DNA of 64,000 nt from Thermoleophilaceae bacterium (GTDB lineage Bacteria > Actinomycetota > Thermoleophilia > Solirubrobacterales > Thermoleophilaceae), in assembly GCA_036377235.1 (NCBI GenBank), contig DASUYU010000080.1:7797-71796 (forward strand), in the 5' to 3' direction. The first letter of the stretch is position 1. Every line of letters starts with the position of its first letter. The translations under genes and the position numbers were made by a program. Below the pieces are notes generated by a model. The model did not search any database. It saw only the letters and a list, made by a program, of their open reading frames with translations, and was not told the DNA's origin. Below are positions 1 to 64,000 of this stretch, in pieces.

Positions 1-750
1 GATCCCGAGGTTGATCTCCGGCTGCCCGAAGGTGGCCGACTCGGCCGCGATCCGGAAGTCACAAGCCATCGCCAGCTCGCAACCGCCGCCGAACGCGATC
101 GAGTTCACCGCGGCGATGGTCACGATGGACGACTGCTCCATCCCGCGCATGAAGCGGTGCGAGTCCTCCACGAGGTGGGCGCCCTCATCGTCCGGCGACA
201 TCTTGGTGAACTCCTTGATGTCCGCGCCGGCGCTGAAGGTGAAGATGTTCGACGAAGCGATCACGAGCGCCCGCGCCTTCCCCTCGACCTCGTCCCACAG
301 GTCGATGAGGTCTCGCACCGCATGGGGCGAGAGCGGGTTCGCCGGCGGCCGGTTGAGCCACGCGATCGCGACGTCGCCGCGGGTCTCGAGCAGCACCGTC
401 TCGCGCTGATCGCCCGCGTCGGGCTGCGGGTACGCGAAGAAGCCCTGGCCGGTCTTCTTGCCGAGCCGCCCCTGGGCCACGAGGCGCCGCAGGACGGTGG
501 GCGGCTCGAACGCGTCGCCCCACTCCGCCTGCGCGCGCTCCAGCTGCTCGAGGATGGTGTCGAGGCCCGCCTCGTCGGCGCGCGCGAACGGGCCGGGCAG
601 GATCCCCGCGCCCATCATCATCCCGACCTCGATGTCCTTCGCGGAGGCGACGCCCTCCTCGAGCACGAGGCACGACTCGACCAGGGTCTTGAGACCCATC
701 CGGTCGACGATGGTGCCGAGCGCGCCGCCCTGAGCGCTAGCCGTGCTCAT
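1..750 (-). CDS. 3-hydroxyacyl-CoA dehydrogenase C-terminal-domain / enoyl-CoA hydratase (crotonase) fusion, FadN C-terminal-half-like; 3' end runs off the window
   Basis: Own minus-strand translation from ATG 748-750: MSTASAQGGALGTIVDRMGLKTLVESCLVLEEGVASAKDIEVGMMMGAG...GRLGKKTGQGFFAY. This is followed by crotonase motifs: VAIAWLNRPPANPLS, FSAGADIKEF, AAVNSIAFGGGCELAMACDFRIAAESATFGQPEINLGI. There is no stop before position 1, so it is absent from the ORF track. A GGGAGGGGG Shine-Dalgarno lies just upstream. Confidence 0.8.
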   Translation of the reverse strand, partial: MSTASAQGGALGTIVDRMGLKTLVESCLVLEEGVASAKDIEVGMMMGAGILPGPFARADEAGLDTILEQLERAQAEWGDAFEPPTVLRRLVAQGRLGKKTGQGFFAYPQPDAGDQRETVLLETRGDVAIAWLNRPPANPLSPHAVRDLIDLWDEVEGKARALVIASSNIFTFSAGADIKEFTKMSPDDEGAHLVEDSHRFMRGMEQSSIVTIAAVNSIAFGGGCELAMACDFRIAAESATFGQPEINLGI

Positions 751-1609
751 AGAACCCCCTCCCGGTCTTCTGGCCGAGGTTCCCCGCCTCCACCAGCTCC
801 TTCATCGGCTTCGACACGTGGAAGCGCTCGCCGTACGAGTCGTGCAGGTGCTCCGCCACGTGGAGCACCGTGTCGAGCCCGAGCAGGTCCGTCAGGTAGT
901 ACGGCCCCATCGGCACCGTGCCGGACTCCTGGATCGCCTTGTCCACGTCCTTCACTTCCAGGTCCTCGTCTTCGGTCACCCGCCACACCTCCGACATCGC
1001 CGAGGTGAGAATCCGGTTGACCACGAAGCCGGGGACCTCGCCGCAGCGCACCGCCGTCTTGCGGAGCGCCTGGGCGAAGTTCGACGCGACCGCGAGCGTC
1101 TCGTCGGAGGTGTCGTCCCCCTCGATCACCTCGATCAGCCGCATCATCGACGCCGGGTAGAAGAAGTGGAAGCCGCACACCTTGTCGGGCCGGAGCGTGG
1201 CCTCCGCCATCTCGGTGATCGAGAGCGACGAGGTGTTCGACGCGAGGATCGCGTGGCCCGGCGTGGCCTCGTCGAGCTCGCCGAAGACCGCCTGCTTGAT
1301 CTCCATGCGCTCGGGCACGGCCTCGATCACGAAGTCCACGTCGCCGAAGTCGTCGTAGGCGGTGGTCCCGGTGATGCGCCCGAGGATCTCCTCCCGCTGC
1401 GAATCGGCGTCCTCCTGGGTGATCTTCTCCTTCTTCACCAGGTTGCCGAGCTGCGCCTCGGTCACCTGCCGGGCCTTCTCGAGGCCCGTGTCGACGAACT
1501 CCTGCTTGACGTCCTTGAGGACGACCGGAATGCCGGCCGAGGCCACGACCTGGGCGATCTCGCCGCCCATCGTGCCCGCCCCGACGACGGCGGCTTTGAA
1601 GACGAACAT
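737..1609 (-). CDS. 3-hydroxyacyl-CoA (3-hydroxybutyryl-CoA-type) dehydrogenase, NAD-binding
   Basis: C-terminal 290 aa of ORF 737..2215, starting at ATG 1607-1609. Sequence: MFVFKAAVVGAGTMGGEIAQV (Rossmann GxGxxG), SNTSSL, GFHFFYPASMMRLIEV, PGFVVNRIL, GQKTGRGFY. The upstream part of the listed ORF is non-coding read-through. Confidence 0.92.
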   Translation of the reverse strand: MFVFKAAVVGAGTMGGEIAQVVASAGIPVVLKDVKQEFVDTGLEKARQVTEAQLGNLVKKEKITQEDADSQREEILGRITGTTAYDDFGDVDFVIEAVPERMEIKQAVFGELDEATPGHAILASNTSSLSITEMAEATLRPDKVCGFHFFYPASMMRLIEVIEGDDTSDETLAVASNFAQALRKTAVRCGEVPGFVVNRILTSAMSEVWRVTEDEDLEVKDVDKAIQESGTVPMGPYYLTDLLGLDTVLHVAEHLHDSYGERFHVSKPMKELVEAGNLGQKTGRGFYEHG

Positions 1610-1649
1610 GGCGGCGGAGGCTATAGGAGGCCCCGCGAAGATCATCCGC

Positions 1650-1671
1650 TCAATCAACCGATTGGGGGATG
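1650..1671. repeat. Repeated 5' element TCAATC-N4-GAT-N1-2-GGGGGATG (copy 1; copy 2 at 10999-11021)
   Basis: Copy 1 is TCAATCAACCGATTGGGGGATG and copy 2 is TCAATCGGTTGATCAGGGGGATG. Both lie in divergent intergenic regions. Each is about 41-62 nt upstream of a minus-strand ATG (1609, and 10959 if that start is used). The core CAATC-N4-GATTG is palindromic in copy 1. Confidence 0.35.
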
Positions 1672-1705
1672 CTCCGCGCGCCGCGGCGCGCGGACACTCC
1701 AGCGC

Positions 1706-2881
1706 GTGACCGTCGAGCTCCTGAGCCGCCATCTCGTGAGGACGGTGGACTCGATCGGACTGCCGAGCGAGCCCCATCCGGTCGAGGGCCGCGCCTCGCG
1801 CGAGGACGCATACACGATCCACGTCACGACGTCGCTGGCCGAGACGGCCGAGCGGCTGACCGAGCTGATCGGGGACGCGAAGGTCGCGATCGTCACGGAC
1901 AGCACCGTCATGGACCTGTACGGGCCCACGCTCGTGCGCGCGCTGGACCGCGCCGGGATCGAGCCGGAGATCGCGGCGATCCCGCCCGGCGAGCAGCACA
2001 AGACGCTCGGCCAGGCGTGCCGGCTGCTCGACTGGCTGACCGAGACGAACCTCGGCCGCCGGGACGTGATCGTCTGCCTCGGCGGCGGCGTGGTGATCGA
2101 CATGGGTGGATGGGTCGCCAGCGCCTACATGAGAGGCGTGCCATATCTGAACATCCCTACGACCCTGATCGGCCAGGTCGACGCCGGCATCGGAGGCAAG
2201 CTGGCGGTCAACCACGAGACCGCCAAGAACATATTCGGGGGCTTCTTCCAGCCGATCGGCGTGATCTCGGACGTGTCGCTGCTCGCCACGCTGGACCGCA
2301 GGCAGCTCCGAGCCGGGCTCGCGGAGTCGATCAAGAAGGCGATCATCGCCTCACCCGCCTACTGGGATCTCATCGAACACGATGCGGACGCGATCCTCCG
2401 CGGCGACCTCGGCGCACTCGAGCGGCTCGTCCACGGCGCGGGCGTGATCAAGGCGGAGCTGATCGCGCGCGACCCGTATGAGGTCGACTCGCGCCGGACG
2501 CTCGGCTTCGGTCACGCGATCGCGCACCCTCTCGAGACCGTCACCGGCTACAGGGCGGTGCTGCACGGCGAGGCCGTGGCCTTCGGGATGGTCGTCGAGA
2601 TGCAGATGGCGGCGGCGCGTGAGCTCCTGACCCCGGAGCGCCTCGATCAGATGATCGCTCTCCTCAGGAGGGTCGGGCTGCCCACCGCCGCCGCCGAGCT
2701 GCCCTGCGAGGTCGACGGCACACGGCTGCTCGCCGCCACGGAGCGCATCCGCCTGATCCGCGGCGGCGGATACCGGTTCGTCCTGCCGATCGACCTCGGT
2801 GAGACGCTGATCGCCGACGACGTCGAGCCGGAGGAGCTTCACGAGGCGCTCCGGCGCTGCGGCGTGGACCTCCCGCGATGA
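1706..2881 (+). CDS. 3-dehydroquinate-synthase-family sugar phosphate cyclase (DHQS / EEVS / DOIS-like)
   Basis: In-frame GTG at 1706 within ORF 743..2881; the upstream part of that ORF is an antisense shadow of the HADH gene. Motifs: GGGVVIDMGGW, GGKLAVNHETAKNIFGGFFQP, LAESIKKAI, GFGHAIAHPLE, HGEAVAFGM. The start is uncertain (alternative GTG 1736). Confidence 0.8.
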   Translation: MTVELLSRHLVRTVDSIGLPSEPHPVEGRASREDAYTIHVTTSLAETAERLTELIGDAKVAIVTDSTVMDLYGPTLVRALDRAGIEPEIAAIPPGEQHKTLGQACRLLDWLTETNLGRRDVIVCLGGGVVIDMGGWVASAYMRGVPYLNIPTTLIGQVDAGIGGKLAVNHETAKNIFGGFFQPIGVISDVSLLATLDRRQLRAGLAESIKKAIIASPAYWDLIEHDADAILRGDLGALERLVHGAGVIKAELIARDPYEVDSRRTLGFGHAIAHPLETVTGYRAVLHGEAVAFGMVVEMQMAAARELLTPERLDQMIALLRRVGLPTAAAELPCEVDGTRLLAATERIRLIRGGGYRFVLPIDLGETLIADDVEPEELHEALRRCGVDLPR

Positions 2882-3342
2882 ATGCCGTGTGCCACGTCGG
2901 GCTGTCGGTGCCGGACCTCGAGCGCGCCACCCGCTGGTACGCGGAGGTGCTCGGCCTCGACCCGCTCGGCCCGCCCACCGATGTGCTGCCGGGCCACCGG
3001 CACGCGGGCGTCGTGGCGGCGGACGTGCTCGGAGACGGGGTGGGCGCCCTTCGGCAGCGCCACCTCACCGGCGCGAACGGCGTGGGCCTCGAGCTCTTCG
3101 AATTCGAGAGCACGCCCTACGAGCTGGCCGGGCTGTTCCACGTGTGCGTGACCGTCGACGATCTGCCGGGCACGGCCAAGCGGGTCGCGGCCACCGGCGG
3201 ACGCCAGACCTCCCGCGTGTGGCAGATCTTCGCCGAGGAGCCGTTTCTCATGTGCTACTGCCGCGACCCGTTCGGCAACATCGTGGAGCTCTACTCGCAC
3301 AGCCACGAGCGGGTGTACGCGAACCGTGACGCCGGGGCATGA
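2878..3342 (+). CDS. VOC (glyoxalase/bleomycin-resistance/dioxygenase) family protein
   Basis: N-terminus MNAVCHVGLSVPDLERATRWYAEVLGL is typical of the VOC beta-alpha-beta-beta-beta module. An ATGA overlap with the upstream cyclase stop indicates translational coupling. Confidence 0.8.
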   Translation: MNAVCHVGLSVPDLERATRWYAEVLGLDPLGPPTDVLPGHRHAGVVAADVLGDGVGALRQRHLTGANGVGLELFEFESTPYELAGLFHVCVTVDDLPGTAKRVAATGGRQTSRVWQIFAEEPFLMCYCRDPFGNIVELYSHSHERVYANRDAGA

Positions 3343-4631
3343 GGACGCTGGCCCCCACGCGGTCGGAGCGGCTCCTCAGGCGCGCCTCTCTGTCGATACC
3401 GGGAGGGGTCAACACCGCCAAGCGGCGGTCCCGCCCGCCCGTCTGCGTGCGCCGCGGCGAGGGCGGGTGGATCGAGGACGTGGACGGCCGGCGCCTGATC
3501 GACTACCACGCGGCCTATGGCGCCGTGCTCCTCGGTCACGGCTACCCGCCGCAGCTGCGGCGGGTAGCCGAAGCGACCGCGGAGGGGGTCCTGTTCGGCC
3601 TCGGGGTGACCGAGGCGGAGGCGCGCCTTGCCGAGAAGATCGTCTCTCACGTGCCTTGCGCCGAGCGAGTGCTCCTGTGCGGAAGCGGCTCCGAGGCGAC
3701 ATTCCACGCGATCCGGCTCGCGCGCGCCGCGACCGGGCGGTCCCGGATCGTCAAGTTCCAGGGCGCCTACCACGGCTTCCATGACTCCGTGGCCCGGAAC
3801 TTTCTGAGCCGGGGGCCATTCTCGGCCGGCATTCCGGACGCCGCGCTGGAGCAGACGCTCGTCTGCGAGTTCAACGACCTCGACGGCGTCGAGCGCGCCT
3901 TCGAGCGGGCCGGCGGTGAGATTGCCGCCGTGATCACCGAGCCGATCGTGCACAACGCCGCGAGCTTGATGCCGCGGCCCGGGTTCCTCGAGGGCCTCCG
4001 CGCTGTCTGTGACCGCGCCGGGGCCCTGCTGATCTTCGACGAGGTCATCACGGGCTTCCGCCACCACCTCGGCGGATACCAGGCGATCGCCGGCGTGACG
4101 CCGGATGTGGCGACGTTCGGCAAGGCGCTCGGCAACGGCTTCCCGATCACCGCCGTCGCCGGCCGCGCCGAGCACATGGAGCGCTTCAGCACGACCGAGC
4201 ACGGCGACGTGTGGTTCGCGGGCACGTGCAACGGCAACGTGCCGGGCGTGGCCGCCGCGCTCGCGGTCATCGAGATCCTCGAGCGCGGCGGCGTGCACGA
4301 TCACGTCTTCCGCCTGGGCGAGCGGATGCGCGCGGGCCTCCGCGAGGTGTCCGGCCGGTGCGGGGTGCCCGTCACGGTCAGCGGATTCGGCTCGGTCTTC
4401 GTCCTGTGCTTCATGGACGGCCCGCTCGAGACGTTCGAGGACACGACACGGAACGACGCGGAGCTGTTCGTCCGCTACCGGCGCGAGCTCGCGCGGCGAG
4501 GCGTGTTCGAGATGCCCGAGAACCTCGGCCGCAGCCATGTCATGTACACCCACAGTGACGCCGACGTGGACCTCACGCTGGAGGCCGCGGAGGCGGCGCT
4601 CACCGCTGCCCTCGACTCACCTCGTCCTTGA
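3339..4631 (+). CDS. Class-III PLP aminotransferase (glutamate-1-semialdehyde aminomutase-like family)
   Basis: Motifs: SIPGGVNT, IDYHAAYGAVLLGH, GSGSEATFHAIRLARA, IKFQGAYHG, FDEVITGFR, PLP-lysine ATFGKALGNGFPI. An ATGA overlap with the VOC stop is present. Confidence 0.85.
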   Translation: MRTLAPTRSERLLRRASLSIPGGVNTAKRRSRPPVCVRRGEGGWIEDVDGRRLIDYHAAYGAVLLGHGYPPQLRRVAEATAEGVLFGLGVTEAEARLAEKIVSHVPCAERVLLCGSGSEATFHAIRLARAATGRSRIVKFQGAYHGFHDSVARNFLSRGPFSAGIPDAALEQTLVCEFNDLDGVERAFERAGGEIAAVITEPIVHNAASLMPRPGFLEGLRAVCDRAGALLIFDEVITGFRHHLGGYQAIAGVTPDVATFGKALGNGFPITAVAGRAEHMERFSTTEHGDVWFAGTCNGNVPGVAAALAVIEILERGGVHDHVFRLGERMRAGLREVSGRCGVPVTVSGFGSVFVLCFMDGPLETFEDTTRNDAELFVRYRRELARRGVFEMPENLGRSHVMYTHSDADVDLTLEAAEAALTAALDSPRP

Positions 4632-5604
4632 ACGCCACGCGCGACGCCCAGTCGACCGGCGGCGGCTCCTCGTCGGGAATAACACGCCTGAGCATCGCCA
4701 CCGACGCCGCGAGCGTGTCGTCCGGCGTGAGGAACGGATCCTCGCACTCGATGCTCAGCGTGCCGTCGTACCCGACGCGCCTCAGCGCGAGCACCAGACG
4801 CCCCCAGAACATCTCGTCATGTCCGTAGCCGGGCGTGCTGAATGTCCACGGACGCTCGTCCCAGCGGTCGTAATCGACGGGCGACGCGACGCCGTCGCGC
4901 TCGATCAGACGCCGGTCGAGCCACGCATCCTTGACGTGGCAGGTGCGGATGTCGGAGCCCACGGCCGCGATGACCGCGATCGGATCCATCCCCTGCCACC
5001 AGAGGTGCGAAGGGTCGAAGTTCATCCCGATCGCCGGGCCGATCTCGTCACGCAGCCGCTCGAACGTGGGCGTGTTGTAGACCACGTCCGCGGAGTGCGG
5101 CTCGATGCAGAGGACCACTCCGTGCGCGTCGGCCACGGCCGCGGCCTCCCGCCAATAGGGGAGCACGCGCTCCTGCCACTGCCATTCGTGGACCGTCCCG
5201 AGACCCGGGAAGGCCGCATTCAGGATCCAGTTCGGCGTCGTGTCTCCCGGCGCGCCGGCGGGGAGGCCCGCGAGCAGGCTCACGTGGTGGACGCCGAGCG
5301 CCTCGGCGATTTCGCAGGTCGCGAGGAAGTCCGCGTGGTCGGAGCGCGCCCGCTCGGAGTCCGGATGAAGCGGATTGCCATGGCAGGAGAACGCGCACAG
5401 CGAGAGGCCGCGCTCCTCCAAGCTCGCCCGGAAGCGCGCGAGCGCATCGGGATCGCGGGCGAGCCGGACGGGGTCGTAGTGAACGGTGGGGATGTGTCCG
5501 CCCCCGCACGCCTCGATACGCGTGATCCCGCCGGCCACGGCGGCGTCGAGCATCCTCTCCCACGAGCGGTCGAGCATGCTCGCGGACATCAGCGCGATCT
5601 CCAC
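4600..5604 (-). CDS. Sugar phosphate isomerase/epimerase, xylose-isomerase-like TIM barrel (IolE/MocC-like family)
   Basis: C-terminal part of ORF 4600..5973: VEIALMSASMLDRSW...ITRIEACGGGH...HHVSLLAGLP...VLCIEPH...NFDPSHLWWQG...HVKDA...LSIECED. Start is GTG 5604, or alternatively ATG 5589. It overlaps the aminotransferase 3' end convergently by 32 nt. Confidence 0.8.
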   Translation of the reverse strand: MEIALMSASMLDRSWERMLDAAVAGGITRIEACGGGHIPTVHYDPVRLARDPDALARFRASLEERGLSLCAFSCHGNPLHPDSERARSDHADFLATCEIAEALGVHHVSLLAGLPAGAPGDTTPNWILNAAFPGLGTVHEWQWQERVLPYWREAAAVADAHGVVLCIEPHSADVVYNTPTFERLRDEIGPAIGMNFDPSHLWWQGMDPIAVIAAVGSDIRTCHVKDAWLDRRLIERDGVASPVDYDRWDERPWTFSTPGYGHDEMFWGRLVLALRRVGYDGTLSIECEDPFLTPDDTLAASVAMLRRVIPDEEPPPVDWASRVAFKDEVSRGQR

Positions 5605-5667
5605 CGGCCGATTGTCGGCAGCGACCGGCGGCCGCGGGAGGGAGAGTTCTGTCCCGTCCGAATCGCC

Positions 5668-6585
5668 GTGGCGGGTCTTGGCGGGATCGGCCGGCTGCAC
5701 GCGCGCAACGCGGCGCTGATGCGTGCCGCGGAGCTGGCGCTGCTTGTGGATCCGGACACCTCGCTGGCCGAGGCGACGGCCGCGGAGCTCGGCGCGCCCT
5801 GCTCGGCCTCCTTCGACGACGCCCTCCTCGACCCGTCGGTGGAGGCCGTGGTGATCGCGACGCCGACCCCGCTGCACGCCGACATGACGATCGCGGCGGC
5901 TCATGCCGGGAAGCACGTGCTGTGCGAGAAGCCGCTGTCCCTGATGGCCAATGCCGGGCGGGCAGCGACCCACGCCGCCCGCACGGCCGGGGTCGCATTG
6001 CAGGTGGGGTTCCAGCGACGCTTCGACCGCGACTTCGTTGCGGCGCGCCGCATGATCGAGGCCGGCGAGCTCGGAGACGTTCGCCTCCTACGGATCTCGC
6101 ACCGCAATCGAGCCGCACCTCGCGGCGGCGACCTCACCGGGCGGCTAGGTGGCCCGCTGGTGGACATGACCATCCACGACTTCGACACGGCGCGCTGGCT
6201 CGTCGGCGAGCTCGCCGAGGTCACGGCATACGGGAGCCCGGGCGCGACGGCCATCGTCGGACGATTCGACAGCGGCGCACTCGCCCTGATCGACAACACC
6301 CGCACGGCCGCCTATGGCTTCGAGTGCTCGGTGGAGGTCATGGGCGAGCGGTCGACCGTGCGGATCGGCTTCAGCGGCGCGAACGGAGACCTTCAGCATC
6401 TCACCCCCTCGGGAAGCCGGATTGCACGGCCCGCGGACCACATCGAGCGTCATCGCGACGCCTACGCGGAGGAGCTCCGCGCCTTCTTGGCATGCGTCCG
6501 GTCCGGCGCGGCGCCCGCGGTGGGCGGCGATGACGCCACCGCGGCACTCCGGCTCTCGCTGGCGGCCGAGCGGTGCCTCGCGTAG
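5668..6585 (+). CDS. Gfo/Idh/MocA family NAD(P)-dependent oxidoreductase
   Basis: Sequence: (R)IAVAGLGGIGRLHARNA, VEAVVIATPTPLHADM, GKHVLCEKPLS, LQVGFQRRFD. No ATG/GTG/TTG precedes the first Rossmann strand, so the minimal GTG start at 5668 is listed. The true start may be non-canonical (ATC 5662 or ATT further upstream). Confidence 0.75.
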   Translation: MAGLGGIGRLHARNAALMRAAELALLVDPDTSLAEATAAELGAPCSASFDDALLDPSVEAVVIATPTPLHADMTIAAAHAGKHVLCEKPLSLMANAGRAATHAARTAGVALQVGFQRRFDRDFVAARRMIEAGELGDVRLLRISHRNRAAPRGGDLTGRLGGPLVDMTIHDFDTARWLVGELAEVTAYGSPGATAIVGRFDSGALALIDNTRTAAYGFECSVEVMGERSTVRIGFSGANGDLQHLTPSGSRIARPADHIERHRDAYAEELRAFLACVRSGAAPAVGGDDATAALRLSLAAERCLA

Positions 6586-7313
6586 CCGTCGTGACGGGGG
6601 CCACGCGCGGAATCGGCCGCGCGTGTGCGGAGCTGCTGGTCCACCGCGGCTGGGACGTGGTGGCCGTGGCGCGCGACCGGCGCGAGCTCCAGCGTGTCCA
6701 GAGGCAACTGGGCGACCGGTGCTCGTGGGTGGCCGGTGACGTGAGCGAGCCCGACGTGAGCCACGAGGCGGTGACCACGGCCACGGACCGCTTCGGGCGG
6801 CTCGACGCGGCTGTCGGAAACGCCGGCGTGACACTCGCGAAGCCGGTGGAGCGGACCACGGACCACGAGCTGGAGCGGCTGCTCGCAGTGAACGTCAAGG
6901 CGCTCGTCCACCTGGCGCGCGCGGCGCACACACCGCTCGCACGAGCACGCGGGTCATTCACGATCGTCGCGTCGAACAAGGGCCTCGTGGCTCAGCGCGG
7001 CTCGCCCGTGTACGTGGCCACGAAGGGCGCCGCGGTCCAGCTCGCGAGAGCGCTCGCGCTGGACTGGGCGGCCGACGGCATCCGCGTGAATGCCGTATGT
7101 CCGGGCCTCGTCGACACCGGCATGCTCCGCTCCTTCGCTGCCGAGCAGCCGGACCCCGCAGGCGCGTGGGCCGCGCTTGCCACCGAGCAGCCGCTGGGGC
7201 GGCTCGCACGCCCAGAGGAGTGCGCCGAGGCGGTTGCCTGGCTGGCGTCGTCCGGCGCGTCCTTCGTCACCGGAGTCGCGCTGCCGGTCGACGGCGGCTT
7301 CACGGCTCAGTGA
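6573..7313 (+). CDS. Short-chain dehydrogenase/reductase (SDR)
   Basis: Motifs: VAVVTGATRGIG, NAGV, catalytic YVATKGA, PVDGGFTA. It overlaps the upstream stop by 13 nt. Confidence 0.9.
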   Translation: MPRVAVVTGATRGIGRACAELLVHRGWDVVAVARDRRELQRVQRQLGDRCSWVAGDVSEPDVSHEAVTTATDRFGRLDAAVGNAGVTLAKPVERTTDHELERLLAVNVKALVHLARAAHTPLARARGSFTIVASNKGLVAQRGSPVYVATKGAAVQLARALALDWAADGIRVNAVCPGLVDTGMLRSFAAEQPDPAGAWAALATEQPLGRLARPEECAEAVAWLASSGASFVTGVALPVDGGFTAQ

Positions 7314-7382
7314 TGGCCGAGGCCCCGAGGGGACATTAGGAGGCCTCGCGGGCCCGGCCGTCGCTCAATAGCTCTTTAGGGC

Positions 7383-8375
7383 ATGCGACGCTCAATGGCG
7401 ATGACGGCTGCGCTGGTGCTGGTTGCCCTGGTGGGTCTCCAGTCCGGTTGCGGAGGCGATGACGACTCGGGGAACAAGGGGTCGGACAAGGGGAGCCACT
7501 ACGACCTCGTGTTCATCCCCGGGGTCACCGGCGACGACTTCTTCCACACCATCTGGCTCGGCGCCCAGGAGGAGGCCAAGCGGCTCGGGGTGTCGATCAC
7601 GCAGCAGGCTCCGCCGAAGTACGAGCCGGCATCGCAGATCCCGATCGTGAACGCCGCGGTCGCGCGGAAGCCGGACGCGCTCATCGTCGCCGCGACAGAC
7701 GCCGAGGCGCTTCAGGCGCCGCTCGAGCAGGCCGCCGGGCGCGGCATCAAGGTCGTGACCTTCGACACCACGACGAAGGACCCGAGCTTCGCGGTCACCC
7801 ATGTCTCGAGCGACATCGTCGAGGCCGGCCGCGTCGTCGCCGACCAGCTCGTGAAGCTCACCGGCGGCAAGGGCAAGCTCATGTACATCGACCACGCCCC
7901 CGGCGTCGAGTTCGCCCGCAACCTGCGCGCCGGGTTCACGGAGGTCGTGAAGAGCGAACCGGGCTTCGACCTGCTGCCGATCCAGTACTTCGACCTGGAC
8001 CCGCAGAAGGCGAACACGATCACCAGGACGACCATCACCCGCAATCCCGATCTCGCGGGAGCCTTCGTCGGAGTCGGCCTCGGCAGCCAGGGCGCGATTC
8101 CGGCGCTCGAGGCGGCCGGCAAGCTCGATGCGGTCAAGACGGTCGCGTTCGACGCGTTCGTCCAGAACATCGAGCTGCTGAAGGAGGGCAAGCTCGACGC
8201 GGTCGTCTCGGTGGCGGCCCGCCAGTACGGCGCGGACACCGTGAAGGCGGCCGTGGACGCGCTGAACGGCAAGAGCGTCCCGGCGCGGATCAAGCCGAAG
8301 ATCTGCCCGTTCACGGCAGCGACGGTGGACGATCCCGAGAACGCGCCCTGCCTGTACTCGCGTGCTCCCCAATAG
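7383..8375 (+). CDS. Sugar ABC transporter substrate-binding lipoprotein (RbsB/PBP type-1 family)
   Basis: The signal peptide has a lipobox (LVGLQSGC). A type-1 periplasmic-binding fold pattern is present: DLVFIPGVTGDDFF, PDALIVAATD, GIKVVTFD. Confidence 0.85.
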   Translation: MRRSMAMTAALVLVALVGLQSGCGGDDDSGNKGSDKGSHYDLVFIPGVTGDDFFHTIWLGAQEEAKRLGVSITQQAPPKYEPASQIPIVNAAVARKPDALIVAATDAEALQAPLEQAAGRGIKVVTFDTTTKDPSFAVTHVSSDIVEAGRVVADQLVKLTGGKGKLMYIDHAPGVEFARNLRAGFTEVVKSEPGFDLLPIQYFDLDPQKANTITRTTITRNPDLAGAFVGVGLGSQGAIPALEAAGKLDAVKTVAFDAFVQNIELLKEGKLDAVVSVAARQYGADTVKAAVDALNGKSVPARIKPKICPFTAATVDDPENAPCLYSRAPQ

Positions 8376-9129
8376 CGAGGCGGCCCCCGCAGCCCTCGAG
8401 CTCCGTGGCATCCGCAAGTCGTTCGGACAGGTCGAGGCGCTCCGGGGCGTCGACCTCGACATCGCGCGCGGCGAGGTACACGCGGTCATGGGCGACAACG
8501 GTGCCGGCAAGTCGACGCTCCTGAAGGTCGCGGCCGGGGTCGTGCGCCCGGACGAAGGCGCGATCCGGATGGACGGCGAACACATCGAGTTCGGATCGCC
8601 CATCGACGCCCGGCGGGCCGGGATCGAGACGGTCTACCAGGACCTCGCGCTCGCGGACGACCGGTCGTGCGTGGCGAACGTCTACGTCGGCCGCGAGATC
8701 GTCCGCCGAGGTCCACTCGGGCTGATCGGCGTGCTCGACCGGGGCACCATGGCGCTGCGTACGCGGGACGCCTTCGAGGGCCTGTCCGTGCCGGTACGGG
8801 ACGTCGAGCGGCCGGTGAGGCTCCTGTCCGGCGGCCAGCGGCAGGGCGTGGCGATCGCCCGAGCCGCGATCTGGGCCGAGACGCTCGTGCTGCTCGACGA
8901 GCCCACGGCCGCGCTCGGCGTGCGCCAGCGAGCCGCGGTCGACTCGCTGATCCAGAACCTGCGCAGCCGGAACTTCGGAGTCATGCTGATCTCGCACGAC
9001 GTCCCGCAGGTGCTCCAGATAGCCGACCGCGTCACCGTGCTGCGGCTGGGTGAGAACGCCGGCACCCGGACACGTGGCGAGGTCGATGCGACGTGGATCG
9101 TCAACGCGATGGTGGGAGCGGCCGCGTGA
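8362..9129 (+). CDS. Sugar ABC transporter ATP-binding protein (single NBD)
   Basis: Walker A GDNGAGKST, signature LSGGQRQ, Walker B LVLLDEPT. GTG start; overlaps the SBP stop by 14 nt. Confidence 0.9.
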   Translation: MLPNSEAAPAALELRGIRKSFGQVEALRGVDLDIARGEVHAVMGDNGAGKSTLLKVAAGVVRPDEGAIRMDGEHIEFGSPIDARRAGIETVYQDLALADDRSCVANVYVGREIVRRGPLGLIGVLDRGTMALRTRDAFEGLSVPVRDVERPVRLLSGGQRQGVAIARAAIWAETLVLLDEPTAALGVRQRAAVDSLIQNLRSRNFGVMLISHDVPQVLQIADRVTVLRLGENAGTRTRGEVDATWIVNAMVGAAA

Positions 9130-10127
9130 CGCCAGCGAGGGCCGCGCGGGCCGTGCCGTCGAGCGGCGTGTTCTGGATCCTCGTCGTGCTCGTGGTGCTG
9201 ATCGCGGCCTTCGGGGTGATCCTGCCGGCCGACACCTTCCTGAGCACCTTCAACGCGCAGACCGTGGCGGGGGACGCCTCGGTGATCCTGATCCTGGCCG
9301 CGGGATCGACGCTCGTGATCATCAGCGGCGGCCTCGACCTCTCGATCGGCTCGGTCATGACCTTCGCCGCCGTCGCGTCGGCCCTCGTGATGAAGGAGAT
9401 CGTCACGGAACCCGGCCAGCACGAGCTGATCGGCGCGCTGGCAGGGCTCGGTGTGGGCGTGGCCTCCGGCGTCGCGTGGGGAGCCATCAACGGCGCGCTG
9501 ATCGCCTTCGCCCGCCTGCCCCCCTTCGTCGTGACGCTCGGCTCCCTCGGGGCGGCGCTCGGCGCGGCGCGGCTGCTGAGCGGGGGCGCCAACGTCAGCG
9601 GGGCGCCTCCCGAAGTTCAGGAGCGCATCGGCCTCGCCACGGTGGCCGGGGTGCCGGTCCCGTTCGTGATCGCGGCCTGCCTGGTCCTCGCGTGCGGGTT
9701 CCTCCTCGCACGCACACGCTACGGCGAGCACACCTACCTGATCGGGTCGAACGAGGAGGCCGCCCGGCGCGGCGGGATCGCGATCCGGCGACACCTGTTC
9801 CTGCTCTACGCGCTGTCCGGAGCCCTGTCCGGGTGCGCGGGCCTGATCGAGGTCGCGCGCTTCGCCGTGGCGAGCGTCTCGACGGGGCACACGACCGAGC
9901 TGATCGCGGCGATAGCGGCGGTGGTGATCGGAGGTGCCAGCCTCACCGGAGGCGTCGGGATCATCTCCGGAACGGTCGTGGGCGTGTTCATCCCCGTGGT
10001 TCTCGCAAACGGTCTCTTGATCGGCGGCGTCGAGCGCTTCTGGCAGGACGTGGTGGTGGGCGCCATCCTGGTCGCGGCGGTGTGGTTCGACCAGTGGCGG
10101 CGGTCTCAGGAGGCTCGCGAGCACTGA
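9126..10127 (+). CDS. Sugar ABC transporter permease (RbsC/BPD type-2 family)
   Basis: Multi-TM protein with the ILAAGSTLVIISGGLDLSIGSV motif. GTG 9126 forms a GTGA overlap with the ATPase stop. The ORF-track start at 9093 is an alternative. Confidence 0.85.
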   Translation: MTPARAARAVPSSGVFWILVVLVVLIAAFGVILPADTFLSTFNAQTVAGDASVILILAAGSTLVIISGGLDLSIGSVMTFAAVASALVMKEIVTEPGQHELIGALAGLGVGVASGVAWGAINGALIAFARLPPFVVTLGSLGAALGAARLLSGGANVSGAPPEVQERIGLATVAGVPVPFVIAACLVLACGFLLARTRYGEHTYLIGSNEEAARRGGIAIRRHLFLLYALSGALSGCAGLIEVARFAVASVSTGHTTELIAAIAAVVIGGASLTGGVGIISGTVVGVFIPVVLANGLLIGGVERFWQDVVVGAILVAAVWFDQWRRSQEAREH

Positions 10128-10995
10128 CGCGCGCGAGCGCGGCAACCGCCGCGATCACGACGGCGGCGCCCGCGGCCTGGGCGGGGGAGAGGACCTCGCC
10201 CAGGAGTACCCAGGACAGGGCGGCCGCGACTACCGGCTCGACGCAGATAACCGCCGATGCCACCAGCGCGGAGGTGAGCCGAACGCCGGATGCGACCAGC
10301 ACCAGGGCAAGTGCCGTGAGGACCCCGATCGCGGCGCCGTAGGGGGCGGCATCGGACGAGACGAGCAGCCCACCCACGCCCGCCGGATGGAGCGCCACGA
10401 CCGCCGAGGCGCCCGCCCACGCCGCCGCACAGGCGACCGCCGGCGCGGGCACGTCCCCGCCCTCCGCGCCGATGGCCACGAAGAACAGCGCCGACGCAAG
10501 AGAAGCCGCGGTCGCGAACAGGACGGCCGCCACGGCCGGGGGCGGCCCGCCGGGCGCGGCCACCACGAGAATGAGCCCCGCCGCCAGGGCCGCCAGCACG
10601 GCACCCCGCTCGCGGCCCAGCGGCCTGCCGCCGGCAATCCGGCCGGCCAGCGCGATCCACGCCGGTGAGATGAAGACGATCACCACGACGGTCGGCGCGT
10701 TGGCACGCGCGAGTGCTTCGAACTCGCCCAGACCAGCGCCCGCGAACGCAAGTCCGGCCCCCGCCGCGGGAAGGAGCTCCCGGGGTCTCGCGCGCGGGCG
10801 CCACGCGAGCACCAGGGCGCTGAGCGCCAGTGCGGCGATGAGCAATCTCGCTCCGAGCAGAGAGACCGGATCCGCCCCGGCCTCGTACGCCTTCCTGGCG
10901 AGCACGGAGACCGCTCCGAAAGCCGCGGCGGCGCCCAGCACCGCGCTGATCCCTCGCATCCACCGAGGGTCCCGTGCGCCGCGCGGCTCGGGCAT
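9988..10995 (-). CDS. EamA/DMT family transporter
   Basis: About 10 hydrophobic helices that are Ala/Leu/Gly-rich, with a duplicated EamA-like pattern. ATG 10995 or ATG 10959 is the start. The ~50-aa C-terminal tail overlaps the converging permease gene by 140 nt, probably because of late stop-codon occurrence in high GC. Confidence 0.65.
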   Translation of the reverse strand: MPEPRGARDPRWMRGISAVLGAAAAFGAVSVLARKAYEAGADPVSLLGARLLIAALALSALVLAWRPRARPRELLPAAGAGLAFAGAGLGEFEALARANAPTVVVIVFISPAWIALAGRIAGGRPLGRERGAVLAALAAGLILVVAAPGGPPPAVAAVLFATAASLASALFFVAIGAEGGDVPAPAVACAAAWAGASAVVALHPAGVGGLLVSSDAAPYGAAIGVLTALALVLVASGVRLTSALVASAVICVEPVVAAALSWVLLGEVLSPAQAAGAAVVIAAVAALARVSAREPPETAATGRTTPPRPGWRPPPRPARSARRRRSRDRLREPRG

Positions 10996-10998
10996 CGG

Positions 10999-11021
10999 TC
11001 AATCGGTTGATCAGGGGGATG
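10999..11021. repeat. Copy 2 of the TCAATC-N4-GAT-N1-2-GGGGGATG element
   Basis: See copy 1 at 1650-1671. This copy lies between the divergent EamA and SDR genes. Confidence 0.35.
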
Positions 11022-11072
11022 AGGCGGATTCGTGCCTTCCCGGCCTGGGCGGCACGGGCCAAGCTCGCCCGC

Positions 11073-11792
11073 ATGCCCTCACTCGACGGGATGCGTGCTC
11101 TCGTGACCGGCGCTGCCACCGGCATCGGTGCCGCGACCGTCGCGCGCTTCCGGGCGGAGGGCGCCGAGGTGATCGGGCTGGACACGGCGCCCGGTCATGT
11201 CGGCCCGATCGCGGACGTGACCGATCCCGATCAGGTGACCGCCGCCATCGCATCGGCCGGCGACCTCGACATCTGCGTGGCGAACGCGGGTGTGTCGCTG
11301 ATGGAGCCGTTCGTGGACGGCACCCTCGACTCGTGGCGCCGCGTCCTGGAGGTGAACCTGCTCGGCGTGATGACCACCTTCAGCGCGGCCGTGGCCGCGA
11401 TGCCCTCCGGCGGGCGCCTGCTCGCCACGGCCTCCACCGCGGGCCTGCGGGGCGAGCCACTCGCGTCGGCTTACTGCGCGAGCAAGGCGGGTCTGATCTC
11501 GATCGTCCGGACCCTCTCGATCGAGCTCGCCCCGCGCGGCATCAACGTGAACGCCGTGGCTCCCGGGCAGATAGAGACCGCTATGAATCGCAGGGACCTC
11601 GACCTGGTGGCAGCCCGAACCGGGCGGCCGGCGGCGGACCTCCTGCGCGAGCAGCTGGATCTGGAGGTGCCCCTGCGCAGGCTCGGGACACCGGAAGACG
11701 TGGCGGGCGCGTTCACGTTCCTGGCCGGGCCGGACGCCGCCTACGTGACCGGAGCGGTTCTGCGCGTCGACGGCGGCCTCCTCTCGGGCTAG
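11073..11792 (+). CDS. Short-chain dehydrogenase/reductase (SDR)
   Basis: Starts at ATG 11073: MPSLDGMRALVTGAATGIG, NAGV, YCASKAG, RVDGG. An in-frame ATG at 11019 is an alternative start. Confidence 0.88.
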   Translation: MPSLDGMRALVTGAATGIGAATVARFRAEGAEVIGLDTAPGHVGPIADVTDPDQVTAAIASAGDLDICVANAGVSLMEPFVDGTLDSWRRVLEVNLLGVMTTFSAAVAAMPSGGRLLATASTAGLRGEPLASAYCASKAGLISIVRTLSIELAPRGINVNAVAPGQIETAMNRRDLDLVAARTGRPAADLLREQLDLEVPLRRLGTPEDVAGAFTFLAGPDAAYVTGAVLRVDGGLLSG

Positions 11793-11801
11793 AGTGCGGC
11801 C

Positions 11802-12203
11802 ATGCGGAAGCTGCTCGCACTCGGGGCCGCGTTAGGCGCCCTCGCCGGCGCCGCGCCGGCCTCGGCGGCCGTCTCGTTCCACAGCCCGTCGGGGAACATC
11901 CGCTGCGTGATCGCGGCCAAGATCTATACCCGCTGCGACATCACGCGGCGCGACTGGCGGCCTCCGCCCAAGCCGCGCACGTGCGAGTTCGACTGGGGCA
12001 ACACGCTCGAGGTCGGACTGCGCGGGCGGGGCAGGTTCGGCTGCGTGAGCGACGCCATCGACCCCGGCCGGGTCCTCTCCTACGGCGAGGCCATCCAGCG
12101 CGGGCGCTTCCGGTGCCGGTCGCGGCGCTCCGGGATGCGCTGTGTGAACACCCGCACCGGCCACGGCTTCGCGCTCAGCAGAGAGCGCGCGCGGCGCTTC
12201 TAG
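11802..12203 (+). CDS. Secreted Cys-containing hypothetical protein
   Basis: Sec signal peptide (MRKLLALGAALGALAGAAPASA). Six Cys residues in the mature part and high GC3 throughout. No function recognised. Confidence 0.65.
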   Translation: MRKLLALGAALGALAGAAPASAAVSFHSPSGNIRCVIAAKIYTRCDITRRDWRPPPKPRTCEFDWGNTLEVGLRGRGRFGCVSDAIDPGRVLSYGEAIQRGRFRCRSRRSGMRCVNTRTGHGFALSRERARRF

Positions 12204-13723
12204 GCGGCCCGGGCCGCCTCGGCGGTGGCGCCCACCAGCTGGCCGCCGGGGCAGTCAGATGCCTTCACCAGTCGGCGCGGGTTCACGATCCCCACGAGCC
12301 CGAGTACGCCGCCGACGGCCACCAGCACCGCCGCGATGCCGATCGCAAGATGGAATGCGTCGACCGACGCGTCGAGCGATGCCTGCTCGAGTCGCCGGCG
12401 CACCCCCGGCGGCCCCTGGGTCACCTCGACGCGCGCCAGCGGCTGCTGCTCCGCCTTGTGGATCGCGCGGCTGACCGCCGGCCGGTTCGCGGCCGGGCCG
12501 AGCTGCTCGCGGAGCGAGTCGCCGAACGAGGACGACACGAGCGCACCGACGGCCGCGATGGCGATCAGGCTCGCCACGCGTGCGATCGCGTTGTTCGTGC
12601 CGGAGGCGATCCCCGCGTTGCTCTCGTCGGCATCGGCCAGCACGGTCGCCGTCAGTGGCGCAACCGTCATCGACAGCCCGAGCGCGAACACGAGCAGGCC
12701 GGGCAGCAGATCGGTCACGTAGTTCACGTCCGCGCCGATCCGGAGGAACAGCGCCAGCCCCGTCGCGGCCACGAGCGGCCCCACTCCCATGAAGAACCGG
12801 GGCCCGTGGCGGTCCGCCAGCGCTCCGAAGCGGGTGGAGAAGAGGAACATCATCCCCGTGACCGGCAGCGTCGTCGTGCCGGCCTCGACTGGGCTGAACC
12901 CGGCCACCTGCTGCAGGTACAGCACCAGGAAGAAGAACAGCAGCCCGAGCCCCGCGTACATCGAGAACGTCTCGATGTTCCCGATCGCGAAGTTGCGGCG
13001 CCGGAAGAGGGACAGCGGCAGCATCGGGTGCCGGCTCCGCGCCTCCCACACGATGAAGGCGGCGAACAGGACCACCCCGGTGACGAGCGGCAGCCACACG
13101 CCCGGGCTGCTCCACCCTCTGAGGGGCTGCTCGATCAGCCCGTACGTGACCCCGGCGAGCCCGAACGCGCACAGGAGGGCCCCCACGTAGTCGACCCTGG
13201 CGTCCTCGCGCCGCGGCCGGCCGGCCACCATCACGCGCGTGACCAGCACCAGCGTGATCGCCACAACCGGGATGTTGATGGCGAAGATCCAGCGCCAGGA
13301 CGCGCTCTCCACGAGCTGGCCGCCGATCAGCGGCCCGAGCACGGTGCCGATGCCGCCCCACGCCGTCCACGCCCCGATCGCCTTCCCGCGCTCGTCGGGC
13401 GGGAAGGTGGAGGTGATCACCGCGAGCGCCGCCGGAGTGAGGAGTGCTCCGAACACGCCCTGGAGCGCGCGGGCAAGCACGAGCAGCTCGATCGTGGGCG
13501 CCAGCGCGCAGAACAGCGACGTGACGCCGAACCCGCCCACGCCGATCATGAACATGCGCCGCTCGCCGAAGATGTCGCCCAGCGAGCCGCCGATCAGGAT
13601 CAGCGAGCTGAGCGTGACCAGGTAGGCGTTGGAGGTCCACTGCTGCCCCGCCAGGCCGCCGCCGAGGTCGTCGGCGATGGCCGGGAGCGCGATGTTGACG
13701 ACGGTCGAGTCGACCGTCACCAC
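12200..13723 (-). CDS. MFS transporter, DHA2 (EmrB/QacA, 14-TMS) family
   Basis: Motifs: VDSTVVNIALPAI, GSLGDIFGERR, LARALQGVFGALLTP. The listed GTG start lies inside predicted TM1. The frame stays open upstream to the ACAD stop without any ATG/GTG/TTG (see findings). Confidence 0.85.
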   Translation of the reverse strand: MVTVDSTVVNIALPAIADDLGGGLAGQQWTSNAYLVTLSSLILIGGSLGDIFGERRMFMIGVGGFGVTSLFCALAPTIELLVLARALQGVFGALLTPAALAVITSTFPPDERGKAIGAWTAWGGIGTVLGPLIGGQLVESASWRWIFAINIPVVAITLVLVTRVMVAGRPRREDARVDYVGALLCAFGLAGVTYGLIEQPLRGWSSPGVWLPLVTGVVLFAAFIVWEARSRHPMLPLSLFRRRNFAIGNIETFSMYAGLGLLFFFLVLYLQQVAGFSPVEAGTTTLPVTGMMFLFSTRFGALADRHGPRFFMGVGPLVAATGLALFLRIGADVNYVTDLLPGLLVFALGLSMTVAPLTATVLADADESNAGIASGTNNAIARVASLIAIAAVGALVSSSFGDSLREQLGPAANRPAVSRAIHKAEQQPLARVEVTQGPPGVRRRLEQASLDASVDAFHLAIGIAAVLVAVGGVLGLVGIVNPRRLVKASDCPGGQLVGATAEAARAA

Positions 13724-13799
13724 CGTCGTGCCGAGGATGGCGGCTACAAGCGTTAGCTGCTTCGTTCGCGAAGCCGGCGGCGTCGGCGCAGCCCCGTTT

Positions 13800-15524
13800 T
13801 CAATCCTCGAAGAAGGCGTATCCGTACTCCCCTCGCTTGTAGGCCAGCTTGGCGATGGCGATCATCCGCTCGTCGTCGTTTCGCTCGACCTGGTCGAGCG
13901 AGAGTGTCACACGCGCCGCCGCCCTCCGGCAGAACGTGTCGCAGATGTAGCGCTCCTGGCCGGACGGCTCGACGCCGTGCTCTTCGAGGTGCGCCGTGAC
14001 GCGCGAGAGCACCGCCACCTGCGCATAGATGTCGGACACGGCCGACGCCAGCCGCTTCTGGTGGAACTGGCGCGCCGCGATCCCGCCGCGGTGCTCGCGC
14101 AGCAGCCCCTCCGTCACCGACCGTAGCCGCTTCACCTGCTCCGACACCGAGCCGGCGAGGTCGCTCAGCTCGTCGTGGGCGAGCGTGATCCGGTCCGGCG
14201 ACACCTCCCGCGCGATCCGCCCCGCCACGTAGTCGGCCAGCACGCCTATCGACCCGATCGGATCGGTGAGCGAGAACTCCCCCATCTCCTTCAGCTCGTC
14301 GCCCAGCGGCTTCATGCCGGCGAGCGCGATGAACGCCCGCATCACGTCGTTGGCGCCCTCGAAGATCGGGAAGATGCGGATGTCGCGCAGGTACTTCTCG
14401 TACGGCTCGTCGCGCATGTAGCCCGCGCCGCCGGCCAGCTGCAGCGACCGGTTCGCGGCGTACCACAGGAACTCGGTGCCCGCCACCTTGCAGATCGCCG
14501 ACTCGAGCGAGTAGTCGTCCACGCCCTGGTCGACGAGGCCGGTGCTGAGATACGCCATCGACTCGAGTCCGAACAGGTACGACACGGCCCAGCCGATCTT
14601 GTCCTGCACCAGCTCGAAGTCCGCTAGCGGCTGGCCGAACTGGCGGCGCTCCTTCACGTGCCGGATCGTCTGGTCGAGCAGGTACTTCGCGCCGCCCACC
14701 GATCCCGTGCCGAGCGACAGCCGGCCGTTGTTGAGGATCTGCATCGCGACGCGGAAGCCCTTGCCCGGCTCGCCCAGCACGTTCTCGGACGGCACGCGGA
14801 TGCCGTTGTAGCGGAGCTCGCGCAGGTCGTTGCCGCGCAGGCCCATCGTGTCGAAGCGCTTCCCGACCTCGAACCCGTCCATCGACGGCTCGAGGATGAA
14901 CGCCGTGTACTCGCGCTCGCCGGTGTTCGCAAACGTGACGATCACGCCCGCCTTCGAGCCGTTGCCGATGTAGTGCTTGAGCCCGTCCAGCCGCCAGGAG
15001 CCGTCGGACTGGCGCTCCGCGCGCGTCTCCATGCTCGCCACGTCGGAGCCGGCGTTCGGCTCGGTCAGGGCGAAGGCGGCCAGCTTGCGGCCGCTGGCGA
15101 GATCCGGCAGGTACCGCTCCTTCTGCTCATCGGTGCCGAACAGGACGATGCCCTTCATCCCGATCGACTGGTGGACGCCCATCACCACGCTGAGCGTCGC
15201 GTCGATCTGCGCGAACACCTCGGACACGCGGCAGTAGCCGGTCTGCGACAGCCCCTGGCCGCCGTACTCCTCAGGCACATACAGCCCGAGCAGCCCACGC
15301 TCCCCGAGCGCGGCGATCGTGTCGTCGCCGAGCCAGCGGTCCTCCTCGATCTTGTGCGCGTCGTAGGGCAGCTCCCGCAGCGCCCCGATCAGCGAGCGAA
15401 TCCTGTCCTGCTCGGCCGGATCCGGCTTCGGGAACGGGAAGACGAGGTCCTCGTGGATCTCACCGAGGAAGAGCGACTTCGCGAACGACGATACGCCCCG
15501 CTCCGTCGCGGCAGGCGTGGCCAT
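13800..15524 (-). CDS. Long acyl-CoA dehydrogenase (FadE / ACAD9-VLCAD-like, with C-terminal extension)
   Basis: Starts at ATG 15522-15524 (MATPAATERGVSSFAKSLF...). Motifs: LTEPNAGSD, GEPGKGF, QFGQPLADFE, IFPIFEGANDV. Its start overlaps the citrate synthase stop by 1 nt. Confidence 0.9.
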   Translation of the reverse strand: MATPAATERGVSSFAKSLFLGEIHEDLVFPFPKPDPAEQDRIRSLIGALRELPYDAHKIEEDRWLGDDTIAALGERGLLGLYVPEEYGGQGLSQTGYCRVSEVFAQIDATLSVVMGVHQSIGMKGIVLFGTDEQKERYLPDLASGRKLAAFALTEPNAGSDVASMETRAERQSDGSWRLDGLKHYIGNGSKAGVIVTFANTGEREYTAFILEPSMDGFEVGKRFDTMGLRGNDLRELRYNGIRVPSENVLGEPGKGFRVAMQILNNGRLSLGTGSVGGAKYLLDQTIRHVKERRQFGQPLADFELVQDKIGWAVSYLFGLESMAYLSTGLVDQGVDDYSLESAICKVAGTEFLWYAANRSLQLAGGAGYMRDEPYEKYLRDIRIFPIFEGANDVMRAFIALAGMKPLGDELKEMGEFSLTDPIGSIGVLADYVAGRIAREVSPDRITLAHDELSDLAGSVSEQVKRLRSVTEGLLREHRGGIAARQFHQKRLASAVSDIYAQVAVLSRVTAHLEEHGVEPSGQERYICDTFCRRAAARVTLSLDQVERNDDERMIAIAKLAYKRGEYGYAFFED

Positions 15525-16627
15525 CAGGCCGCGGGGCCCGCGCCGTTCACCGAGTCCGCCGCGCGCGGCCCGGGGCCCACGTAGCGAGCCGTCGGCCGGA
15601 TCAGCCGGCCCTCGCGCTTCTGCTCCATGATGTGCGCGGCCCAGCCGCCGACGCGAGCGCTGGCGAACATGGGCGTGAACAGCTCGGGCGGGACGTCCGC
15701 GAAGTCGAGGACGACCGCGGACCAGAACTCGACGTTCGTGGCGAGCACACGGTCGGGCTTGCGCGCCTTCAGCTCGGCGAGAGCGGCCGCCTCGAGCTTC
15801 TCGGCGACCTCGAGCCGGGGCGCGCCGATCTCGCGCGCGGTGCGGCGCAGCACGCGCGCACGCGGGTCCTCCGCGCGGTAGACGCGGTGGCCGAAGCCCA
15901 TCAGCCGGTGGCCGCTGTCGAGCGCGTCCTTGACCCATTTCTCCGCGTCGCCCGTCTGCTCCACCTCGTCGAGCATCTGGAGCACACGCGAGGGGGCCCC
16001 GCCGTGCAGCGGCCCGGAGAGCGCTCCGACGGCGCCCGACAGCGCGGCTGCCACGTCGGCGCCCGTCGAGGCGATCACGCGCGCGGTGAAGGTCGACGCG
16101 TTCATGCCGTGCTCGGCCGCGCTGATCCAGTAGGCGTCGATCGCCTTCACGTGCCTCGGGTCCGCCTCGCCGCGCCAGCGGATCAGGAAGCGCTCGGGTA
16201 TCGAGGTGGCCTTGTCGACCTCCGCCTGCGGGATCGGAGGCCTCCCCACGCCGCGTGCCGACTGCGCCACGAACGACAGCGCCATGACGGACACCCGCGC
16301 GAGGTCCTGGCGCGCCTGCTCGTCCGAGATGTCGATCAGCTGGCCGAGGCCCCACTCGGGCGCGAGCATCGCCAGCGCCGACTGGAGGTCCACGCGCGGG
16401 TCGCCAGTGCGGACCGCGAGCGGATGCGGCTGGGCGGGCGGCAGGCCCGGCTCGTACTGGCCGTCCACGAGCAGCCCCCACACCTTCTCGTAGGGCACGT
16501 TGCCCACCAGCTCCTCGATGTCCACCCCGCGATAGCGGAGCGCACCGCCCTCCTTGTCGGGCTCGGCGATTGAGGTGTCGAACGCGATTACGCCCTCGAG
16601 CCCGGAGGGCACTTCGATCAGCGACAT
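15524..16627 (-). CDS. Citrate synthase (small, CitA/type-I-like)
   Basis: Starts at ATG 16625-16627 (MSLIEVPSGLEGV). Motifs: LRYRGVDIEEL, HGMNASTF, GPLHGGA, signature GFGHRVY. The N-terminal 52 aa of ORF 15524..16783 look non-coding. Confidence 0.92.
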   Translation of the reverse strand: MSLIEVPSGLEGVIAFDTSIAEPDKEGGALRYRGVDIEELVGNVPYEKVWGLLVDGQYEPGLPPAQPHPLAVRTGDPRVDLQSALAMLAPEWGLGQLIDISDEQARQDLARVSVMALSFVAQSARGVGRPPIPQAEVDKATSIPERFLIRWRGEADPRHVKAIDAYWISAAEHGMNASTFTARVIASTGADVAAALSGAVGALSGPLHGGAPSRVLQMLDEVEQTGDAEKWVKDALDSGHRLMGFGHRVYRAEDPRARVLRRTAREIGAPRLEVAEKLEAAALAELKARKPDRVLATNVEFWSAVVLDFADVPPELFTPMFASARVGGWAAHIMEQKREGRLIRPTARYVGPGPRAADSVNGAGPAA

Positions 16628-16637
16628 AGGCGGGGGA

Positions 16638-16660
16638 GGATATTCGCGCAGCGAATATCC
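16638..16660. promoter_or_regulatory. Perfect 10-bp inverted repeat GGATATTCGC-gca-GCGAATATCC, candidate operator or 5'-UTR hairpin
   Basis: An AT-rich palindrome located 11 nt upstream of the citrate synthase ATG (minus strand). It sits in the divergent region shared with the GNAT gene. Confidence 0.45.
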
Positions 16661-16706
16661 GGTTTCAGCGGCCAGGATGGCCGCGATGCCATCAGAGTGC
16701 GGACGG

Positions 16707-17183
16707 ATGTCCGCACGGGGTATCACTGTGTCCGTGATCCGTCTAGCCACTGCGGACGACGCCGCCGACGTCGCCCGGCTCATGATCGGCTTCCGCGACT
16801 GGTGGAGCCGGACCGAGCCGCCGGACGCGGCGTTCCACGAGGACGTGGGGCGCGTCCTGGCCGACCCGAACAGCGACTTCCTGCTCGCCGGCGATCCGCC
16901 CGCCGGCGTGTGCCAGCTCCGCTACCGGTACTCGATCTGGACCGGGAGCGACGACTGCTGGCTCGAGGACATCTTCGTCGAGGAGGAGGCACGCGGGTCC
17001 GGGATGGGCCGCGAGCTGATGGACGCCGCCTTCGCCCGCGCCCGCGAGCGCGGCTGCCGGCGCATGGAGCTGGACGTCAACGAGGCGAACGCGGCCGCGC
17101 TCGCCCTCTACGAATCGCTCGGCTTCTCCGCATGGTCGGATCCACCCGGCGGGCGGAACCTGCTCATGCGGCGGCGTCTCTGA
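16707..17183 (+). CDS. GNAT family N-acetyltransferase
   Basis: Sequence: VIRLATADDAADVARLM...LEDIFVEEEARGSGMGRELMDAAFARARERGCRRMELDVNEANAAALALYESLGF. The start is ambiguous: ATG 16707, GTG 16728 or GTG 16734. Confidence 0.85.
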   Translation: MSARGITVSVIRLATADDAADVARLMIGFRDWWSRTEPPDAAFHEDVGRVLADPNSDFLLAGDPPAGVCQLRYRYSIWTGSDDCWLEDIFVEEEARGSGMGRELMDAAFARARERGCRRMELDVNEANAAALALYESLGFSAWSDPPGGRNLLMRRRL

Positions 17184-17604
17184 CCTCGTCCACCTCGTCG
17201 CCCACGGCGATCGTGCCGGGCTGGACGATGTCGGCGCGCAGGCCCGCGCGGTGGACCATGCCCTTCAGGACGCCCGGGTGCGTGAGGCTCTGGATGTGGT
17301 TGCACGGCTCGCACCACTCGACCCCGACGGCCTCCACGCCGCCCACCCGGAAGCGCTTGTTCAGCAGGTCGTTCAGCCTCACGCCCGTGGTGAGCACCTG
17401 GCGGCGGATCTCGGCGTGGCTCAGCTGGATGCCGGTCTCCTCGGTGAACGCCTCGAGCGCCTCCGCCTCGACGAGCGTGATGTCGCCGCGGCCGAAGTAG
17501 CGGTCGCCCGCCAGGCCCTCGCCGGTCACCTCGACCGAGTCGACCGGCTCCGGGAGCTGCTCGTGCTCGGGGGCGATTCGGATGGCTTCGACTCGTCCAG
17601 GCAT
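17164..17604 (-). CDS. MOSC domain-containing protein
   Basis: Motifs: GLAGDRYFG, ITLVEAEALE, RRQVLTTGV, CEPCNHI are MOSC-like. Confidence 0.75.
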   Translation of the reverse strand: MPGRVEAIRIAPEHEQLPEPVDSVEVTGEGLAGDRYFGRGDITLVEAEALEAFTEETGIQLSHAEIRRQVLTTGVRLNDLLNKRFRVGGVEAVGVEWCEPCNHIQSLTHPGVLKGMVHRAGLRADIVQPGTIAVGDEVDEVRDAAA

Positions 17605-17632
17605 GTCGCACCAGGGTAGCCTGCCTCACTCC

Positions 17633-18271
17633 ATGCGCATCCTCGAAGAGGTGGTCGAGAGCTATCTGCACGACCTGCGGCCGGAGCGGTCGCCGGTCAT
17701 GCGCGAGATGGAGGAGCACGCCGAGCGCGGCGGGATCCCGATCGTCCACTGGGAGACCGGCCGGCTCCTCGCCGTGCTGTGCCGTGTGCTCGACCCGGTG
17801 GTGCTCGAGGTGGGCACCGCGATCGGCTACTCGACGCTCCACATGGCCGAGCAACTCGAGAACGGCCGCGTGATCACGCTCGAGCGCGACCCCGAGCGGG
17901 CCGCCCAGGCGCGCGGCTACCTCGAGCGAGGCGGCGCTGCCGACCGGGTCGAGATCGTGGAGGGCGACGCGCTCGAGACGCTCCCGGGCCTCGACGGCCC
18001 CTTCGACCTGCTCTTCGTGGACGCGAGCAAGGGCGAATACGCGCGCTACATCGAGCTGGCCGAGCCGAAGCTCTCCGAGCGCGCCCTGATGGTGGTGGAC
18101 AACCTGCTGATGAGCGGTGAGGTGGCCCTGCCCGAGGGCGCGGAGACGCGCTGGAACGCCGACTCGCTGGCGTCGGCGCGCCGGCTGAACTCGGACCTGA
18201 TCGGCTCGGGCGACTGGCTCGCCTGCGTGCTGCCCGTGGGCGACGGGATCGGCGTCGCCGCCCGCCGCTGA
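17633..18271 (+). CDS. Class I SAM-dependent O-methyltransferase (family 3, caffeoyl-CoA OMT-like)
   Basis: Starts at ATG 17633: MRILEEVVESYL...VLEVGTAIGYSTL...LLFVDASKGEYARY...VVDNLLMSG. Confidence 0.85.
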   Translation: MRILEEVVESYLHDLRPERSPVMREMEEHAERGGIPIVHWETGRLLAVLCRVLDPVVLEVGTAIGYSTLHMAEQLENGRVITLERDPERAAQARGYLERGGAADRVEIVEGDALETLPGLDGPFDLLFVDASKGEYARYIELAEPKLSERALMVVDNLLMSGEVALPEGAETRWNADSLASARRLNSDLIGSGDWLACVLPVGDGIGVAARR

Positions 18272-18281
18272 CCGCCGGCCG

Positions 18282-19166
18282 CTAGCCGACGACCGGGATG
18301 CTGCGCTCGTCGTCGAGCCTGTGGAGTGCCCGCTGCATGGCGCCCGTGACGCGCTCGTAGGCGTCGTCGGGGTCCCGGCCCTTCAGCTCGATCCTGGGGA
18401 GCACCCGCACCACGATCTTGGACGGAAGCGGGATGCGGCCCGGCAGGTCGAGCACCGTGATCCCGAACGGGGGCGCCACCTGCGCGGGGAACACCTTCAG
18501 CCTCAGCAGGCTGTCCAGCCGCAGAAGCTTGGAGATCTTCCGGCCCTGGCCGAGGAACAGCGCGGTCTCCTGCCCGCCGATCGCCACCACCGGCACGATC
18601 GGCACGCCGTGCTCGATGGCCAACCGCGCGAAGCCCGTCCTGCCCGCGAAGTCGATCTTCGCCGACTCCCAGCTTGGCCTGTACGTCTCGTGGTCCCCGC
18701 CCGGGTACACGAGCAGCGCGGCGTCGCGCTCGAGCGCGCTCGCCATGTTCTCCGGCGACGCCGGCACGGTCCCGTACCGCGACAGGCTCGCCCGTGCGCC
18801 CGGGACCTGGAAGACGAGATCGTGAGCGAGCTGGTGGAAGCGCCGCAGCGGCCCGAAGTGGTCGTAGAACGCCTGCGCGAACACGAACGTGTCGGCGATC
18901 AGGGTGCCGCCGGAGTGGTTCCCCACGAGCAGGACCGGGCCCTTCTCGGGGATGTTGTCGAGCCCGCGCACCTCGGCCCGGAAATACAGCTTCGACATCG
19001 CCCGCAGAGCGGGGAGCGTGGTCCGGATGTAGTGCGGATCCCACGCGTCGAGCCAGTCGTCCGGCCGGCTCGTCATCCGCACGACGTCGCCGCCTCCCAC
19101 GGCCGCCATCCGCGCCGCGCCGGCGATCGTGGCCACGACCTGCTCCGCAAACGACTCTTGCGCCAT
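18282..19166 (-). CDS. Lysophospholipid/glycerolipid acyltransferase family protein (PlsC-like)
   Basis: Motifs: GLDNIPEKGPVLLVGNHSGGTLIAD, VYPGGDHE, FARLAIEHGVPIVPV. Confidence 0.75.
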   Translation of the reverse strand: MAQESFAEQVVATIAGAARMAAVGGGDVVRMTSRPDDWLDAWDPHYIRTTLPALRAMSKLYFRAEVRGLDNIPEKGPVLLVGNHSGGTLIADTFVFAQAFYDHFGPLRRFHQLAHDLVFQVPGARASLSRYGTVPASPENMASALERDAALLVYPGGDHETYRPSWESAKIDFAGRTGFARLAIEHGVPIVPVVAIGGQETALFLGQGRKISKLLRLDSLLRLKVFPAQVAPPFGITVLDLPGRIPLPSKIVVRVLPRIELKGRDPDDAYERVTGAMQRALHRLDDERSIPVVG

Positions 19167-19207
19167 ACGGCTGGCTATACCCGCGCCGGGGTCGGCATGA
19201 TCCGGTT

Positions 19208-19576
19208 ATGCGCCTCCTCCTCATCGTGTTCGCCGCCGGCCAGCTCCTGCTCGGCCTGCTGCTCTGGCTGACGCCCGGCTTCTTCTACGACGAGATCGGC
19301 CCCTATCCGCCCCGGAACGACCACTACATGGCCGACCTCGCGACGTTCTACCTCGCGCTCGGGGCGGTCGCGCTCGCGTCTGTGTCGCGCGAGCGCTGGC
19401 GCGTGCCCGTCCTCACCCTCGCCCTGATCCAGTACGGCCTGCACTCGCTGAACCACCTGATCGACATCGGCGACTCGCACCCGGGCTGGCTCGGGCCCGC
19501 GAACTTCGTCTCGCTGCTGCTCACGACCGTCCTGCTCGGCTGGATGCTCACGCGCGAGCGCGAGCCGGCGCGATGA
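19208..19576 (+). CDS. Small integral membrane protein (4 predicted TM), hypothetical
   Basis: ATG 19208 within ORF 18674..19576: MRLLLIVFAAGQLLLGLLLWL... An ATGA overlap connects it to the downstream epimerase gene. Confidence 0.6.
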   Translation: MRLLLIVFAAGQLLLGLLLWLTPGFFYDEIGPYPPRNDHYMADLATFYLALGAVALASVSRERWRVPVLTLALIQYGLHSLNHLIDIGDSHPGWLGPANFVSLLLTTVLLGWMLTREREPAR

Positions 19577-20508
19577 GGGTCTTCGTCGCGGGCGCGAGCG
19601 GCGCGATCGGGCGCCCGCTCGTGCCGAAGCTGATCGCCGCCGGTCACGAGGTCACCGGCACCACCCGCTCGGAGGAGCGCGCGGAGGCGATCCGCGCCGC
19701 GGGCGCGACCGCGGCCGTGGTGGACGTGTTCGACGCCGCGAGCCTTCGCGCCGCGGCGGAGGCGGCGCGGCCGGAGGCGCTGGTGCACGAGCTCACCTCG
19801 CTCCCCGATCGGCTCGACTTCCGCAAGGAGGGCATCTACGAGCCGACCAACCGAGTGCGCACGGAGGGCACGCGGATCCTGCTCGAGGCGGCCCGGGCCG
19901 CCGGGGCGCGCCGCTTCGTGTGCCAGAGCATCGCCTTCGCGTACAGGCCCGAGGGCGCGCGCGTGAAGACGGAGGATGACCCGCTGATGCACGACATACC
20001 CGGCAACTTCGGCAGCGGAGTAAGGGCGCTGAACGAGATGGAGGTGGCGGTGCTCGGGGCCGAGGGGCTCGAGGGCGTCGTCCTTCGGTACGGCTTCTTC
20101 TACGGGCCGGGCACCTACTACGCCGAGGACGGCACCACCACCGCCGAGGTGAGGCGGCGGCGCATGCCGGTCGTCGGGAAGGGGACCGGCCTGTTCTCGT
20201 TCGTGCACGTCGACGACGCCGCCGACGCGACGGTGGCGGCCGTCGAGCGCGGCGGGCCCGGCGTCTACAACGTCACCGACGACGAGCCCGCCCCAATGCG
20301 CGAGTGGCTGCCGGTGTTCGCCGACGCCGCGGGCGCGAAGCGGCCGTTCCGCGTGCCGGTGTGGCTCGCGCGATTCGTGGGCGGCCGCGAGGTGCCCACC
20401 TTCGCGCTCGAGCTGCGCGGGGCCTCCAACGAGAAGGCGAAGCGCGAGCTGGGCTGGCAGCCGGCCCACCCCACGTGGCGCACGGGCTTCGCCGAGGCGC
20501 TCGGATGA
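19573..20508 (+). CDS. NAD(P)-dependent epimerase/dehydratase-family (atypical SDR) oxidoreductase
   Basis: MRVFVAGASGAIGRPLVPKLIAAGHEV is a Rossmann motif. VHVDDAAD is also present. Confidence 0.85.
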   Translation: MRVFVAGASGAIGRPLVPKLIAAGHEVTGTTRSEERAEAIRAAGATAAVVDVFDAASLRAAAEAARPEALVHELTSLPDRLDFRKEGIYEPTNRVRTEGTRILLEAARAAGARRFVCQSIAFAYRPEGARVKTEDDPLMHDIPGNFGSGVRALNEMEVAVLGAEGLEGVVLRYGFFYGPGTYYAEDGTTTAEVRRRRMPVVGKGTGLFSFVHVDDAADATVAAVERGGPGVYNVTDDEPAPMREWLPVFADAAGAKRPFRVPVWLARFVGGREVPTFALELRGASNEKAKRELGWQPAHPTWRTGFAEALG

Positions 20509-20930
20509 GCGCCTACCGCGAGCAGGCGCATCTGGACGCGCCGCTCGAGGACGTCTGGGCGCTCGTGGGAACCCCCACGCGCCACCCTGAGTGGTGGCCG
20601 CGCGTCGTGGAGGTCCGCGGCGAGCGCTTCGACCAGGGCGACCAGTACGCCCAGGTGGTCAGGGGCCCCATGGGGCAGTCGGAGTCGAACTTCCTGATCG
20701 AACGGCGCGACGACCTCCGCGGGGTGCGGATGGCGTGCCAGCTGACGGGCATGTACGCGGACTGGCTGCTCACGCCCGCACAGGGCGGCACGTTCGTGGA
20801 GCTCGAGATGGGCATTCTTCCGCGCCGCGCCGGCGACCGGCTGTTCGACCGCACGCTCGCCAAGCCCTACTTCAGGCGCTGGGCCGGCGACTCGATCGAC
20901 GGCCTGCGGCACGCGCTCGGCTGCGACTAG
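20505..20930 (+). CDS. SRPBCC (START/polyketide-cyclase-like) family protein
   Basis: ATG 20505 (ATGA overlap): MSAYREQAHLDAPLEDVWALVGTPTRHPEWWP is a typical SRPBCC N-terminus. Confidence 0.75.
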   Translation: MSAYREQAHLDAPLEDVWALVGTPTRHPEWWPRVVEVRGERFDQGDQYAQVVRGPMGQSESNFLIERRDDLRGVRMACQLTGMYADWLLTPAQGGTFVELEMGILPRRAGDRLFDRTLAKPYFRRWAGDSIDGLRHALGCD

Positions 20931-20943
20931 CGTCGCCCTCTGA

Positions 20944-21996
20944 TCAGAGGTCCGCGTCGTCGATCTCGATCCCGGCGGCGCGGTACTGCTCGATCATCAT
21001 CTTCCGCATCGCCGGATCCTGGACGAACCGGAGCGCCTGCTTCGCGCTCTGAATCAGCATGTCGTGCGCCGCGCCCTGCTGGGGCATCCCCGGCGCCGGT
21101 GTGGTCGGCGGGACCGATGGCATCGGCGGCGGGGCCTTGGCGATCGCCTCCTGGACCTGCTCCATCATCCCGCGCTCGAGCTCCGCGGCCTGCGCCCCTG
21201 AAGCAGCGAGGCTGTCGCTCATTCGCTGGCCCACCTGATCCAGGACCGACGGCAGCTCATCCCACAGGATCTCCACCTCGTTCGCGTTCGTGTCCGAGAC
21301 CAGGGCGGGGAGGCCGGAGCGGGCCACGTCGGCACGCATCCGGGGGTGCTTCAGCTTCGGCATCAGCACCGCGTATGGCTCCCTCCCGGGAACGTTCACC
21401 GCCAGCACCGTCTTTCGCCTGCCGGAGGTGGTGATGTCCGTTCCGCCGCCCCCATCGGGCTGTCTCGGCACGACGCTGGCCGTGATCGCCGAGACCAGCG
21501 CCACCGCGCGAGTCTTCCCGGGCGGGGCGGGCTCGCGGGCCGCGCGCTCGAGGTGCTCGCCGAACCGGTCGGGGGTCGCGGCCCGCTTGGCCTCCTCGGC
21601 GCTGGCGAGCACCCCACCGATGCCGTCCGGAAGCGGCCCCAGGTGCTTCGACCCCATCACCCCGGCGGCCTCGAGCGCCTCCGTCACCCGCCGCCTGGCT
21701 CCCCTGGGGTCGGCGAGGGCAGGGTCGTTAGCGGCCACGCGCTCCTCGATGCTCGGCACGCCGGCCCAGTCGATCTCGAACTCGTCGGGGCGGTCCGCGT
21801 CGATCTTCACCGGCACCTTCATCCCCGCGACGAGCCAGTGGCTCTCGTCCAGGCGAAAGCGCCGCGCCACGTAGATGGGCTCGGATCCCTCTGCGACGAG
21901 GATCCGCACGTTGCCCTCGTAGTGCCGCCCCCGCGACCATCGGGAGGCGTTGTCGATCGGCGCGTCGGCGGCGACGACCAATGCTGTCGTCAGCAC
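20944..21996 (-). CDS. Hypothetical protein with an internal domain duplication and a Pro-rich C-terminal linker
   Basis: GTG 21996 is preceded by an AGGA. The two related ~60-aa modules end in EFEIDWAGVPS and EVEILWDELPS. No recognisable family. Confidence 0.55.
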   Translation of the reverse strand: MLTTALVVAADAPIDNASRWSRGRHYEGNVRILVAEGSEPIYVARRFRLDESHWLVAGMKVPVKIDADRPDEFEIDWAGVPSIEERVAANDPALADPRGARRRVTEALEAAGVMGSKHLGPLPDGIGGVLASAEEAKRAATPDRFGEHLERAAREPAPPGKTRAVALVSAITASVVPRQPDGGGGTDITTSGRRKTVLAVNVPGREPYAVLMPKLKHPRMRADVARSGLPALVSDTNANEVEILWDELPSVLDQVGQRMSDSLAASGAQAAELERGMMEQVQEAIAKAPPPMPSVPPTTPAPGMPQQGAAHDMLIQSAKQALRFVQDPAMRKMMIEQYRAAGIEIDDADL

Positions 21997-22013
21997 GCGT
22001 CCGATCCTAACCG

Positions 22014-22241
22014 CTACCCGTATTGGCCGATAGCGATTACGAACACCCCGCTGCCGACCATAACCACGAGCACGCCTATCGCGATCAGCAGGCGGGTGCG
22101 CGTCATGTGGCCCAGCAGGGCGATGCCGAACCCCACCCCCATCAGCACGAACGAGGTGGTGAGGAGCGACTCGAGATCGCCCGGACCTTCGTCTCCCAGG
22201 CCGGGCAGGCCTGGGATGTTCACGGCGAGGGCGGCGAGCAC
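22014..22241 (-). CDS. Small 2-TM membrane protein, hypothetical
   Basis: 75 aa with high GC3 and two hydrophobic helices. It lies immediately upstream of 20944..21996 on the same strand. Confidence 0.5.
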   Translation of the reverse strand: MLAALAVNIPGLPGLGDEGPGDLESLLTTSFVLMGVGFGIALLGHMTRTRLLIAIGVLVVMVGSGVFVIAIGQYG

Positions 22242-22267
22242 GGGGGCGAAAGTATCCTTCGTCGCGG

Positions 22268-23164
22268 ATGAGCGGTGAGTTCACGAGCATCGACGACGCC
22301 CGCGCACGCCTCGGAGAGGTGGGCTACCTGGCCGACGAGCCGGCGTCGCTCGTGTCGTTCCTGGCGGGCCGGCTGGGCAAGCCGGTGCTCGTCGAGGGCC
22401 CCGCGGGCGTGGGCAAGACCGAGCTGGCCAAGGCCGTGTCGCGCGCGACCGGCCGCAAGCTGATCCGGCTCCAGTGCTACGAGGGCCTCGACGAGGCCAA
22501 GGCGCTGTACGAGTGGAACTACCGCAAGCAGCTGCTGCGGATCCAGACCGAGGCCGCCGACACCGGCTGGCAGGAGGTCAAGGACGACATCTTCGGCGAG
22601 GAGTTCATGCTCGCCCGGCCGCTGCTCACCGCGATCACCGCCGAGGAGCCCGTCGTGCTGCTGATAGACGAGATCGACAAGACAGACCAGGAGTTCGAGG
22701 CGCTGCTGCTCGAGGTGCTGTCGGACTTCCAGATCTCGATCCCGGAGATGGGTGTGGTCGAGGCGCGCACGCGGCCGCTGGTCCTGCTCACCTCGAACAA
22801 CTCGCGCGAGCTCACCGAGGCGCTGAAGCGGCGCTGCCTGTACCTGTGGCTCGACTACCCGACCGTCGAGCGCGAGCTCGAGATCGTGCATCTGCACGCG
22901 CCGGAGCTCGACCAGGCCGTGGCGCGCAAGCTGGTCGAGGTGATCCACATGGTGCGCTCGCTCGACCTGAAGAAGCCGCCCTCGATCGCGGAGTCGATCG
23001 ACTGGGCGCGCGCCCTGCTCCTGCTCGGCGCCGAGGACGTGGACCAGGCGGTGCTCGAGCGCACGATGTCGATCATCATCAAGCACCGCACCGACCTCGA
23101 CCTGGTGGCTGAGCGCGTGGGAGTGAAGCTCGGCGATGGCGTCTTCGGACGGCAGGCGGGCTAA
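22268..23164 (+). CDS. MoxR-family AAA+ ATPase (CoxD-like, AAA_5)
   Basis: Walker A GPAGVGKTELAKA, then LQCYEGLDEAKALYEWNY, Walker B VLLIDEIDK, and LLTSNNSRELTEALKRRC. Confidence 0.9.
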   Translation: MSGEFTSIDDARARLGEVGYLADEPASLVSFLAGRLGKPVLVEGPAGVGKTELAKAVSRATGRKLIRLQCYEGLDEAKALYEWNYRKQLLRIQTEAADTGWQEVKDDIFGEEFMLARPLLTAITAEEPVVLLIDEIDKTDQEFEALLLEVLSDFQISIPEMGVVEARTRPLVLLTSNNSRELTEALKRRCLYLWLDYPTVERELEIVHLHAPELDQAVARKLVEVIHMVRSLDLKKPPSIAESIDWARALLLLGAEDVDQAVLERTMSIIIKHRTDLDLVAERVGVKLGDGVFGRQAG

Positions 23165-23210
23165 CCCCGCCCTGTACGGCGGCGTGCCCGCCGCGAAGGG
23201 GCCCGCCGGC

Positions 23211-24551
23211 ATGGCCCCGCGGCTGCTCGAGTTCGCCGACGAGCTGCGCGGCGAGGGCGTGGCGGTCGGCACGTCCGAGCTGCTCGACGCCTTCGAGGCG
23301 CTCGACGCGGTGAGCTGGACCTCGCAGGAGGACTTCCGCGAGGCGCTCGCGACCACGCTCGCCAAGTCGCAGGAGGACCGGCACGTGCTCGACGTGCTGT
23401 TCGACCGCTTCTTCTTCCGCGCCGTCGAGCGCGAGGCGCTCGAGCAGAACCTGGCGGAGGAGCGCTTCCAAGGCGGAGACAACCTCGACCTCGATGCGCT
23501 TCGCGAGCGCATCCGCGAGGCGATCCGGGCCGGCTCGGACGGTGAGATGCGCGACCTGGCGCGGCTCGCCATCGCCGCCTTCGGGCGCCAGGGCGAGGGC
23601 TCGGGCGTGATCGGCGTGGACGTGCAGCGGATCCGCCGGACGCTGGGGCTGAAGGGCGAGAAGCAGGGCGCCGAGCTGCCCGATCCGGACAGCGTGCCGC
23701 GCGACCGGCTCCAGGAGTTCGAGCGCCACGTGCGGCGGGAGCTCGAGCGCCAGATGATCGAGCGCACGCGGGCGCTGCCGCCCGCCAAGCCACTCCGCGA
23801 GCTGGACCGCGCGCTGCCGTCGAACCCCGCCCAGGACCTCTCTCAGGTGCACCGCACGGTGGCCCAGCTGAAGAAGCGGCTCGCCTCGCACGGCCGTGAG
23901 CACCGCGGCAGGCGGCGGTCGTGGCAGGTGGACGTGCGCCGCACGATGCGCGCCTCGCTCCAGACGGGCGGCGTGCCGCTCGACCTGAAGTACCGCCCCC
24001 GGCGGCCGCGCCGGCCCGAGCTGTACGTGCTGTGCGACGTGTCGACCAGCGTGACCAGCGCCAGCGTGTTCTTCCTGTCCGTGCTACACGCGCTCCACGA
24101 CCAGTTCCGCAAGCTGCGCTCGTTCGTGTTCGTCGAGCGGATCTCCGAGGTCACGGACGTATTCGAGCGGGAGCGCTCGTTCGCGGCGGTGTCGCGCAAG
24201 ATCGCCACTGACGCGGGCGTGGCCGACGTGTCGGGCTACACCGACTACGGCCGCGTCTGGGTCGAGTTCCTCGACAAGGTGGTGGACGACCTCGACCCGC
24301 GGTCCACGGTGATCGTGCTCGGCGACGCCCGCACGAACGGCCGCGAGCCGCACGCGCAGGTGTTCGGCCACGTGGCGGAGCGGGCGGGCCGTACCTTCTG
24401 GATCAACCCGGAGCCGCGCCTGTACTGGAACTACGGCGACTCCGTGATGTCGGCCTACGAGCCGTTCTGCGACGGTGTATTCGAGTGCTGGACCACGAAG
24501 CAGCTGGAGGCGTTCGTGAACGCGGTGGCGGATCTGCACGCGGTGGCGTGA
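23211..24551 (+). CDS. VWA domain-containing CoxE-like protein
   Basis: Sequence: MAPRLLEFADELRGEGVAVGTSE..., LYVLCDVSTSV (MIDAS-like), VIVLGDARTNG, FWINPEP..YWNYGDS. An ATG at 23136 is an alternative start. Confidence 0.85.
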   Translation: MAPRLLEFADELRGEGVAVGTSELLDAFEALDAVSWTSQEDFREALATTLAKSQEDRHVLDVLFDRFFFRAVEREALEQNLAEERFQGGDNLDLDALRERIREAIRAGSDGEMRDLARLAIAAFGRQGEGSGVIGVDVQRIRRTLGLKGEKQGAELPDPDSVPRDRLQEFERHVRRELERQMIERTRALPPAKPLRELDRALPSNPAQDLSQVHRTVAQLKKRLASHGREHRGRRRSWQVDVRRTMRASLQTGGVPLDLKYRPRRPRRPELYVLCDVSTSVTSASVFFLSVLHALHDQFRKLRSFVFVERISEVTDVFERERSFAAVSRKIATDAGVADVSGYTDYGRVWVEFLDKVVDDLDPRSTVIVLGDARTNGREPHAQVFGHVAERAGRTFWINPEPRLYWNYGDSVMSAYEPFCDGVFECWTTKQLEAFVNAVADLHAVA

Positions 24552-25255
24552 CGGATCCCGTATCGCTCGCGAACGTCACGCGCAGATACCCAAAGGTCAC
24601 TGCCCTCGAGGGGGTCGACCTGACGGTCGCGCACGACGAGGTGGTGGCCGTCGTTGGGCCGTCGGGGTGCGGCAAGTCCACGCTGCTCGAGCTGATCGCG
24701 GGGCTCCAGGCGCCGGACGAGGGCACCGTGACCGCGGCGGAGGCCTCGTACATGCCCCAGCGGGACCTGCTTCTGCCGTGGCGCACCGCCCTCGCCAACG
24801 CCGCACTGGCGCTCGAGTGCCAGGGCGTGCCGCGGTCGGAGGCGCGCCGGCGCGCGGAGCCGCTGTTCGAGCGGTTCGGCCTGGCCGAGTTCGAGACGGC
24901 CCGGCCCGCTGAGCTGTCGGGCGGCATGCGCCAGCGTGTGGCGTTCCTGCGGACCCTGCTGCCCGGCCGGCCGGTGCTGCTGCTGGACGAGCCGTTCGGC
25001 TCGCTGGACTCGATCACGCGCGCGTCGATGCAGCGGTGGCTCGCGGATGCGCTCTCGCGGGAGCCGCGGACGGTCGTCCTCGTCACGCACGACGTCGACG
25101 AGGCGCTGTTCCTCGCGAACCGAGTCGTCGTGCTCTCGCCGCGTCCGGGACGCGTGGTGGCCGACATCGAGGTGGACATCGACCGTCCGCGCGACGTGAC
25201 GAGCCCGGAGTTCGGCGCCATCAAGCGCCGCGCGCTGGAGGCGCTCGGAATATGA
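24548..25255 (+). CDS. ABC transporter ATP-binding protein (NitT/TauT aliphatic sulfonate/nitrate/HMP family)
   Basis: GTG 24548 forms a GTGA overlap with the CoxE-like stop. Walker A GPSGCGKST, signature LSGGMRQRV, Walker B LLLDEPFGSLD. Confidence 0.9.
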   Translation: MTDPVSLANVTRRYPKVTALEGVDLTVAHDEVVAVVGPSGCGKSTLLELIAGLQAPDEGTVTAAEASYMPQRDLLLPWRTALANAALALECQGVPRSEARRRAEPLFERFGLAEFETARPAELSGGMRQRVAFLRTLLPGRPVLLLDEPFGSLDSITRASMQRWLADALSREPRTVVLVTHDVDEALFLANRVVVLSPRPGRVVADIEVDIDRPRDVTSPEFGAIKRRALEALGI

Positions 25256-26004
25256 GGAGGTACCTGGGAGCCGCCGCACTGCTCGTCCTGTTCGTCCTCG
25301 CCTGGCAGGGCGTGGCCTCGCTCCACTCGGTTGACGACCTGACGCTCGCGTCGCCGGTCGAGACGTTCGACGCGCTCCGCGACGACTGGTCGCTCCTCAT
25401 CGACAACGCCGCCACGACGCTGGTGGAGGTCGTGCTCGGGCTCGGGATCGCCACGGTCTTCGGCGTGACCTTCGCGGTCGCCATGCACCTGTTCCGCCCG
25501 CTCCGCGACGCCGCCTACCCGCTGCTCGTGGCCTCCCAGGCGATCCCGATCGTGGTGCTCGCGCCGATCTTCATCCTCGCGTTCGACTACGGCATCGGCC
25601 CGAAGCTCGCCATCGTCGCGCTCATCTGCTTCTTCCCGATCACGGTCAACCTGCTCGACGGCCTGCGCTCCGTGGAGCCCGAGCTGCTCAAGCTGATGCG
25701 CAGCATGGGCGCCTCCCGCGCGCGGACGCTCGGGTCCGCCGAGCTGCCCTCCGCGCTGCCCTTCCTGTTCAGTGGATTGAAGGTGGCCGCTACGGTGTCG
25801 GTCATCGGAGCCGTCTTCGGCGAATGGGCCGGGGCGGATGAGGGCCTCGGCCGTCTGGTGCTGCTTGGCAACACTCAGCTCCAGACGCCGCGCGTCTACG
25901 CCGGGATCGTCCTTCTGACGCTCATGGCGGTGGCGTTGTTTTGCCTCGTCGCCCTGGCGGAACGATTTGCGTGTCCGTGGAATCGAAAGGAACAGCCCGT
26001 ATGA
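25252..26004 (+). CDS. ABC transporter permease (NitT/TauT family)
   Basis: ATG 25252 (ATGA overlap): MRRYLGAAALLVLFVLAW. About 6 TM segments with an EAA-like loop (SMGASRARTL). Confidence 0.88.
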   Translation: MRRYLGAAALLVLFVLAWQGVASLHSVDDLTLASPVETFDALRDDWSLLIDNAATTLVEVVLGLGIATVFGVTFAVAMHLFRPLRDAAYPLLVASQAIPIVVLAPIFILAFDYGIGPKLAIVALICFFPITVNLLDGLRSVEPELLKLMRSMGASRARTLGSAELPSALPFLFSGLKVAATVSVIGAVFGEWAGADEGLGRLVLLGNTQLQTPRVYAGIVLLTLMAVALFCLVALAERFACPWNRKEQPV

Positions 26005-27002
26005 AGCTGCTGCTCGCCGCTCTCGCCTGCGCCGGCGCGCTTGTGGCTGCCGGATGCGGCGAGAAACAGGACGTGCTCGAGCCGTCCGGGTCGAAGCACA
26101 TCGACCTCATGCTCGACTACTTCCCGAACGCGGACCACGCCGGCATCTACGCGGCCCAGGCCGGGGGTGACTTCAAGGAGGCGGGGCTCGACGTGGCCAT
26201 CCGGACGCCGTCCGACCCCGCAGCGCCGATCAAGCAGGTGGCAGCCGGACGCGTAGACCTCGCGATCTCGTACGAGCCCGAGGTGCTGCGCGCCCGCGAC
26301 CAGGGGCTGAAGGTCGTGAGCGTCGGGGCGCTGGTTCAGGAGCCGCTCACGTCCATCATCTCGCTGCCAAAGGCGAAGATCGCCGGGCCCGCCGACCTGA
26401 AGGGGAAGACCGTCGGCACCGCCGGGATCGACTACCAGGAGGCCTACCTCAAGACGATCCTGGCCGACGCGGGCGTGAACCCCTCGACGGTGAAGGTGCG
26501 GAACGTCGGCTTCGGCTTCAACCCCGCGCTGATCACCGGCAGGATCGACGCCGCGCTGGGCGCGTTCTGGAACTACGAGGGCGTGGACCTGCGGCTGCGC
26601 GGCAAGCGCCCGCGGATCATCCGGATCGAGAAGGCCGGCGTACCGACCTACAACGAACTGGTGCTGGTGGCGAACGAGGACTCGCTGAAGTCGGACGCCG
26701 ACAAGATCCGCGCGTTCATCGGAGCGGTCTCGCGCGGCACGCGCGCCCTCCGCCGCGATCCGAGCATGGGCATCGAGGGGCTCCTGAAGGCGAACCCGGA
26801 CCTCGACCCAAAGCTGCAGCGCGCCTCGGTGGAGGTCACGCTGCCGCTGTTCTTCCCGCCCGAGGGCAAGCCCTTCGGCTGGCAGGACCCCGGCCAGTGG
26901 GACGAGTTCTCCGCCTGGATGAAGGAGAACCAGCTCTTGGAGAACCCGCCGGACCCGGCAGCGTCGTTCAAGAACGACCTGCTGCCGGGCGCCGGGCTCT
27001 GA
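26001..27002 (+). CDS. ABC transporter substrate-binding lipoprotein (NMT1/THI5-like family)
   Basis: ATG 26001 (ATGA overlap). Lipobox LVAAGC. Motifs DYFPNADHAGIYAA and GKTVGTAGIDYQ. Confidence 0.85.
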   Translation: MKLLLAALACAGALVAAGCGEKQDVLEPSGSKHIDLMLDYFPNADHAGIYAAQAGGDFKEAGLDVAIRTPSDPAAPIKQVAAGRVDLAISYEPEVLRARDQGLKVVSVGALVQEPLTSIISLPKAKIAGPADLKGKTVGTAGIDYQEAYLKTILADAGVNPSTVKVRNVGFGFNPALITGRIDAALGAFWNYEGVDLRLRGKRPRIIRIEKAGVPTYNELVLVANEDSLKSDADKIRAFIGAVSRGTRALRRDPSMGIEGLLKANPDLDPKLQRASVEVTLPLFFPPEGKPFGWQDPGQWDEFSAWMKENQLLENPPDPAASFKNDLLPGAGL

Positions 27003-27009
27003 GAATCGG

Positions 27010-27684
27010 CTAGCTGCTGCTGCCGCTGCCGTTCGGCTGCGGGACGATCCTGATGTAGGGCTTCGGGGACTCCCACTCGCCGAAGATCTCCTTCGCCTGC
27101 TCGTCGTTCACCGAGCCGGCGATGATCACGTTGTCGCCCTGCTGCCACTGGGCCGGCGTCGCGACCTTGTGGTTAGCGGTCAGCTGGAGCGAGTCGATGA
27201 CGCGGAGCACCTCGTCGAAGTTGCGCCCGGTCGTCATTGGATAGACGAGGACCAGCTTGATCTTCTTGTCAGGGCCGATCACGAACACGTTGCGGACCGT
27301 CTGGTTGTCCGCCGGCGTGCGCTCGGTCGGGTCGCCCTCGACGTCCGCCGCAAGCATCCCGTACGCCTTCGCGACCTTGAACTCCGGATCGCCGATCAGC
27401 GGATAGTTGGGCGCCGTGCCCTGCGTCTCCTCGATGTCCTTCGCCCACTTCTCGTGGTTGTCGAGCGGGTCGATCGAGAGTCCGATGATCTTCACGCCGC
27501 GCCGATCGAACTCCGGCTTGATGTTGGCCATGTAGCCGAGCTCCGTGGTGCATACGGGAGTGAAGTCGCGCGGATGGCTGAAGAGGACTCCCCAGCTGTC
27601 ACCGAGCCAGTCGTGGAAGCTGATCGGTCCCTCGGTCGTCTCGGCCTCGAAGTCCGGCGCGGTGTCGCCGATCGTAAGAGCCAT
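27010..27684 (-). CDS. 1-Cys peroxiredoxin (Prx6-type)
   Basis: MALTIGDTAPDFEA, peroxidatic motif FSHPRDFTPVCTTE. A GGAGGA SD precedes ATG 27684. Confidence 0.92.
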   Translation of the reverse strand: MALTIGDTAPDFEAETTEGPISFHDWLGDSWGVLFSHPRDFTPVCTTELGYMANIKPEFDRRGVKIIGLSIDPLDNHEKWAKDIEETQGTAPNYPLIGDPEFKVAKAYGMLAADVEGDPTERTPADNQTVRNVFVIGPDKKIKLVLVYPMTTGRNFDEVLRVIDSLQLTANHKVATPAQWQQGDNVIIAGSVNDEQAKEIFGEWESPKPYIRIVPQPNGSGSSS

Positions 27685-27724
27685 CAAATCCTCCGGGATT
27701 TAGGGGGTTTCGCCAAGACTACCG

Positions 27725-27760
27725 CCGTGCGAATGCGCACGGCCACGGGCAGTGCCCGTG
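27725..27760 (-). terminator. Two tandem 7-bp GC-rich hairpins downstream of the PD40 gene
   Basis: Hairpin 1 is CCGTGCG-aatg-CGCACGG (27725-27742). Hairpin 2 is CACGGGC-agt-GCCCGTG (27744-27760). There is no U-tract, so the terminator role is tentative. Confidence 0.4.
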
Positions 27761-27799
27761 ACCGCGCGATTCAGCGTGCCTCGGCTTCCGCGGAGGCGA

Positions 27800-28849
27800 T
27801 CAGCGAGTCGAGTAGTAGATGTCCGCGGTGCTCACCGCCCCCGGCGCGCGGCCGAAGTAGAGCGTCCCGCCGTCCCACGAGAGCGATGGGCGGGTCTCGC
27901 CGGCCGTGGTGTTCACGGGCCCGCCGACGTTCTCGGGCGTGCTCCACGTGTCGTTCGGACCCTTGCGCGTCGCCGTCCAGATGTCCTGGCCGCCGAGCGT
28001 TCCCATCCGGTTGGAGGCGAAGACCACCTCGCGACCGCCACGGCGCACGTTCGGCTGGATGTCGATGAGCGGGCTGTTCAGCTCGGCAACGAGCTCCGGC
28101 GGACCGAAGCTGCCGTCGCCGTGTCGCCAGCTGCGGTAGATGTCGCCGCTGGCCTGGGGGCCGCTCGGGACCCCGCTCGAGTAGTAGAGCACCGGCCCAC
28201 CCGCCTTCACGTAGGACGGGCCCTGCTCGTCGAGCTCGGTGTTCGGGCCGCCGTCGTCCTTGCAGTCGAGGTGCTGCGGCTCCTCCCAGCCCTGGCCGGG
28301 ATTCAGACGGGTCAGATAGATGTCACCCATCCCGCAGGTCACGCCGGGGTTCACGCGCCGGCTCACGAAGAACAGGCTGCCGCCGCGGGTCGGCGTCGGG
28401 CAGAAGTCGTCGAATATCGAGTTGACGGGCTCGCCCAGGTTCTCCGGGGTCCCCCACGGGTCGTCCTTCGAGTCGCGGTGCGCCACCCAGATGTCGATGT
28501 CGGTGCGCAGGTCACCGGCGAAACGCGGACGCGTGGACGCGAAGTACAGGCTGCGCCCGTCCGGCGACTCGATCGGGCAGCCGTCCTGGAAGCCGGGCAC
28601 GTTGAAGCCCACCGCCGTAGGAGTGCCCCACGCGCCGGACGCCGGCGCCGCCTGAGCCGAGCCGGCGGCGACCACCAGCAGCAGCACGATCCCGAGCAGG
28701 CAGGTCAGGACGTGGCGCCGCGCCAGGAAGGCGCCTATCCCAATCGCGCCAACCGCGACCACAGCGGCGGCGCCGATGGCCGCATCACCCCAATCGAACC
28801 CTCCGTCTGACTGCACCTCAACGACGCGGACTGGAACTGTTTTGGTCAT
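27800..28849 (-). CDS. Membrane-anchored/secreted PD40 (TolB-like) beta-propeller repeat protein
   Basis: ATG 28849: MTKTVPV..., with a hydrophobic anchor. Repeated PD40-like units are present: SPDGRSLYFAS...DIWVA, GGSLFFVS...DIYL, GGREVVFASNR...DIWTA, DGGTLYF. Confidence 0.75.
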   Translation of the reverse strand: MTKTVPVRVVEVQSDGGFDWGDAAIGAAAVVAVGAIGIGAFLARRHVLTCLLGIVLLLVVAAGSAQAAPASGAWGTPTAVGFNVPGFQDGCPIESPDGRSLYFASTRPRFAGDLRTDIDIWVAHRDSKDDPWGTPENLGEPVNSIFDDFCPTPTRGGSLFFVSRRVNPGVTCGMGDIYLTRLNPGQGWEEPQHLDCKDDGGPNTELDEQGPSYVKAGGPVLYYSSGVPSGPQASGDIYRSWRHGDGSFGPPELVAELNSPLIDIQPNVRRGGREVVFASNRMGTLGGQDIWTATRKGPNDTWSTPENVGGPVNTTAGETRPSLSWDGGTLYFGRAPGAVSTADIYYSTR

Positions 28850-28948
28850 GGCGCGCAGCCTGCGCCCGCGCGACAGCGGATCGGTTGCAAGCGCCTGCAT
28901 TTCGGCAAAATCGAGCTTTTCGGGTTAGCGTGGCCCGGGCGGACGAGG

Positions 28949-31900
28949 ATGATGGACTTCCGCATATTGGGCTCGCTGGAGGCCGTCGACGGGACGCGAC
29001 GGATCGCGCTCGGCGGCGCGAAGCAGAAGGCCGTCCTGGCGATCCTGCTGCTGCACCGCGACCAGCCGGTGTCCGTGGACCGGCTCGTGGACGAGCTCTG
29101 GGGCGAAGCGCCGCCCGACACAGCCGTTAAGACCGTCCAGGTCTACATCTCGAGGCTTCGTAAGGAGCTCGGGGAGGGGGTCGTGCTGACCCGCGAGGGC
29201 GGCTACGTGCTCGACGTCGAACCCGGCCAGGTGGATGCCGCACGCTTCGAGAGCTTGGCCCGCGAGGGCCGCGAGGCGCTCGAGGGCGGCGACCCAGGGC
29301 GAGCGCGCGCCCTGCTCCAGGAGGCACTCGACATCTGGCGCGGTCCGCCGCTCGCCGACCTGGCCTACGAGCAGTTCGCGCAGTCCGGGATCGCCCGGCT
29401 CGGCGAGCTCCGGCTGCTGGCGCTCGAGGAGCGCATCGAGGCGGACCTGGCGCTCGGCCGCCACTCGGCCCTGGTCCCCGAGCTCGAGACGCTCGTCCGG
29501 GAGCATCCGGACCGGGAGCGGCTTCGAGGGCAGCTCATGCTCGCCCTCTACCGCTCCGGCCGCCAGGCGGACGCACTCGCGAGCTATCAGGACGCGCGCC
29601 GGGCGTTCGCCGAGCGGCTCGGGCTCGAGCCGAGCCGCGAGCTCCAGGCCCTCGAGCAGTCGATCCTCCGGCAGGACCCCGCACTGGACGCCCCCGCCGT
29701 CAGCCGGCGCCCCGCTGCGGCCGGCCGCCAGCGCGGCGCCGGTGTGCTGGTCGCACTCGGCGGCTTGATTCTGCTCCTCGCCGCTGTGGCCGCGATGTTC
29801 GCCACGGGCGACGAGGCGTCGACCCCGGACCGCGCGACGGGCAACTCGCTGGCCGTGATCGACCCCGAGGCGGGCCGGCTCGTCGCGACCATCCCGACCG
29901 GCGTGCGGCCGACCGACGTCGCGCTTGGCGCCGGGTACGTCTGGGTCGCGAACCGCGACGACAACACGGTCACGCAGATCGCGCCGCGCGCCAGGAGGGT
30001 CGTGAGCACGACGTCACCGGGCCTGAGCGTCGCCGGGCTCGCGGCCGACGAGAACGGCGCCTGGGTGGGCGACATCCGCAGGACGAGGCTCGTGAGGCTC
30101 GATCCCGGCTTCCGGTCGGTCGTGCGGTCCGTGCGGATCGCGCCGGTCACCGAGGGATTCGGCGAGCTCGGCGCGAACCCCGTCGCGATCGGCCACGGGG
30201 CGATCTGGACCGGCCGCGCGTTCGGCGCCGTCGCACGCGTGGACGCGGCCAACGAGAAGGTCACCGCGAGGGTCTCGGTCGGGAACGACCCGAGCGCCAT
30301 CGCCACCGGTGCGGGCGGCGTGTGGGTCACGGACGCCAACGACAACACAGTGACGCGCATCGACCCGGCGAGCGAGGGCGCCGTGATCGCGACCACCTCT
30401 GTGGGACAGGGGCCGACCGCCCTGGCGGTGGGGGCGGGAGGTGTGTGGGTGGCGAACACGCAGGACGACACCGTCTCGCGGATCGATCCGAGGACCGCGA
30501 CGGTCACCCACACGATCCCGGTCGGTCGCCGGCCGACCGGCGTCGCGGTCGGCCAGGGAGCGGTATGGGTGGCGAACAGCCTGAGCGGCACGCTCGATCG
30601 CATCGACCCGCGGACGATGCGGGTCGAGTCGACCGTGGAGGTGGGCGCGGCGCCGCAGGGCGTGGCCGTCGGGCACGGCCTCGTGTGGGTGAGCGTTCAG
30701 CGCAGGGCACCCGCGCCACCGCCCCCGCCGGCCAATGCTCCCGGCGGCGTGGCGCGGCTGCTGGTCTCAGGCGGCACCGACACCACCGACCCCGCGCTCC
30801 AGATCGACCTCCAGCGCAACGGGGCCACGTGCGCGATGCTCTACAACTACCCCGACCGGCCGTTCCCCGACGGAGCGCGCCTCCAGCCCGAGGTGGCGAG
30901 CGGGCCGCCGTCCGTGTCAGCCGACAGGCTCAGGTACACGATCCGGATCCGCGAGGGCTTCCGCTTTTCGCCGCCCTCGAACCAGCCGGTCACCGCCGCC
31001 GCGTTCGAGCGCGCGATCGAGCGTGCGGTCGACCCGAAGACGGGGTCGTTCGCGGCCGAGCTCGCGAAGAACGTTGCCCACGTCAGGGCACGGGGCGACA
31101 TGCTGAGGCTCACCCTGCGGAAGCCCGCCCCGAGCATCGTCTCGCTCCTCGCCGCTCCCTACTTCTGCGCCGTGCCGCCCGACACGCCGAGCAGGCCCGA
31201 GGGCGTCGACACCCTGCCCTCCGCCGGGCCCTACTACGTCGCGTCGTTCGTGCCCGGCCGCGCCATCGTGCTGCGGCGGAACCCGAACTACTCGGGGCCG
31301 CGACCTCACCGGCTTGCCGAGATCCGCATCCGCACCGGGGTGTCCCCGGAACGAGCTGTCGGCGCCGTCGAGGCGGGGCGCGCCGATTACGCGGTGCTCA
31401 ACCCGCCCGGCGACCCGTCGGTGTCCCCCGCCACGGAGCGGAGGCTCCTTAGGCGCTACGGACCCGGCAGTGACGCCGCCCGCGCGGGCCGTCAGCGCGT
31501 GTTCACCCAGCCAACGCCCAACATCTACTACTTCGCCTTCAACACGCACCACGGGCCATTCGCCGACGTGCGCCTGCGGAAGGCCGTCAACTTCGCCATG
31601 GACCGGCGTGCGCTCGCGCTCCACACGGGCCTCGGCGAGGACGGGCGGCCCACCGACCAGCACATCCCGCCGGGACTGCCGGGCTTCGAGGACGCCGCGA
31701 TCTACCCGCTCGGCGGGCCCGACCTGGCCGCCGCGCGCCGGCTCGCGGGTACCGCTCACCACCGCGCCGTCCTCTACACGTGCGACTACCCCGCCTGCTC
31801 GCGCCACGGCCAGATATTGAGGTCCAACCTGAGCGCGATCGGGATCGACCTCGAGGTGCGGGAATTCTCGATCCCGGAGCTGTTCGGTCGGCTGCAGAAG

Positions 31901-32236
31901 CCCGGCGAGCCATTCGACATCGGCTATTCGAACTGGTTCTTCGACTACGCCGACCCGTCCAGCTACATCAACGAGCAGTTCGCCACCGACGGCTTCTACC
32001 ACCTGTTCGACGATGCCCACTGGCAGCAGCGAATGGACGCCGCCGCTCGCCTGTCCGGCACGGAGCGGATCCGCGCCTACGCGCGGCTCGACCGCGAGCT
32101 CGCGGCGGACGCGGCGCCCGCCGCGCCCTTCGCGACCGGAACCGCGACCTACTTCCTGTCAGCGCGGATGGGCTGCCAGGTCCTGCACCCCATCTTCGGG
32201 CTGGACCTGGCCGCGCTCTGCATCAAGCGCCGCTAG
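28949..32236 (+). CDS. SARP-family regulator (OmpR/PhoB winged helix + BTAD) with one TM segment, a 7-bladed beta-propeller and a family-5 solute-binding domain
   Basis: N-terminus: [10 protein letters not shown]...[11 protein letters not shown]...VDELWGE...[12 protein letters not shown], then BTAD (DAARFE...[15 protein letters not shown]...LGLEPS). TM segment around 29741-29803. Seven repeats of the type ...GxxPxxVAVGxGxVWVAN..DxTVxRIDP. C-terminal SBP_bac_5-like region (YNYPD..., [16 protein letters not shown]). Confidence 0.85.
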
Positions 32237-32628
32237 CTCTCGTCGAGGTCCAGCGACAGCGAGTTGATGCAGTAGCGCTGGCCCCCGGGGCCGGGGCCGT
32301 CCGGGAAGACGTGGCCCAGGTGGCTGCCGCAGCGGGCGCAGGTGACCTCGGTGCGGACCATGCCGAGGCTCCGGTCCTCGTGCAGCTCCACGGCGTCGGC
32401 CACGGCGGGCTCCGTGAAGCTCGGCCAGCCGGTGCCGGAGTCGAACTTCGCGTCGGAGCGGAACAGCTCGTTGCCGCAGGCGCCGCAGCGGTAGACGCCG
32501 TCTGCATGCGAATCCGTGTAGGCGCCGGTGAACGGCGGCTCGGTGCCCTTCTCGCGCAGGACGTGGAAGCGGTCGGGCGAGAGCTCCTCGCGCCATTCCC
32601 GCTCGGTCTTATCGAGCTTCTCTGTCAT
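32233..32628 (-). CDS. msrB: Peptide-methionine (R)-S-oxide reductase
   Basis: Two CxxC pairs ([21 protein letters not shown]), plus GTGWPSF and the catalytic RYCINS. Confidence 0.95.
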
Positions 32629-33449
32629 CTCAGGTGGCCTCTCTGTAGGGCGTAGCAGCCTGCAAGAGCAGCGTACTCGCCGTAGGGAGCGAAGAACTCG
32701 CGCACCTCCTCCTCCGTGGCGCGGCGGCCGAGGCCGGCGGCGAGGCCCACGAACTTCAGATAGGCCACGTCCAGCGCGGGCAGCTGGTCGTCGCGGCCCT
32801 GGCCCGCCACGGCGAGCATCTCGAGCGTCCAGTTGCCGATGTTCGGGATGGCTCGCAGCCGCCGCCAGGCCGGCTCGTGCTGCGCGAGGTCGGCCCGGCC
32901 CGAAGCCACCTCGCGGGCGACCCGGACCAGCGCGATCGACCGCTTCGGGGCGAGCCCGCAGGCATCAAGCTCGGCGGGCGAGCGGCCGGCCAGGAACGCG
33001 GCGGAGGGCGGCGCCCGGAGCGTGCCGCAGGCGCTGCGTCGCCCGTGACGGCGCACGATCTTCCGCTGGATGGCGGCCGCGCGGCCCGACTCGATCAGCT
33101 GCTCGCACACCGCCCAGGCCAGCGCCTCGAACGGCTCCGGGCGCCGCCGCGGCCGCACCCACGGCTTCCGGCGGATCACGGGCCCGATCAGAGGGTCCCA
33201 GCGGAAGCGGGTGTGGAACTCGGTGAGGTCGTGGTCCGTGCCCAGCCCGAAGCGCATGCGCTCGATGCCGGCCGCGCACGCCTCCCTCGACGGACCCTCG
33301 ACGCGGATCCTGACGGCGCGCCCCGCGGCCCACGCGCGCGCGAGCACCTCCTCCTCGCCGACCCACAGCACCCTGGCGAGCGTCCGGTCACGGAGCACCA
33401 TCACCCCGTCGCGGCCCGGCCCGGGCAGCCGGTACGGCCCCGAGGGCAC
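32625..33449 (-). CDS. DNA-3-methyladenine glycosylase II-like (AlkA/HhH-GPD family)
   Basis: Sequence: [44 protein letters not shown]. An ATGA overlap connects it to the msrB start. Confidence 0.7.
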
Positions 33450-33472
33450 GACGTCCTGCTCGACGGCGGCGG

Positions 33473-33745
33473 CTATCGGTCCTTCAGGAGGTGGATGTCG
33501 ACGAGGAACGAGCGCGACGCGGCGACCTCGGACTTCTTGCGCCGCCCGCCGAGGCGGAGCACCGGCGCCTTGGGCCGTCGAAGCACCCGTACGGCGAGGA
33601 AGGTGATCACGCCGAGCAGAAAGCCGCCCGCGGCCGTGGCGACGACCGCCGGCAGGGACACCGGGGGGCGCCTTTCGATGGGGCGTGCCTCGGCGAGGAC
33701 GGGCAGGTTGTCGCTCACGTCGGCCAAGTCGCTCACGTGGGCCAA
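33473..33745 (-). CDS. Small single-TM hypothetical protein
   Basis: 90 aa with a central hydrophobic helix (AVVATAAGGFLLGVITFLAV) followed by a basic stretch. Confidence 0.45.
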   Translation of the reverse strand: MAHVSDLADVSDNLPVLAEARPIERRPPVSLPAVVATAAGGFLLGVITFLAVRVLRRPKAPVLRLGGRRKKSEVAASRSFLVDIHLLKDR

Positions 33746-33749
33746 CGTA

Positions 33750-34874
33750 TCAAAGGGTTCGCTCGTACACGCGGTACTTCTTCACGATCTGGCCGCCCAT
33801 CGCCTCCATGGCGCGGTTCATCGCCTTGTTCGTCTCGAGGATCCAGCCCATCTCGCCCCACTTCACGCGCGTGGTCTCGGCCATGTCGAAGTGCTCTGCG
33901 TACAGCCCGGCCGCCACACCCGTGTGCTGGTAGGCCGGCTTCACGCCGAGAAAGCCGACCCGGCACCGGTCGATCGTGCGCTTCTTCCGCAGGTAGTGCC
34001 ACCAGCCGAGGGGCAGCAGCCGCCCGTTCATCCGCTTCAGCACCTGGTTCACGTCGGGCACCGTGATCGCCATCCCCACGGTCTTCCCACCGGCGTCCTC
34101 GGCGATCATGAACCAGTCGCGGTCGTAGACCAGCTGCAGCTCCTGCGCGTACGCGTCGAGGTCCTCGCCGGAGTACGGCACGAACCCCCAGTTGCGCGAC
34201 CACGCCTCGTTGTAGATCTCCGCGAACGCGTCGAGCTCGCGGCGCAGCCGGAGGCGGCTCATCTTCCGGATCCGGATCCCGTGCTTCGGCTCCAGCTGCT
34301 CGGCGAGGTCCCAGATGATCGGCATGACCTTGTCGCGCCCGACGATGTGGAGCTGCCACATGAAGGCGTCCACCGCCTTCTCCAGCCCGGCCTCCTCGCA
34401 CAGCCGCTGGTAGTACGGCGGGTGCCAGGCCTGGCGGACCATCGGCTCGCGCTCGAAGCCCTCGATCAGCACGCCGCTCTCGTCGTTCATGGTGAAGTCC
34501 ATCGGGCCGACCATCCGGTCGCGGCCGCGCTCGCGGAGCCAGCCGGCAGCGGCGTCGAGGAGCGCCCGCGCGACCTCGGGATCGTCCTCCAGCTCGAGGA
34601 AGCCGAACATCCCCCAGGCGTTCTCGTGGAAGTCGTTGAAGGCGGTGTCGATCTGAGCGCTGATGCGACCGGCGACCCGCCCGTCGCGACGCGCGAGGAA
34701 CAGCTGTGCCTCACCGTGCTTGAAGAATGCGTTGAAGCGAGGGGTGAGAAACAGCCTGCGCTCTATGCGGAGCGGGGGAATCCACTGTTCCTCGTTAGCA
34801 TGCAGCCGGAACGGAAGCTCTATGAACTCGCGCATATCGCCGCGCGAGGCGACGGGCTCCACCTCGACTGACAC
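33750..34874 (-). CDS. Two-lobed GNAT-fold acyltransferase (candidate N-acyltransferase, bCerS-like hypothesis)
   Basis: 374 aa: MREFIELPFRLH..., RISAQID..., then a second lobe with GFLGVKPAYQHTGVAAGLY (acyl-CoA binding-like). GTG start at 34874. It is divergent from the SPT-like gene with only a 15-bp gap. Confidence 0.7.
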   Translation of the reverse strand: MSVEVEPVASRGDMREFIELPFRLHANEEQWIPPLRIERRLFLTPRFNAFFKHGEAQLFLARRDGRVAGRISAQIDTAFNDFHENAWGMFGFLELEDDPEVARALLDAAAGWLRERGRDRMVGPMDFTMNDESGVLIEGFEREPMVRQAWHPPYYQRLCEEAGLEKAVDAFMWQLHIVGRDKVMPIIWDLAEQLEPKHGIRIRKMSRLRLRRELDAFAEIYNEAWSRNWGFVPYSGEDLDAYAQELQLVYDRDWFMIAEDAGGKTVGMAITVPDVNQVLKRMNGRLLPLGWWHYLRKKRTIDRCRVGFLGVKPAYQHTGVAAGLYAEHFDMAETTRVKWGEMGWILETNKAMNRAMEAMGGQIVKKYRVYERTL

Positions 34875-34889
34875 GGCGCGGGACTGTAT

Positions 34890-36140
34890 ATGCCGACTGC
34901 AATCGACCTATTCGAGAAGGCTCGGAGCCACGAGCGCCTGGAGCAGCTCAAGGCCGCGCGGGACCACGGCCTGATGCCGTACTTCCGGGTCCTGGAGGGG
35001 CCCGCCGGCCCGGTCGTCGAGATGGAGGGCAAGCAGCGCATCATGCTGGGCTCGAACAACTACCTCGGGCTCACGGGCGACGCGCGCGTGAAGGACGCGG
35101 CGCGCGAGGCACTCGAGCGCTTCGGCACCGGCCTCACCGGGTCGCGCTTCCTCAACGGCACGCTCTCCCTCCACCTGGAGCTCGAGCGCGAGCTGGCGGA
35201 CTTCATGGGCACCGAGGACGCGCTCGTCTTCACGACGGGCTACCTCGCCAACACCGGCGCCATCGGCACCCTGCTCGGCCCCGGCGACACGGTCATCTGC
35301 GACTCCGGGGACCACGCCTCGATCCTCGACGCCGTGTCGATGTCCCGGGCACGCATCCGGCCGTTCCGCCACAACCGGCTCGACAAGCTCGAGTCGATGC
35401 TGAAGCGCTCCGAGTCGGACGGCGGCGGCGTGCTGGTGGTGGTGGACGGCGTCTTCTCGATGGAGGGCGACCTCTCGCCGATCCCCGACGTGGCGGCGCT
35501 CTGCCGCGAGCACGGCGCGCGGCTGATGGTGGACGAGGCGCACGGAGTGGGCGTGCTGGGCGCGCGCGGCGCCGGCGCCTGCGAGCTCTACGACGCCGAG
35601 GACGAGGTCGACCTGCGCATGGGCACGTTCTCGAAGTCGCTCGCGTCCTGCGGTGGCTTCATCGCGGGCCCCGCCGACGTGATCGACTTCCTGCGGGTGC
35701 AGTCGCGCTCGTTCATGTTCACCGCCGCGGCCGTGCCGGCCGCGATCGGCGCGGCCCTGGGAGCGCTCCGGATCATCCGCTCCGACGAGGGCCCGCAGCT
35801 GATGGCGAAGGTGCTCGCGAACGCCCGCTACCTCCACGACGGCCTCGCCGGCCTCGGCTACGAGGTGATGGAGCCGATCCGCCTGCCGGACGGCTCGGAC
35901 GTGATCACGCCGATCGTCCCGGTCCTGGTGCGCGACGACTGGAAGGCGGTCTTCCTCTGGAAGGCCCTCTACGACGCCGGCGTATACGTGAACGTCGCGA
36001 TCCACCCCGCCGTCCAGCGCGGCGGCGCGCTGCTCCGCACGAGCGTCATGGCGACGCACGAGCGGGACCACCTCGACCGCGCGCTCGAGATCTTCGGTCG
36101 AGTCAAGGGCGAGGTCGAGGCGGCCCAGCCGCCCGTCTGA
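34890..36140 (+). CDS. PLP-dependent alpha-oxoamine synthase, serine-palmitoyltransferase-like
   Basis: Motifs: GSNNYLGL, TGYLANTGAI, DSGDHASILDA, VDEAHGVGVLG, PLP-lysine GTFSKSLASCGGF. From memory, the last is closest to the SPT motif GTFSKSVGTVGGF rather than to BioF, KBL or HemA. Confidence 0.85.
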   Translation: MPTAIDLFEKARSHERLEQLKAARDHGLMPYFRVLEGPAGPVVEMEGKQRIMLGSNNYLGLTGDARVKDAAREALERFGTGLTGSRFLNGTLSLHLELERELADFMGTEDALVFTTGYLANTGAIGTLLGPGDTVICDSGDHASILDAVSMSRARIRPFRHNRLDKLESMLKRSESDGGGVLVVVDGVFSMEGDLSPIPDVAALCREHGARLMVDEAHGVGVLGARGAGACELYDAEDEVDLRMGTFSKSLASCGGFIAGPADVIDFLRVQSRSFMFTAAAVPAAIGAALGALRIIRSDEGPQLMAKVLANARYLHDGLAGLGYEVMEPIRLPDGSDVITPIVPVLVRDDWKAVFLWKALYDAGVYVNVAIHPAVQRGGALLRTSVMATHERDHLDRALEIFGRVKGEVEAAQPPV

Positions 36141-36169
36141 CCGCGTCGCCTGCCCGCGCGCTGCATGAA

Positions 36170-36376
36170 GTGATCGCGGAGTTCGGGTGGAGTGCTGGTC
36201 GCAACCGAGGCGGAGCGCCCTGGTCGCCTCGCGACACTCGTGTTCGTCGAGCGCAATCTCGGCGCCCCACCGCGGACGCCCTGATCGCCGCGACGGCAGC
36301 AGCCCATCGGCTCCCGATCATCACGCGCGACCGCGACTTCGCCCGCCTCGCGGGTGTCGAAGCCGTGATCGTGTGA
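36170..36376 (+). pseudogene. PIN-domain (VapC) toxin C-terminal remnant
   Basis: ...RRPTADALIAATAAAHRLPIITRDRDFARLAGVEAVIV matches the C-terminal third of VapC toxins. The N-terminal PIN half and any VapB partner are missing. The upstream frames are disrupted. Confidence 0.6.
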
Positions 36377-36383
36377 CAGCTCA

Positions 36384-36410
36384 GCCGGGCGCGCCGGTCG
36401 CGCGCCCGGC
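36384..36410. terminator. 11-bp GC hairpin between convergent genes (bidirectional terminator candidate)
   Basis: GCCGGGCGCGC-cggtc-GCGCGCCCGGC. It lies between the VapC remnant stop (36376) and the M14 peptidase stop (36422). Confidence 0.55.
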
Positions 36411-36421
36411 CAAGCTGGCCG

Positions 36422-39400
36422 CTACTGCACCAGACCGTCCAGGATGCGGTCCATCAGGACCGCGCGGTTGCCCGGTCCGTTCACACCCTCGAGGCCGAAG
36501 CCGAACATCATCCCGAACTTGCTCACGGTGACGGCCGCGTCCTCGATCGAGATCTTGTCCGACTGGATCCAGTCGTCCACGTTCTCCGACGGGCTGCCCG
36601 CGTGCGGGCCTGGGATGGTCCAACCGCCCAGGTCGCCCTGGGTCTCGAACCCGGTCTGGGTCACGTTCGAGCCGGCGGTCACGGTCGTGTCGTCGACCAT
36701 CATGCCGGGCACCACCCTCGTGCCCCAGTCGGTCGCGAACACGATCGAGATCTCCACCTGCTTGCCCTGGTAGGCGCTCAGGTCGATCGACCAGTTCTGC
36801 CAGCCGGACGAGTTGCCGCTCGCGGCGTTCCACTCACCTGGCGGCGACCCGATCGTCCCCACCGGGTCGCAGGTGTTGTCATCCACGCCGGGCCCGTTCT
36901 CGTGCAGCGTCTGGTAGTGCTTCAGGATCGGGTGGAGCTCGTCGCCCCAGCCGTTCGTGCAGCTCGAGCCGGTGTTGTCGCTCGTGTGTCCGTTGGCGTC
37001 CGGGAGCGTCGTGTAGTCGTCCTGGCCGACCGTATGGGCCTCGACGAACACGAAGTCCCAATCGAGCTCCGTGTTGAACGAGGTCCAGAACGACAGGTTC
37101 ATCGGCTGACCGGCCGCGACGTTCGTCAGATCAACGGTCCGCGTCAGGCGCTTGTAGCTCGTGTCCGAGTACTGGCTGAACATGTACTTCGAGCCTCCGT
37201 GCGGCGCGAACGGCGCGCCGCCCGACAGCGACCAGTCGGCCGCCTGATCACTCGCGAACTGCGGGTACTGGGCCTTCGGCAGGATGCTCGAGGTGACCAG
37301 GAAGTTGCCGGTCCCGAGACCGCTACCGCCCTGGTTCTTGGCGCTGCTCGCTCCGTTCAGCTGGAACGTGAGCCCGTCGAGCGGTCCGCCGTCCGTGCCC
37401 GCCACCGGGAAGATGTTCCCGGCCGGGTCCTGCCCGCCTGCGTCGGAGCGCAGATACGCCCCGAGGTAGTACTGGGCGAAATCGTTCGACAGCGGGTTGC
37501 ACTTGCCGCCGTCGGTCGTCTGCAGGTCGCCGTCGCAGGTGGAGTTCGGGAGCCCCTCGGTCGGGTACTCCACGAGATCCCACTCACGCCCGGCGTTCAC
37601 CCCGAGGACCGCCACACGGCCGCCCTCGTTGACGAAGTCACGCACGGACATGATGTTCTCCCACGCCTCCGCATCGGAGACGCCCGGCGTGTTCGTGTTG
37701 CGCGTGACGTTGTCGTTTCCGGTCTCCCAGATCACCTTGTCGTAGTGGCTCAGCACTCCGAGCGGGTCGGGCGCCTTGCGGCCCATGGCGTCCCAGTCGT
37801 ATACGTCGTACGCGACGCCGTTCGCCTGGAGAGCGCTCGTGTAGTAGCTCAGGTAATTGGGCTTGTTGGTCTGGCTGTACGCCGGCAGGTTCGACACGCC
37901 GGTGTAGTCCTCCACCGCGAAGACGAGCACCTTCGCGGTGGACTTCACGCGCACGTTGTACGTGAAGTGCTCGCTCGCGGGCACGTTCGCCGCGGTGAAC
38001 CACACCTCCACGTCGTCGCCCTGGTTCGTGCCGGTCACCTGACCGCGCATGCGGTGGTACCAGTAGTCGCCGTCGTCGCCGTAGCGGTCACCGCCGCCCC
38101 ACTCCGTCGTGCCGGCGGTCTGTGCTGCACCGCCGTTCACGCGGTAGTGCAGCTGGACCGGACCGAGGTCACGCCGGGCGTTCACCTGCACGGTCTGGGG
38201 ATCGCCGTACGAGACGTTGAACTTGTCCACCACGAAGTTCGGCGGATCGAAGGCCGGTGAGAGATGGCTCTTCGGATGCGTCACGTCGTTCGCCGAGCGC
38301 GCGAGGTCGAGCGCGAACTGCACGTGGCGCTCGAACTCGGCCTGGACGTCGGCCTCGTCGTCCTGGAAGGCGAACACGCTGCCGGTCGTGGCCGCGGTGC
38401 CCTCAGGCGTGAACGAGATCGTCCCCGTCTTCTTGTACATGTGGTCGTTCGTGTCGCCGTTCGTCGTGTAGAGATCGGCGCCCACATCCGGGTCGAACGT
38501 CGGGATCCCGGGGTTGTGGTCATCCCCGGCCAGCGCGATCATGAGCGGCTCGTCCGCGGGATGCGTGTCGACCTGCCAGCCGAAGGGCCACAGGATCAGC
38601 TGCGCCGCGGTGTGGTCGTTCTTGTTGTAGGCGAAGTCGACCCTGTCCATCAGCGACATGAACGCCTTCGTCTCAGGCTCGGAGGCGGGTCCGGTGCCGC
38701 GGTACGTCTCAGACGCGGTGTCGGTGTTCGAACCCTCGTCGTCGTAGTTCCAGTGCGTCGGGAAGTTCCGGTTCGGGTCAACGCCGTCGACCGCGGTGAT
38801 CTGGCCGTCGCCGTTGTTGTCGTGCAGGTTCTTCCGCCACAGGCGGTTCGGCGGGTCGAACGTGAAGTCGTACCCGTCGGGGTTGCAGATGATGATGAAC
38901 CACAGCTCGCGGGTGTTCACGAGGTTCGTGAGCTCCGTCGAGGAGACGCCTTGGATCGGCTTGCCATCGGTGCCGACGGCGGTGCCGCTCTTGCCGTAGT
39001 TGTCCACGAACATGCGAAGCGTCCGCCGCTCGGTCTCACCGGCCAGCCATTCGCGTGCGTGCTGGACCGCCGAGTAGAGCACGGCCGGACGGCTGTTGTC
39101 ATTCGTCGTCCCCGCGTCCTTCGTGACCTTGAGCGCGTAGATCGGCTGCCCGCGCAGCGAGTGGCCGATCGTCTCGAGCTTCACGATCCCGGGGTTCTGC
39201 TGGGCGATCTTCTCGATCTGCGTCTTGATGTTCGTCTTGGGGTTGCCCGCCGCGTTCGACAGCTGTACGTCGGTGCGCGCGTACGGACGCCACACCTCCC
39301 AGCCGCCGGACGCCTGGGCGGCCGCGGCCTTCAGCGCGGTGCGCCCGCGCTTGGTGCGGATCAGCTTGGTCCTGATGCCGGCCCTGCGCAGCTTCCTGAC

Positions 39401-39604
39401 CTGCCCCTTCGTCGCGACGATCTCGACGCCCTTGCGGCGCTTGCCCTCCGTCAGGTCGAAGCCGAGCTTCTTCAGCACACGGAGCTGCTTCAGCCCCTTG
39501 GCGTTCGCCTTGTAGGAATTCAAACCGACGCCCGCCGATGCCGGCGCGGCGACGGCGAGGACAAGAAGCGCGGTCAGCGCAACGACTACTCCACGGACCT
39601 TCAT
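36422..39604 (-). CDS. Secreted M14 zinc carboxypeptidase with propeptide and ~650-aa C-terminal extension
   Basis: ATG 39604 follows an AGGGGGGAA SD. Signal peptide MKVRGVVVALTALLVLAVAAPASA. Propeptide-like segment (KQLRVLKKLGFDL). Zn motif VQHAREWLAGE, then NPDGYDF, DPNRNF and a long Asp/Gly/Thr-rich C-terminal region. Confidence 0.88.
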   Translation of the reverse strand: MKVRGVVVALTALLVLAVAAPASAGVGLNSYKANAKGLKQLRVLKKLGFDLTEGKRRKGVEIVATKGQVRKLRRAGIRTKLIRTKRGRTALKAAAAQASGGWEVWRPYARTDVQLSNAAGNPKTNIKTQIEKIAQQNPGIVKLETIGHSLRGQPIYALKVTKDAGTTNDNSRPAVLYSAVQHAREWLAGETERRTLRMFVDNYGKSGTAVGTDGKPIQGVSSTELTNLVNTRELWFIIICNPDGYDFTFDPPNRLWRKNLHDNNGDGQITAVDGVDPNRNFPTHWNYDDEGSNTDTASETYRGTGPASEPETKAFMSLMDRVDFAYNKNDHTAAQLILWPFGWQVDTHPADEPLMIALAGDDHNPGIPTFDPDVGADLYTTNGDTNDHMYKKTGTISFTPEGTAATTGSVFAFQDDEADVQAEFERHVQFALDLARSANDVTHPKSHLSPAFDPPNFVVDKFNVSYGDPQTVQVNARRDLGPVQLHYRVNGGAAQTAGTTEWGGGDRYGDDGDYWYHRMRGQVTGTNQGDDVEVWFTAANVPASEHFTYNVRVKSTAKVLVFAVEDYTGVSNLPAYSQTNKPNYLSYYTSALQANGVAYDVYDWDAMGRKAPDPLGVLSHYDKVIWETGNDNVTRNTNTPGVSDAEAWENIMSVRDFVNEGGRVAVLGVNAGREWDLVEYPTEGLPNSTCDGDLQTTDGGKCNPLSNDFAQYYLGAYLRSDAGGQDPAGNIFPVAGTDGGPLDGLTFQLNGASSAKNQGGSGLGTGNFLVTSSILPKAQYPQFASDQAADWSLSGGAPFAPHGGSKYMFSQYSDTSYKRLTRTVDLTNVAAGQPMNLSFWTSFNTELDWDFVFVEAHTVGQDDYTTLPDANGHTSDNTGSSCTNGWGDELHPILKHYQTLHENGPGVDDNTCDPVGTIGSPPGEWNAASGNSSGWQNWSIDLSAYQGKQVEISIVFATDWGTRVVPGMMVDDTTVTAGSNVTQTGFETQGDLGGWTIPGPHAGSPSENVDDWIQSDKISIEDAAVTVSKFGMMFGFGLEGVNGPGNRAVLMDRILDGLVQ

Positions 39605-39721
39605 CGTGAGGTTCCCCCCTATTGGAACGACTCTCCCCAGGTACTCCCTACCCAATGACCGCGGCAGCGTATCTCTATCGCGCCAAGAGCGTCCACTCAC
39701 CTTCGAAATCGCAGCGGTTTG

Positions 39722-40651
39722 CTAGCCCGGCGCCTCGGAAGCTCGTGCACGGCCGCCGCGGACGCGGCCGGCGAGCGCGGCCAGGCCAGGCGGCACGCGG
39801 CCGTCCGTGGACAGCCATGAGCCGGCCAGGATCACGAGCAGGCCCACCACCACGCCGGTCGTGACGCTCTCGTCGAGGATCGCCACTCCGAGCGCCAGCG
39901 CGACCACGGGGTTGATGTAGGTGATCACGGTGGCCCTCCCGGGGCCGACCTCGGCGATCAGCCGGAAGAAGAACAGGAAGGCGAGCGCCGAGCACAGGAG
40001 GCCGAGCACGACGACCGATGCGATCGTGTCCGCGGAGGGCGCCGAGTCCGGCAGGCTGGCGGCCGCGAACGGCGTGACGAGCAGCGCGGCGATGCCGAGC
40101 GACGCGGCCACGGGGCCGAGCGGATCCACGTCCGAGAGCCGCCGCTTCACGATCATCGGCCCGATCGCGTACAGGAAGGCGACGACGAGGATCGCGCCGG
40201 CGCCGAGCAGCTCGTCGCCCTTTCCGCCGATGTCGATGCCCACCAGCGCCACGACGCCGCCGAGTCCGATGAGCATGCCCACGAGCCGTGTCGGCGTGGG
40301 CCGCTCCGAGTGGTCGAAGCGGGTGGCGAGGAGGGCCACGAAGAGCGGGACGGCCGCGATCAGGATCGCCGCGAGCGAGGAGCTCACGTGGACCTCGCCG
40401 AAGCCGAGCAGCGGCCACGGCACGGCCATCTCGACGGCGGCGAACACCGTGAGGGCCCTCCAGCGAGCGGCGAGCCCGCGGAGCGCGCCGAGCCTCCACG
40501 CCACCGGGAGGAGCACGGCGGCCGCGATGGCGAGCCGCGACCACGCGACGACGCTGGGCGAGAGCTCGTCGACCGCGATCTTGATGAACAGGTACGGCAT
40601 GCCCCAGATCACGGAGACGGCGGCGAACAGCGTCCAGGCGCGGGCGCTCAT
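39722..40651 (-). CDS. EamA/DMT family transporter
   Basis: MSARAWTLFAAVSVIWGMPYLFIKIAV, with 10 predicted TM segments. Confidence 0.85.
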   Translation of the reverse strand: MSARAWTLFAAVSVIWGMPYLFIKIAVDELSPSVVAWSRLAIAAAVLLPVAWRLGALRGLAARWRALTVFAAVEMAVPWPLLGFGEVHVSSSLAAILIAAVPLFVALLATRFDHSERPTPTRLVGMLIGLGGVVALVGIDIGGKGDELLGAGAILVVAFLYAIGPMIVKRRLSDVDPLGPVAASLGIAALLVTPFAAASLPDSAPSADTIASVVVLGLLCSALAFLFFFRLIAEVGPGRATVITYINPVVALALGVAILDESVTTGVVVGLLVILAGSWLSTDGRVPPGLAALAGRVRGGRARASEAPG

Positions 40652-40726
40652 TCGGTTGAGGCTACCGGCGCCTCCGTCTCGCCTTGGCCGTGCGTGAGTG
40701 GGCTATGGCCCAGCTGAGGGCGGCGT

Positions 40727-40963
40727 TCATGCGGCCTCCTCGTAGCGCGCCTCGAGGCGCAGCATCTCGACGATGTCGTCCGTGCGGTGGAACGGGTCCG
40801 CGACCACCTGGCCGTCGAGCAGGCCCAGCGCGGCACGCAGCTCGTCGCCGACGTAGGCGAGCAGGGCCGGCCCGTGGGGCGCGCGGCGGTCGTCCAGAGC
40901 AGCGAGGCGCCACACCGGCGGGATGTCGGCGTCCGCGTGCTTGATGATGAGAGGCTCGTTCAT
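40727..40963 (-). CDS. Small hypothetical protein (78 aa)
   Basis: An AGGTGG SD lies 7 nt upstream of ATG 40963. High GC3. No recognised family. Confidence 0.5.
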   Translation of the reverse strand: MNEPLIIKHADADIPPVWRLAALDDRRAPHGPALLAYVGDELRAALGLLDGQVVADPFHRTDDIVEMLRLEARYEEAA

Positions 40964-41015
40964 GCGTAACCACCTAAGTCGTTATGACGGACATGATAGC
41001 ACCAGCTAAACTGTT

Positions 41016-41591
41016 TTGGCAGTTATGGCCCCCGGGGAGACATCGACGGCCAAGACCGCGCCCGAGCCGCTCTACCTCGTGCAGCGGTTCGTGAACAGCG
41101 TGGATCTCGAGACGGGCGAGGACGAGCTCGCGACCCCCGAGGCGCTCCGCGACTGGTTCGCCGCGCGTGGCCTGATGGATCCGGCCGACTCGGTCGGCGC
41201 AGCGGACCTGCGCCGCGCGCTCGACGTGCGCGAGGGGCTCCGCGCCGTGCTGCTCCAGAACAACGGCCTCCCCCTCGACGAGGAGCTCGTGATGAAGCTC
41301 GACCGCGCCGTGGGCCGCGCGTCGGTCCGCGTCCGCTTCGAGCCAGGGCGCGACCCCGAGCTCGTGGCGAGCTGCCAGGGCGTCGACGGCGCGATCGCGG
41401 CGCTGATGGCCATGGTCGCCGCCGGCGTGGAGAGCGGCCGCTGGGAGCGGCTCAAGGCGTGCCCGCGCGAGGAGTGCGAGTGGGCCTTCTACGACCGCTC
41501 GAAGAACTCCTCCGGCCGGTGGTGCGCGATGGAGTCGTGCGGGAACATCGAGAAGGCGCGGGCGTTCAGGCGGCGGCGCGCGCAAGCGTGA
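41016..41591 (+). CDS. CGNR zinc-finger / ABATE domain protein
   Basis: FVNSVDLETGEDELATPEALRDW is ABATE-like. The C-terminal motif is C..EEC.WAFYDRSKNSSGRWCAMESCGNIEKARAFRRR. Start is TTG 41016 or ATG 41025. Confidence 0.85.
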   Translation: MAVMAPGETSTAKTAPEPLYLVQRFVNSVDLETGEDELATPEALRDWFAARGLMDPADSVGAADLRRALDVREGLRAVLLQNNGLPLDEELVMKLDRAVGRASVRVRFEPGRDPELVASCQGVDGAIAALMAMVAAGVESGRWERLKACPREECEWAFYDRSKNSSGRWCAMESCGNIEKARAFRRRRAQA

Positions 41592-41601
41592 TGGGTGTAA
41601 T

Positions 41602-41627
41602 GGGGTCAGAGCTTCGCTCTGACCCCG
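41602..41627. terminator. Bidirectional intrinsic terminator hairpin
   Basis: GGGGTCAGAGC-ttcg-GCTCTGACCCC, followed by GTCTTCG. It lies between the convergent CGNR and pyk genes. Confidence 0.7.
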
Positions 41628-41640
41628 TCTTCGCTGGCCG

Positions 41641-43053
41641 CTACTCGAGCGTGTGAACCTTGAACAGGTTGGTCCCGCCCGCGCTGCCCGCGGGCAGCCC
41701 GGCCGTGATCCCGATCTTGTCGCCCGTCTGCGCGAACCCCTCGCGCTCCGCGACCTCGGCGCACGCCTCGAGCAGGCCGAGCGTGTCCATCGGCTCCTCG
41801 TTCAGGCGCGGGTGCACCCCCCACAGGAGCTGGCAGCGGCGCACGACCTCCTTCCGCGGTGACAGCGCCAAAACGGGCGCCTTCGGCCGGTAGGCCGAGA
41901 TGAGGCCCGCCGTCGCGCCGGTGTTGGTCGGCGACACGATGCACTTCAGGCCCAGCTGGTACACCGCGCCGACCGCCCCGAAGGCGATCGCGTGGTACTG
42001 GTTGTTCGCCCGCGGCCCGCGCTCGGCCAGCCACCGCCCGTAGGGCAGCTCGCGCTCGGTGGTCTGCGCGATCGAGGCCATCATCTGCACGGCGAGCACC
42101 GGGTGCTTCCCGACCGCGGTCTCCTGGGAGAGCATCACCGCGTCGGTGCCGTCGAAGATCGCGTTCGCCACGTCGGCCACCTCGGCGCGCGTCGGGCGCG
42201 TGGAGTGGACCATCGACTCGAGCATCTGGGTCGCGGTGATGGTGGGCTTGGCGGCCCGCCCCGCGACCGCGAGCAGCCGCTTCTGGACGAGCGGCACCTC
42301 CTCGATCGGCAGCTCGATGCCCAGGTCGCCGCGGGCGATCATGATGCCGTCCGCCGCTTGGATGATCTCCTCGCCGTTGGCGGCCGCCTGGGGCTTCTCG
42401 ATCTTCGCGATCAGCGGCACCTCGACCCCGCGGGCCGCCAGGTGCTCGCGCACCGGCTCGAGGTCCTCCTGGCGCCGCACGAACGAGAGCGCGAAGAAGT
42501 CCACGCCCATCTCGAGCCCGGCGTCGACCAGCCCGATGTCCTCCTCGCTCACGGCGGGGAGCGAGACCGTCACGTTGGGCAGGTTGAGGCCCTGCCGCGA
42601 CGCGACGCTGCCCCCCACCTCGACCGTCGTGACCACGTCGCCGTCGTCCACGGACCCGACCCGGAGCCGGACGGCTCCGTCGGCCAGGTAGAGCACGTCG
42701 CCCTTGTCCACCAGCTCAGAGAACCCCTGCCACGCGACCGGCAGGCGGTCGGCTGTGCCCTCCACCTGCTCGCCCGTGAGCACGACCCGCGACTCCCGCG
42801 CCAGCTCCGCCACACCGCCGGCCACGGGCCCGATCCTGAGCTTGGGCCCGGGCAGGTCACCGAGGATGGCCACGTCCCGCCCGGCGCGCTCGGCGCCCTC
42901 CCGAATGGCCGCGGCGATCTCGGCGTGCTGCTCGGATGTGCCGTGCGCGAAGTTGAGGCGTGCGACGTCCATGCCCGCCGCGATCATCTCCTGGAGGACG
43001 TCCGGGCTCTGAGAGGACGGGCCGATCGTCGCGACGATCTTCGTCGAGCGCAT
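41641..43053 (-). CDS. pyk: Pyruvate kinase
   Basis: Motifs: MRSTKIVATIGPSS, VARLNFAHG, GDLPGPKLR, IAKIE, IMIARGDLGIE, ATQMLESM. Confidence 0.96.
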   Translation of the reverse strand: MRSTKIVATIGPSSQSPDVLQEMIAAGMDVARLNFAHGTSEQHAEIAAAIREGAERAGRDVAILGDLPGPKLRIGPVAGGVAELARESRVVLTGEQVEGTADRLPVAWQGFSELVDKGDVLYLADGAVRLRVGSVDDGDVVTTVEVGGSVASRQGLNLPNVTVSLPAVSEEDIGLVDAGLEMGVDFFALSFVRRQEDLEPVREHLAARGVEVPLIAKIEKPQAAANGEEIIQAADGIMIARGDLGIELPIEEVPLVQKRLLAVAGRAAKPTITATQMLESMVHSTRPTRAEVADVANAIFDGTDAVMLSQETAVGKHPVLAVQMMASIAQTTERELPYGRWLAERGPRANNQYHAIAFGAVGAVYQLGLKCIVSPTNTGATAGLISAYRPKAPVLALSPRKEVVRRCQLLWGVHPRLNEEPMDTLGLLEACAEVAEREGFAQTGDKIGITAGLPAGSAGGTNLFKVHTLE

Positions 43054-43273
43054 GCGCTCTTGACCTTACCCACGAAAAGCCCGCTCTTAGCGGCCGACCT
43101 CCGAAAGTCGATGTTGACGCTCGGCGTGGGAGAGGTTTTGATGGCCTCTGGCCTCACGAGCAACTGGGAACCGCGCGATTGGCCCACCCGCTTGCCGGTT
43201 CGACGAAGTCGCACGGGGGCTCCGGGGTATCTGCACAAGTAGTTCGAGATCGCACGTAGTGCGGGGAGGTCTG

Positions 43274-43705
43274 ATGGGCAAGCCGGCCACGATCGACGCT
43301 GGTCAAGAGCAGCATTTGCAGGCGCTGGAGTACGCGAATCGCGTCCGCCTCGCCCGTGCTCGGATGAAGCGTCGAGTTGCCGCTGGCGAGCTCTCCGCCG
43401 CTGAGGTCATCCTCAGCTGCCCCTGGCAGGCCCACAGCATGTCGATCAGCGACCTGCTGATGAGCCAGAAGCGCTGGGGAAGAGCCCGGTGCAGAAGGCT
43501 GCTGGTCTCGCTCGGCGTCCCGGAGAACAAGCAGATCGGGACACTCACCGAGCGCCAGCGTCTTGCACTGGCCGCTGTGCTCGCCGCGAAGAACGCCCCG
43601 GTAGGAACCTCGGCCGCAGTGCGGCCCGCTGAAGCGAAGCGCGTCCCCGCGGCTCCCGCGCGGGCCACGCTTGCGCCTCGCGAAGGCGCATTGACGGCCG
43701 CCTGA
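43274..43705 (+). CDS. MihF/sIHF-like (actinobacterial integration host factor family) DNA-binding protein
   Basis: A GGGGAGG SD lies 5 nt before ATG 43274. The pattern ALEYANRVRLARARMKRRVAAGELSAAEVI...MSISDLLMSQKRWGRARCRRLLVSLGVPENKQIGTLTERQR aligns by eye with mIHF/sIHF (AALEKAAAARR...LKxG...MKVSALLESLPGVGKVRAKQIM..LGI...R.LG..Q). The Ala/Pro-rich tail is extra. Confidence 0.55.
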   Translation: MGKPATIDAGQEQHLQALEYANRVRLARARMKRRVAAGELSAAEVILSCPWQAHSMSISDLLMSQKRWGRARCRRLLVSLGVPENKQIGTLTERQRLALAAVLAAKNAPVGTSAAVRPAEAKRVPAAPARATLAPREGALTAA

Positions 43706-43721
43706 CCGGAGCACGGGCGCA

Positions 43722-43748
43722 GGGCGGCCGGGGAGAGGCCGGCCGCCC
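43722..43748. terminator. 10-bp GC hairpin between convergent genes
   Basis: GGGCGGCCGG-ggagagg-CCGGCCGCCC. It lies between the MihF-like stop (43705) and the VOC stop (43756). Confidence 0.55.
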
Positions 43749-43755
43749 TACGCCG

Positions 43756-44142
43756 CTACGCCGCTATTTCGACGATGTGTCCGTCGGGGTCGCGCAGGTA
43801 GATCGACTTCGCGCCCGTCCGGTCCAGCACGTCCGTCGTCGGAATGCCCTTCTCCGTGAGGTAGGTCCGCCAGGCGGCGAGCTCCTCCTCGGACTCGACC
43901 GCGAGGGCGAAGTGATGCGTGGATCCTCGGCCGACCTTCCCCTCGTCCAGATCCGGGTACTCGAGACACGTGACCAGCGGCTGCCCGTCGGCGTCCCCGA
44001 AGATGAAGTGGCGGGCGCTCCCGTCGTCGTCGTTGACCGTCTGCTTGACCAGTTGCATCCCGAGGACGTTGCGGTAGAACGCCAGCGATCGCTCCACGTC
44101 GCTGACGAGCAGCGTGATGTGGTGGATCCCCGTGATCCTCAT
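43756..44142 (-). CDS. VOC/glyoxalase family protein
   Basis: ATG 44142: MRITGIHHITLLVSDVERSLAFYRNVLGM...HHFALAV...IYLRDPDGHIVEI. Confidence 0.85.
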   Translation of the reverse strand: MRITGIHHITLLVSDVERSLAFYRNVLGMQLVKQTVNDDDGSARHFIFGDADGQPLVTCLEYPDLDEGKVGRGSTHHFALAVESEEELAAWRTYLTEKGIPTTDVLDRTGAKSIYLRDPDGHIVEIAA

Positions 44143-44153
44143 CCGGCGCTCGT

Positions 44154-44621
44154 TCACCGGAACCCGAGCCCCCCGGACCGGCGCTTGAAGATCTCGCGCA
44201 TCGCGTAGAACGTACCGGCGAAGACGAGAGCGCCGACCACCACGAGGATCCACACCTTCACCGGGCCGAGGCCGAGCGCGACCACGGTGACGGCCACGAA
44301 GGCGGCCACGCCGGCGAGCAGGCTCGAGTGCGACCGGTATCCGCCGAGATGCTCGCGAAGCGCCAGCTCCCCGCCGCCGAGTGAGGCGATCACGAGGCCG
44401 GCCGCGAGCATCTCCCCGCCGCCCGACCCGCGCGCGGCGCCCCAGAGGATGAGGACGAGGCCGAGCAGGATGACGAGCTCGGACAGCGGGAATTTGCCCC
44501 ACGGCGCCGCCGGGCGATCCGACGTGGCACGGCGCGCGGGCGGCTCGGCGGCCCGCTCACGGCGGGCGGCGTCGCGCTCCGCGCGCGTCGACTCACCGCG
44601 CTTGCGGCTGCGCCTTCCCAT
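44154..44621 (-). CDS. Hypothetical membrane protein (basic N-terminus, ~4 TM)
   Basis: The Arg-rich N-terminal ~40 aa are followed by hydrophobic helices. The start abuts the upstream stop (TGAATG). Confidence 0.55.
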   Translation of the reverse strand: MGRRSRKRGESTRAERDAARRERAAEPPARRATSDRPAAPWGKFPLSELVILLGLVLILWGAARGSGGGEMLAAGLVIASLGGGELALREHLGGYRSHSSLLAGVAAFVAVTVVALGLGPVKVWILVVVGALVFAGTFYAMREIFKRRSGGLGFR

Positions 44622-45125
44622 TCAGGTGGCTAACGGGCAACCGGAGCTGATGACGACGCGCCACCAGTTCATCAGCATGCCGACGAGCCCGAAGCGCGGC
44701 CGCACATGCCAGTGCTTGCAGCCCCGCTCGCCGATGTCCTCCGCCGAGACGCGCCGCCACCTGTGGCGCTCCGGCTCGAGCATCATCTCCTCGATCAGGC
44801 GGCGGTTGCCGTCCTCGACCCAGGTGCGGTCGGACAGCGCCCGGCGGGCATCCGAGATCCGCCCCGCCAGCTCGTCGCGGAGCTCCTCGAGCTCGGCCAG
44901 CGAGAGCAGTCGCGGCCCGCCGCCGCGACCGCCGACGGTCGGGTGCGGCATGTGGGTGCGCGGCCAGGTGGCGCAGAAGACCGACGCGAGCTCGCCCTCG
45001 AGGCGGGCGACCTGGTCGAGCAGGGTGCGCCGAACGGCGCGCTCGTCGGGGAGCGCCTCCCTTATGGGGACAGGACTAATCCTGTCCCCATACATCGGCC
45101 TGTCGACCACGTCAGGCACTCGCAT
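44622..45125 (-). CDS. Hypothetical protein (167 aa)
   Basis: High GC3, except at the embedded palindrome. It overlaps the upstream B3/4 gene by 14 nt. No family recognised. Confidence 0.5.
   Translation of the reverse strand: MRVPDVVDRPMYGDRISPVPIREALPDERAVRRTLLDQVARLEGELASVFCATWPRTHMPHPTVGGRGGGPRLLSLAELEELRDELAGRISDARRALSDRTWVEDGNRRLIEEMMLEPERHRWRRVSAEDIGERGCKHWHVRPRFGLVGMLMNWWRVVISSGCPLAT
45063..45092. repeat. Perfect 13-bp inverted repeat with 4-nt loop (TATGGGGACAGGA-ctaa-TCCTGTCCCCATA)
   Basis: It is located inside the first ~20 codons of 44622..45125 and 20 nt downstream of the B3/4 stop. It is built from codons that are unusually AT-ending for this genome (AGG ATT AGT CCT). Confidence 0.6.
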
Positions 45126-45765
45126 CAGTGTAAAGCGTCTCGGCCGCGGACCAAAGCGCTTCCTCGAGGCAGATCCGCGGCACCCCCTTCACTCCCAGGG
45201 CGCACACCGCCATCCGCTCGGTCTCCGGCGTCACGCCCGCGCCGCGGCTCACGTCGCCCAGCACCACCGCCACGGGCCGATCGGCGTCGGCCACGACGAG
45301 CTGGCGCGCCGACAGCGGTCGCACGCCGTCGAGCGTCTCGCCCGCGCGCGCCAGCCGCAGCCCGAGCGCCGGATCCACCTTGGCGGCGTCCAGTGCGATC
45401 AGCGGCACGCCGGTCTCGGCGATCGCGATCGTGAGCGCGTCGTCCACGATGTTCTCGCTGTGCAGCCCGCCCTGCTTCAGCCGCCGCAGGGCGACCGCCT
45501 CCACCGGCGTGCGGTCGTGGTCCGGGTCGATCCCCACCTGGCGCGAGAAGACGCGGTACGCCCACGGAACCGGGTCCTGGCGCATGTGCACGACCTTCCC
45601 GCCGGTGTAGCGATCGGCGAGCATGCGGAGCCGCTTGCGCACCTCGGGCGGCGAGCGCGTGGGCCGCACGTCGAGCCACGTGTTGAGCAGCCTCAGCTCG
45701 GGGAACTCCTGCGCCAGCTCCCGCTCGACCCAGCCGTCCACGAGGTCGAGCTCCGGCTCGGTCAT
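45112..45765 (-). CDS. B3/B4 tRNA-binding-domain-containing protein
   Basis: YRVFSRQVGIDPDHDRTPVEAVALRRLKQGGLHSENIVDDALTIAIAETGVPLIALD matches the stand-alone B3_4 domain pattern (G.dP...RPS.EAL.RR..kG..l..iN.lVD..N). Confidence 0.6.
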   Translation of the reverse strand: MTEPELDLVDGWVERELAQEFPELRLLNTWLDVRPTRSPPEVRKRLRMLADRYTGGKVVHMRQDPVPWAYRVFSRQVGIDPDHDRTPVEAVALRRLKQGGLHSENIVDDALTIAIAETGVPLIALDAAKVDPALGLRLARAGETLDGVRPLSARQLVVADADRPVAVVLGDVSRGAGVTPETERMAVCALGVKGVPRICLEEALWSAAETLYTDASA

Positions 45766-46478
45766 CCCACCAGCTTCCTCGTCCTCGCCCGGAGCTGATC
45801 CTCGGTGAGGTTGCCCACGTTCGTGTCGCGCACGCGCCCGTCGCGCGCGAAGACGGTGATCGGACAGACGCCCACGCCATACAGATTCACGACTGCGCCG
45901 TCCGTGTCAACCGCCACCGGCTGATGCCAGCGGCGGGCGATGGCGAGGTTCTTGGTCTCGGTCTTCGAGTCGCCGCTCACGACGGTCACGAAGCGCACGT
46001 TCGGGAACTCGCCGCGGATCCGCTCCACGCGGTCCACCTGCGGCTCGCAGTCGGTCCCGCGCGTGACCACGAACGTCATCACCCGGGCGCCCCGCTCCCT
46101 CGGGCACACCGTCACGATGCCGTTCCCGCGCACCTCGCAGGCCGGCACCGGTCCGGCATTCTTGTTGCAGGGCTTCCTCTGGCACACGTTCGCGTCGCCC
46201 CCCTCCTTGTCGCCGGCGGCGCTCGGAGCCGCGAAGGCCGGCAGCGGCCGCCCCACCTCGGGCCCTCTCAGCCCCTTCCCCTGGTTCGGCAGCGTCTCGG
46301 CGAAGAGCAGGACGCCGAGTCCCATCACGGCCAGGATGCCGACAGCCCAGGCGTACTTGTTCCCCGGCCGCGGCACCTCCGGCCGGCGCGTGGGCTCCGG
46401 GTGCGTGCGGTCCCGCTCGGCGAGCCGCTCCCCGACCGAGAGGTCCTCGAAGCGGTCCCCGTTCTCGTGCTCGGTCAC
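45762..46478 (-). CDS. Membrane-anchored thioredoxin-fold (TlpA/ResA-like) protein with degenerate active site
   Basis: GTG 46478 forms a GTGA overlap with the MMPL stop. TM anchor AWAVGILAVMGLGVLLF, then a RPLPAFAAP...VMTFVVTRGTDCEPQ...PITVFARDGRV thioredoxin-like pattern. CEPQ replaces CxxC, and there is a 4-Cys insertion. Confidence 0.55.
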   Translation of the reverse strand: MTEHENGDRFEDLSVGERLAERDRTHPEPTRRPEVPRPGNKYAWAVGILAVMGLGVLLFAETLPNQGKGLRGPEVGRPLPAFAAPSAAGDKEGGDANVCQRKPCNKNAGPVPACEVRGNGIVTVCPRERGARVMTFVVTRGTDCEPQVDRVERIRGEFPNVRFVTVVSGDSKTETKNLAIARRWHQPVAVDTDGAVVNLYGVGVCPITVFARDGRVRDTNVGNLTEDQLRARTRKLVG

Positions 46479-49105
46479 GGGGCGTCGGGCTGAGCGCGGC
46501 TCGGCCTGATCGCTCCGAGCAGGTCGCGTACGCGGAAGGGTCCGTGCTCCTCGGCCCACAGGAGCGCCGCCGGCAGCACGATCATGACCCCGAGGAGCGA
46601 CACGGTCAGGTCGACGACGGTGACGATCCCGAAGTCGCGCAGCATCCGGATGTCCGAGAAGACGAGCGCGGCGAAGCCGGCGATCGCGGTGATCCCGGAC
46701 GCGAGCACCGCCGCACCGGTGGACGCGTACGTAAGCTCGATCGCCCGCGCCGGGCCGGCGCCGCCGTCGCGCTCCTGGCGATAGCGCGCCGACAGCAGCA
46801 CGCTGAACTCGGTCGAGATCGCGATCACGAGCGCGCTGAGCGTCACGGACATCGGGTTGAGGTCCACCTCGAGCGGCCCCGGGAGGAGACCCAGCACGAA
46901 CACGACCAGCCCCGACCATCCGGTGGCGAGCGCGATCGGGATCAGCGGCACCGCGGCCTCCCGGGCCGACCGGCGCGCGACGAGCAGCACGAGGAACACG
47001 CCGGCCAGCGCCGCGAGCAGCGTGAGCGCGCGGCGCCACGGAGAGGACAGGGCGCCGTTCGCCTCGGCGGCCAGCACGGGCAGGCCGACCACGGAAGCCT
47101 CCACGCCGGGCGGCGGCTTGAGCCGCGACTTGATGTCGTCCACGACGTCCTTCTGGCGGTCGAGCGGCATCAGCCGGATGCCGAACGCCAGGTTGGCGGT
47201 CTTCCGGTCCCTGGTCACCACTCCCTGCGAGAAGTACGCCGGCACGGCGTCGAGCAGCCGCCGCACCGCCGCCTGCCCGGTGCCGGCGGTGCTGAACAGG
47301 TCGGGCAGCGACAGCGCCGGGCACAGCTCCGGCGGGTTGCGCTCCTGCGTGCAGCGCTTCCCGGTCCGGAACCCGTGCGCCTTCAGCACCTGGTCCTGGA
47401 AGCGCGTCATCCAGGCGACCACCGCCGGGTCGGTGATGTCGTCGGCCCGGATCGTCACGTCGATCTCGCCGGAGACGCCGGTCTCCCTCTGCAGCGTGTC
47501 CACGTCCCGGAGCGCGCTCAGATCCTGGGGCACGAGCTCTTGGATGTCGGAGGTCACCGTCGTCTGCGTGTCCAGCGCGAGCCCGACGAGCGCCACGGCG
47601 AGCCCGATGGCGAGCACGCGGCGTGGCCGCGACAGCGAGAACCCGAGCGTGCGCCACGAGCGGTCGGCGAGCCACTCCTTCGCACCCTCCAGCCGGGGAT
47701 GGGTTCGCAGGTTCGCCAGGCGATCGGGCTTCCCGGGCCGCGAGAACCGCGTGAGCGCCGCGAAGCCCGCGCACAGGGCGCAGGCGAGCGCGACGAAGAT
47801 GCCCACCACGAGCAGCGCGCCGAAGCCGCGCACCATCGGCACGGGCGACAGGAGCAGCACGAGGAAGCCGGTGGCCGTGGCCACCCCGGCCGTGAGGATC
47901 GTCGGCCCGCCGCTCGTGACGGCGGCCACGGCCGGCTCGGGCTCGCCGCGCGCCTCCGCCTCGCTGTAGCGCGCCTGGAACTGGATCGCGTAGTCCACCG
48001 CGAGGCCGATCAGGACCGGCAGCGCCGCGATCGACGCCATCGTCAGGTCGCCGCCGGCCAGCGACAGGGCGCCGAAGGTCATGGCGGCCGCCGCGAGCGC
48101 GAGCGCCAGCGGCAGAAGCCGCAGCTTCGCGTTGAAGACGAGCGCCAGCGTGCCGGCCATCAGCACGAGCGCCGCTCCGAGCAGCACGAAGATCGCGCTG
48201 CGCACGGCGTCCGCCAGTCCCGCCGCCACCACCGGCACGCCGGTCACGATGTACTTGGCCCCGCGCTTCGGCTGGAACACCTTCTCCCGTGTCGCGGTCC
48301 GGATCAGGTCGATCGCGTGCTGCTGCTCGGCGTCCGTCAGGTCCGGACGCAGCCGGATCTGCACCAGGGCGGCGTTCTTAGACGGGAACAGGTACGCGAA
48401 GCGCGACTTCGGAATGCCCGTCTGCCCGGTGGTCCGATCGAAGACCAGTGCGGAGACGAAGCTCGGGTCGCTGATGCTCGGCGCGCCGCTGATCCCGTAC
48501 CTGAGCGCCTGCCGGAGGATGTCCGAGACGAACTTCGCCTGTACCGCCTTCGCCGCCGCCTCGGCCAGGCGGCGCTGCTCGGCCGGCGGATCGCCGCGCC
48601 GCTTCGACAGCCGCCGGGCGGCCTCGGCCGCCTGCTGGGCCTGCACCTGCGACTGGCCCGCCTGCCGGCTGAGCTGGTCGCGGATCTGGTTGACGGCCGT
48701 GTTGATGAACGTGCCCGGCCCGTACACCACCTTCGCCGGGTGCAGGTCGGCGATCTGGCGGCACACCGGCGGCAGGCTGCCGAGCCCCTGCTTGTTGTCG
48801 GGCACGTTCCCGCTGAGGCAGCCCTCGAGCCGGATCAGCCGGCCGAGGTCCGACGTGAGAACGGTCTTCTGGACGTCGCCGTGGACCATGACCAGGATCG
48901 CCTCGCCGCCGAAGTCCTGCTTGAACCGCTCGGTGTCCCTGTAGGTATCCGAGCCGCGGTTCACGAGCGTGGACGTGGCCGCGCTCGTGTCGAGCCGGAG
49001 CGCCAGCACGGCGCCGCCCAGAGCGAGCACGGCCGTCACGCCCAGCACCGGCAGCGGATGCCGGCTCACGCCTCCCACGAGGCGTCGTAGCGCGCGCCCG
49101 ATCAC
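46475..49105 (-). CDS. MMPL/RND-superfamily membrane transporter
   Basis: 876 aa with two 6-TM bundles and two large extracytoplasmic loops. N-terminus RHPLPVLGVTAVLALGGAVLALRL. Repeated ...SG.T..AGF..L.FS.. motifs. Confidence 0.88.
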   Translation of the reverse strand: MIGRALRRLVGGVSRHPLPVLGVTAVLALGGAVLALRLDTSAATSTLVNRGSDTYRDTERFKQDFGGEAILVMVHGDVQKTVLTSDLGRLIRLEGCLSGNVPDNKQGLGSLPPVCRQIADLHPAKVVYGPGTFINTAVNQIRDQLSRQAGQSQVQAQQAAEAARRLSKRRGDPPAEQRRLAEAAAKAVQAKFVSDILRQALRYGISGAPSISDPSFVSALVFDRTTGQTGIPKSRFAYLFPSKNAALVQIRLRPDLTDAEQQHAIDLIRTATREKVFQPKRGAKYIVTGVPVVAAGLADAVRSAIFVLLGAALVLMAGTLALVFNAKLRLLPLALALAAAAMTFGALSLAGGDLTMASIAALPVLIGLAVDYAIQFQARYSEAEARGEPEPAVAAVTSGGPTILTAGVATATGFLVLLLSPVPMVRGFGALLVVGIFVALACALCAGFAALTRFSRPGKPDRLANLRTHPRLEGAKEWLADRSWRTLGFSLSRPRRVLAIGLAVALVGLALDTQTTVTSDIQELVPQDLSALRDVDTLQRETGVSGEIDVTIRADDITDPAVVAWMTRFQDQVLKAHGFRTGKRCTQERNPPELCPALSLPDLFSTAGTGQAAVRRLLDAVPAYFSQGVVTRDRKTANLAFGIRLMPLDRQKDVVDDIKSRLKPPPGVEASVVGLPVLAAEANGALSSPWRRALTLLAALAGVFLVLLVARRSAREAAVPLIPIALATGWSGLVVFVLGLLPGPLEVDLNPMSVTLSALVIAISTEFSVLLSARYRQERDGGAGPARAIELTYASTGAAVLASGITAIAGFAALVFSDIRMLRDFGIVTVVDLTVSLLGVMIVLPAALLWAEEHGPFRVRDLLGAIRPSRAQPDAP

Positions 49106-49125
49106 GCCGTCAGCTTAGGAGAGAG

Positions 49126-50625
49126 CTACGGCAGAGGCTGAAGGTGGGGGAAGGCACCGGGCTGGCCGACGAACCGGCCGAGCGGCGCCTGCGGGTCGCA
49201 CGGCGGGGTGGCGTTGCGGTTCTCCGTGCCCCCGAACACGAACTTGTCGATGTCGTCCACGACCTTCTGCGGCAGGAACTCGTTCGCGTCCGGCATGGCC
49301 GGCGACGGGCGCGAGGTGCACAGGTAGCTCCCGTACACCTCGAGATGGCCCTCGGTGCGGAGCTTGTCGTACCCGCCGGGCTCCGTGTACGGGTTGGAGC
49401 GGTTGGTGCCGAGCCGGTACGGATAGCCGGTCATCATCTCCGGGTCCAGCGGACTCGCGACTCGAACGTAGTGCAGGAAGTCCGCCGGGTTGGCGAAGCC
49501 CTGCTCCCTCCCCTGTGTGGCGGCCGAGATGTTGCCGAGGAAGGCGGTGATCTCGCGGTCGTACAGGCCCAGGTAGTCCACGATCGGGGTGAAGTTCTTG
49601 AGCCACGGGTCGAGCCGGCGGAGCAGCGGCTTCGTGTTGTCGAGCACCTCGCCCGTGGCCGGCAGGCCGCGGCGGGACACGCGCACCAACGGGTCGAGGT
49701 TCGTGAACACGCTCTTCAGGTCCGGCGCGAGCGCGTCCAGCTCGCGCAGCGTCGGCGAGAGCGCCCTGGCCGCCGGCCGCAGCTGGGTGATGAGCGGGTT
49801 GGTGTTGTCGGCGAAGCGCGTGAGCCTCGCGGTGGTGGCGCGGCCCTCGCGCAGGAAGGTCGGGAGCACGACGAACGTCTCGGCGAACTGCCGGTCGCGG
49901 CTCGCGATCGCCTGCCAGGTCCGGTTCGAGTTGCTGATGAGGTCGCGCAGCTGGCCCTTGCGCTCGCTGAGCGCGTCGAAGACGTAGCCCGTGTCGCGTA
50001 CGAATCGCTTCGTCGCGCCGCTCTGCTGGCGCAGCACCGCGAGCACTCTGTCCGTGTCCTCGGCGAACGGCGTGAGCAGCCCGAGCGCGTCGTTCAGGTG
50101 CTCGGCGTTGCCCTGAGCCGCTATGCCGGCCTGGTCGAACCAGGTGGAGAAGCGGTTGCGAGTCTGCGGGTCGAATGCGCGCAGGATCTCGTCGAGCTCG
50201 ACCGTGTCGGAGACCTGGCCGGGCGAGAGCTTGCCGCCGTCCTGGATGAACCCCGCGGAGTGGCTGCCGGGCGACAGCTCCACGTACGTCTCGCCGAGCA
50301 GGGTCTTCTGACGCAGGATCGCGCGCGTGTCCTTCGGGATCGGCGCATAGCGCGCGTCGATCTCGAGCACCGCGTCGGTCAGGCCGGTGTGGACATTCGG
50401 CTCCTTCGTCTTCACGCGCCCCACGCGCACGCCGGAGATCCTCACGTCCGCCTCCTGCGCCAGCTGCGTCGCCGAGGGGAAGCCGACGCTCACCCGGTAG
50501 CCCTCCGGCTGAAGCGGCACGGAGCCGCCGAAGCTGAGCCACAGGAACACGAGGATGCCGAAGCACGACAGCGTGAAGGCGACCATCGCGAAGATCCGTG
50601 TGAGGCTTGGCGTCTGCTTGATCAT
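49126..50625 (-). CDS. MCE (MlaD-domain) family protein, sixth of six (MceF position)
   Basis: ATG 50625 (ATGA overlap): MIKQTPSLTRIFAMVAFTLSCFGILVF. MCE core: Y.V.V.F..A..L....DVRISGV.VG.V, LLGETYVELSPGS. Confidence 0.9.
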   Translation of the reverse strand: MIKQTPSLTRIFAMVAFTLSCFGILVFLWLSFGGSVPLQPEGYRVSVGFPSATQLAQEADVRISGVRVGRVKTKEPNVHTGLTDAVLEIDARYAPIPKDTRAILRQKTLLGETYVELSPGSHSAGFIQDGGKLSPGQVSDTVELDEILRAFDPQTRNRFSTWFDQAGIAAQGNAEHLNDALGLLTPFAEDTDRVLAVLRQQSGATKRFVRDTGYVFDALSERKGQLRDLISNSNRTWQAIASRDRQFAETFVVLPTFLREGRATTARLTRFADNTNPLITQLRPAARALSPTLRELDALAPDLKSVFTNLDPLVRVSRRGLPATGEVLDNTKPLLRRLDPWLKNFTPIVDYLGLYDREITAFLGNISAATQGREQGFANPADFLHYVRVASPLDPEMMTGYPYRLGTNRSNPYTEPGGYDKLRTEGHLEVYGSYLCTSRPSPAMPDANEFLPQKVVDDIDKFVFGGTENRNATPPCDPQAPLGRFVGQPGAFPHLQPLP

Positions 50626-51998
50626 GGGACGAAGTTGTCCGGAGGCTGGTTCTGCGGGCAGGCCTGCTGCTCCGGCGGCAGGTTCAGGAGCGTGGCCAGG
50701 AGTCCGAGCTGCGGGTTGCCGAGGATGACCTGCTCGAGGACGTTGTAGTTGTTGCAGTTGACGAGCACGATGCTGCGCCGGATCGGCCCCTGCGCGTCCT
50801 GGAGGTCGAACATCGTGGCGCCGGCGTGCGACGCCCACGCGGCCCAGAAGTTGAACGGGCGCCGCGCGCCGGGCGGGTCGTAGGCGAGCATGTTGAAGAA
50901 GCGGTTGAGCACGCCGAACGTGCGCGACAGCCTCGGCGTGACGACGGCCAGGTCGTTCGTCGCGGAGCGGAGGTCGCGCACCGTGGGCTGCACGTCGCGC
51001 GCAAACGGCCGGATCTGGTCGCGGACGATCGGGGTCGTCTCGCGGAAGAACGGCTGGGTCTTCCGGAGCGCCGGAGCCAGCTCGCGCGCGAACGGCCGCA
51101 GCCGCTCGAGCGCGGGACCGAGCTCCGCCGCCAGCGAGCTCGTCTTCGTGAGCGTCTGGCGAGTCTGCTCGAGCGCGCCGGGGAACAGCCGCACCGCCTC
51201 GCGCAGCGACGACTCCTGCGATGCGAAAGCCTGGAAGTTCGCGTTCGCCGAGTCCACGAGGCCGGCGAGCTGCCGGTCACGGTGGGCCAGCGCCGTCGAC
51301 AGCTCCTGGAAGTTGTGGATCACGTGCCTGAGGTTCTGGCGCCGCTCAGCCAGCTGTCGCGTGATCCGCGCGCCGTAGCGCGCGGTCGGCTCGAAGCGCT
51401 TGAACGTCTCGCGGAGGTCCTGCGCGGCAGTCTGCGAGTAGCGCCTGTCGGCGCCGGTGACCCTGTCGTCGAAGGCCGTGCCGCCCGCGTTCAGCAGGAT
51501 CTGCAGGTACGCGCGCGTGTCGCCGTCGAGCTCCGCGAGGACCTCGTCGCTGTTCACGTCGGGCAGCGTGTTCGCCACCCGCACGCGGCCGCCCTCGGGG
51601 AGGTCGCCCGCGCTCCGCGAGCCCGGGTCGAGCGCCAGGTACATGTCCTTCAGGCCGGTCTTCGGGCGCATCAGGACGGAGGCGTCGCGATAGATCGGCC
51701 GGTACTTCTCCTGGATGTCCATGTCGATGACGGCGATGCCGTCCTCGAGCTTCACGGAGCCCACCTCGCCGACCTTCACGCCGGCGACGTTCACGGTCTG
51801 CCCCTGGCCCGGCACGATGGCCTGGCCGCTCGGCAGCTCCGCCTTCACGACGTAGAAGTCGGTCCCGATCACGGGCACCCACGCCGGCAGGTAGAAGCGC
51901 TGGTTCGACAGGACGTAGCCGACGATCCCGAGCGACCCGACGAGCAGGAACAGGATCGCGATGAACACGCGCGCCTGCTTCTTGATCTGCCGCTTCAC
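50622..51998 (-). CDS. MCE family protein (MceE position)
   Basis: GTG 51998 (GTGA overlap). TM anchor, then YVVKAELPSGQAIVPGQGQTVNVAGVKVGEV and LKDMYLALDPGS. Confidence 0.9.
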   Translation of the reverse strand: MKRQIKKQARVFIAILFLLVGSLGIVGYVLSNQRFYLPAWVPVIGTDFYVVKAELPSGQAIVPGQGQTVNVAGVKVGEVGSVKLEDGIAVIDMDIQEKYRPIYRDASVLMRPKTGLKDMYLALDPGSRSAGDLPEGGRVRVANTLPDVNSDEVLAELDGDTRAYLQILLNAGGTAFDDRVTGADRRYSQTAAQDLRETFKRFEPTARYGARITRQLAERRQNLRHVIHNFQELSTALAHRDRQLAGLVDSANANFQAFASQESSLREAVRLFPGALEQTRQTLTKTSSLAAELGPALERLRPFARELAPALRKTQPFFRETTPIVRDQIRPFARDVQPTVRDLRSATNDLAVVTPRLSRTFGVLNRFFNMLAYDPPGARRPFNFWAAWASHAGATMFDLQDAQGPIRRSIVLVNCNNYNVLEQVILGNPQLGLLATLLNLPPEQQACPQNQPPDNFVP

Positions 51999-53431
51999 GG
52001 TCCGCCCCCGATCGGCGCGTCGGAGAGGTTCGGCACCGGCTGCTGGTAGCACTTGGCGTCCGCGTTGTACGGCGGCTTCGGGCTCTTGGCCGGCCGCGTT
52101 CCGAGCGGCGGCTCGGAGGCGCTCGAGTGCATCGTGCCGCCCGGTCCCACCGGCGGGGTCTCGACCGCGTAGCCGCCGCCGGCCTCGAGGCGCGCGTAGG
52201 TGCCGTTGCCGTCGAAGTTCTCGGACTCGCCCGCGAGCGAGACCATCGACTGGAAGAACTCCTCGTAGTTACGCAGCCCGGTGGAGAGGGCGCCGTCGTC
52301 GATCCGCTGCTCCTGCGTCGGGAGGATCGTGTGCAGCTGGCAGCGGTTGAACGCGTCGAGCCGCGGCAGGAAGTCCACCTGGCCGTCCGTGAACTCGGCG
52401 AAGTCCCGCACCGCCGGCTGGAGGTCGTCCAGGAGGCCCTGCAGCTCCGCCGGCGACACGAGCGCACGCACCTGCCGGATCCACGGGAAGCCCGCCTCGA
52501 TCGTCGCGGGGGTCTCGCGGACGCCCGGGATCATCTCGAGCGCCCAGGCGCGCGTGGCGGGGAATGCGGCGTTCAGGTTGTCGAGCGCCGGGCGAGCCGC
52601 CTCGAGCACGAGCGGCAGCTCGTGGATCGTCTGCCGGAGGTTGCCCTCCTCGGAGGCGAGCGCGCCCATCGTGGTGTTGAAGTTGGTGATGAGGTCCTTG
52701 AGCGAGCCCTCACGCGACGACAGCGCCGCGAAGATCTTCTGCTGGCTCCCGATCAGCCTGGAGAGGTCGTGCAGGTCCGTGCCGAGGATCGCGTCGTTCA
52801 CGATCGCGCCGCCGCGGAGCGCCTGCGCGGAGTACCTGTAGGAGTCGTTCAGCGACCTGCCGGCCGTCTCGCCCTTCGTGGACGGGTCCTGGTCGTCGTC
52901 CTCGCCCGGCTGCGGCTCGCCGTTGATCGCGTCGCCGTAGCCCACGAGCAGCTTCTGCAGGTCCTGCCTCGTGTCGGTCTTCAGCGTGCCGAGCACCTGG
53001 TCCAGCTGGACGGGGGCGGACGTCTGCGAGGCCGGGATCGTGTCGCCGTCCCCGAGGTCGCCCGCGCCGGGCGTGCCGGGCCGGATGTCGAAGAAGAGGT
53101 TCCCCTCGAAGAACAGCCGCGGACGGACCTTGACGCGCGCGTCCTTGTGGATCGGCAGGGCCGTGTCGTCGAGCTTCATCGTCACGACCACGGCCGGCGA
53201 GTCGCCGCCCATCGCCTCGACCTTCGAGACCTTCCCGACCTCGACGCCCGCGATCCGGACCGGCTCATTCTTGTGGATCGGCGGAGCGTTCTCGAAGACC
53301 GCCTTGATCTGGAACGGCGTGGTGAACGGGATGTCCTTCGAGAACCCGAGGTACGCGAACACGACGATGAGGACCAGCGCGATCAGACCGGCCTGGTACG
53401 GGCTCAGACGGGATGCCTGCGTGCGCCTCAT
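51995..53431 (-). CDS. MCE family protein (MceD position)
   Basis: ATG 53431 (ATGA overlap): FQIKAVFENAPPIHKNEPVRIAGVEVGKV, LFFEGNLFFDIRPGT. Confidence 0.9.
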   Translation of the reverse strand: MRRTQASRLSPYQAGLIALVLIVVFAYLGFSKDIPFTTPFQIKAVFENAPPIHKNEPVRIAGVEVGKVSKVEAMGGDSPAVVVTMKLDDTALPIHKDARVKVRPRLFFEGNLFFDIRPGTPGAGDLGDGDTIPASQTSAPVQLDQVLGTLKTDTRQDLQKLLVGYGDAINGEPQPGEDDDQDPSTKGETAGRSLNDSYRYSAQALRGGAIVNDAILGTDLHDLSRLIGSQQKIFAALSSREGSLKDLITNFNTTMGALASEEGNLRQTIHELPLVLEAARPALDNLNAAFPATRAWALEMIPGVRETPATIEAGFPWIRQVRALVSPAELQGLLDDLQPAVRDFAEFTDGQVDFLPRLDAFNRCQLHTILPTQEQRIDDGALSTGLRNYEEFFQSMVSLAGESENFDGNGTYARLEAGGGYAVETPPVGPGGTMHSSASEPPLGTRPAKSPKPPYNADAKCYQQPVPNLSDAPIGGGP

Positions 53432-54852
53432 GGCTGCAGCTCCGTCTTCGTGCCCTGGGAGCCCGCCGTGTTCCCGATCACGGTGGCGCCGCTGGCGTAA
53501 CGCTCGTTGCCCGCCTCGCACTCACGGGTCTGGCCCGGGCTCGCGGTATTCGGGTACATGTTCACGTGCACGTGGTTGTGCTGCTGCGGCCCGTTCGCCG
53601 GCGCCGCCGACGGGCCGGCCTCGTTGTTCTTGCCGAGCTCGAACGTGAACTTGTCGAGTGGCGCGCCCACGGTGAGGAAGCGCTGGTAGTTGCCGTTCGA
53701 GTCGCCCTCCCCCAGCAGGCTCGCCACGTTCCGCAGCAGGATCGAGCCGTAGCTGCAGGTGGTCTGCGCGGGCGTGACGAACGCGAGCAGGCCGCGGAGC
53801 GAGGAGGACGCGCGCGTGAGCTGGTCGATGCCCGCCCTCACGCCCGAGTCGCGGCCGAACTCGTCCAGCTTCTCGAACACGTCCGCGAGGTCGCTGTTCA
53901 TCTGCTTCGTCCTCGGCAGCACCTCCGCGCCGGCCTGGAAGGCGTCGGCGAGCAGCGGCGCCGCGTGCGGCAGCACCGCCGCGCCCGGCCGCAGCTCGCG
54001 GAAGAAGGCCGTGCTGTTGCGGATGAAGGGGCGCTGGCGCGGGAAGTCCCGGATCGCGAGCGCCTCGCTGGGCGGGCTCTCGGAGATGGTCTCCTGGAGG
54101 AACGGGCGCGCGACCGACGCCCACGCCGAGAACGCCGTGTCGAGGTTCACGAACAGCGACGCCTGCTCCTCGGCGACCGGCGCCACCTCCTCAGCCGCGC
54201 GCGCCAGCGAGGCGAAGAAGCGGTTCAGGCGCGTGTCCGGTGCCGACAGGTTCCGCGCGACCGGCTCCAGGTTGCCGAGCAGGGGCACGAACGCGTGGAT
54301 CGCCTCGTTGATGTCCTGGCCGCGCCCCGCGAGGCCGCCCCCGAAGCCGTCGAGCGAGCGCCTCTGCCCGACCCGCGTCTTCGCGTCGAACATGTTGAAG
54401 AGGTCGTCCAGCTCCACGACGGCGGGGCGCGCCTGGCGCACCGGGATCGTCGCCCCGGCGGGCAGGCCCGCCCGGCCGGAGCCGGGTGTGAGCTCGACGT
54501 ACTTCAGGCCGAGCGACGAGCGCGGCCTGACGAGCAGCGTCGAGTCGGCGGGGATCGGCTCGATGCTCTTGTCGAGCTTCATCGTGACCTGCGCGTAGGC
54601 GCTTCCGTCCCTGCGCTTCCGTGCCTCGATCTTCGAGATGAAGCCCACGCGCGCGCCGCCGACGCGGACCTCGAAGCCCTTCACGAGCTGTGCGGCGTTC
54701 GGGAGATCCGCCTTCAGGTCGTACGTCGGGACGAACGGCAGGCCCGAGTTCGCGTTGTACGAGAGGAAGACGGCGACGATCGTCACGAGGACGGTCACCG
54801 CTCCCACGAGCACCGGGCTGGCGGCGAGCGCTGACCCTCCGCCGCGCCTCAC
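53428..54852 (-). CDS. MCE family protein (MceC position)
   Basis: GTG 54852 (GTGA overlap): YDLKADLPNAAQLVKGFEVRVGGARVGFI, SLGLKYVELTPGS. Confidence 0.9.
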   Translation of the reverse strand: MRRGGGSALAASPVLVGAVTVLVTIVAVFLSYNANSGLPFVPTYDLKADLPNAAQLVKGFEVRVGGARVGFISKIEARKRRDGSAYAQVTMKLDKSIEPIPADSTLLVRPRSSLGLKYVELTPGSGRAGLPAGATIPVRQARPAVVELDDLFNMFDAKTRVGQRRSLDGFGGGLAGRGQDINEAIHAFVPLLGNLEPVARNLSAPDTRLNRFFASLARAAEEVAPVAEEQASLFVNLDTAFSAWASVARPFLQETISESPPSEALAIRDFPRQRPFIRNSTAFFRELRPGAAVLPHAAPLLADAFQAGAEVLPRTKQMNSDLADVFEKLDEFGRDSGVRAGIDQLTRASSSLRGLLAFVTPAQTTCSYGSILLRNVASLLGEGDSNGNYQRFLTVGAPLDKFTFELGKNNEAGPSAAPANGPQQHNHVHVNMYPNTASPGQTRECEAGNERYASGATVIGNTAGSQGTKTELQP

Positions 54853-56327
54853 CGGCCGTCACTCCCAAGGAGATAGTCGAGCGCCGCGTCCTGCGGGTCG
54901 AGCGCCGGCGAGCCCTGGCGGGCTCGCTTGCGCAGCGCGTCGAGGTTCTGCTCGCGGCGGCGGTCCACGCTCGGGTCGCCGCCCTGCCCGAGCAGATCCC
55001 GCAGCAGGGTGCCGGTCGGCGCGACGCTGCCGCCGCCGCGCTCGGGGGTGGCCTGCGCCGACTCGAGCGAGGCCACGTCCGACGCCGCGCTGCCCTCGGC
55101 GCTCGGGTCGTAGAACGTGGAGGCGCAGCCGGAGCTCGGGGCCACCGCGTAGCTGCTGCAGACGTTCGTGATCAGCACCGAGCGCAGGTAGTGGCCCAGA
55201 CTGTCGAACCCGTTGCTTGCCAGCGCGCCGGTGTAGAAGACGTCGTTCAGCCGCTTGAGCGCGTCGGTTTTCTCGAGGCTCCGCGTCAGCTCGTCGAGAT
55301 TCACCGCCACCGGCGCCGCCTGGCGGCCCAGCCTGCCCAGGTCCTGGATCAGCGGGCGCGAGTCGATCAGCGCGGGGCGGCCGCGCTCGAGCGCGTCGCC
55401 AAGGCTCGGGAAGGAGTCCCGCGAGGCGTCCGCGAGCGCCCCCTGCTCCTTGATCAGCCTGCCGAGGGCCGGGCCGGCCGTGTTCAGGTCGGTGAATACC
55501 GGGGTCGCCTGGTCGGTGAAGCCCTCGAGGTCGGCCATCAGCGGCCGGAGCTCGCGCAGGAAGCCGGGCAGCAGCTCGATGCTCTTCTGGAGGTCGCCGC
55601 TGCGTTCCGCGGACGCCTCGGAGGTCGCGTTCGCCTGGACGATGAAGTCGGCGAAGTGCTCCTTCTCGCGCGCGAGCGGCGCGAGCACGCGGTCCGAGTC
55701 GCTCGCGAGCCGCGCCAGCGTGCGGTTCTGGCTCGCGAGGATCTTCAGCACCTCGTCGGTCTCGCGGAGCGCCGGGTTCGCCCGGTGGATGACCTCGTTC
55801 AGGTCCTCGCCCCGGCCGGCCAGGCCGGTGCCGAACTCGTTCAGCAGGATCGCGAGTCGCTCGCGGTACGGCAGCCTCAGGATGTCGTTCAGGAGGTCGA
55901 GGTCCACCGGCGAGCTCGTGTGCTCGACCGACAGGAGGTGCGCGCCCTCGCCGTCGCCGTCGTCGATCCGTGGCAGCGGCCGCGCCGAGCTCGAGCCGGG
56001 CTGGCAGTCCACGAACTTCTCGCCAATCAGGCCCTGCGCGCCGACCTTGCACCGGGCGTCCTGCTTCCACGGGGTGAAGTCCGTGTTGTCGATCCGCAGG
56101 GTCAGCGCGGCCTTCTTGTCGGGCGTCACGTCGAGGTCCGTGATCACGCCGACCGGCACGCCGGCCACCTTCACGTCCTCGCCGTGGACGAGCGTGGACG
56201 CGTTGTCGAAGACCGCGCGCACGACGTAGTGGTCAGTGGTGTCGTCGTGCGTCGCCGCGCGCACCACGCCGATCACGATCCAGGGCAGGAGCGCGACGGT
56301 CAGGCCGATGTAGACGAGCCTGCGCAT
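54849..56327 (-). CDS. MCE family protein (MceB position)
   Basis: ATG 56327 (1-nt overlap): YVVRAVFDNASTLVHGEDVKVAGVPVGVI, LIGEKFVDCQPGS. Confidence 0.9.
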   Translation of the reverse strand: MRRLVYIGLTVALLPWIVIGVVRAATHDDTTDHYVVRAVFDNASTLVHGEDVKVAGVPVGVITDLDVTPDKKAALTLRIDNTDFTPWKQDARCKVGAQGLIGEKFVDCQPGSSSARPLPRIDDGDGEGAHLLSVEHTSSPVDLDLLNDILRLPYRERLAILLNEFGTGLAGRGEDLNEVIHRANPALRETDEVLKILASQNRTLARLASDSDRVLAPLAREKEHFADFIVQANATSEASAERSGDLQKSIELLPGFLRELRPLMADLEGFTDQATPVFTDLNTAGPALGRLIKEQGALADASRDSFPSLGDALERGRPALIDSRPLIQDLGRLGRQAAPVAVNLDELTRSLEKTDALKRLNDVFYTGALASNGFDSLGHYLRSVLITNVCSSYAVAPSSGCASTFYDPSAEGSAASDVASLESAQATPERGGGSVAPTGTLLRDLLGQGGDPSVDRRREQNLDALRKRARQGSPALDPQDAALDYLLGSDGR

Positions 56328-57721
56328 CAGCCGGGCGGGTCCTCGGACGGTGGTCCGCTGGAGGGATCGCAGCCCCGGAACGGCCAGGGCGAGGAGCCGT
56401 CGGGGGACGGCTGGGTGGCGCCGCCGGGGCACGTCGGGCGCGTGCCGCGCTCGAACCCGGCGAGCCGCTGCTGCGGCGGGATCGCCACCAGCTTGTTCTG
56501 CACGCGGTCGAGCTGCGTCGGGCTGAACACCGGCATGACGCGCGCGTAGTGGCCGTTCGCGTCGTAGTAGGAGGTCACCTGGCCGAACTTCGTGAGCCAG
56601 GCGGTGAGGTCGGGGGTGTAGCCGCGCGCGTACTCGATCACCGGGTCGGTCCGGTCTAGGGCCCGGATCGCGCGCGGGAAGACGCTGGCGGTGAGCTCCG
56701 CGAGCCGCGGCTGCTTGGCGGTCAGCTCGATCAGGTCGTTGTTCTGACCCGGCGCCCGGATCAGCAGGGCGAGGTCGGCGATGGTGGGCCGCGCGTCGTG
56801 CACGAGCGGGCGGAGCGCGCGGAGGAACGGCGCGAGCTCCTTCGTGTTCGGCTTCGACACCGCGGTGAGCTGGTCGAGGTCGTCCAGCGTCGTGCGCAGG
56901 TTCACGAACGTCGTGTTGGCCTTGCGCAGCGTGTCCGGCAGCAGCTCGAGCGCGCGCTGGAGCGACGTGCTCTCGTCGCCGATCGCGCGCATGGTGGCGT
57001 TCGTGTTGCCCACCAGGTCCGTGAGGTCGTCGCGGCGCTCGGCGATCGCGGAGACCGTGTCCGCGCCGTCCCTCAGGAAGCGGGTGAGCACCTCCTGGTC
57101 GAGCGCGACCTCCTTCGTGAGCCGCGACGTGCTGTCGAGGAACGGAGCGAAGTACTGGATGCTCTGGCCGGCCTCCACCCCGCGCGTGTCGTACTGGTCG
57201 CCGGTGCCGCGGATGAAGTTCTTGAGCCCCTCGCGCGTCTTCGCGTCCAGCGAGTTGAACAGCGCGTCGAGGTCCACCGGAGCCGACGTCTCGTCCGAGC
57301 CGATGTGCCCGCCGTCCGCGATCTTCTCGTTCGAGTTCGGCCCAGGCTTCACCGACACGTAGCGGTTGGCGATGCCGGACAGCGAGGAGGCCCGGATGGT
57401 GGCCGTCGTGCCCTCGTGGAGCGGCGCGACGGTGTCGTCGACCTTCAGGGTGACGACCGCGTTCCCCCGGTCGTCCAGCTCGATGTCGGAGATCTTGCCG
57501 ACCGGCTGGCCGCCTACCCGCACCTGGTTGCCGGGCACGAGCTGGCCGGCGTTGTCGAACACCGCCTTGACGCGGTAGCTCCCGCTGTCCCCGAACATCG
57601 CGAGCGCGACGAGGACGATGGCGGCGATCAGCGCGCCGGTGGCCAGGATTCTGGCCAGGCTGGAGCCACGCTCGCTACGGAGCGGCTCGCGAGTCCTTCC
57701 CTCTCTTGTCTTCGAGTCCAA
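56327..57721 (-). CDS. MCE family protein (MceA position)
   Basis: TTG start at 57721: YRVKAVFDNAGQLVPGNQVRVGGQPVGKI, SGIANRYVSVKPGP. Confidence 0.88.
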   Translation of the reverse strand: MDSKTREGRTREPLRSERGSSLARILATGALIAAIVLVALAMFGDSGSYRVKAVFDNAGQLVPGNQVRVGGQPVGKISDIELDDRGNAVVTLKVDDTVAPLHEGTTATIRASSLSGIANRYVSVKPGPNSNEKIADGGHIGSDETSAPVDLDALFNSLDAKTREGLKNFIRGTGDQYDTRGVEAGQSIQYFAPFLDSTSRLTKEVALDQEVLTRFLRDGADTVSAIAERRDDLTDLVGNTNATMRAIGDESTSLQRALELLPDTLRKANTTFVNLRTTLDDLDQLTAVSKPNTKELAPFLRALRPLVHDARPTIADLALLIRAPGQNNDLIELTAKQPRLAELTASVFPRAIRALDRTDPVIEYARGYTPDLTAWLTKFGQVTSYYDANGHYARVMPVFSPTQLDRVQNKLVAIPPQQRLAGFERGTRPTCPGGATQPSPDGSSPWPFRGCDPSSGPPSEDPPG

Positions 57722-57786
57722 GCGCGGTCAACCGACCGACGCCTCCCGCAGCGCGCCCCGTGCGCGCCTTACTGCCGTACTGCGTA

Positions 57787-58803
57787 CTACTCCATGCCGA
57801 GCGGCCCCTGCGCCTCCCCGGACAGAAACTGTCTCACGAACTGGTTGTCGGAGTTGAAGAGCTCGCTCGCCGGGCCAGACTCGACGATCCTGCCCTTCCA
57901 GAGAATCGCGATGTAATCCGCCACGCGCCGCGCCGACATGATGTCGTGCGTGATCACGCAGTAGGCGCCGCCGTTCTCCTCGTGCACCTCCATGATCAAC
58001 TCGCACAGGAGCGCGGTGCGCACCGGGTCGAGGCCGGAGTCCGGCTCGTCGAAGAGCACGATGTCCGGGTCCAGCACGAGAGCGCGCGCGAACCCGGCGC
58101 GCTTGCGCATCCCGCCGGACAGCTCGTTCGGCATCTTCTCGGCGGCGGCCGCCAGGCCCACCTCGCCGAGCCTCCGGTCCACGATCTCGCGGATCTCGTC
58201 CTCGCCCTTGTCGGTGTGCTGGCGGAGCGGGAACGCCGTGTTGTCGAACACGTTCATCGAGCCGAAGAGAGCGCCGTCCTGGAACAGGACGCCGAACTTC
58301 TTGCGCATCTCGAACAGCTCCTCGTCCGCCATGTCCGGCACGGACTGGCCATGCACGAGCACGTCGCCCTCGTCGGGATACAGCAGGCCGACCATGTGCT
58401 TGATGCACACGGACTTGCCGGTGCCGGACGGGCCCAGGATCATCGAGATCTGGTTGTCCGGCAGGCCCAGGTTCAGCCCGTTCAGGACGCGGTTGCGGCC
58501 GAACGCCTTGACGACGTCGATGAACTCGACGGCGTCATCCGACCCGTGCTCGCGCTTCCTGCCGGTGTGCCACTGGTACTCGTCGGCCTCGGCCTGAGAG
58601 CCGCGCTCGTGCGTCATCTCGCCGGTGCTCGCGGGCCGCGCCTCGGTCTGGGTCTCCTCGTCCTGCGTCTCGTCGCCGTGCGTCTCCTCGCCCTGCGCCG
58701 GTGGCTCCGCGCCCCGGTTCTCCTCCCAGTCGCGCGGGTCCAGCGGCTTCGTGTCGGCTTCCTCGTCCCTGCGCTCGTCGCTCACTCTGTCCTCACCCGC
58801 CAA
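57787..58803 (-). CDS. Mce/Mla-type ABC ATPase (MceG/Mkl/MlaF-like) with ~95-aa acidic N-terminal extension
   Basis: Walker A GPSGTGKS, signature LSGGMRKR, Walker B LFDEPDSGLDP, FVRQFL. The N-terminus is rich in D/E/T/Q (GEETHGDETQDEETQTE). Start is TTG 58803 or GTG 58785. Confidence 0.9.
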   Translation of the reverse strand: MAGEDRVSDERRDEEADTKPLDPRDWEENRGAEPPAQGEETHGDETQDEETQTEARPASTGEMTHERGSQAEADEYQWHTGRKREHGSDDAVEFIDVVKAFGRNRVLNGLNLGLPDNQISMILGPSGTGKSVCIKHMVGLLYPDEGDVLVHGQSVPDMADEELFEMRKKFGVLFQDGALFGSMNVFDNTAFPLRQHTDKGEDEIREIVDRRLGEVGLAAAAEKMPNELSGGMRKRAGFARALVLDPDIVLFDEPDSGLDPVRTALLCELIMEVHEENGGAYCVITHDIMSARRVADYIAILWKGRIVESGPASELFNSDNQFVRQFLSGEAQGPLGME

Positions 58804-59593
58804 TCGGGGCTCTTGGGTTCGAGCCCCAGAAGATCTGGGTCCCCACCATTCCGACCAGGTGGACCATGACCGTGTTCAACACCATCGATTTCGCCGTCGC
58901 CGTCCCAACTCCCACCGGACCCCCGCTCGCGTTGTAGCCGTAGTAGCACCCCACGAGCACGACAACGGTCGCCATCGCCATGCCCTTTATGAGGCTGTAG
59001 AACAGATCCGGTGGGTTTTGGAACATCCAGAAGATCAGGAAGAAGCCCCCGGACGACACCTCCCCGATCTGCTGCACCACCGCCAGGTAGCTCGCGAAGA
59101 AGCCCGCGCCGACCGCGGCGATGTACATGAACGGGAGCACCATCCAGGCGGCGAGCAGCCGTGTCGCGCACAGGAAGACCAGCGAGTTGATGCCCATCAC
59201 CTCTAGCGCGTCGATCTCGTCCGAGATCCGCATCGCGCCGATCTCGGCCACGAGGCCAGTGCCGACCTTCGCCGACATCATGTAGCCGAAGGCGTAGGGC
59301 ATGATCTCGCGCAGGTCGCACCACGCGCTGAACACGCCCGCGTACGCCGGCGCGCCCACCGAGCGGTTGAAGTACGCGCCCTCGATCCCGCACTGGAGGC
59401 CGAGGATGAACGCGAGGCCCCAGATCACGAGCGCCGATCCCAGGATCAGGATGCCGGCCTGTCGGAGCGCCTCGCCGAAGAAGTGGAAGACGCGCCCGTT
59501 GAAGACCGAGCCCACGATGCGCGCGGAGAACTTGGCGATGTCGCCGAATGACGCGATCCAGTCGCGTGGCACCGACAGCCAGCTCGACCCCAT
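58793..59593 (-). CDS. MlaE/YrbE-family ABC permease (YrbEB position)
   Basis: Motifs: GEALRQAGILILGS, EIGAMRISDEIDALEVMGI, VLVGCYYGY. Confidence 0.92.
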   Translation of the reverse strand: MGSSWLSVPRDWIASFGDIAKFSARIVGSVFNGRVFHFFGEALRQAGILILGSALVIWGLAFILGLQCGIEGAYFNRSVGAPAYAGVFSAWCDLREIMPYAFGYMMSAKVGTGLVAEIGAMRISDEIDALEVMGINSLVFLCATRLLAAWMVLPFMYIAAVGAGFFASYLAVVQQIGEVSSGGFFLIFWMFQNPPDLFYSLIKGMAMATVVVLVGCYYGYNASGGPVGVGTATAKSMVLNTVMVHLVGMVGTQIFWGSNPRAPIGG

Positions 59594-60399
59594 TACTTGA
59601 TCACCGAGATCTCGGGATGGGTGGCGAGCAGCGTCTGCGTGAAGACGTAGTTGAACGCGAAGATGCCCAGGAACTCGATCACGACGCCCTGGTTCACGGC
59701 CCTACCCACACCTTCCGCGCCTCCGGACGCAGTCATCCCCTTGTAACAGGAGACGATCGCGATGATGGCGCCGAACAGCGTCGTCTTCACCACCGATCCC
59801 CATAGGTCCGTGGTGCTCGCGTTGTTGAGCAGAGTGGCGAAGAACGGGCCGAGGGGCGCGTCGAACGTGAGCGTGGCCAGGACGCCGCCGAAGATGCCGA
59901 AGATCAGCGCGTAGATGTTGAACAGGCCCGTCACGGTCATCAGCGCCAGGAACCGCGGTACCACGAGGTTCTTGATCGGGTCGACGCCAAGCACCTGAAG
60001 CGCGTCCAGCTCCTCGCGGATCTTGCGGGCACCCAGGTCCGCTGTGATCGCGGTGCCACCCACGCCGGCGGTGATGATCGCGGTCACCGTCGGGGCGAAC
60101 TCGCGGATCGAGGCGAGCACGAAGAAGCCGCCGAGCCGGTCGATCGCGCCGAACAGGACGAGGAAGTTGCCCGCCTGAAGCCCTGGCGCGCCGTAGCCGA
60201 ACGCGATCGTCGAGATCGTGAGCGGCAGCCAGCAGAGCCGCAGCATGAATAGGAACTGCTGCACGAACTCGGTGCCGTACGGGTACGGCGGACGCAGGGC
60301 TGACATCAATGTCTTCCCTGTGAGGATCATCATGTCGCCAACCTGCTCCAGCAGGTTCTTGGTCGGCAAGAAGACCCGATCGGCTGCGGCTCGTACCAC
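59593..60399 (-). CDS. MlaE/YrbE-family ABC permease (YrbEA position)
   Basis: GTG 60399 is preceded by a GGGGAGGAG SD. Motifs: DLGARKIREELDALQVLGVDP, IVSCYKGM. The upstream 235 aa of ORF 59593..61107 are an antisense shadow. Confidence 0.9.
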   Translation of the reverse strand: MVRAAADRVFLPTKNLLEQVGDMMILTGKTLMSALRPPYPYGTEFVQQFLFMLRLCWLPLTISTIAFGYGAPGLQAGNFLVLFGAIDRLGGFFVLASIREFAPTVTAIITAGVGGTAITADLGARKIREELDALQVLGVDPIKNLVVPRFLALMTVTGLFNIYALIFGIFGGVLATLTFDAPLGPFFATLLNNASTTDLWGSVVKTTLFGAIIAIVSCYKGMTASGGAEGVGRAVNQGVVIEFLGIFAFNYVFTQTLLATHPEISVIK

Positions 60400-60516
60400 T
60401 CCTCGTACTCCTCCCCTTCGGAAGCCTATGGCATGCACTGGAGGTGCGCCAGAGGGAACCGTGGTTGGCGCCTTGGTGGCGCGTATGCCGTGATTTCGGG
60501 GTATGTTCCAGGTGCT

Positions 60517-61131
60517 GTGAGGGCGTGGAGGATCTACGTCGTCGCTCTCTGCCTGCTCGCTGTTGCGGGCTGCGGGGGAGGCGAGCGACAGGACGAGAAC
60601 GAGGCGTCCGGGGATTTCCCGGTCGAGGTCGTGAAGGCGTCGTTCCCGGAGAAGCAGAAGCTCGCGAAGAGCTCCGATCTCGTCGTGACGCTGCGGAACG
60701 CCGGCCGCGAGACCATCCCGAACATCGGGCTGACCGTGAACGGCTTCGACGAGCGGAAGAACAACGACGAGCTCGCCGACCCGACCCGCCCCGTGTTCGC
60801 GATCAACGGCGTTCAGGTGAAGATCGCCGGCTTCCCGGAGTCGAAGGACGCCGCCCCGCGCGGCTGCGACACCGCGTACGTGAACACGTGGGCATGCGGG
60901 CCGCTGCGCCCGGACCAGTCGAAGACGTTCAGGTGGAGCGTGACCGCGGTGCGCGCGGGCGACTACAGGATCGCGTGGCGTGTGAACGCCGGCCTCGACG
61001 GCAAGGCGAAGGCGGTCGCCCAGGGCGGCGGCCCGGCGCCGCGCGGCGTGTTCGCGGGCACGATCTCCAACAAGGCGCCGACGGTGCGCGTGGCCGACGA
61101 CGGCCACACGATCGTCAACGGGACTCGCTGA
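60517..61131 (+). CDS. Lipoprotein, Ig/CARDB-like fold, hypothetical
   Basis: GTG 60517: VRAWRIYVVALCLLAVAGC (lipobox). LVVTLRNAGRETIPNIGLTVNG is a CARDB-like strand pattern. It is divergent from the mce operon. Confidence 0.6.
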   Translation: MRAWRIYVVALCLLAVAGCGGGERQDENEASGDFPVEVVKASFPEKQKLAKSSDLVVTLRNAGRETIPNIGLTVNGFDERKNNDELADPTRPVFAINGVQVKIAGFPESKDAAPRGCDTAYVNTWACGPLRPDQSKTFRWSVTAVRAGDYRIAWRVNAGLDGKAKAVAQGGGPAPRGVFAGTISNKAPTVRVADDGHTIVNGTR

Positions 61132-61288
61132 CCCTCTTCTCGTAGCCCGGGCAGCGCTCCACCGGTATCCGCGGGTACTTGGGGAAGCGGTCGTCGGTCC
61201 TGTGCCTAAGGCACATGGAGAACACGCTTCCGCGCCCGCTGCGCACGATCTTCTGGTGCGCGCAGGTGTCGCACAGGCCCGCTCTCAC
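61115..61288 (-). CDS. Small Cys4 (zinc-ribbon-like) conserved hypothetical protein, 57 aa; below the ORF-track size cut-off
   Basis: Own translation from GTG 61288: MRAGLCDTCAHQKIVRSGRGSVFSMCLRHRTDDRFPKYPRIPVERCPGYEKRVSESR. High GC3. The CxxC...C...C spacing resembles small actinobacterial proteins I recall, but this is unverified. Confidence 0.5.
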   Translation of the reverse strand: MRAGLCDTCAHQKIVRSGRGSVFSMCLRHRTDDRFPKYPRIPVERCPGYEKRVSESR

Positions 61289-61412
61289 GCAGGTAAGGCT
61301 TGCACTTACGGAAGTAAGGGGTCGGAGGCGGAAAGTCGCTCCTTATGCCCGATGTGAGGAGGGGGCCTCAGGACGACACTCCTTAGGTGCAGTCAACCAC
61401 CAAGGAGCAGAC

Positions 61413-61616
61413 ATGGACCCCCGTCTCAACGCCATCTACATCCACTCCCGCATCGACGCGATGGGACGCGAGCCGCGACGGCTGGCATCCTCTTACGATG
61501 GCCACGCGCATGACGAGCGACCGCTTCGTAGGTCGGAGCGCCGAGCTCGCCGAGCTGCGCGCCGCGCTCGAGGAGGCCATCTCATCTCGTCCTTCCCTCG
61601 CTTTAGTTGGCGGTGA
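61413..61616 (+). other. Upstream/overlapping ORF with the strongest SD in the region (AAGGAG-N6-ATG), overlapping the regulator start in another frame
   Basis: MDPRLNAIYIHSRIDAM... The first ~17 codons have genome-typical high GC3. After that, the GC3 signal shifts to the frame of the regulator. Confidence 0.3.
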
Positions 61617-64000
61617 GTCAGGCGTCGGCAAGTCCCGGCTTGCCGACGAGCTGGCGAGGCACGCGCGCGAGGCCGGCGCCCGTGTCCTCTCCGGGGACTG
61701 CGTAGAGCTCGGCGACGACGAGCTCCCGTACGCCCCTCTGCTCACCGCCCTCCGGCCCCTGGTGCGCCAGGGCGACCCCTCCCTCCAGACTCTGGCGCCC
61801 CAGCTCCGCTCCGCCCTCGACGCGATTCTCCCCGGCGTCGGGGGCGGAGCCGCTTCCGAGCACGTGGCGCAATCGACCGTGTTCGAAGCCCTCCTGGCGG
61901 TGCTCCAGGCGCTCGCCGAGGAGGAGCCGGTGCTGCTGATCATCGAGGACCTGCACTGGGCGGACAGCTCCACCCGCTCGTTCATCGGCTTCCTCTCGCG
62001 CACGATGTGCAGCGAGCGCCTCCTGATCGTCGGCACCTACCGCTCCGACGAGCTGCATCGCCGCCATCCGCTGCGGCCGCTCCTGGCAGAGCTCGGCAGC
62101 GATCCCTACACGCGCCTGCTCGAGCTGCCGCGCTTCACGCGCGAGGAACTGGGTGAGCAGCTCGCGGGGATCCTCGCCGACCCGCCGCGCGCCGAGCTGG
62201 TGGAGCGGGTGTTCGCGCGGAGCGAGGGGAACGCCCTGTACGCGGAGGAGATCCTGGCCGCGGGCCTAGACGGCCGCGGCGCGCTGCCGCCCACGCTGCG
62301 CGACGCGCTGATGCTGCGCGTGGAGCGGCTGTCGAAGAACGCGCAGGAGGTGCTTCAGTGGCTCGCGTGCCAGCCGGCGGCCGACCACGCGCTGGTGGCC
62401 GCGGTCGCGGGCCTCGAGCCCGGCGACCTGCGCGACGCCCTCCGCGAGGCCGTCGCGAGCCAAATCGTCGTGACGGTCGGTGACGAGAGCTACGGCTTCC
62501 GCCACGCGCTGCTGCGCGAGGTGATCTACGACGACCTCCTGCCGGGCGAGCGCACCGCGATGCACGCCGCGCTGGCGCGCGCGCTGCAGGATCGGATCGA
62601 GGCAGGCGACGCGGGCGCTCACATCACGGCATCGGCTGCGCACCACTGGGCGTCGGCGGGCGACCAGCCGCAGGCGCTCGCGGCCGCCGTGCGCGCGGCG
62701 CTCGCCGCGGAGCGCGTCAACGCCTTCGGCGAGGAGCTCGCGCTGTTCGAGCGGGCGCTCGGACTGTGGGACCGGGTGTCCGATCCGGAGGCCGTGGCCG
62801 GGATCGACCAGGTCGAGCTGCTGAAGCGGGCGGCGTTCGCCGCCGACCAGGCCGGGGAGCCGGCTCGCCAGGAGGCGCTCTTGCGGCGCGCCTTCGAGCT
62901 CGTGGGCGACGAGGGTGAGAACTTGGGTGCGTGCGCCCTGCTGCGCGAGCGGCTGAGCCAATCGCTCTGGTCGCAGCACCGGCAGGACGAAGCGATCGAG
63001 GAGCTGAAGCAGGGACTGGCGCTGTTCCCGGACGGCGATCAGAGCGCGGAGAGGGCCACGCTGCTCTCGTACCTCGCGAAGAAGCGCATGGTGCAGATCC
63101 GGCTGACCGAGGCGAAGGACACTGCCGAGGAGGCGCTCGCGATTGCGCGCGCTTCAGGCAACCGCGAGGCCGAGGGGCGTTCGCTCAACGCGCTCGGGAC
63201 CGCACTGGGGATGCAGGGTGATGTGGAGGCCGGCGTGCAGCTCCTGCACGAGTCGCTCGACATCGCCGGCGAGCTCGGGCACGAAATGGACATGGCCGGG
63301 GCGTGGGTCAACATCGCGGATGTCCTCAACCTGGCGGGGCGCACCCGCGAGGCGCTGGAGGTCGCGCGCCAGGGCCTCGAGGCCGAGTCGAGCACGCCGT
63401 GGCGCACGGTCGACTGGCTGCGGCTGTCGATCGCCGAGTTCCTGTACTACCTGGGCGATTGGGACGAGGCGGAGGCGATCATTCCCGCCGAGAGCCGGCG
63501 ACATAGTGGAGGCACCATCCTCCTATGGCAGGTGGGTCGCGCGGTACTGGCGCTCGGGCGCGGCGATCTGGAGCTGGCCGAGGAGGCGCTGTCCTCGATG
63601 GACCGCGCCGTGGCAGGCATGACGGAGCCCCAGTTCGTGGGCCCGTACGGCGTGATGCGCGCCGAGCTCGCGCGCCGGCACGGCGACATCGACCGCGCCC
63701 GCACCGCGATCGACGACACGATCGACCGGATCGAATACTGCTCCGACGACATGGCCCGGATCACGGCGGCCGCCGCCATGGGCCTGCGGGTGGAGGGCGA
63801 CGCCGGGCAGCTCGCCCGCGATCGCCAGGACACCGAGGCCGAGCAGCACGTACGCGAGCGCGCCGACGCGCTGATCGAGCGCACCCGGCTCGCCGCCGAG
63901 TCCTGCGGGCCGGTGGAGGAGACGGAGCTGGCGACCGCCGAGGCCGAGTACGCACGGGCGACGGACAGCGCCGCGCCGTCCACCCTGTGGACTCGCGCGG
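61498..64000 (+). CDS. Large ATP-binding LuxR/LAL (MalT-like) family regulator, N-terminal AAA + TPR-like part; 3' end beyond the window
   Basis: Own translation; there is no in-frame stop to position 64000, so it is absent from the ORF track. Sequence: M(ATR)MTSDRFVGRSAELAELRAAL, Walker A GGESGVGKSRL, Walker B LLIIEDLHWADSSTRSF, TYRSDELHRRHPLRPLL, RSEGNALYAEEI, then helical repeats. The start is ATG 61498 or 61510, and neither has an SD. Confidence 0.8.
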   Translation, partial: MATRMTSDRFVGRSAELAELRAALEEAISSRPSLALVGGESGVGKSRLADELARHAREAGARVLSGDCVELGDDELPYAPLLTALRPLVRQGDPSLQTLAPQLRSALDAILPGVGGGAASEHVAQSTVFEALLAVLQALAEEEPVLLIIEDLHWADSSTRSFIGFLSRTMCSERLLIVGTYRSDELHRRHPLRPLLAELGSDPYTRLLELPRFTREELGEQLAGILADPPRAELVERVFARSEGNALYAEEILAAGLDGRGALPPTLRDALMLRVERLSKNAQEVLQWLACQPAADHALVAAVAGLEPGDLRDALREAVASQIVVTVGDESYGFRHALLREVIYDDLLPGERTAMHAALARALQDRIEAGDAGAHITASAAHHWASAGDQPQALAAAVRAALAAERVNAFGEELALFERALGLWDRVSDPEAVAGIDQVELLKRAAFAADQAGEPARQEALLRRAFELVGDEGENLGACALLRERLSQSLWSQHRQDEAIEELKQGLALFPDGDQSAERATLLSYLAKKRMVQIRLTEAKDTAEEALAIARASGNREAEGRSLNALGTALGMQGDVEAGVQLLHESLDIAGELGHEMDMAGAWVNIADVLNLAGRTREALEVARQGLEAESSTPWRTVDWLRLSIAEFLYYLGDWDEAEAIIPAESRRHSGGTILLWQVGRAVLALGRGDLELAEEALSSMDRAVAGMTEPQFVGPYGVMRAELARRHGDIDRARTAIDDTIDRIEYCSDDMARITAAAAMGLRVEGDAGQLARDRQDTEAEQHVRERADALIERTRLAAESCGPVEETELATAEAEYARATDSAAPSTLWTRA

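Follow-up and report, generated by a model that had tools for sequence, protein, structure and literature searches.

A conserved divergent gene pair of Thermoleophilia encodes a candidate Spt-like and bCerS-like module for the two initial reactions of ceramide synthesis in bacteria

In a stretch of 64,000 nucleotides of Thermoleophilaceae DNA (the window, to which all coordinates refer) two divergently oriented genes were characterized, which are predicted to encode an Spt-like alpha-oxoamine synthase (AOS) and a bCerS-like N-acyltransferase of the GNAT superfamily. Judged from sequence comparisons, the pair is probably the Thermoleophilia form of the two initial reactions of the bacterial ceramide pathway, and we assign a probability of roughly 65% to this reading. 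The most likely products would be N-acylated long-chain bases, generated by a variant of the established ceramide pathway of bacteria in which no reductase gene is linked. Thermoleophilia belong to the most abundant Actinomycetota in soil and have barely been cultured, and no report of sphingolipids in this class was found in the literature. The results suggest that a very abundant, poorly studied soil lineage makes sphingolipid-like lipids, and that the third enzyme is apparently not encoded nearby.

The AOS gene (34890..36140, plus strand) has an ATG start codon and encodes a PLP-dependent enzyme of 416 aa, and the tandem-GNAT gene (33750..34874, minus strand) has a GTG start codon and encodes a protein of 374 aa. 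The two start codons are separated by a spacer of 15 nt (34875..34889, GGCGCGGGACTGTAT on the plus strand). It was verified that both open reading frames and the 15 bp between them are present as described in the original prediction. The GC3 values of 0.97 and 0.93 for the AOS and the GNAT frame, respectively, indicate a strong coding composition. The neighbours were assigned with Pfam and encode MsrB, a 274-aa protein for which no Pfam family was found, an M14 peptidase, an EamA transporter, a CGNR regulator and pyruvate kinase. Genes for an ACP, an acyl-CoA ligase or a CerR-like protein are not among them, as had been stated in the original prediction. In the same assignment no bio genes and no tdh were found adjoining the AOS gene, whereas genuine bioF and kbl genes elsewhere adjoin bioA/bioD and tdh, respectively.

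The AOS matched the Pfam family PF00155 at 2e-51. The best NCBIfam models were Spt-CFB (406 bits) and Spt-BetaP (389 bits), followed by KBL (341 bits) and BioF (334 bits), and none of these scores reached the equivalog cut-off of its model, including every Spt cut-off (406 vs. 640 for CFB, 389 vs. 500 for BetaP and 307 vs. 670 for AlphaP). The best matches in the PDB were the SPTs of S. multivorum (329 bits) and S. paucimobilis (277 bits). A neighbour-joining tree was calculated from a small taxon sample (20 sequences, 381 columns, 200 bootstraps), and the AOS was found in a clade with 98% bootstrap support together with these two enzymes and with the enzyme of an E. coli locus that is named spt by RefSeq, while KBL, BioF and HemA were outside. 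The original prediction had placed the AOS closer to bacterial Spt than to BioF or KBL, and its grouping with the characterized Spt proteins, away from BioF, KBL and HemA, is in agreement with this placement. The motifs that had been used as an argument were found in the translation, i.e., MLGSNNYLGL, SGDHASILD and the PLP-lysine motif GTFSKSLASCGGF, and the comparison motifs are correct: the SPT of S. paucimobilis contains GTFSKSVGTVGGF, and BioF and KBL of E. coli have G, not S, preceding the PLP lysine.

In an alignment with the SPT of S. multivorum (SmSPT), all 17 of the 17 residues that contact L-Ser/PLP or belong to the active site were identical in the AOS (N52, G80, S81, R82, F83, L84, N85, H138, S185, D210, A212, H213, T241, S243, K244, M271 and F272, SmSPT numbering; for the roles of the contact residues see PMC10196870). 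They include the hallmarks of the AOS family (PLP fold-type I), for which a PLP-binding lysine within T-F-S/G-K, a histidine that stacks on PLP and an aspartate at the pyridine N1 are characteristic, as the equivalents of K244, T241, H138, D210 and H213 are all present. KBLs differ from SmSPT at several of the 17 positions of the alignment. Several of the residues are also common to Bacillus-type BioF, and therefore the complete match is supportive, but not discriminating alone. The comparisons predict that the AOS is Spt-like and converts L-serine and a long-chain acyl thioester to a 3-keto long-chain base. Close homologues of the two proteins are labelled "8-amino-7-oxononanoate synthase" and "GNAT superfamily N-acetyltransferase" by public pipelines, and the labels "BioF" and "GNAT acetyltransferase" are probably wrong for these genes. 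The mycobacterial BioF2 (Rv0032) is possibly a related AOS fusion. As a side observation, a Priestia plasmid encodes an Spt-like AOS without the GNAT.

The second protein had been described as a two-lobed GNAT fold. An AlphaFold2 model with a mean pLDDT of 96 supported this description, because it resembled solved tandem-GNAT proteins with a TM of about 0.6 and E-values from 1e-11 to 1e-14, namely CBG (2wpw), MAB_4324 (7q3a), MshD (1ozp) and the GlcN N-acetyltransferase (5kf1). Profile and sequence searches yielded little: Pfam gave a weak Acetyltransf_1 match in the C-terminal half and nothing else, no NCBIfam model matched, and a search of PDB sequences gave weak GNAT matches and none stronger. 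A Q-x-x-G-x-A acyl-CoA motif (QHTGVA) is present in the C-terminal lobe. A database search retrieved more than 7,600 representative homologues. The GNAT is 34.5% identical to an N-acetyltransferase (NAT) of S. parapaucimobilis over residues 1-374 (E 5e-59) and 32.6% identical to YghO of E. coli over the full length (E 1e-54). The order of the S. parapaucimobilis locus is SDR-ACP-spt ... lptF-lptG-desaturase-NAT. It matches the order in S. wittichii, in which Swit_3900 is spt, Swit_3905/3906 are lptF2/G2 and Swit_3908 is the bCerS orthologue of CC_1154 (PMC11324152, table S2B), and therefore the NAT was placed at the bCerS position. The E. coli gene yghO adjoins FAAL-SDR-ACP-spt and lptFG. The proposed homology to bCerS was thus recovered over the full length, with positional orthologues in the Sphingomonas and E. 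coli loci as comparators. The GNAT is predicted to be an N-acyltransferase of the bCerS/YghO family that would N-acylate a long-chain base, an indirect assignment that was made via these positional orthologues.

The co-conservation of the two genes, which had been suggested as a check, turned out to be very high. The divergent pair was kept in 79 of 80 Thermoleophilia genomes, with 69-93% amino-acid identity, as well as in 42 of the 59 metagenome loci that were informative, for which the scan used a query alignment of 13 sequences; in 12 of the 59 loci a GNAT-family gene was present without an adjoining Spt. One metagenomic protein is an AOS::GNAT fusion, which is flanked by an SDR and PAP2. 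Homologue searches with each gene yielded at least about 8,000 significant matches, mostly Thermoleophilia-type sequences, and the divergent-pair loci form a monophyletic GNAT subfamily (100% bootstrap). Both N-termini aligned from residue 1 in 67 genome loci, and in 57 of these the spacer has a length of exactly 15 nt. There is hardly any variation in its sequence: when read in GNAT orientation, positions 2, 3 and 7 do not vary at all, and 84-96% of the loci agree at positions 6 and 10-15. A consensus scan around the pair did not reveal a sigma-70-type promoter or a terminator.

A small conserved ORF (33473..33745, minus strand, GC3 0.92) starts 4 nt past the GNAT stop codon; because of this short distance it is probably co-transcribed with the GNAT gene. 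It encodes about 84-90 aa with one predicted transmembrane helix and a basic C-terminus, and no Pfam family was found for it. In tblastn searches it was found directly after the GNAT gene at 68 loci from genomes and 11 from metagenomes, among them loci with a GNAT of only about 50% identity. The small membrane ORF probably belongs to the AOS-GNAT module, and as a guess, its product might be involved in membrane association or product handling.

The GNAT family is associated with Spt-clade AOS in clusters of four phyla. Rubrobacter radiotolerans plasmid 1 and Streptomyces sp. NBC_01001 have the co-directional order AOS-GNAT-SDR, Nonomuraea gerenzanensis has AOS<->GNAT-SDR-PAP2, Aureispira has SDR<->AOS-GNAT and S. 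tsukubensis has PAP2-GNAT-SDR-PKS-AOS. At two loci (L099 and L084) the AOS next to the GNAT-family gene is KBL, not Spt. L084/L085 had been a candidate for a GNAT + AOS + SDR cluster and was dropped, as its AOS is KBL (100% bootstrap) and its "epimerase" is outside the CerR group.

A CerR-like reductase was found neither in the 64-kb window nor within 8 kb of the pair in the 79 genomes and about 45 metagenome loci. In the vicinity of the pair, an ACP or an acyl-ACP synthetase was likewise absent from all of these loci. When 5.8 billion proteins were searched with the CerR of Nonomuraea, using a word prefilter, 186 matches were obtained, none of which was labelled Thermoleophilia. A tblastn analysis with the CerR, ACP and FAAL proteins of six spt loci yielded nothing convincing across the window, the ACP and FAAL proteins of E. 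coli and Sphingomonas had no match in it, and lptF2/lptG2 were absent among the Pfam-assigned ORFs up to about 7 kb away from the pair. Two candidates for the reductase were rejected. The sole epimerase-family ORF of the window (19573-20508), which is located next to a PlsC-like acyltransferase, had at most 64 bits against CerRs, in comparison to 71-236 bits between CerRs, and the SDR encoded at 10974-11792 is a common protein of the FabG/adh_short type. The linked genes thus do not make up a complete Spt + bCerS + CerR set, as a CerR-type NAD(P)-dependent extended SDR was not found in the window or within 8 kb of the pair, and the locus is not of the proteobacterial sphingolipid type, as AcpR/AasR were not found in the window (tblastn) and lptF2/lptG2 not within about 7 kb.

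The following pathway is proposed. The AOS, a soluble enzyme, would convert L-serine and a long-chain acyl thioester to 3-ketosphinganine and CO2, as deduced from homology and active-site conservation. The thioester is probably acyl-CoA, because genes for a dedicated ACP or an acyl-ACP synthetase are not linked and the AOS is most similar to the CoA-using Sphingobacterium type. Subsequently, the tandem GNAT would transfer another acyl chain onto the amino group, yielding 3-oxo-dihydroceramide; family membership and gene linkage point to this step. Because a CerR-type reductase is not linked in the clade, the keto group would either be reduced by an unlinked enzyme or be retained in the final lipid. 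For Caulobacter, acylation before reduction has been proposed, and the proposed order of steps is the same here. The caveat of the original prediction that the product may differ from canonical ceramide is retained, because CerR, ACP and ligase were not found nearby.

As a tentative alternative, the pair and the small ORF might constitute a distinct pathway that ends with an N-acyl long-chain base in its unreduced 3-oxo form or with another N-acyl amino-ketone lipid, and Thermoleophilia and related uncultured soil Actinomycetota would produce this lipid constitutively. It is somewhat less probable, and in our opinion unlikely, that the same two chemistries, decarboxylative Claisen condensation and N-acylation, lead to a product that is not a membrane sphingolipid, but an N-acyl alpha-amino-ketone that is derived from another amino acid or from an acyl group that is short or unusual, and that acts as a signal or specialized metabolite. 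Alaremycin, which involves the AOS AlmA and the N-acetyltransferase AlmB, and CAI-1-type autoinducers would be analogues, and Streptomyces AOS + GNAT pairs make non-lipid products (alaremycin; PMC12006855). Such a product would be compatible with the scores of the AOS below the Spt equivalog cut-offs, with the separate, fully supported GNAT subfamily of the divergent-pair loci, and with the lack of genes for CerR, ACP, AasR and head groups (PAP2), which are found together with the pair at other loci. However, every serine-contacting residue of SmSPT is kept in the AOS, and its partner is not a small acetyltransferase, but a tandem GNAT with 374 aa from the bCerS/YghO family. Furthermore, the amino-acid identity of 70-97% and the near-universal presence in the class are a better fit to a core envelope function, and besides the small membrane ORF no biosynthetic or export genes are co-conserved.

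A main role of the GNAT in salvage or remodelling is improbable. In this case its substrates for re-acylation would be amino lipids such as free long-chain bases, and the synthase would be loosely coupled to it instead of forming a linear two-step pathway. In proteobacteria cerS is always located outside of the de novo operon and a salvage role has been raised (PMC11324152); in addition, the AOS and the GNAT gene are separate, divergent transcription units here, and some members of the clade have the GNAT without a nearby AOS. In contrast, the invariant head-to-head layout with 15 nt, the co-directional AOS-GNAT operons and the AOS::GNAT fusion all indicate a tight functional coupling. That the adjacency is meaningless and a housekeeping BioF or KBL just happens to lie next to an unrelated acetyltransferase, as the public labels and the missed Spt equivalog cut-offs could imply, is very improbable in view of the 98% support for the separation of the AOS from BioF/KBL, the lack of the bio genes or tdh that adjoin genuine bioF and kbl, and the pair conservation, gene fusion and recurrence across four phyla, which are far beyond chance.

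To our knowledge, bacterial sphingolipids have almost exclusively been studied in Gram-negative bacteria, in which they are located in the outer membrane. If ceramide-type lipids are indeed made by the Spt-like and bCerS-like pair, Thermoleophilia would be a major unrecognized bacterial source of soil sphingoid lipids, and it would become possible to study experimentally what sphingolipids do in monoderm cells. Furthermore, a pathway in which CerR is not linked would be relevant for the current dispute about whether acylation precedes reduction in bacteria. If, instead, a 3-oxo or amino-ketone lipid is the end product, it would represent an abundant unrecognized class of membrane lipids in monoderm bacteria devoid of an outer membrane, and a potential soil biomarker.

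The ceramide pathway of Caulobacter crescentus comprises Spt, bCerS and CerR (CCNA_01220, CCNA_01212 and CCNA_01222, respectively). The Thermoleophilia pair resembles the Caulobacter/Sphingomonas pathway in that it combines a Spt-clade AOS with an N-acyltransferase of the bCerS/YghO family, that both are predicted to be soluble cytoplasmic proteins, and that the acyltransferase and spt genes are in separate transcription units. In contrast, the host is a monoderm actinobacterium, CerR, AcpR, AasR, lptF2/lptG2 and head-group genes are not linked, the genes are arranged head-to-head with a fixed spacer of 15 nt and are followed by a small membrane ORF, and the identity of the GNAT with the proteins of Sphingomonas and E. 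coli is only about 34%. The E. coli locus, which is present in 4059 of 5426 complete genomes, shares a full-length GNAT homologue, YghO, and an spt of the same AOS clade, but it is of the proteobacterial type with FAAL-SDR-ACP-spt and lptF/lptG paralogues. Among solved structures the SPT of S. multivorum (PDB 8GUH, 3A2B) is the best match of the AOS (329 bits, about 42% identity). The two enzymes share the PLP-lysine motif GTFSKSLAS and all L-Ser/PLP contact residues, and SmSPT is a stand-alone enzyme of the acyl-CoA type, as is predicted for the AOS. They differ in a short insertion of the AOS (PIRLPDGSD, around residues 328-336) and in the residues preceding the conserved Arg, which are H-P-A-V-Q-R-G-G in the AOS and S-P-A-V-P-A-E-E in SmSPT. 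The actinobacterial AOS-GNAT-SDR clusters belong to the same families and the same phylum and are 37-41% (GNAT) and 42-46% (AOS) identical to the pair. In all of them the GNAT gene is directly followed by a gene for a CerR-like extended SDR, while in Thermoleophilia this slot is occupied by the 90-aa membrane ORF, and, unlike the Thermoleophilia pair, they often include a head-group gene of the PAP2_3 or LTA-synthase type or a PKS. The cluster of Nonomuraea gerenzanensis shares the divergent AOS<->GNAT layout with the Thermoleophilia pair.

It was verified that both open reading frames of the original prediction are present with the predicted strands and lengths, i.e., the gene for the alpha-oxoamine synthase (AOS) at 34890-36140 on the forward strand (416 aa, GC3 0.97) and the GNAT gene at 33750-34874 on the reverse strand (374 aa, GC3 0.93). 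The window has a G+C content of about 70%, and the named sources of close homologues of both proteins were Thermoleophilaceae. The motifs quoted for the synthase were found in its translation, and the comparison motifs given for the other enzymes proved to be right when checked against reference AOS sequences. The distance between the two start codons is 15 nt, and the spacer sequence was almost unchanged across the genome loci. GTG is the GNAT start codon in 55 of 57 loci, and a C-rich stretch without a Shine-Dalgarno-like sequence lies upstream of it (window 34860-34900). As the two start codons are separated by 15 nt in all, each promoter must overlap the coding region of the partner gene, or the mRNAs must be leaderless.

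The synthase was assigned by Pfam to the class I/II aminotransferases. Two of its top three NCBIfam matches were models of serine palmitoyltransferase, at 406 and 389 bits, with lower scores for KBL (341 bits) and BioF (334 bits), and none of its model matches reached the equivalog cut-off. The best solved structures were the serine palmitoyltransferases (SPTs) of Sphingobacterium multivorum (SmSPT, 329 bits) and Sphingomonas paucimobilis (277 bits), followed by a Thermus BioF/KBL enzyme (264 bits) and KBLs (at most 244 bits). A neighbour-joining tree of 20 sequences was calculated with 200 bootstraps, using references from annotated records (E. coli bioF and kbl, a Ralstonia kbl adjoining tdh, Alicyclobacillus and Bacillus bioF in bio operons, Labrenzia hemA, a Parabacteroides AOS and two SPTs). 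A clade with 98% bootstrap support united the window enzyme, both crystallised SPTs, the GNAT-linked AOS of Rubrobacter and Streptomyces, and the enzyme of an E. coli locus, which RefSeq names 'spt: serine palmitoyltransferase'. KBL, BioF and HemA fell outside this clade, in agreement with the predicted separation of the window enzyme from them. All 17 PLP/L-serine contact residues of SmSPT, taken from structures in PMC10196870, are identical in the window enzyme, and KBLs deviate at positions 80, 81, 84, 85, 212 and 243. An Spt-like AOS with 42.5% identity to the window enzyme also occurs in a Firmicute, on a Priestia megaterium plasmid (L183 6001-7215), where it adjoins a methyltransferase and a membrane acyltransferase; a GNAT of the family was absent from the stretch viewed.

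For the GNAT protein, profile searches recognised the GNAT family weakly, and in the C-terminal half alone. An AlphaFold2 model built from 109 diverse homologues (pLDDT 96) was matched by tandem-GNAT proteins at a TM of about 0.6, which bore out the proposed two-lobed fold. The family comprises 7,636 representatives at E <=1e-3; one member of 784 aa (P0242) is a tandem duplication with four GNAT lobes. A tblastn search of annotated plasmid and chromid records identified it as the family of E. coli YghO, itself a member of the bCerS family, to which the window protein is similar over the full length (32.6% identity, E 1e-54); the search also found an S. parapaucimobilis N-acetyltransferase with 34.5% identity to it (E 5e-59). 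The latter belongs to the gene order NAD(P)H-binding protein, ACP, AOS, ..., lptF, lptG, desaturase, N-acetyltransferase, which equals the Swit_3900-Swit_3908 layout of S. wittichii. Among these genes, Swit_3900 is the orthologue of Caulobacter spt, Swit_3905/Swit_3906 of lptF2/lptG2, and Swit_3908 of CC_1154, which encodes the ceramide synthase bCerS (PMC11324152 table S2B). According to a 2026 preprint, the Caulobacter sphingolipid locus spans ccna_01212 (bcerS) through ccna_01226, with lptG2 and lptF2 (ccna_01213, ccna_01214) among its genes, and a comparable locus exists in E. coli UTI89. The order in E. coli PN43 (L086) is lptF, lptG, AOS, ACP, epimerase, fatty acyl-AMP ligase, yghO. The homology to the Sphingomonas and E. 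coli proteins in such loci indicates that the window protein is a full-length homologue of bCerS-position proteins; its tie to bCerS is indirect, through positional orthologues in place of CCNA_01212 itself. Of 5426 complete E. coli genomes, 4059 cover 80% or more of the 7.8-kb yghO-spt-lptF/lptG block; some genomes keep just a yghO fragment.

In line with the original prediction, which saw no ACP, acyl-CoA ligase or CerR-like gene adjacent to the pair, no gene for a CerR-like extended SDR (the reductase of the ceramide pathway), an ACP or an acyl-AMP ligase was found near the pair, nor anywhere in the 64-kb window, which is also devoid of a PAP2 gene. In the genome loci, tblastn with CerR-like, ACP and FAAL queries found nothing beside the pair; CerR-like queries likewise found nothing beside it in the metagenome loci of the Thermoleophilia-type clade. 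The sole epimerase-family ORF of the window (19573-20508, forward strand; NAD-dependent epimerase/3beta-HSD family) is only weakly related to the CerRs (at most 64 bits) and ranks as a weak candidate for the reductase not found beside the pair; a PlsC/DAGAT-like acyltransferase gene adjoins it (18282-19166, reverse strand). The Nonomuraea CerR query yielded 186 matches, the named ones from Nonomuraea, Streptomyces, Myxococcaceae and Gemmatimonadota, versus at least about 8,000 significant candidates each for the AOS and GNAT queries, a contrast from a word-prefiltered search that hints, not firmly, at a true absence of CerR. Sphingolipid-producing Bacteroidota provide known examples of unlinked genes (PMC11334938).

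Given the observed enzyme families, conserved active site and gene linkage, the favoured reading, with a probability of about 0.65, is that the synthase would convert L-serine and a long-chain acyl thioester to a 3-keto long-chain base, which the bCerS-family GNAT would then N-acylate, an order of acylation also proposed for Caulobacter (PMC11087976). The keto group would either be reduced by an enzyme encoded elsewhere or stay unreduced; its fate, the substrates and the chain lengths are what we infer. It is rather unlikely that the product is an N-acyl amino-ketone and not a sphingolipid.

Distant GNAT relatives (36-41% identity) reside beside an Spt-clade AOS and a CerR-like SDR in several places: AOS-GNAT-SDR-LTA synthase in Rubrobacter radiotolerans, AOS-GNAT-SDR in Streptomyces sp. 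NBC_01001, AOS divergent from GNAT-SDR-PAP2-like in Nonomuraea, and SDR divergent from AOS-GNAT in Aureispira. S. tsukubensis (L081/L082) likewise has the order PAP2_3-GNAT-SDR-PKS-AOS with a type I PKS of 2497 aa and an Spt-clade AOS, a cluster that points to a sphingolipid-like product derived from a polyketide. The metagenomic protein P0276 (780 aa, L083 10001-12343) is a natural AOS::GNAT fusion, and its flanking genes, on a Gram-negative-type contig, encode a CerR-like SDR and a PAP2 protein. The SDRs of all these loci are homologous to one another over their full length (71-236 bits). The family is not always Spt-linked, because at another locus (L084/L085 10001-14160) a member adjoins mlaEFD, a KBL and an epimerase-family gene. 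That the GNAT of the window acts mainly in salvage is regarded as quite improbable.

The predicted co-conservation of the pair was confirmed in 80 species-representative genomes of Thermoleophilaceae, Solirubrobacteraceae and relatives, 79 of which have AOS and GNAT head-to-head, mostly with a gap of 15 nt; an adjacency without meaning is hardly credible. Among 59 informative loci of a metagenome scan, the AOS was adjacent and divergent in 42, 1-2 kb away in two, co-directional in three and missing in 12. In the GNAT tree a clade with 100% bootstrap support and at least 49% identity to the window protein comprises all divergent-pair loci and a few whose AOS neighbour was lost secondarily, to the exclusion of the proteobacterial, Streptomyces/Nonomuraea and Rubrobacter proteins. 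Throughout this clade the GNAT gene is directly followed by a small ORF (33473-33745, reverse strand, GC3 0.92) encoding a membrane protein of about 90 aa with one hydrophobic helix, for which we infer a companion role.

Further features surround the pair. A region about 10 kb away (46475-59593, reverse strand) resembles an mce lipid-uptake operon of the actinobacterial type. It contains an MmpL-family transporter gene (46475-49105) and, next to it, five consecutive genes for MlaD/Mce-domain proteins (49126-56432); the series continues with a sixth ORF outside the domain scan (56327-57721) and is followed by an ABC ATPase (57787-58803). At 28949-32236 (forward strand) a fusion of 1095 aa is encoded that joins an OmpR-type winged helix, a BTAD (SARP-like) activator domain, beta-propeller repeats and a family-5 extracellular solute-binding domain, an unusual one-component architecture present in two of 80 related loci. 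The secreted protein of 1092 aa encoded at 36422-39700 (reverse strand), with an M14 zinc carboxypeptidase domain and C-terminal InhA-like MAM domains, is kept in 14 of 80.

Homologues of Spt and bCerS have been described before from some Gram-positive Actinobacteria, as has the synthesis of ceramide by Streptomyces aurantiacus. New are a subfamily that is monophyletic and reductase-unlinked and keeps one head-to-head arrangement together with a small membrane ORF, the near universality of the pair in a deep, abundant soil class, and the occurrence in Thermoleophilia as such, for which no report of sphingolipids was found in the literature.
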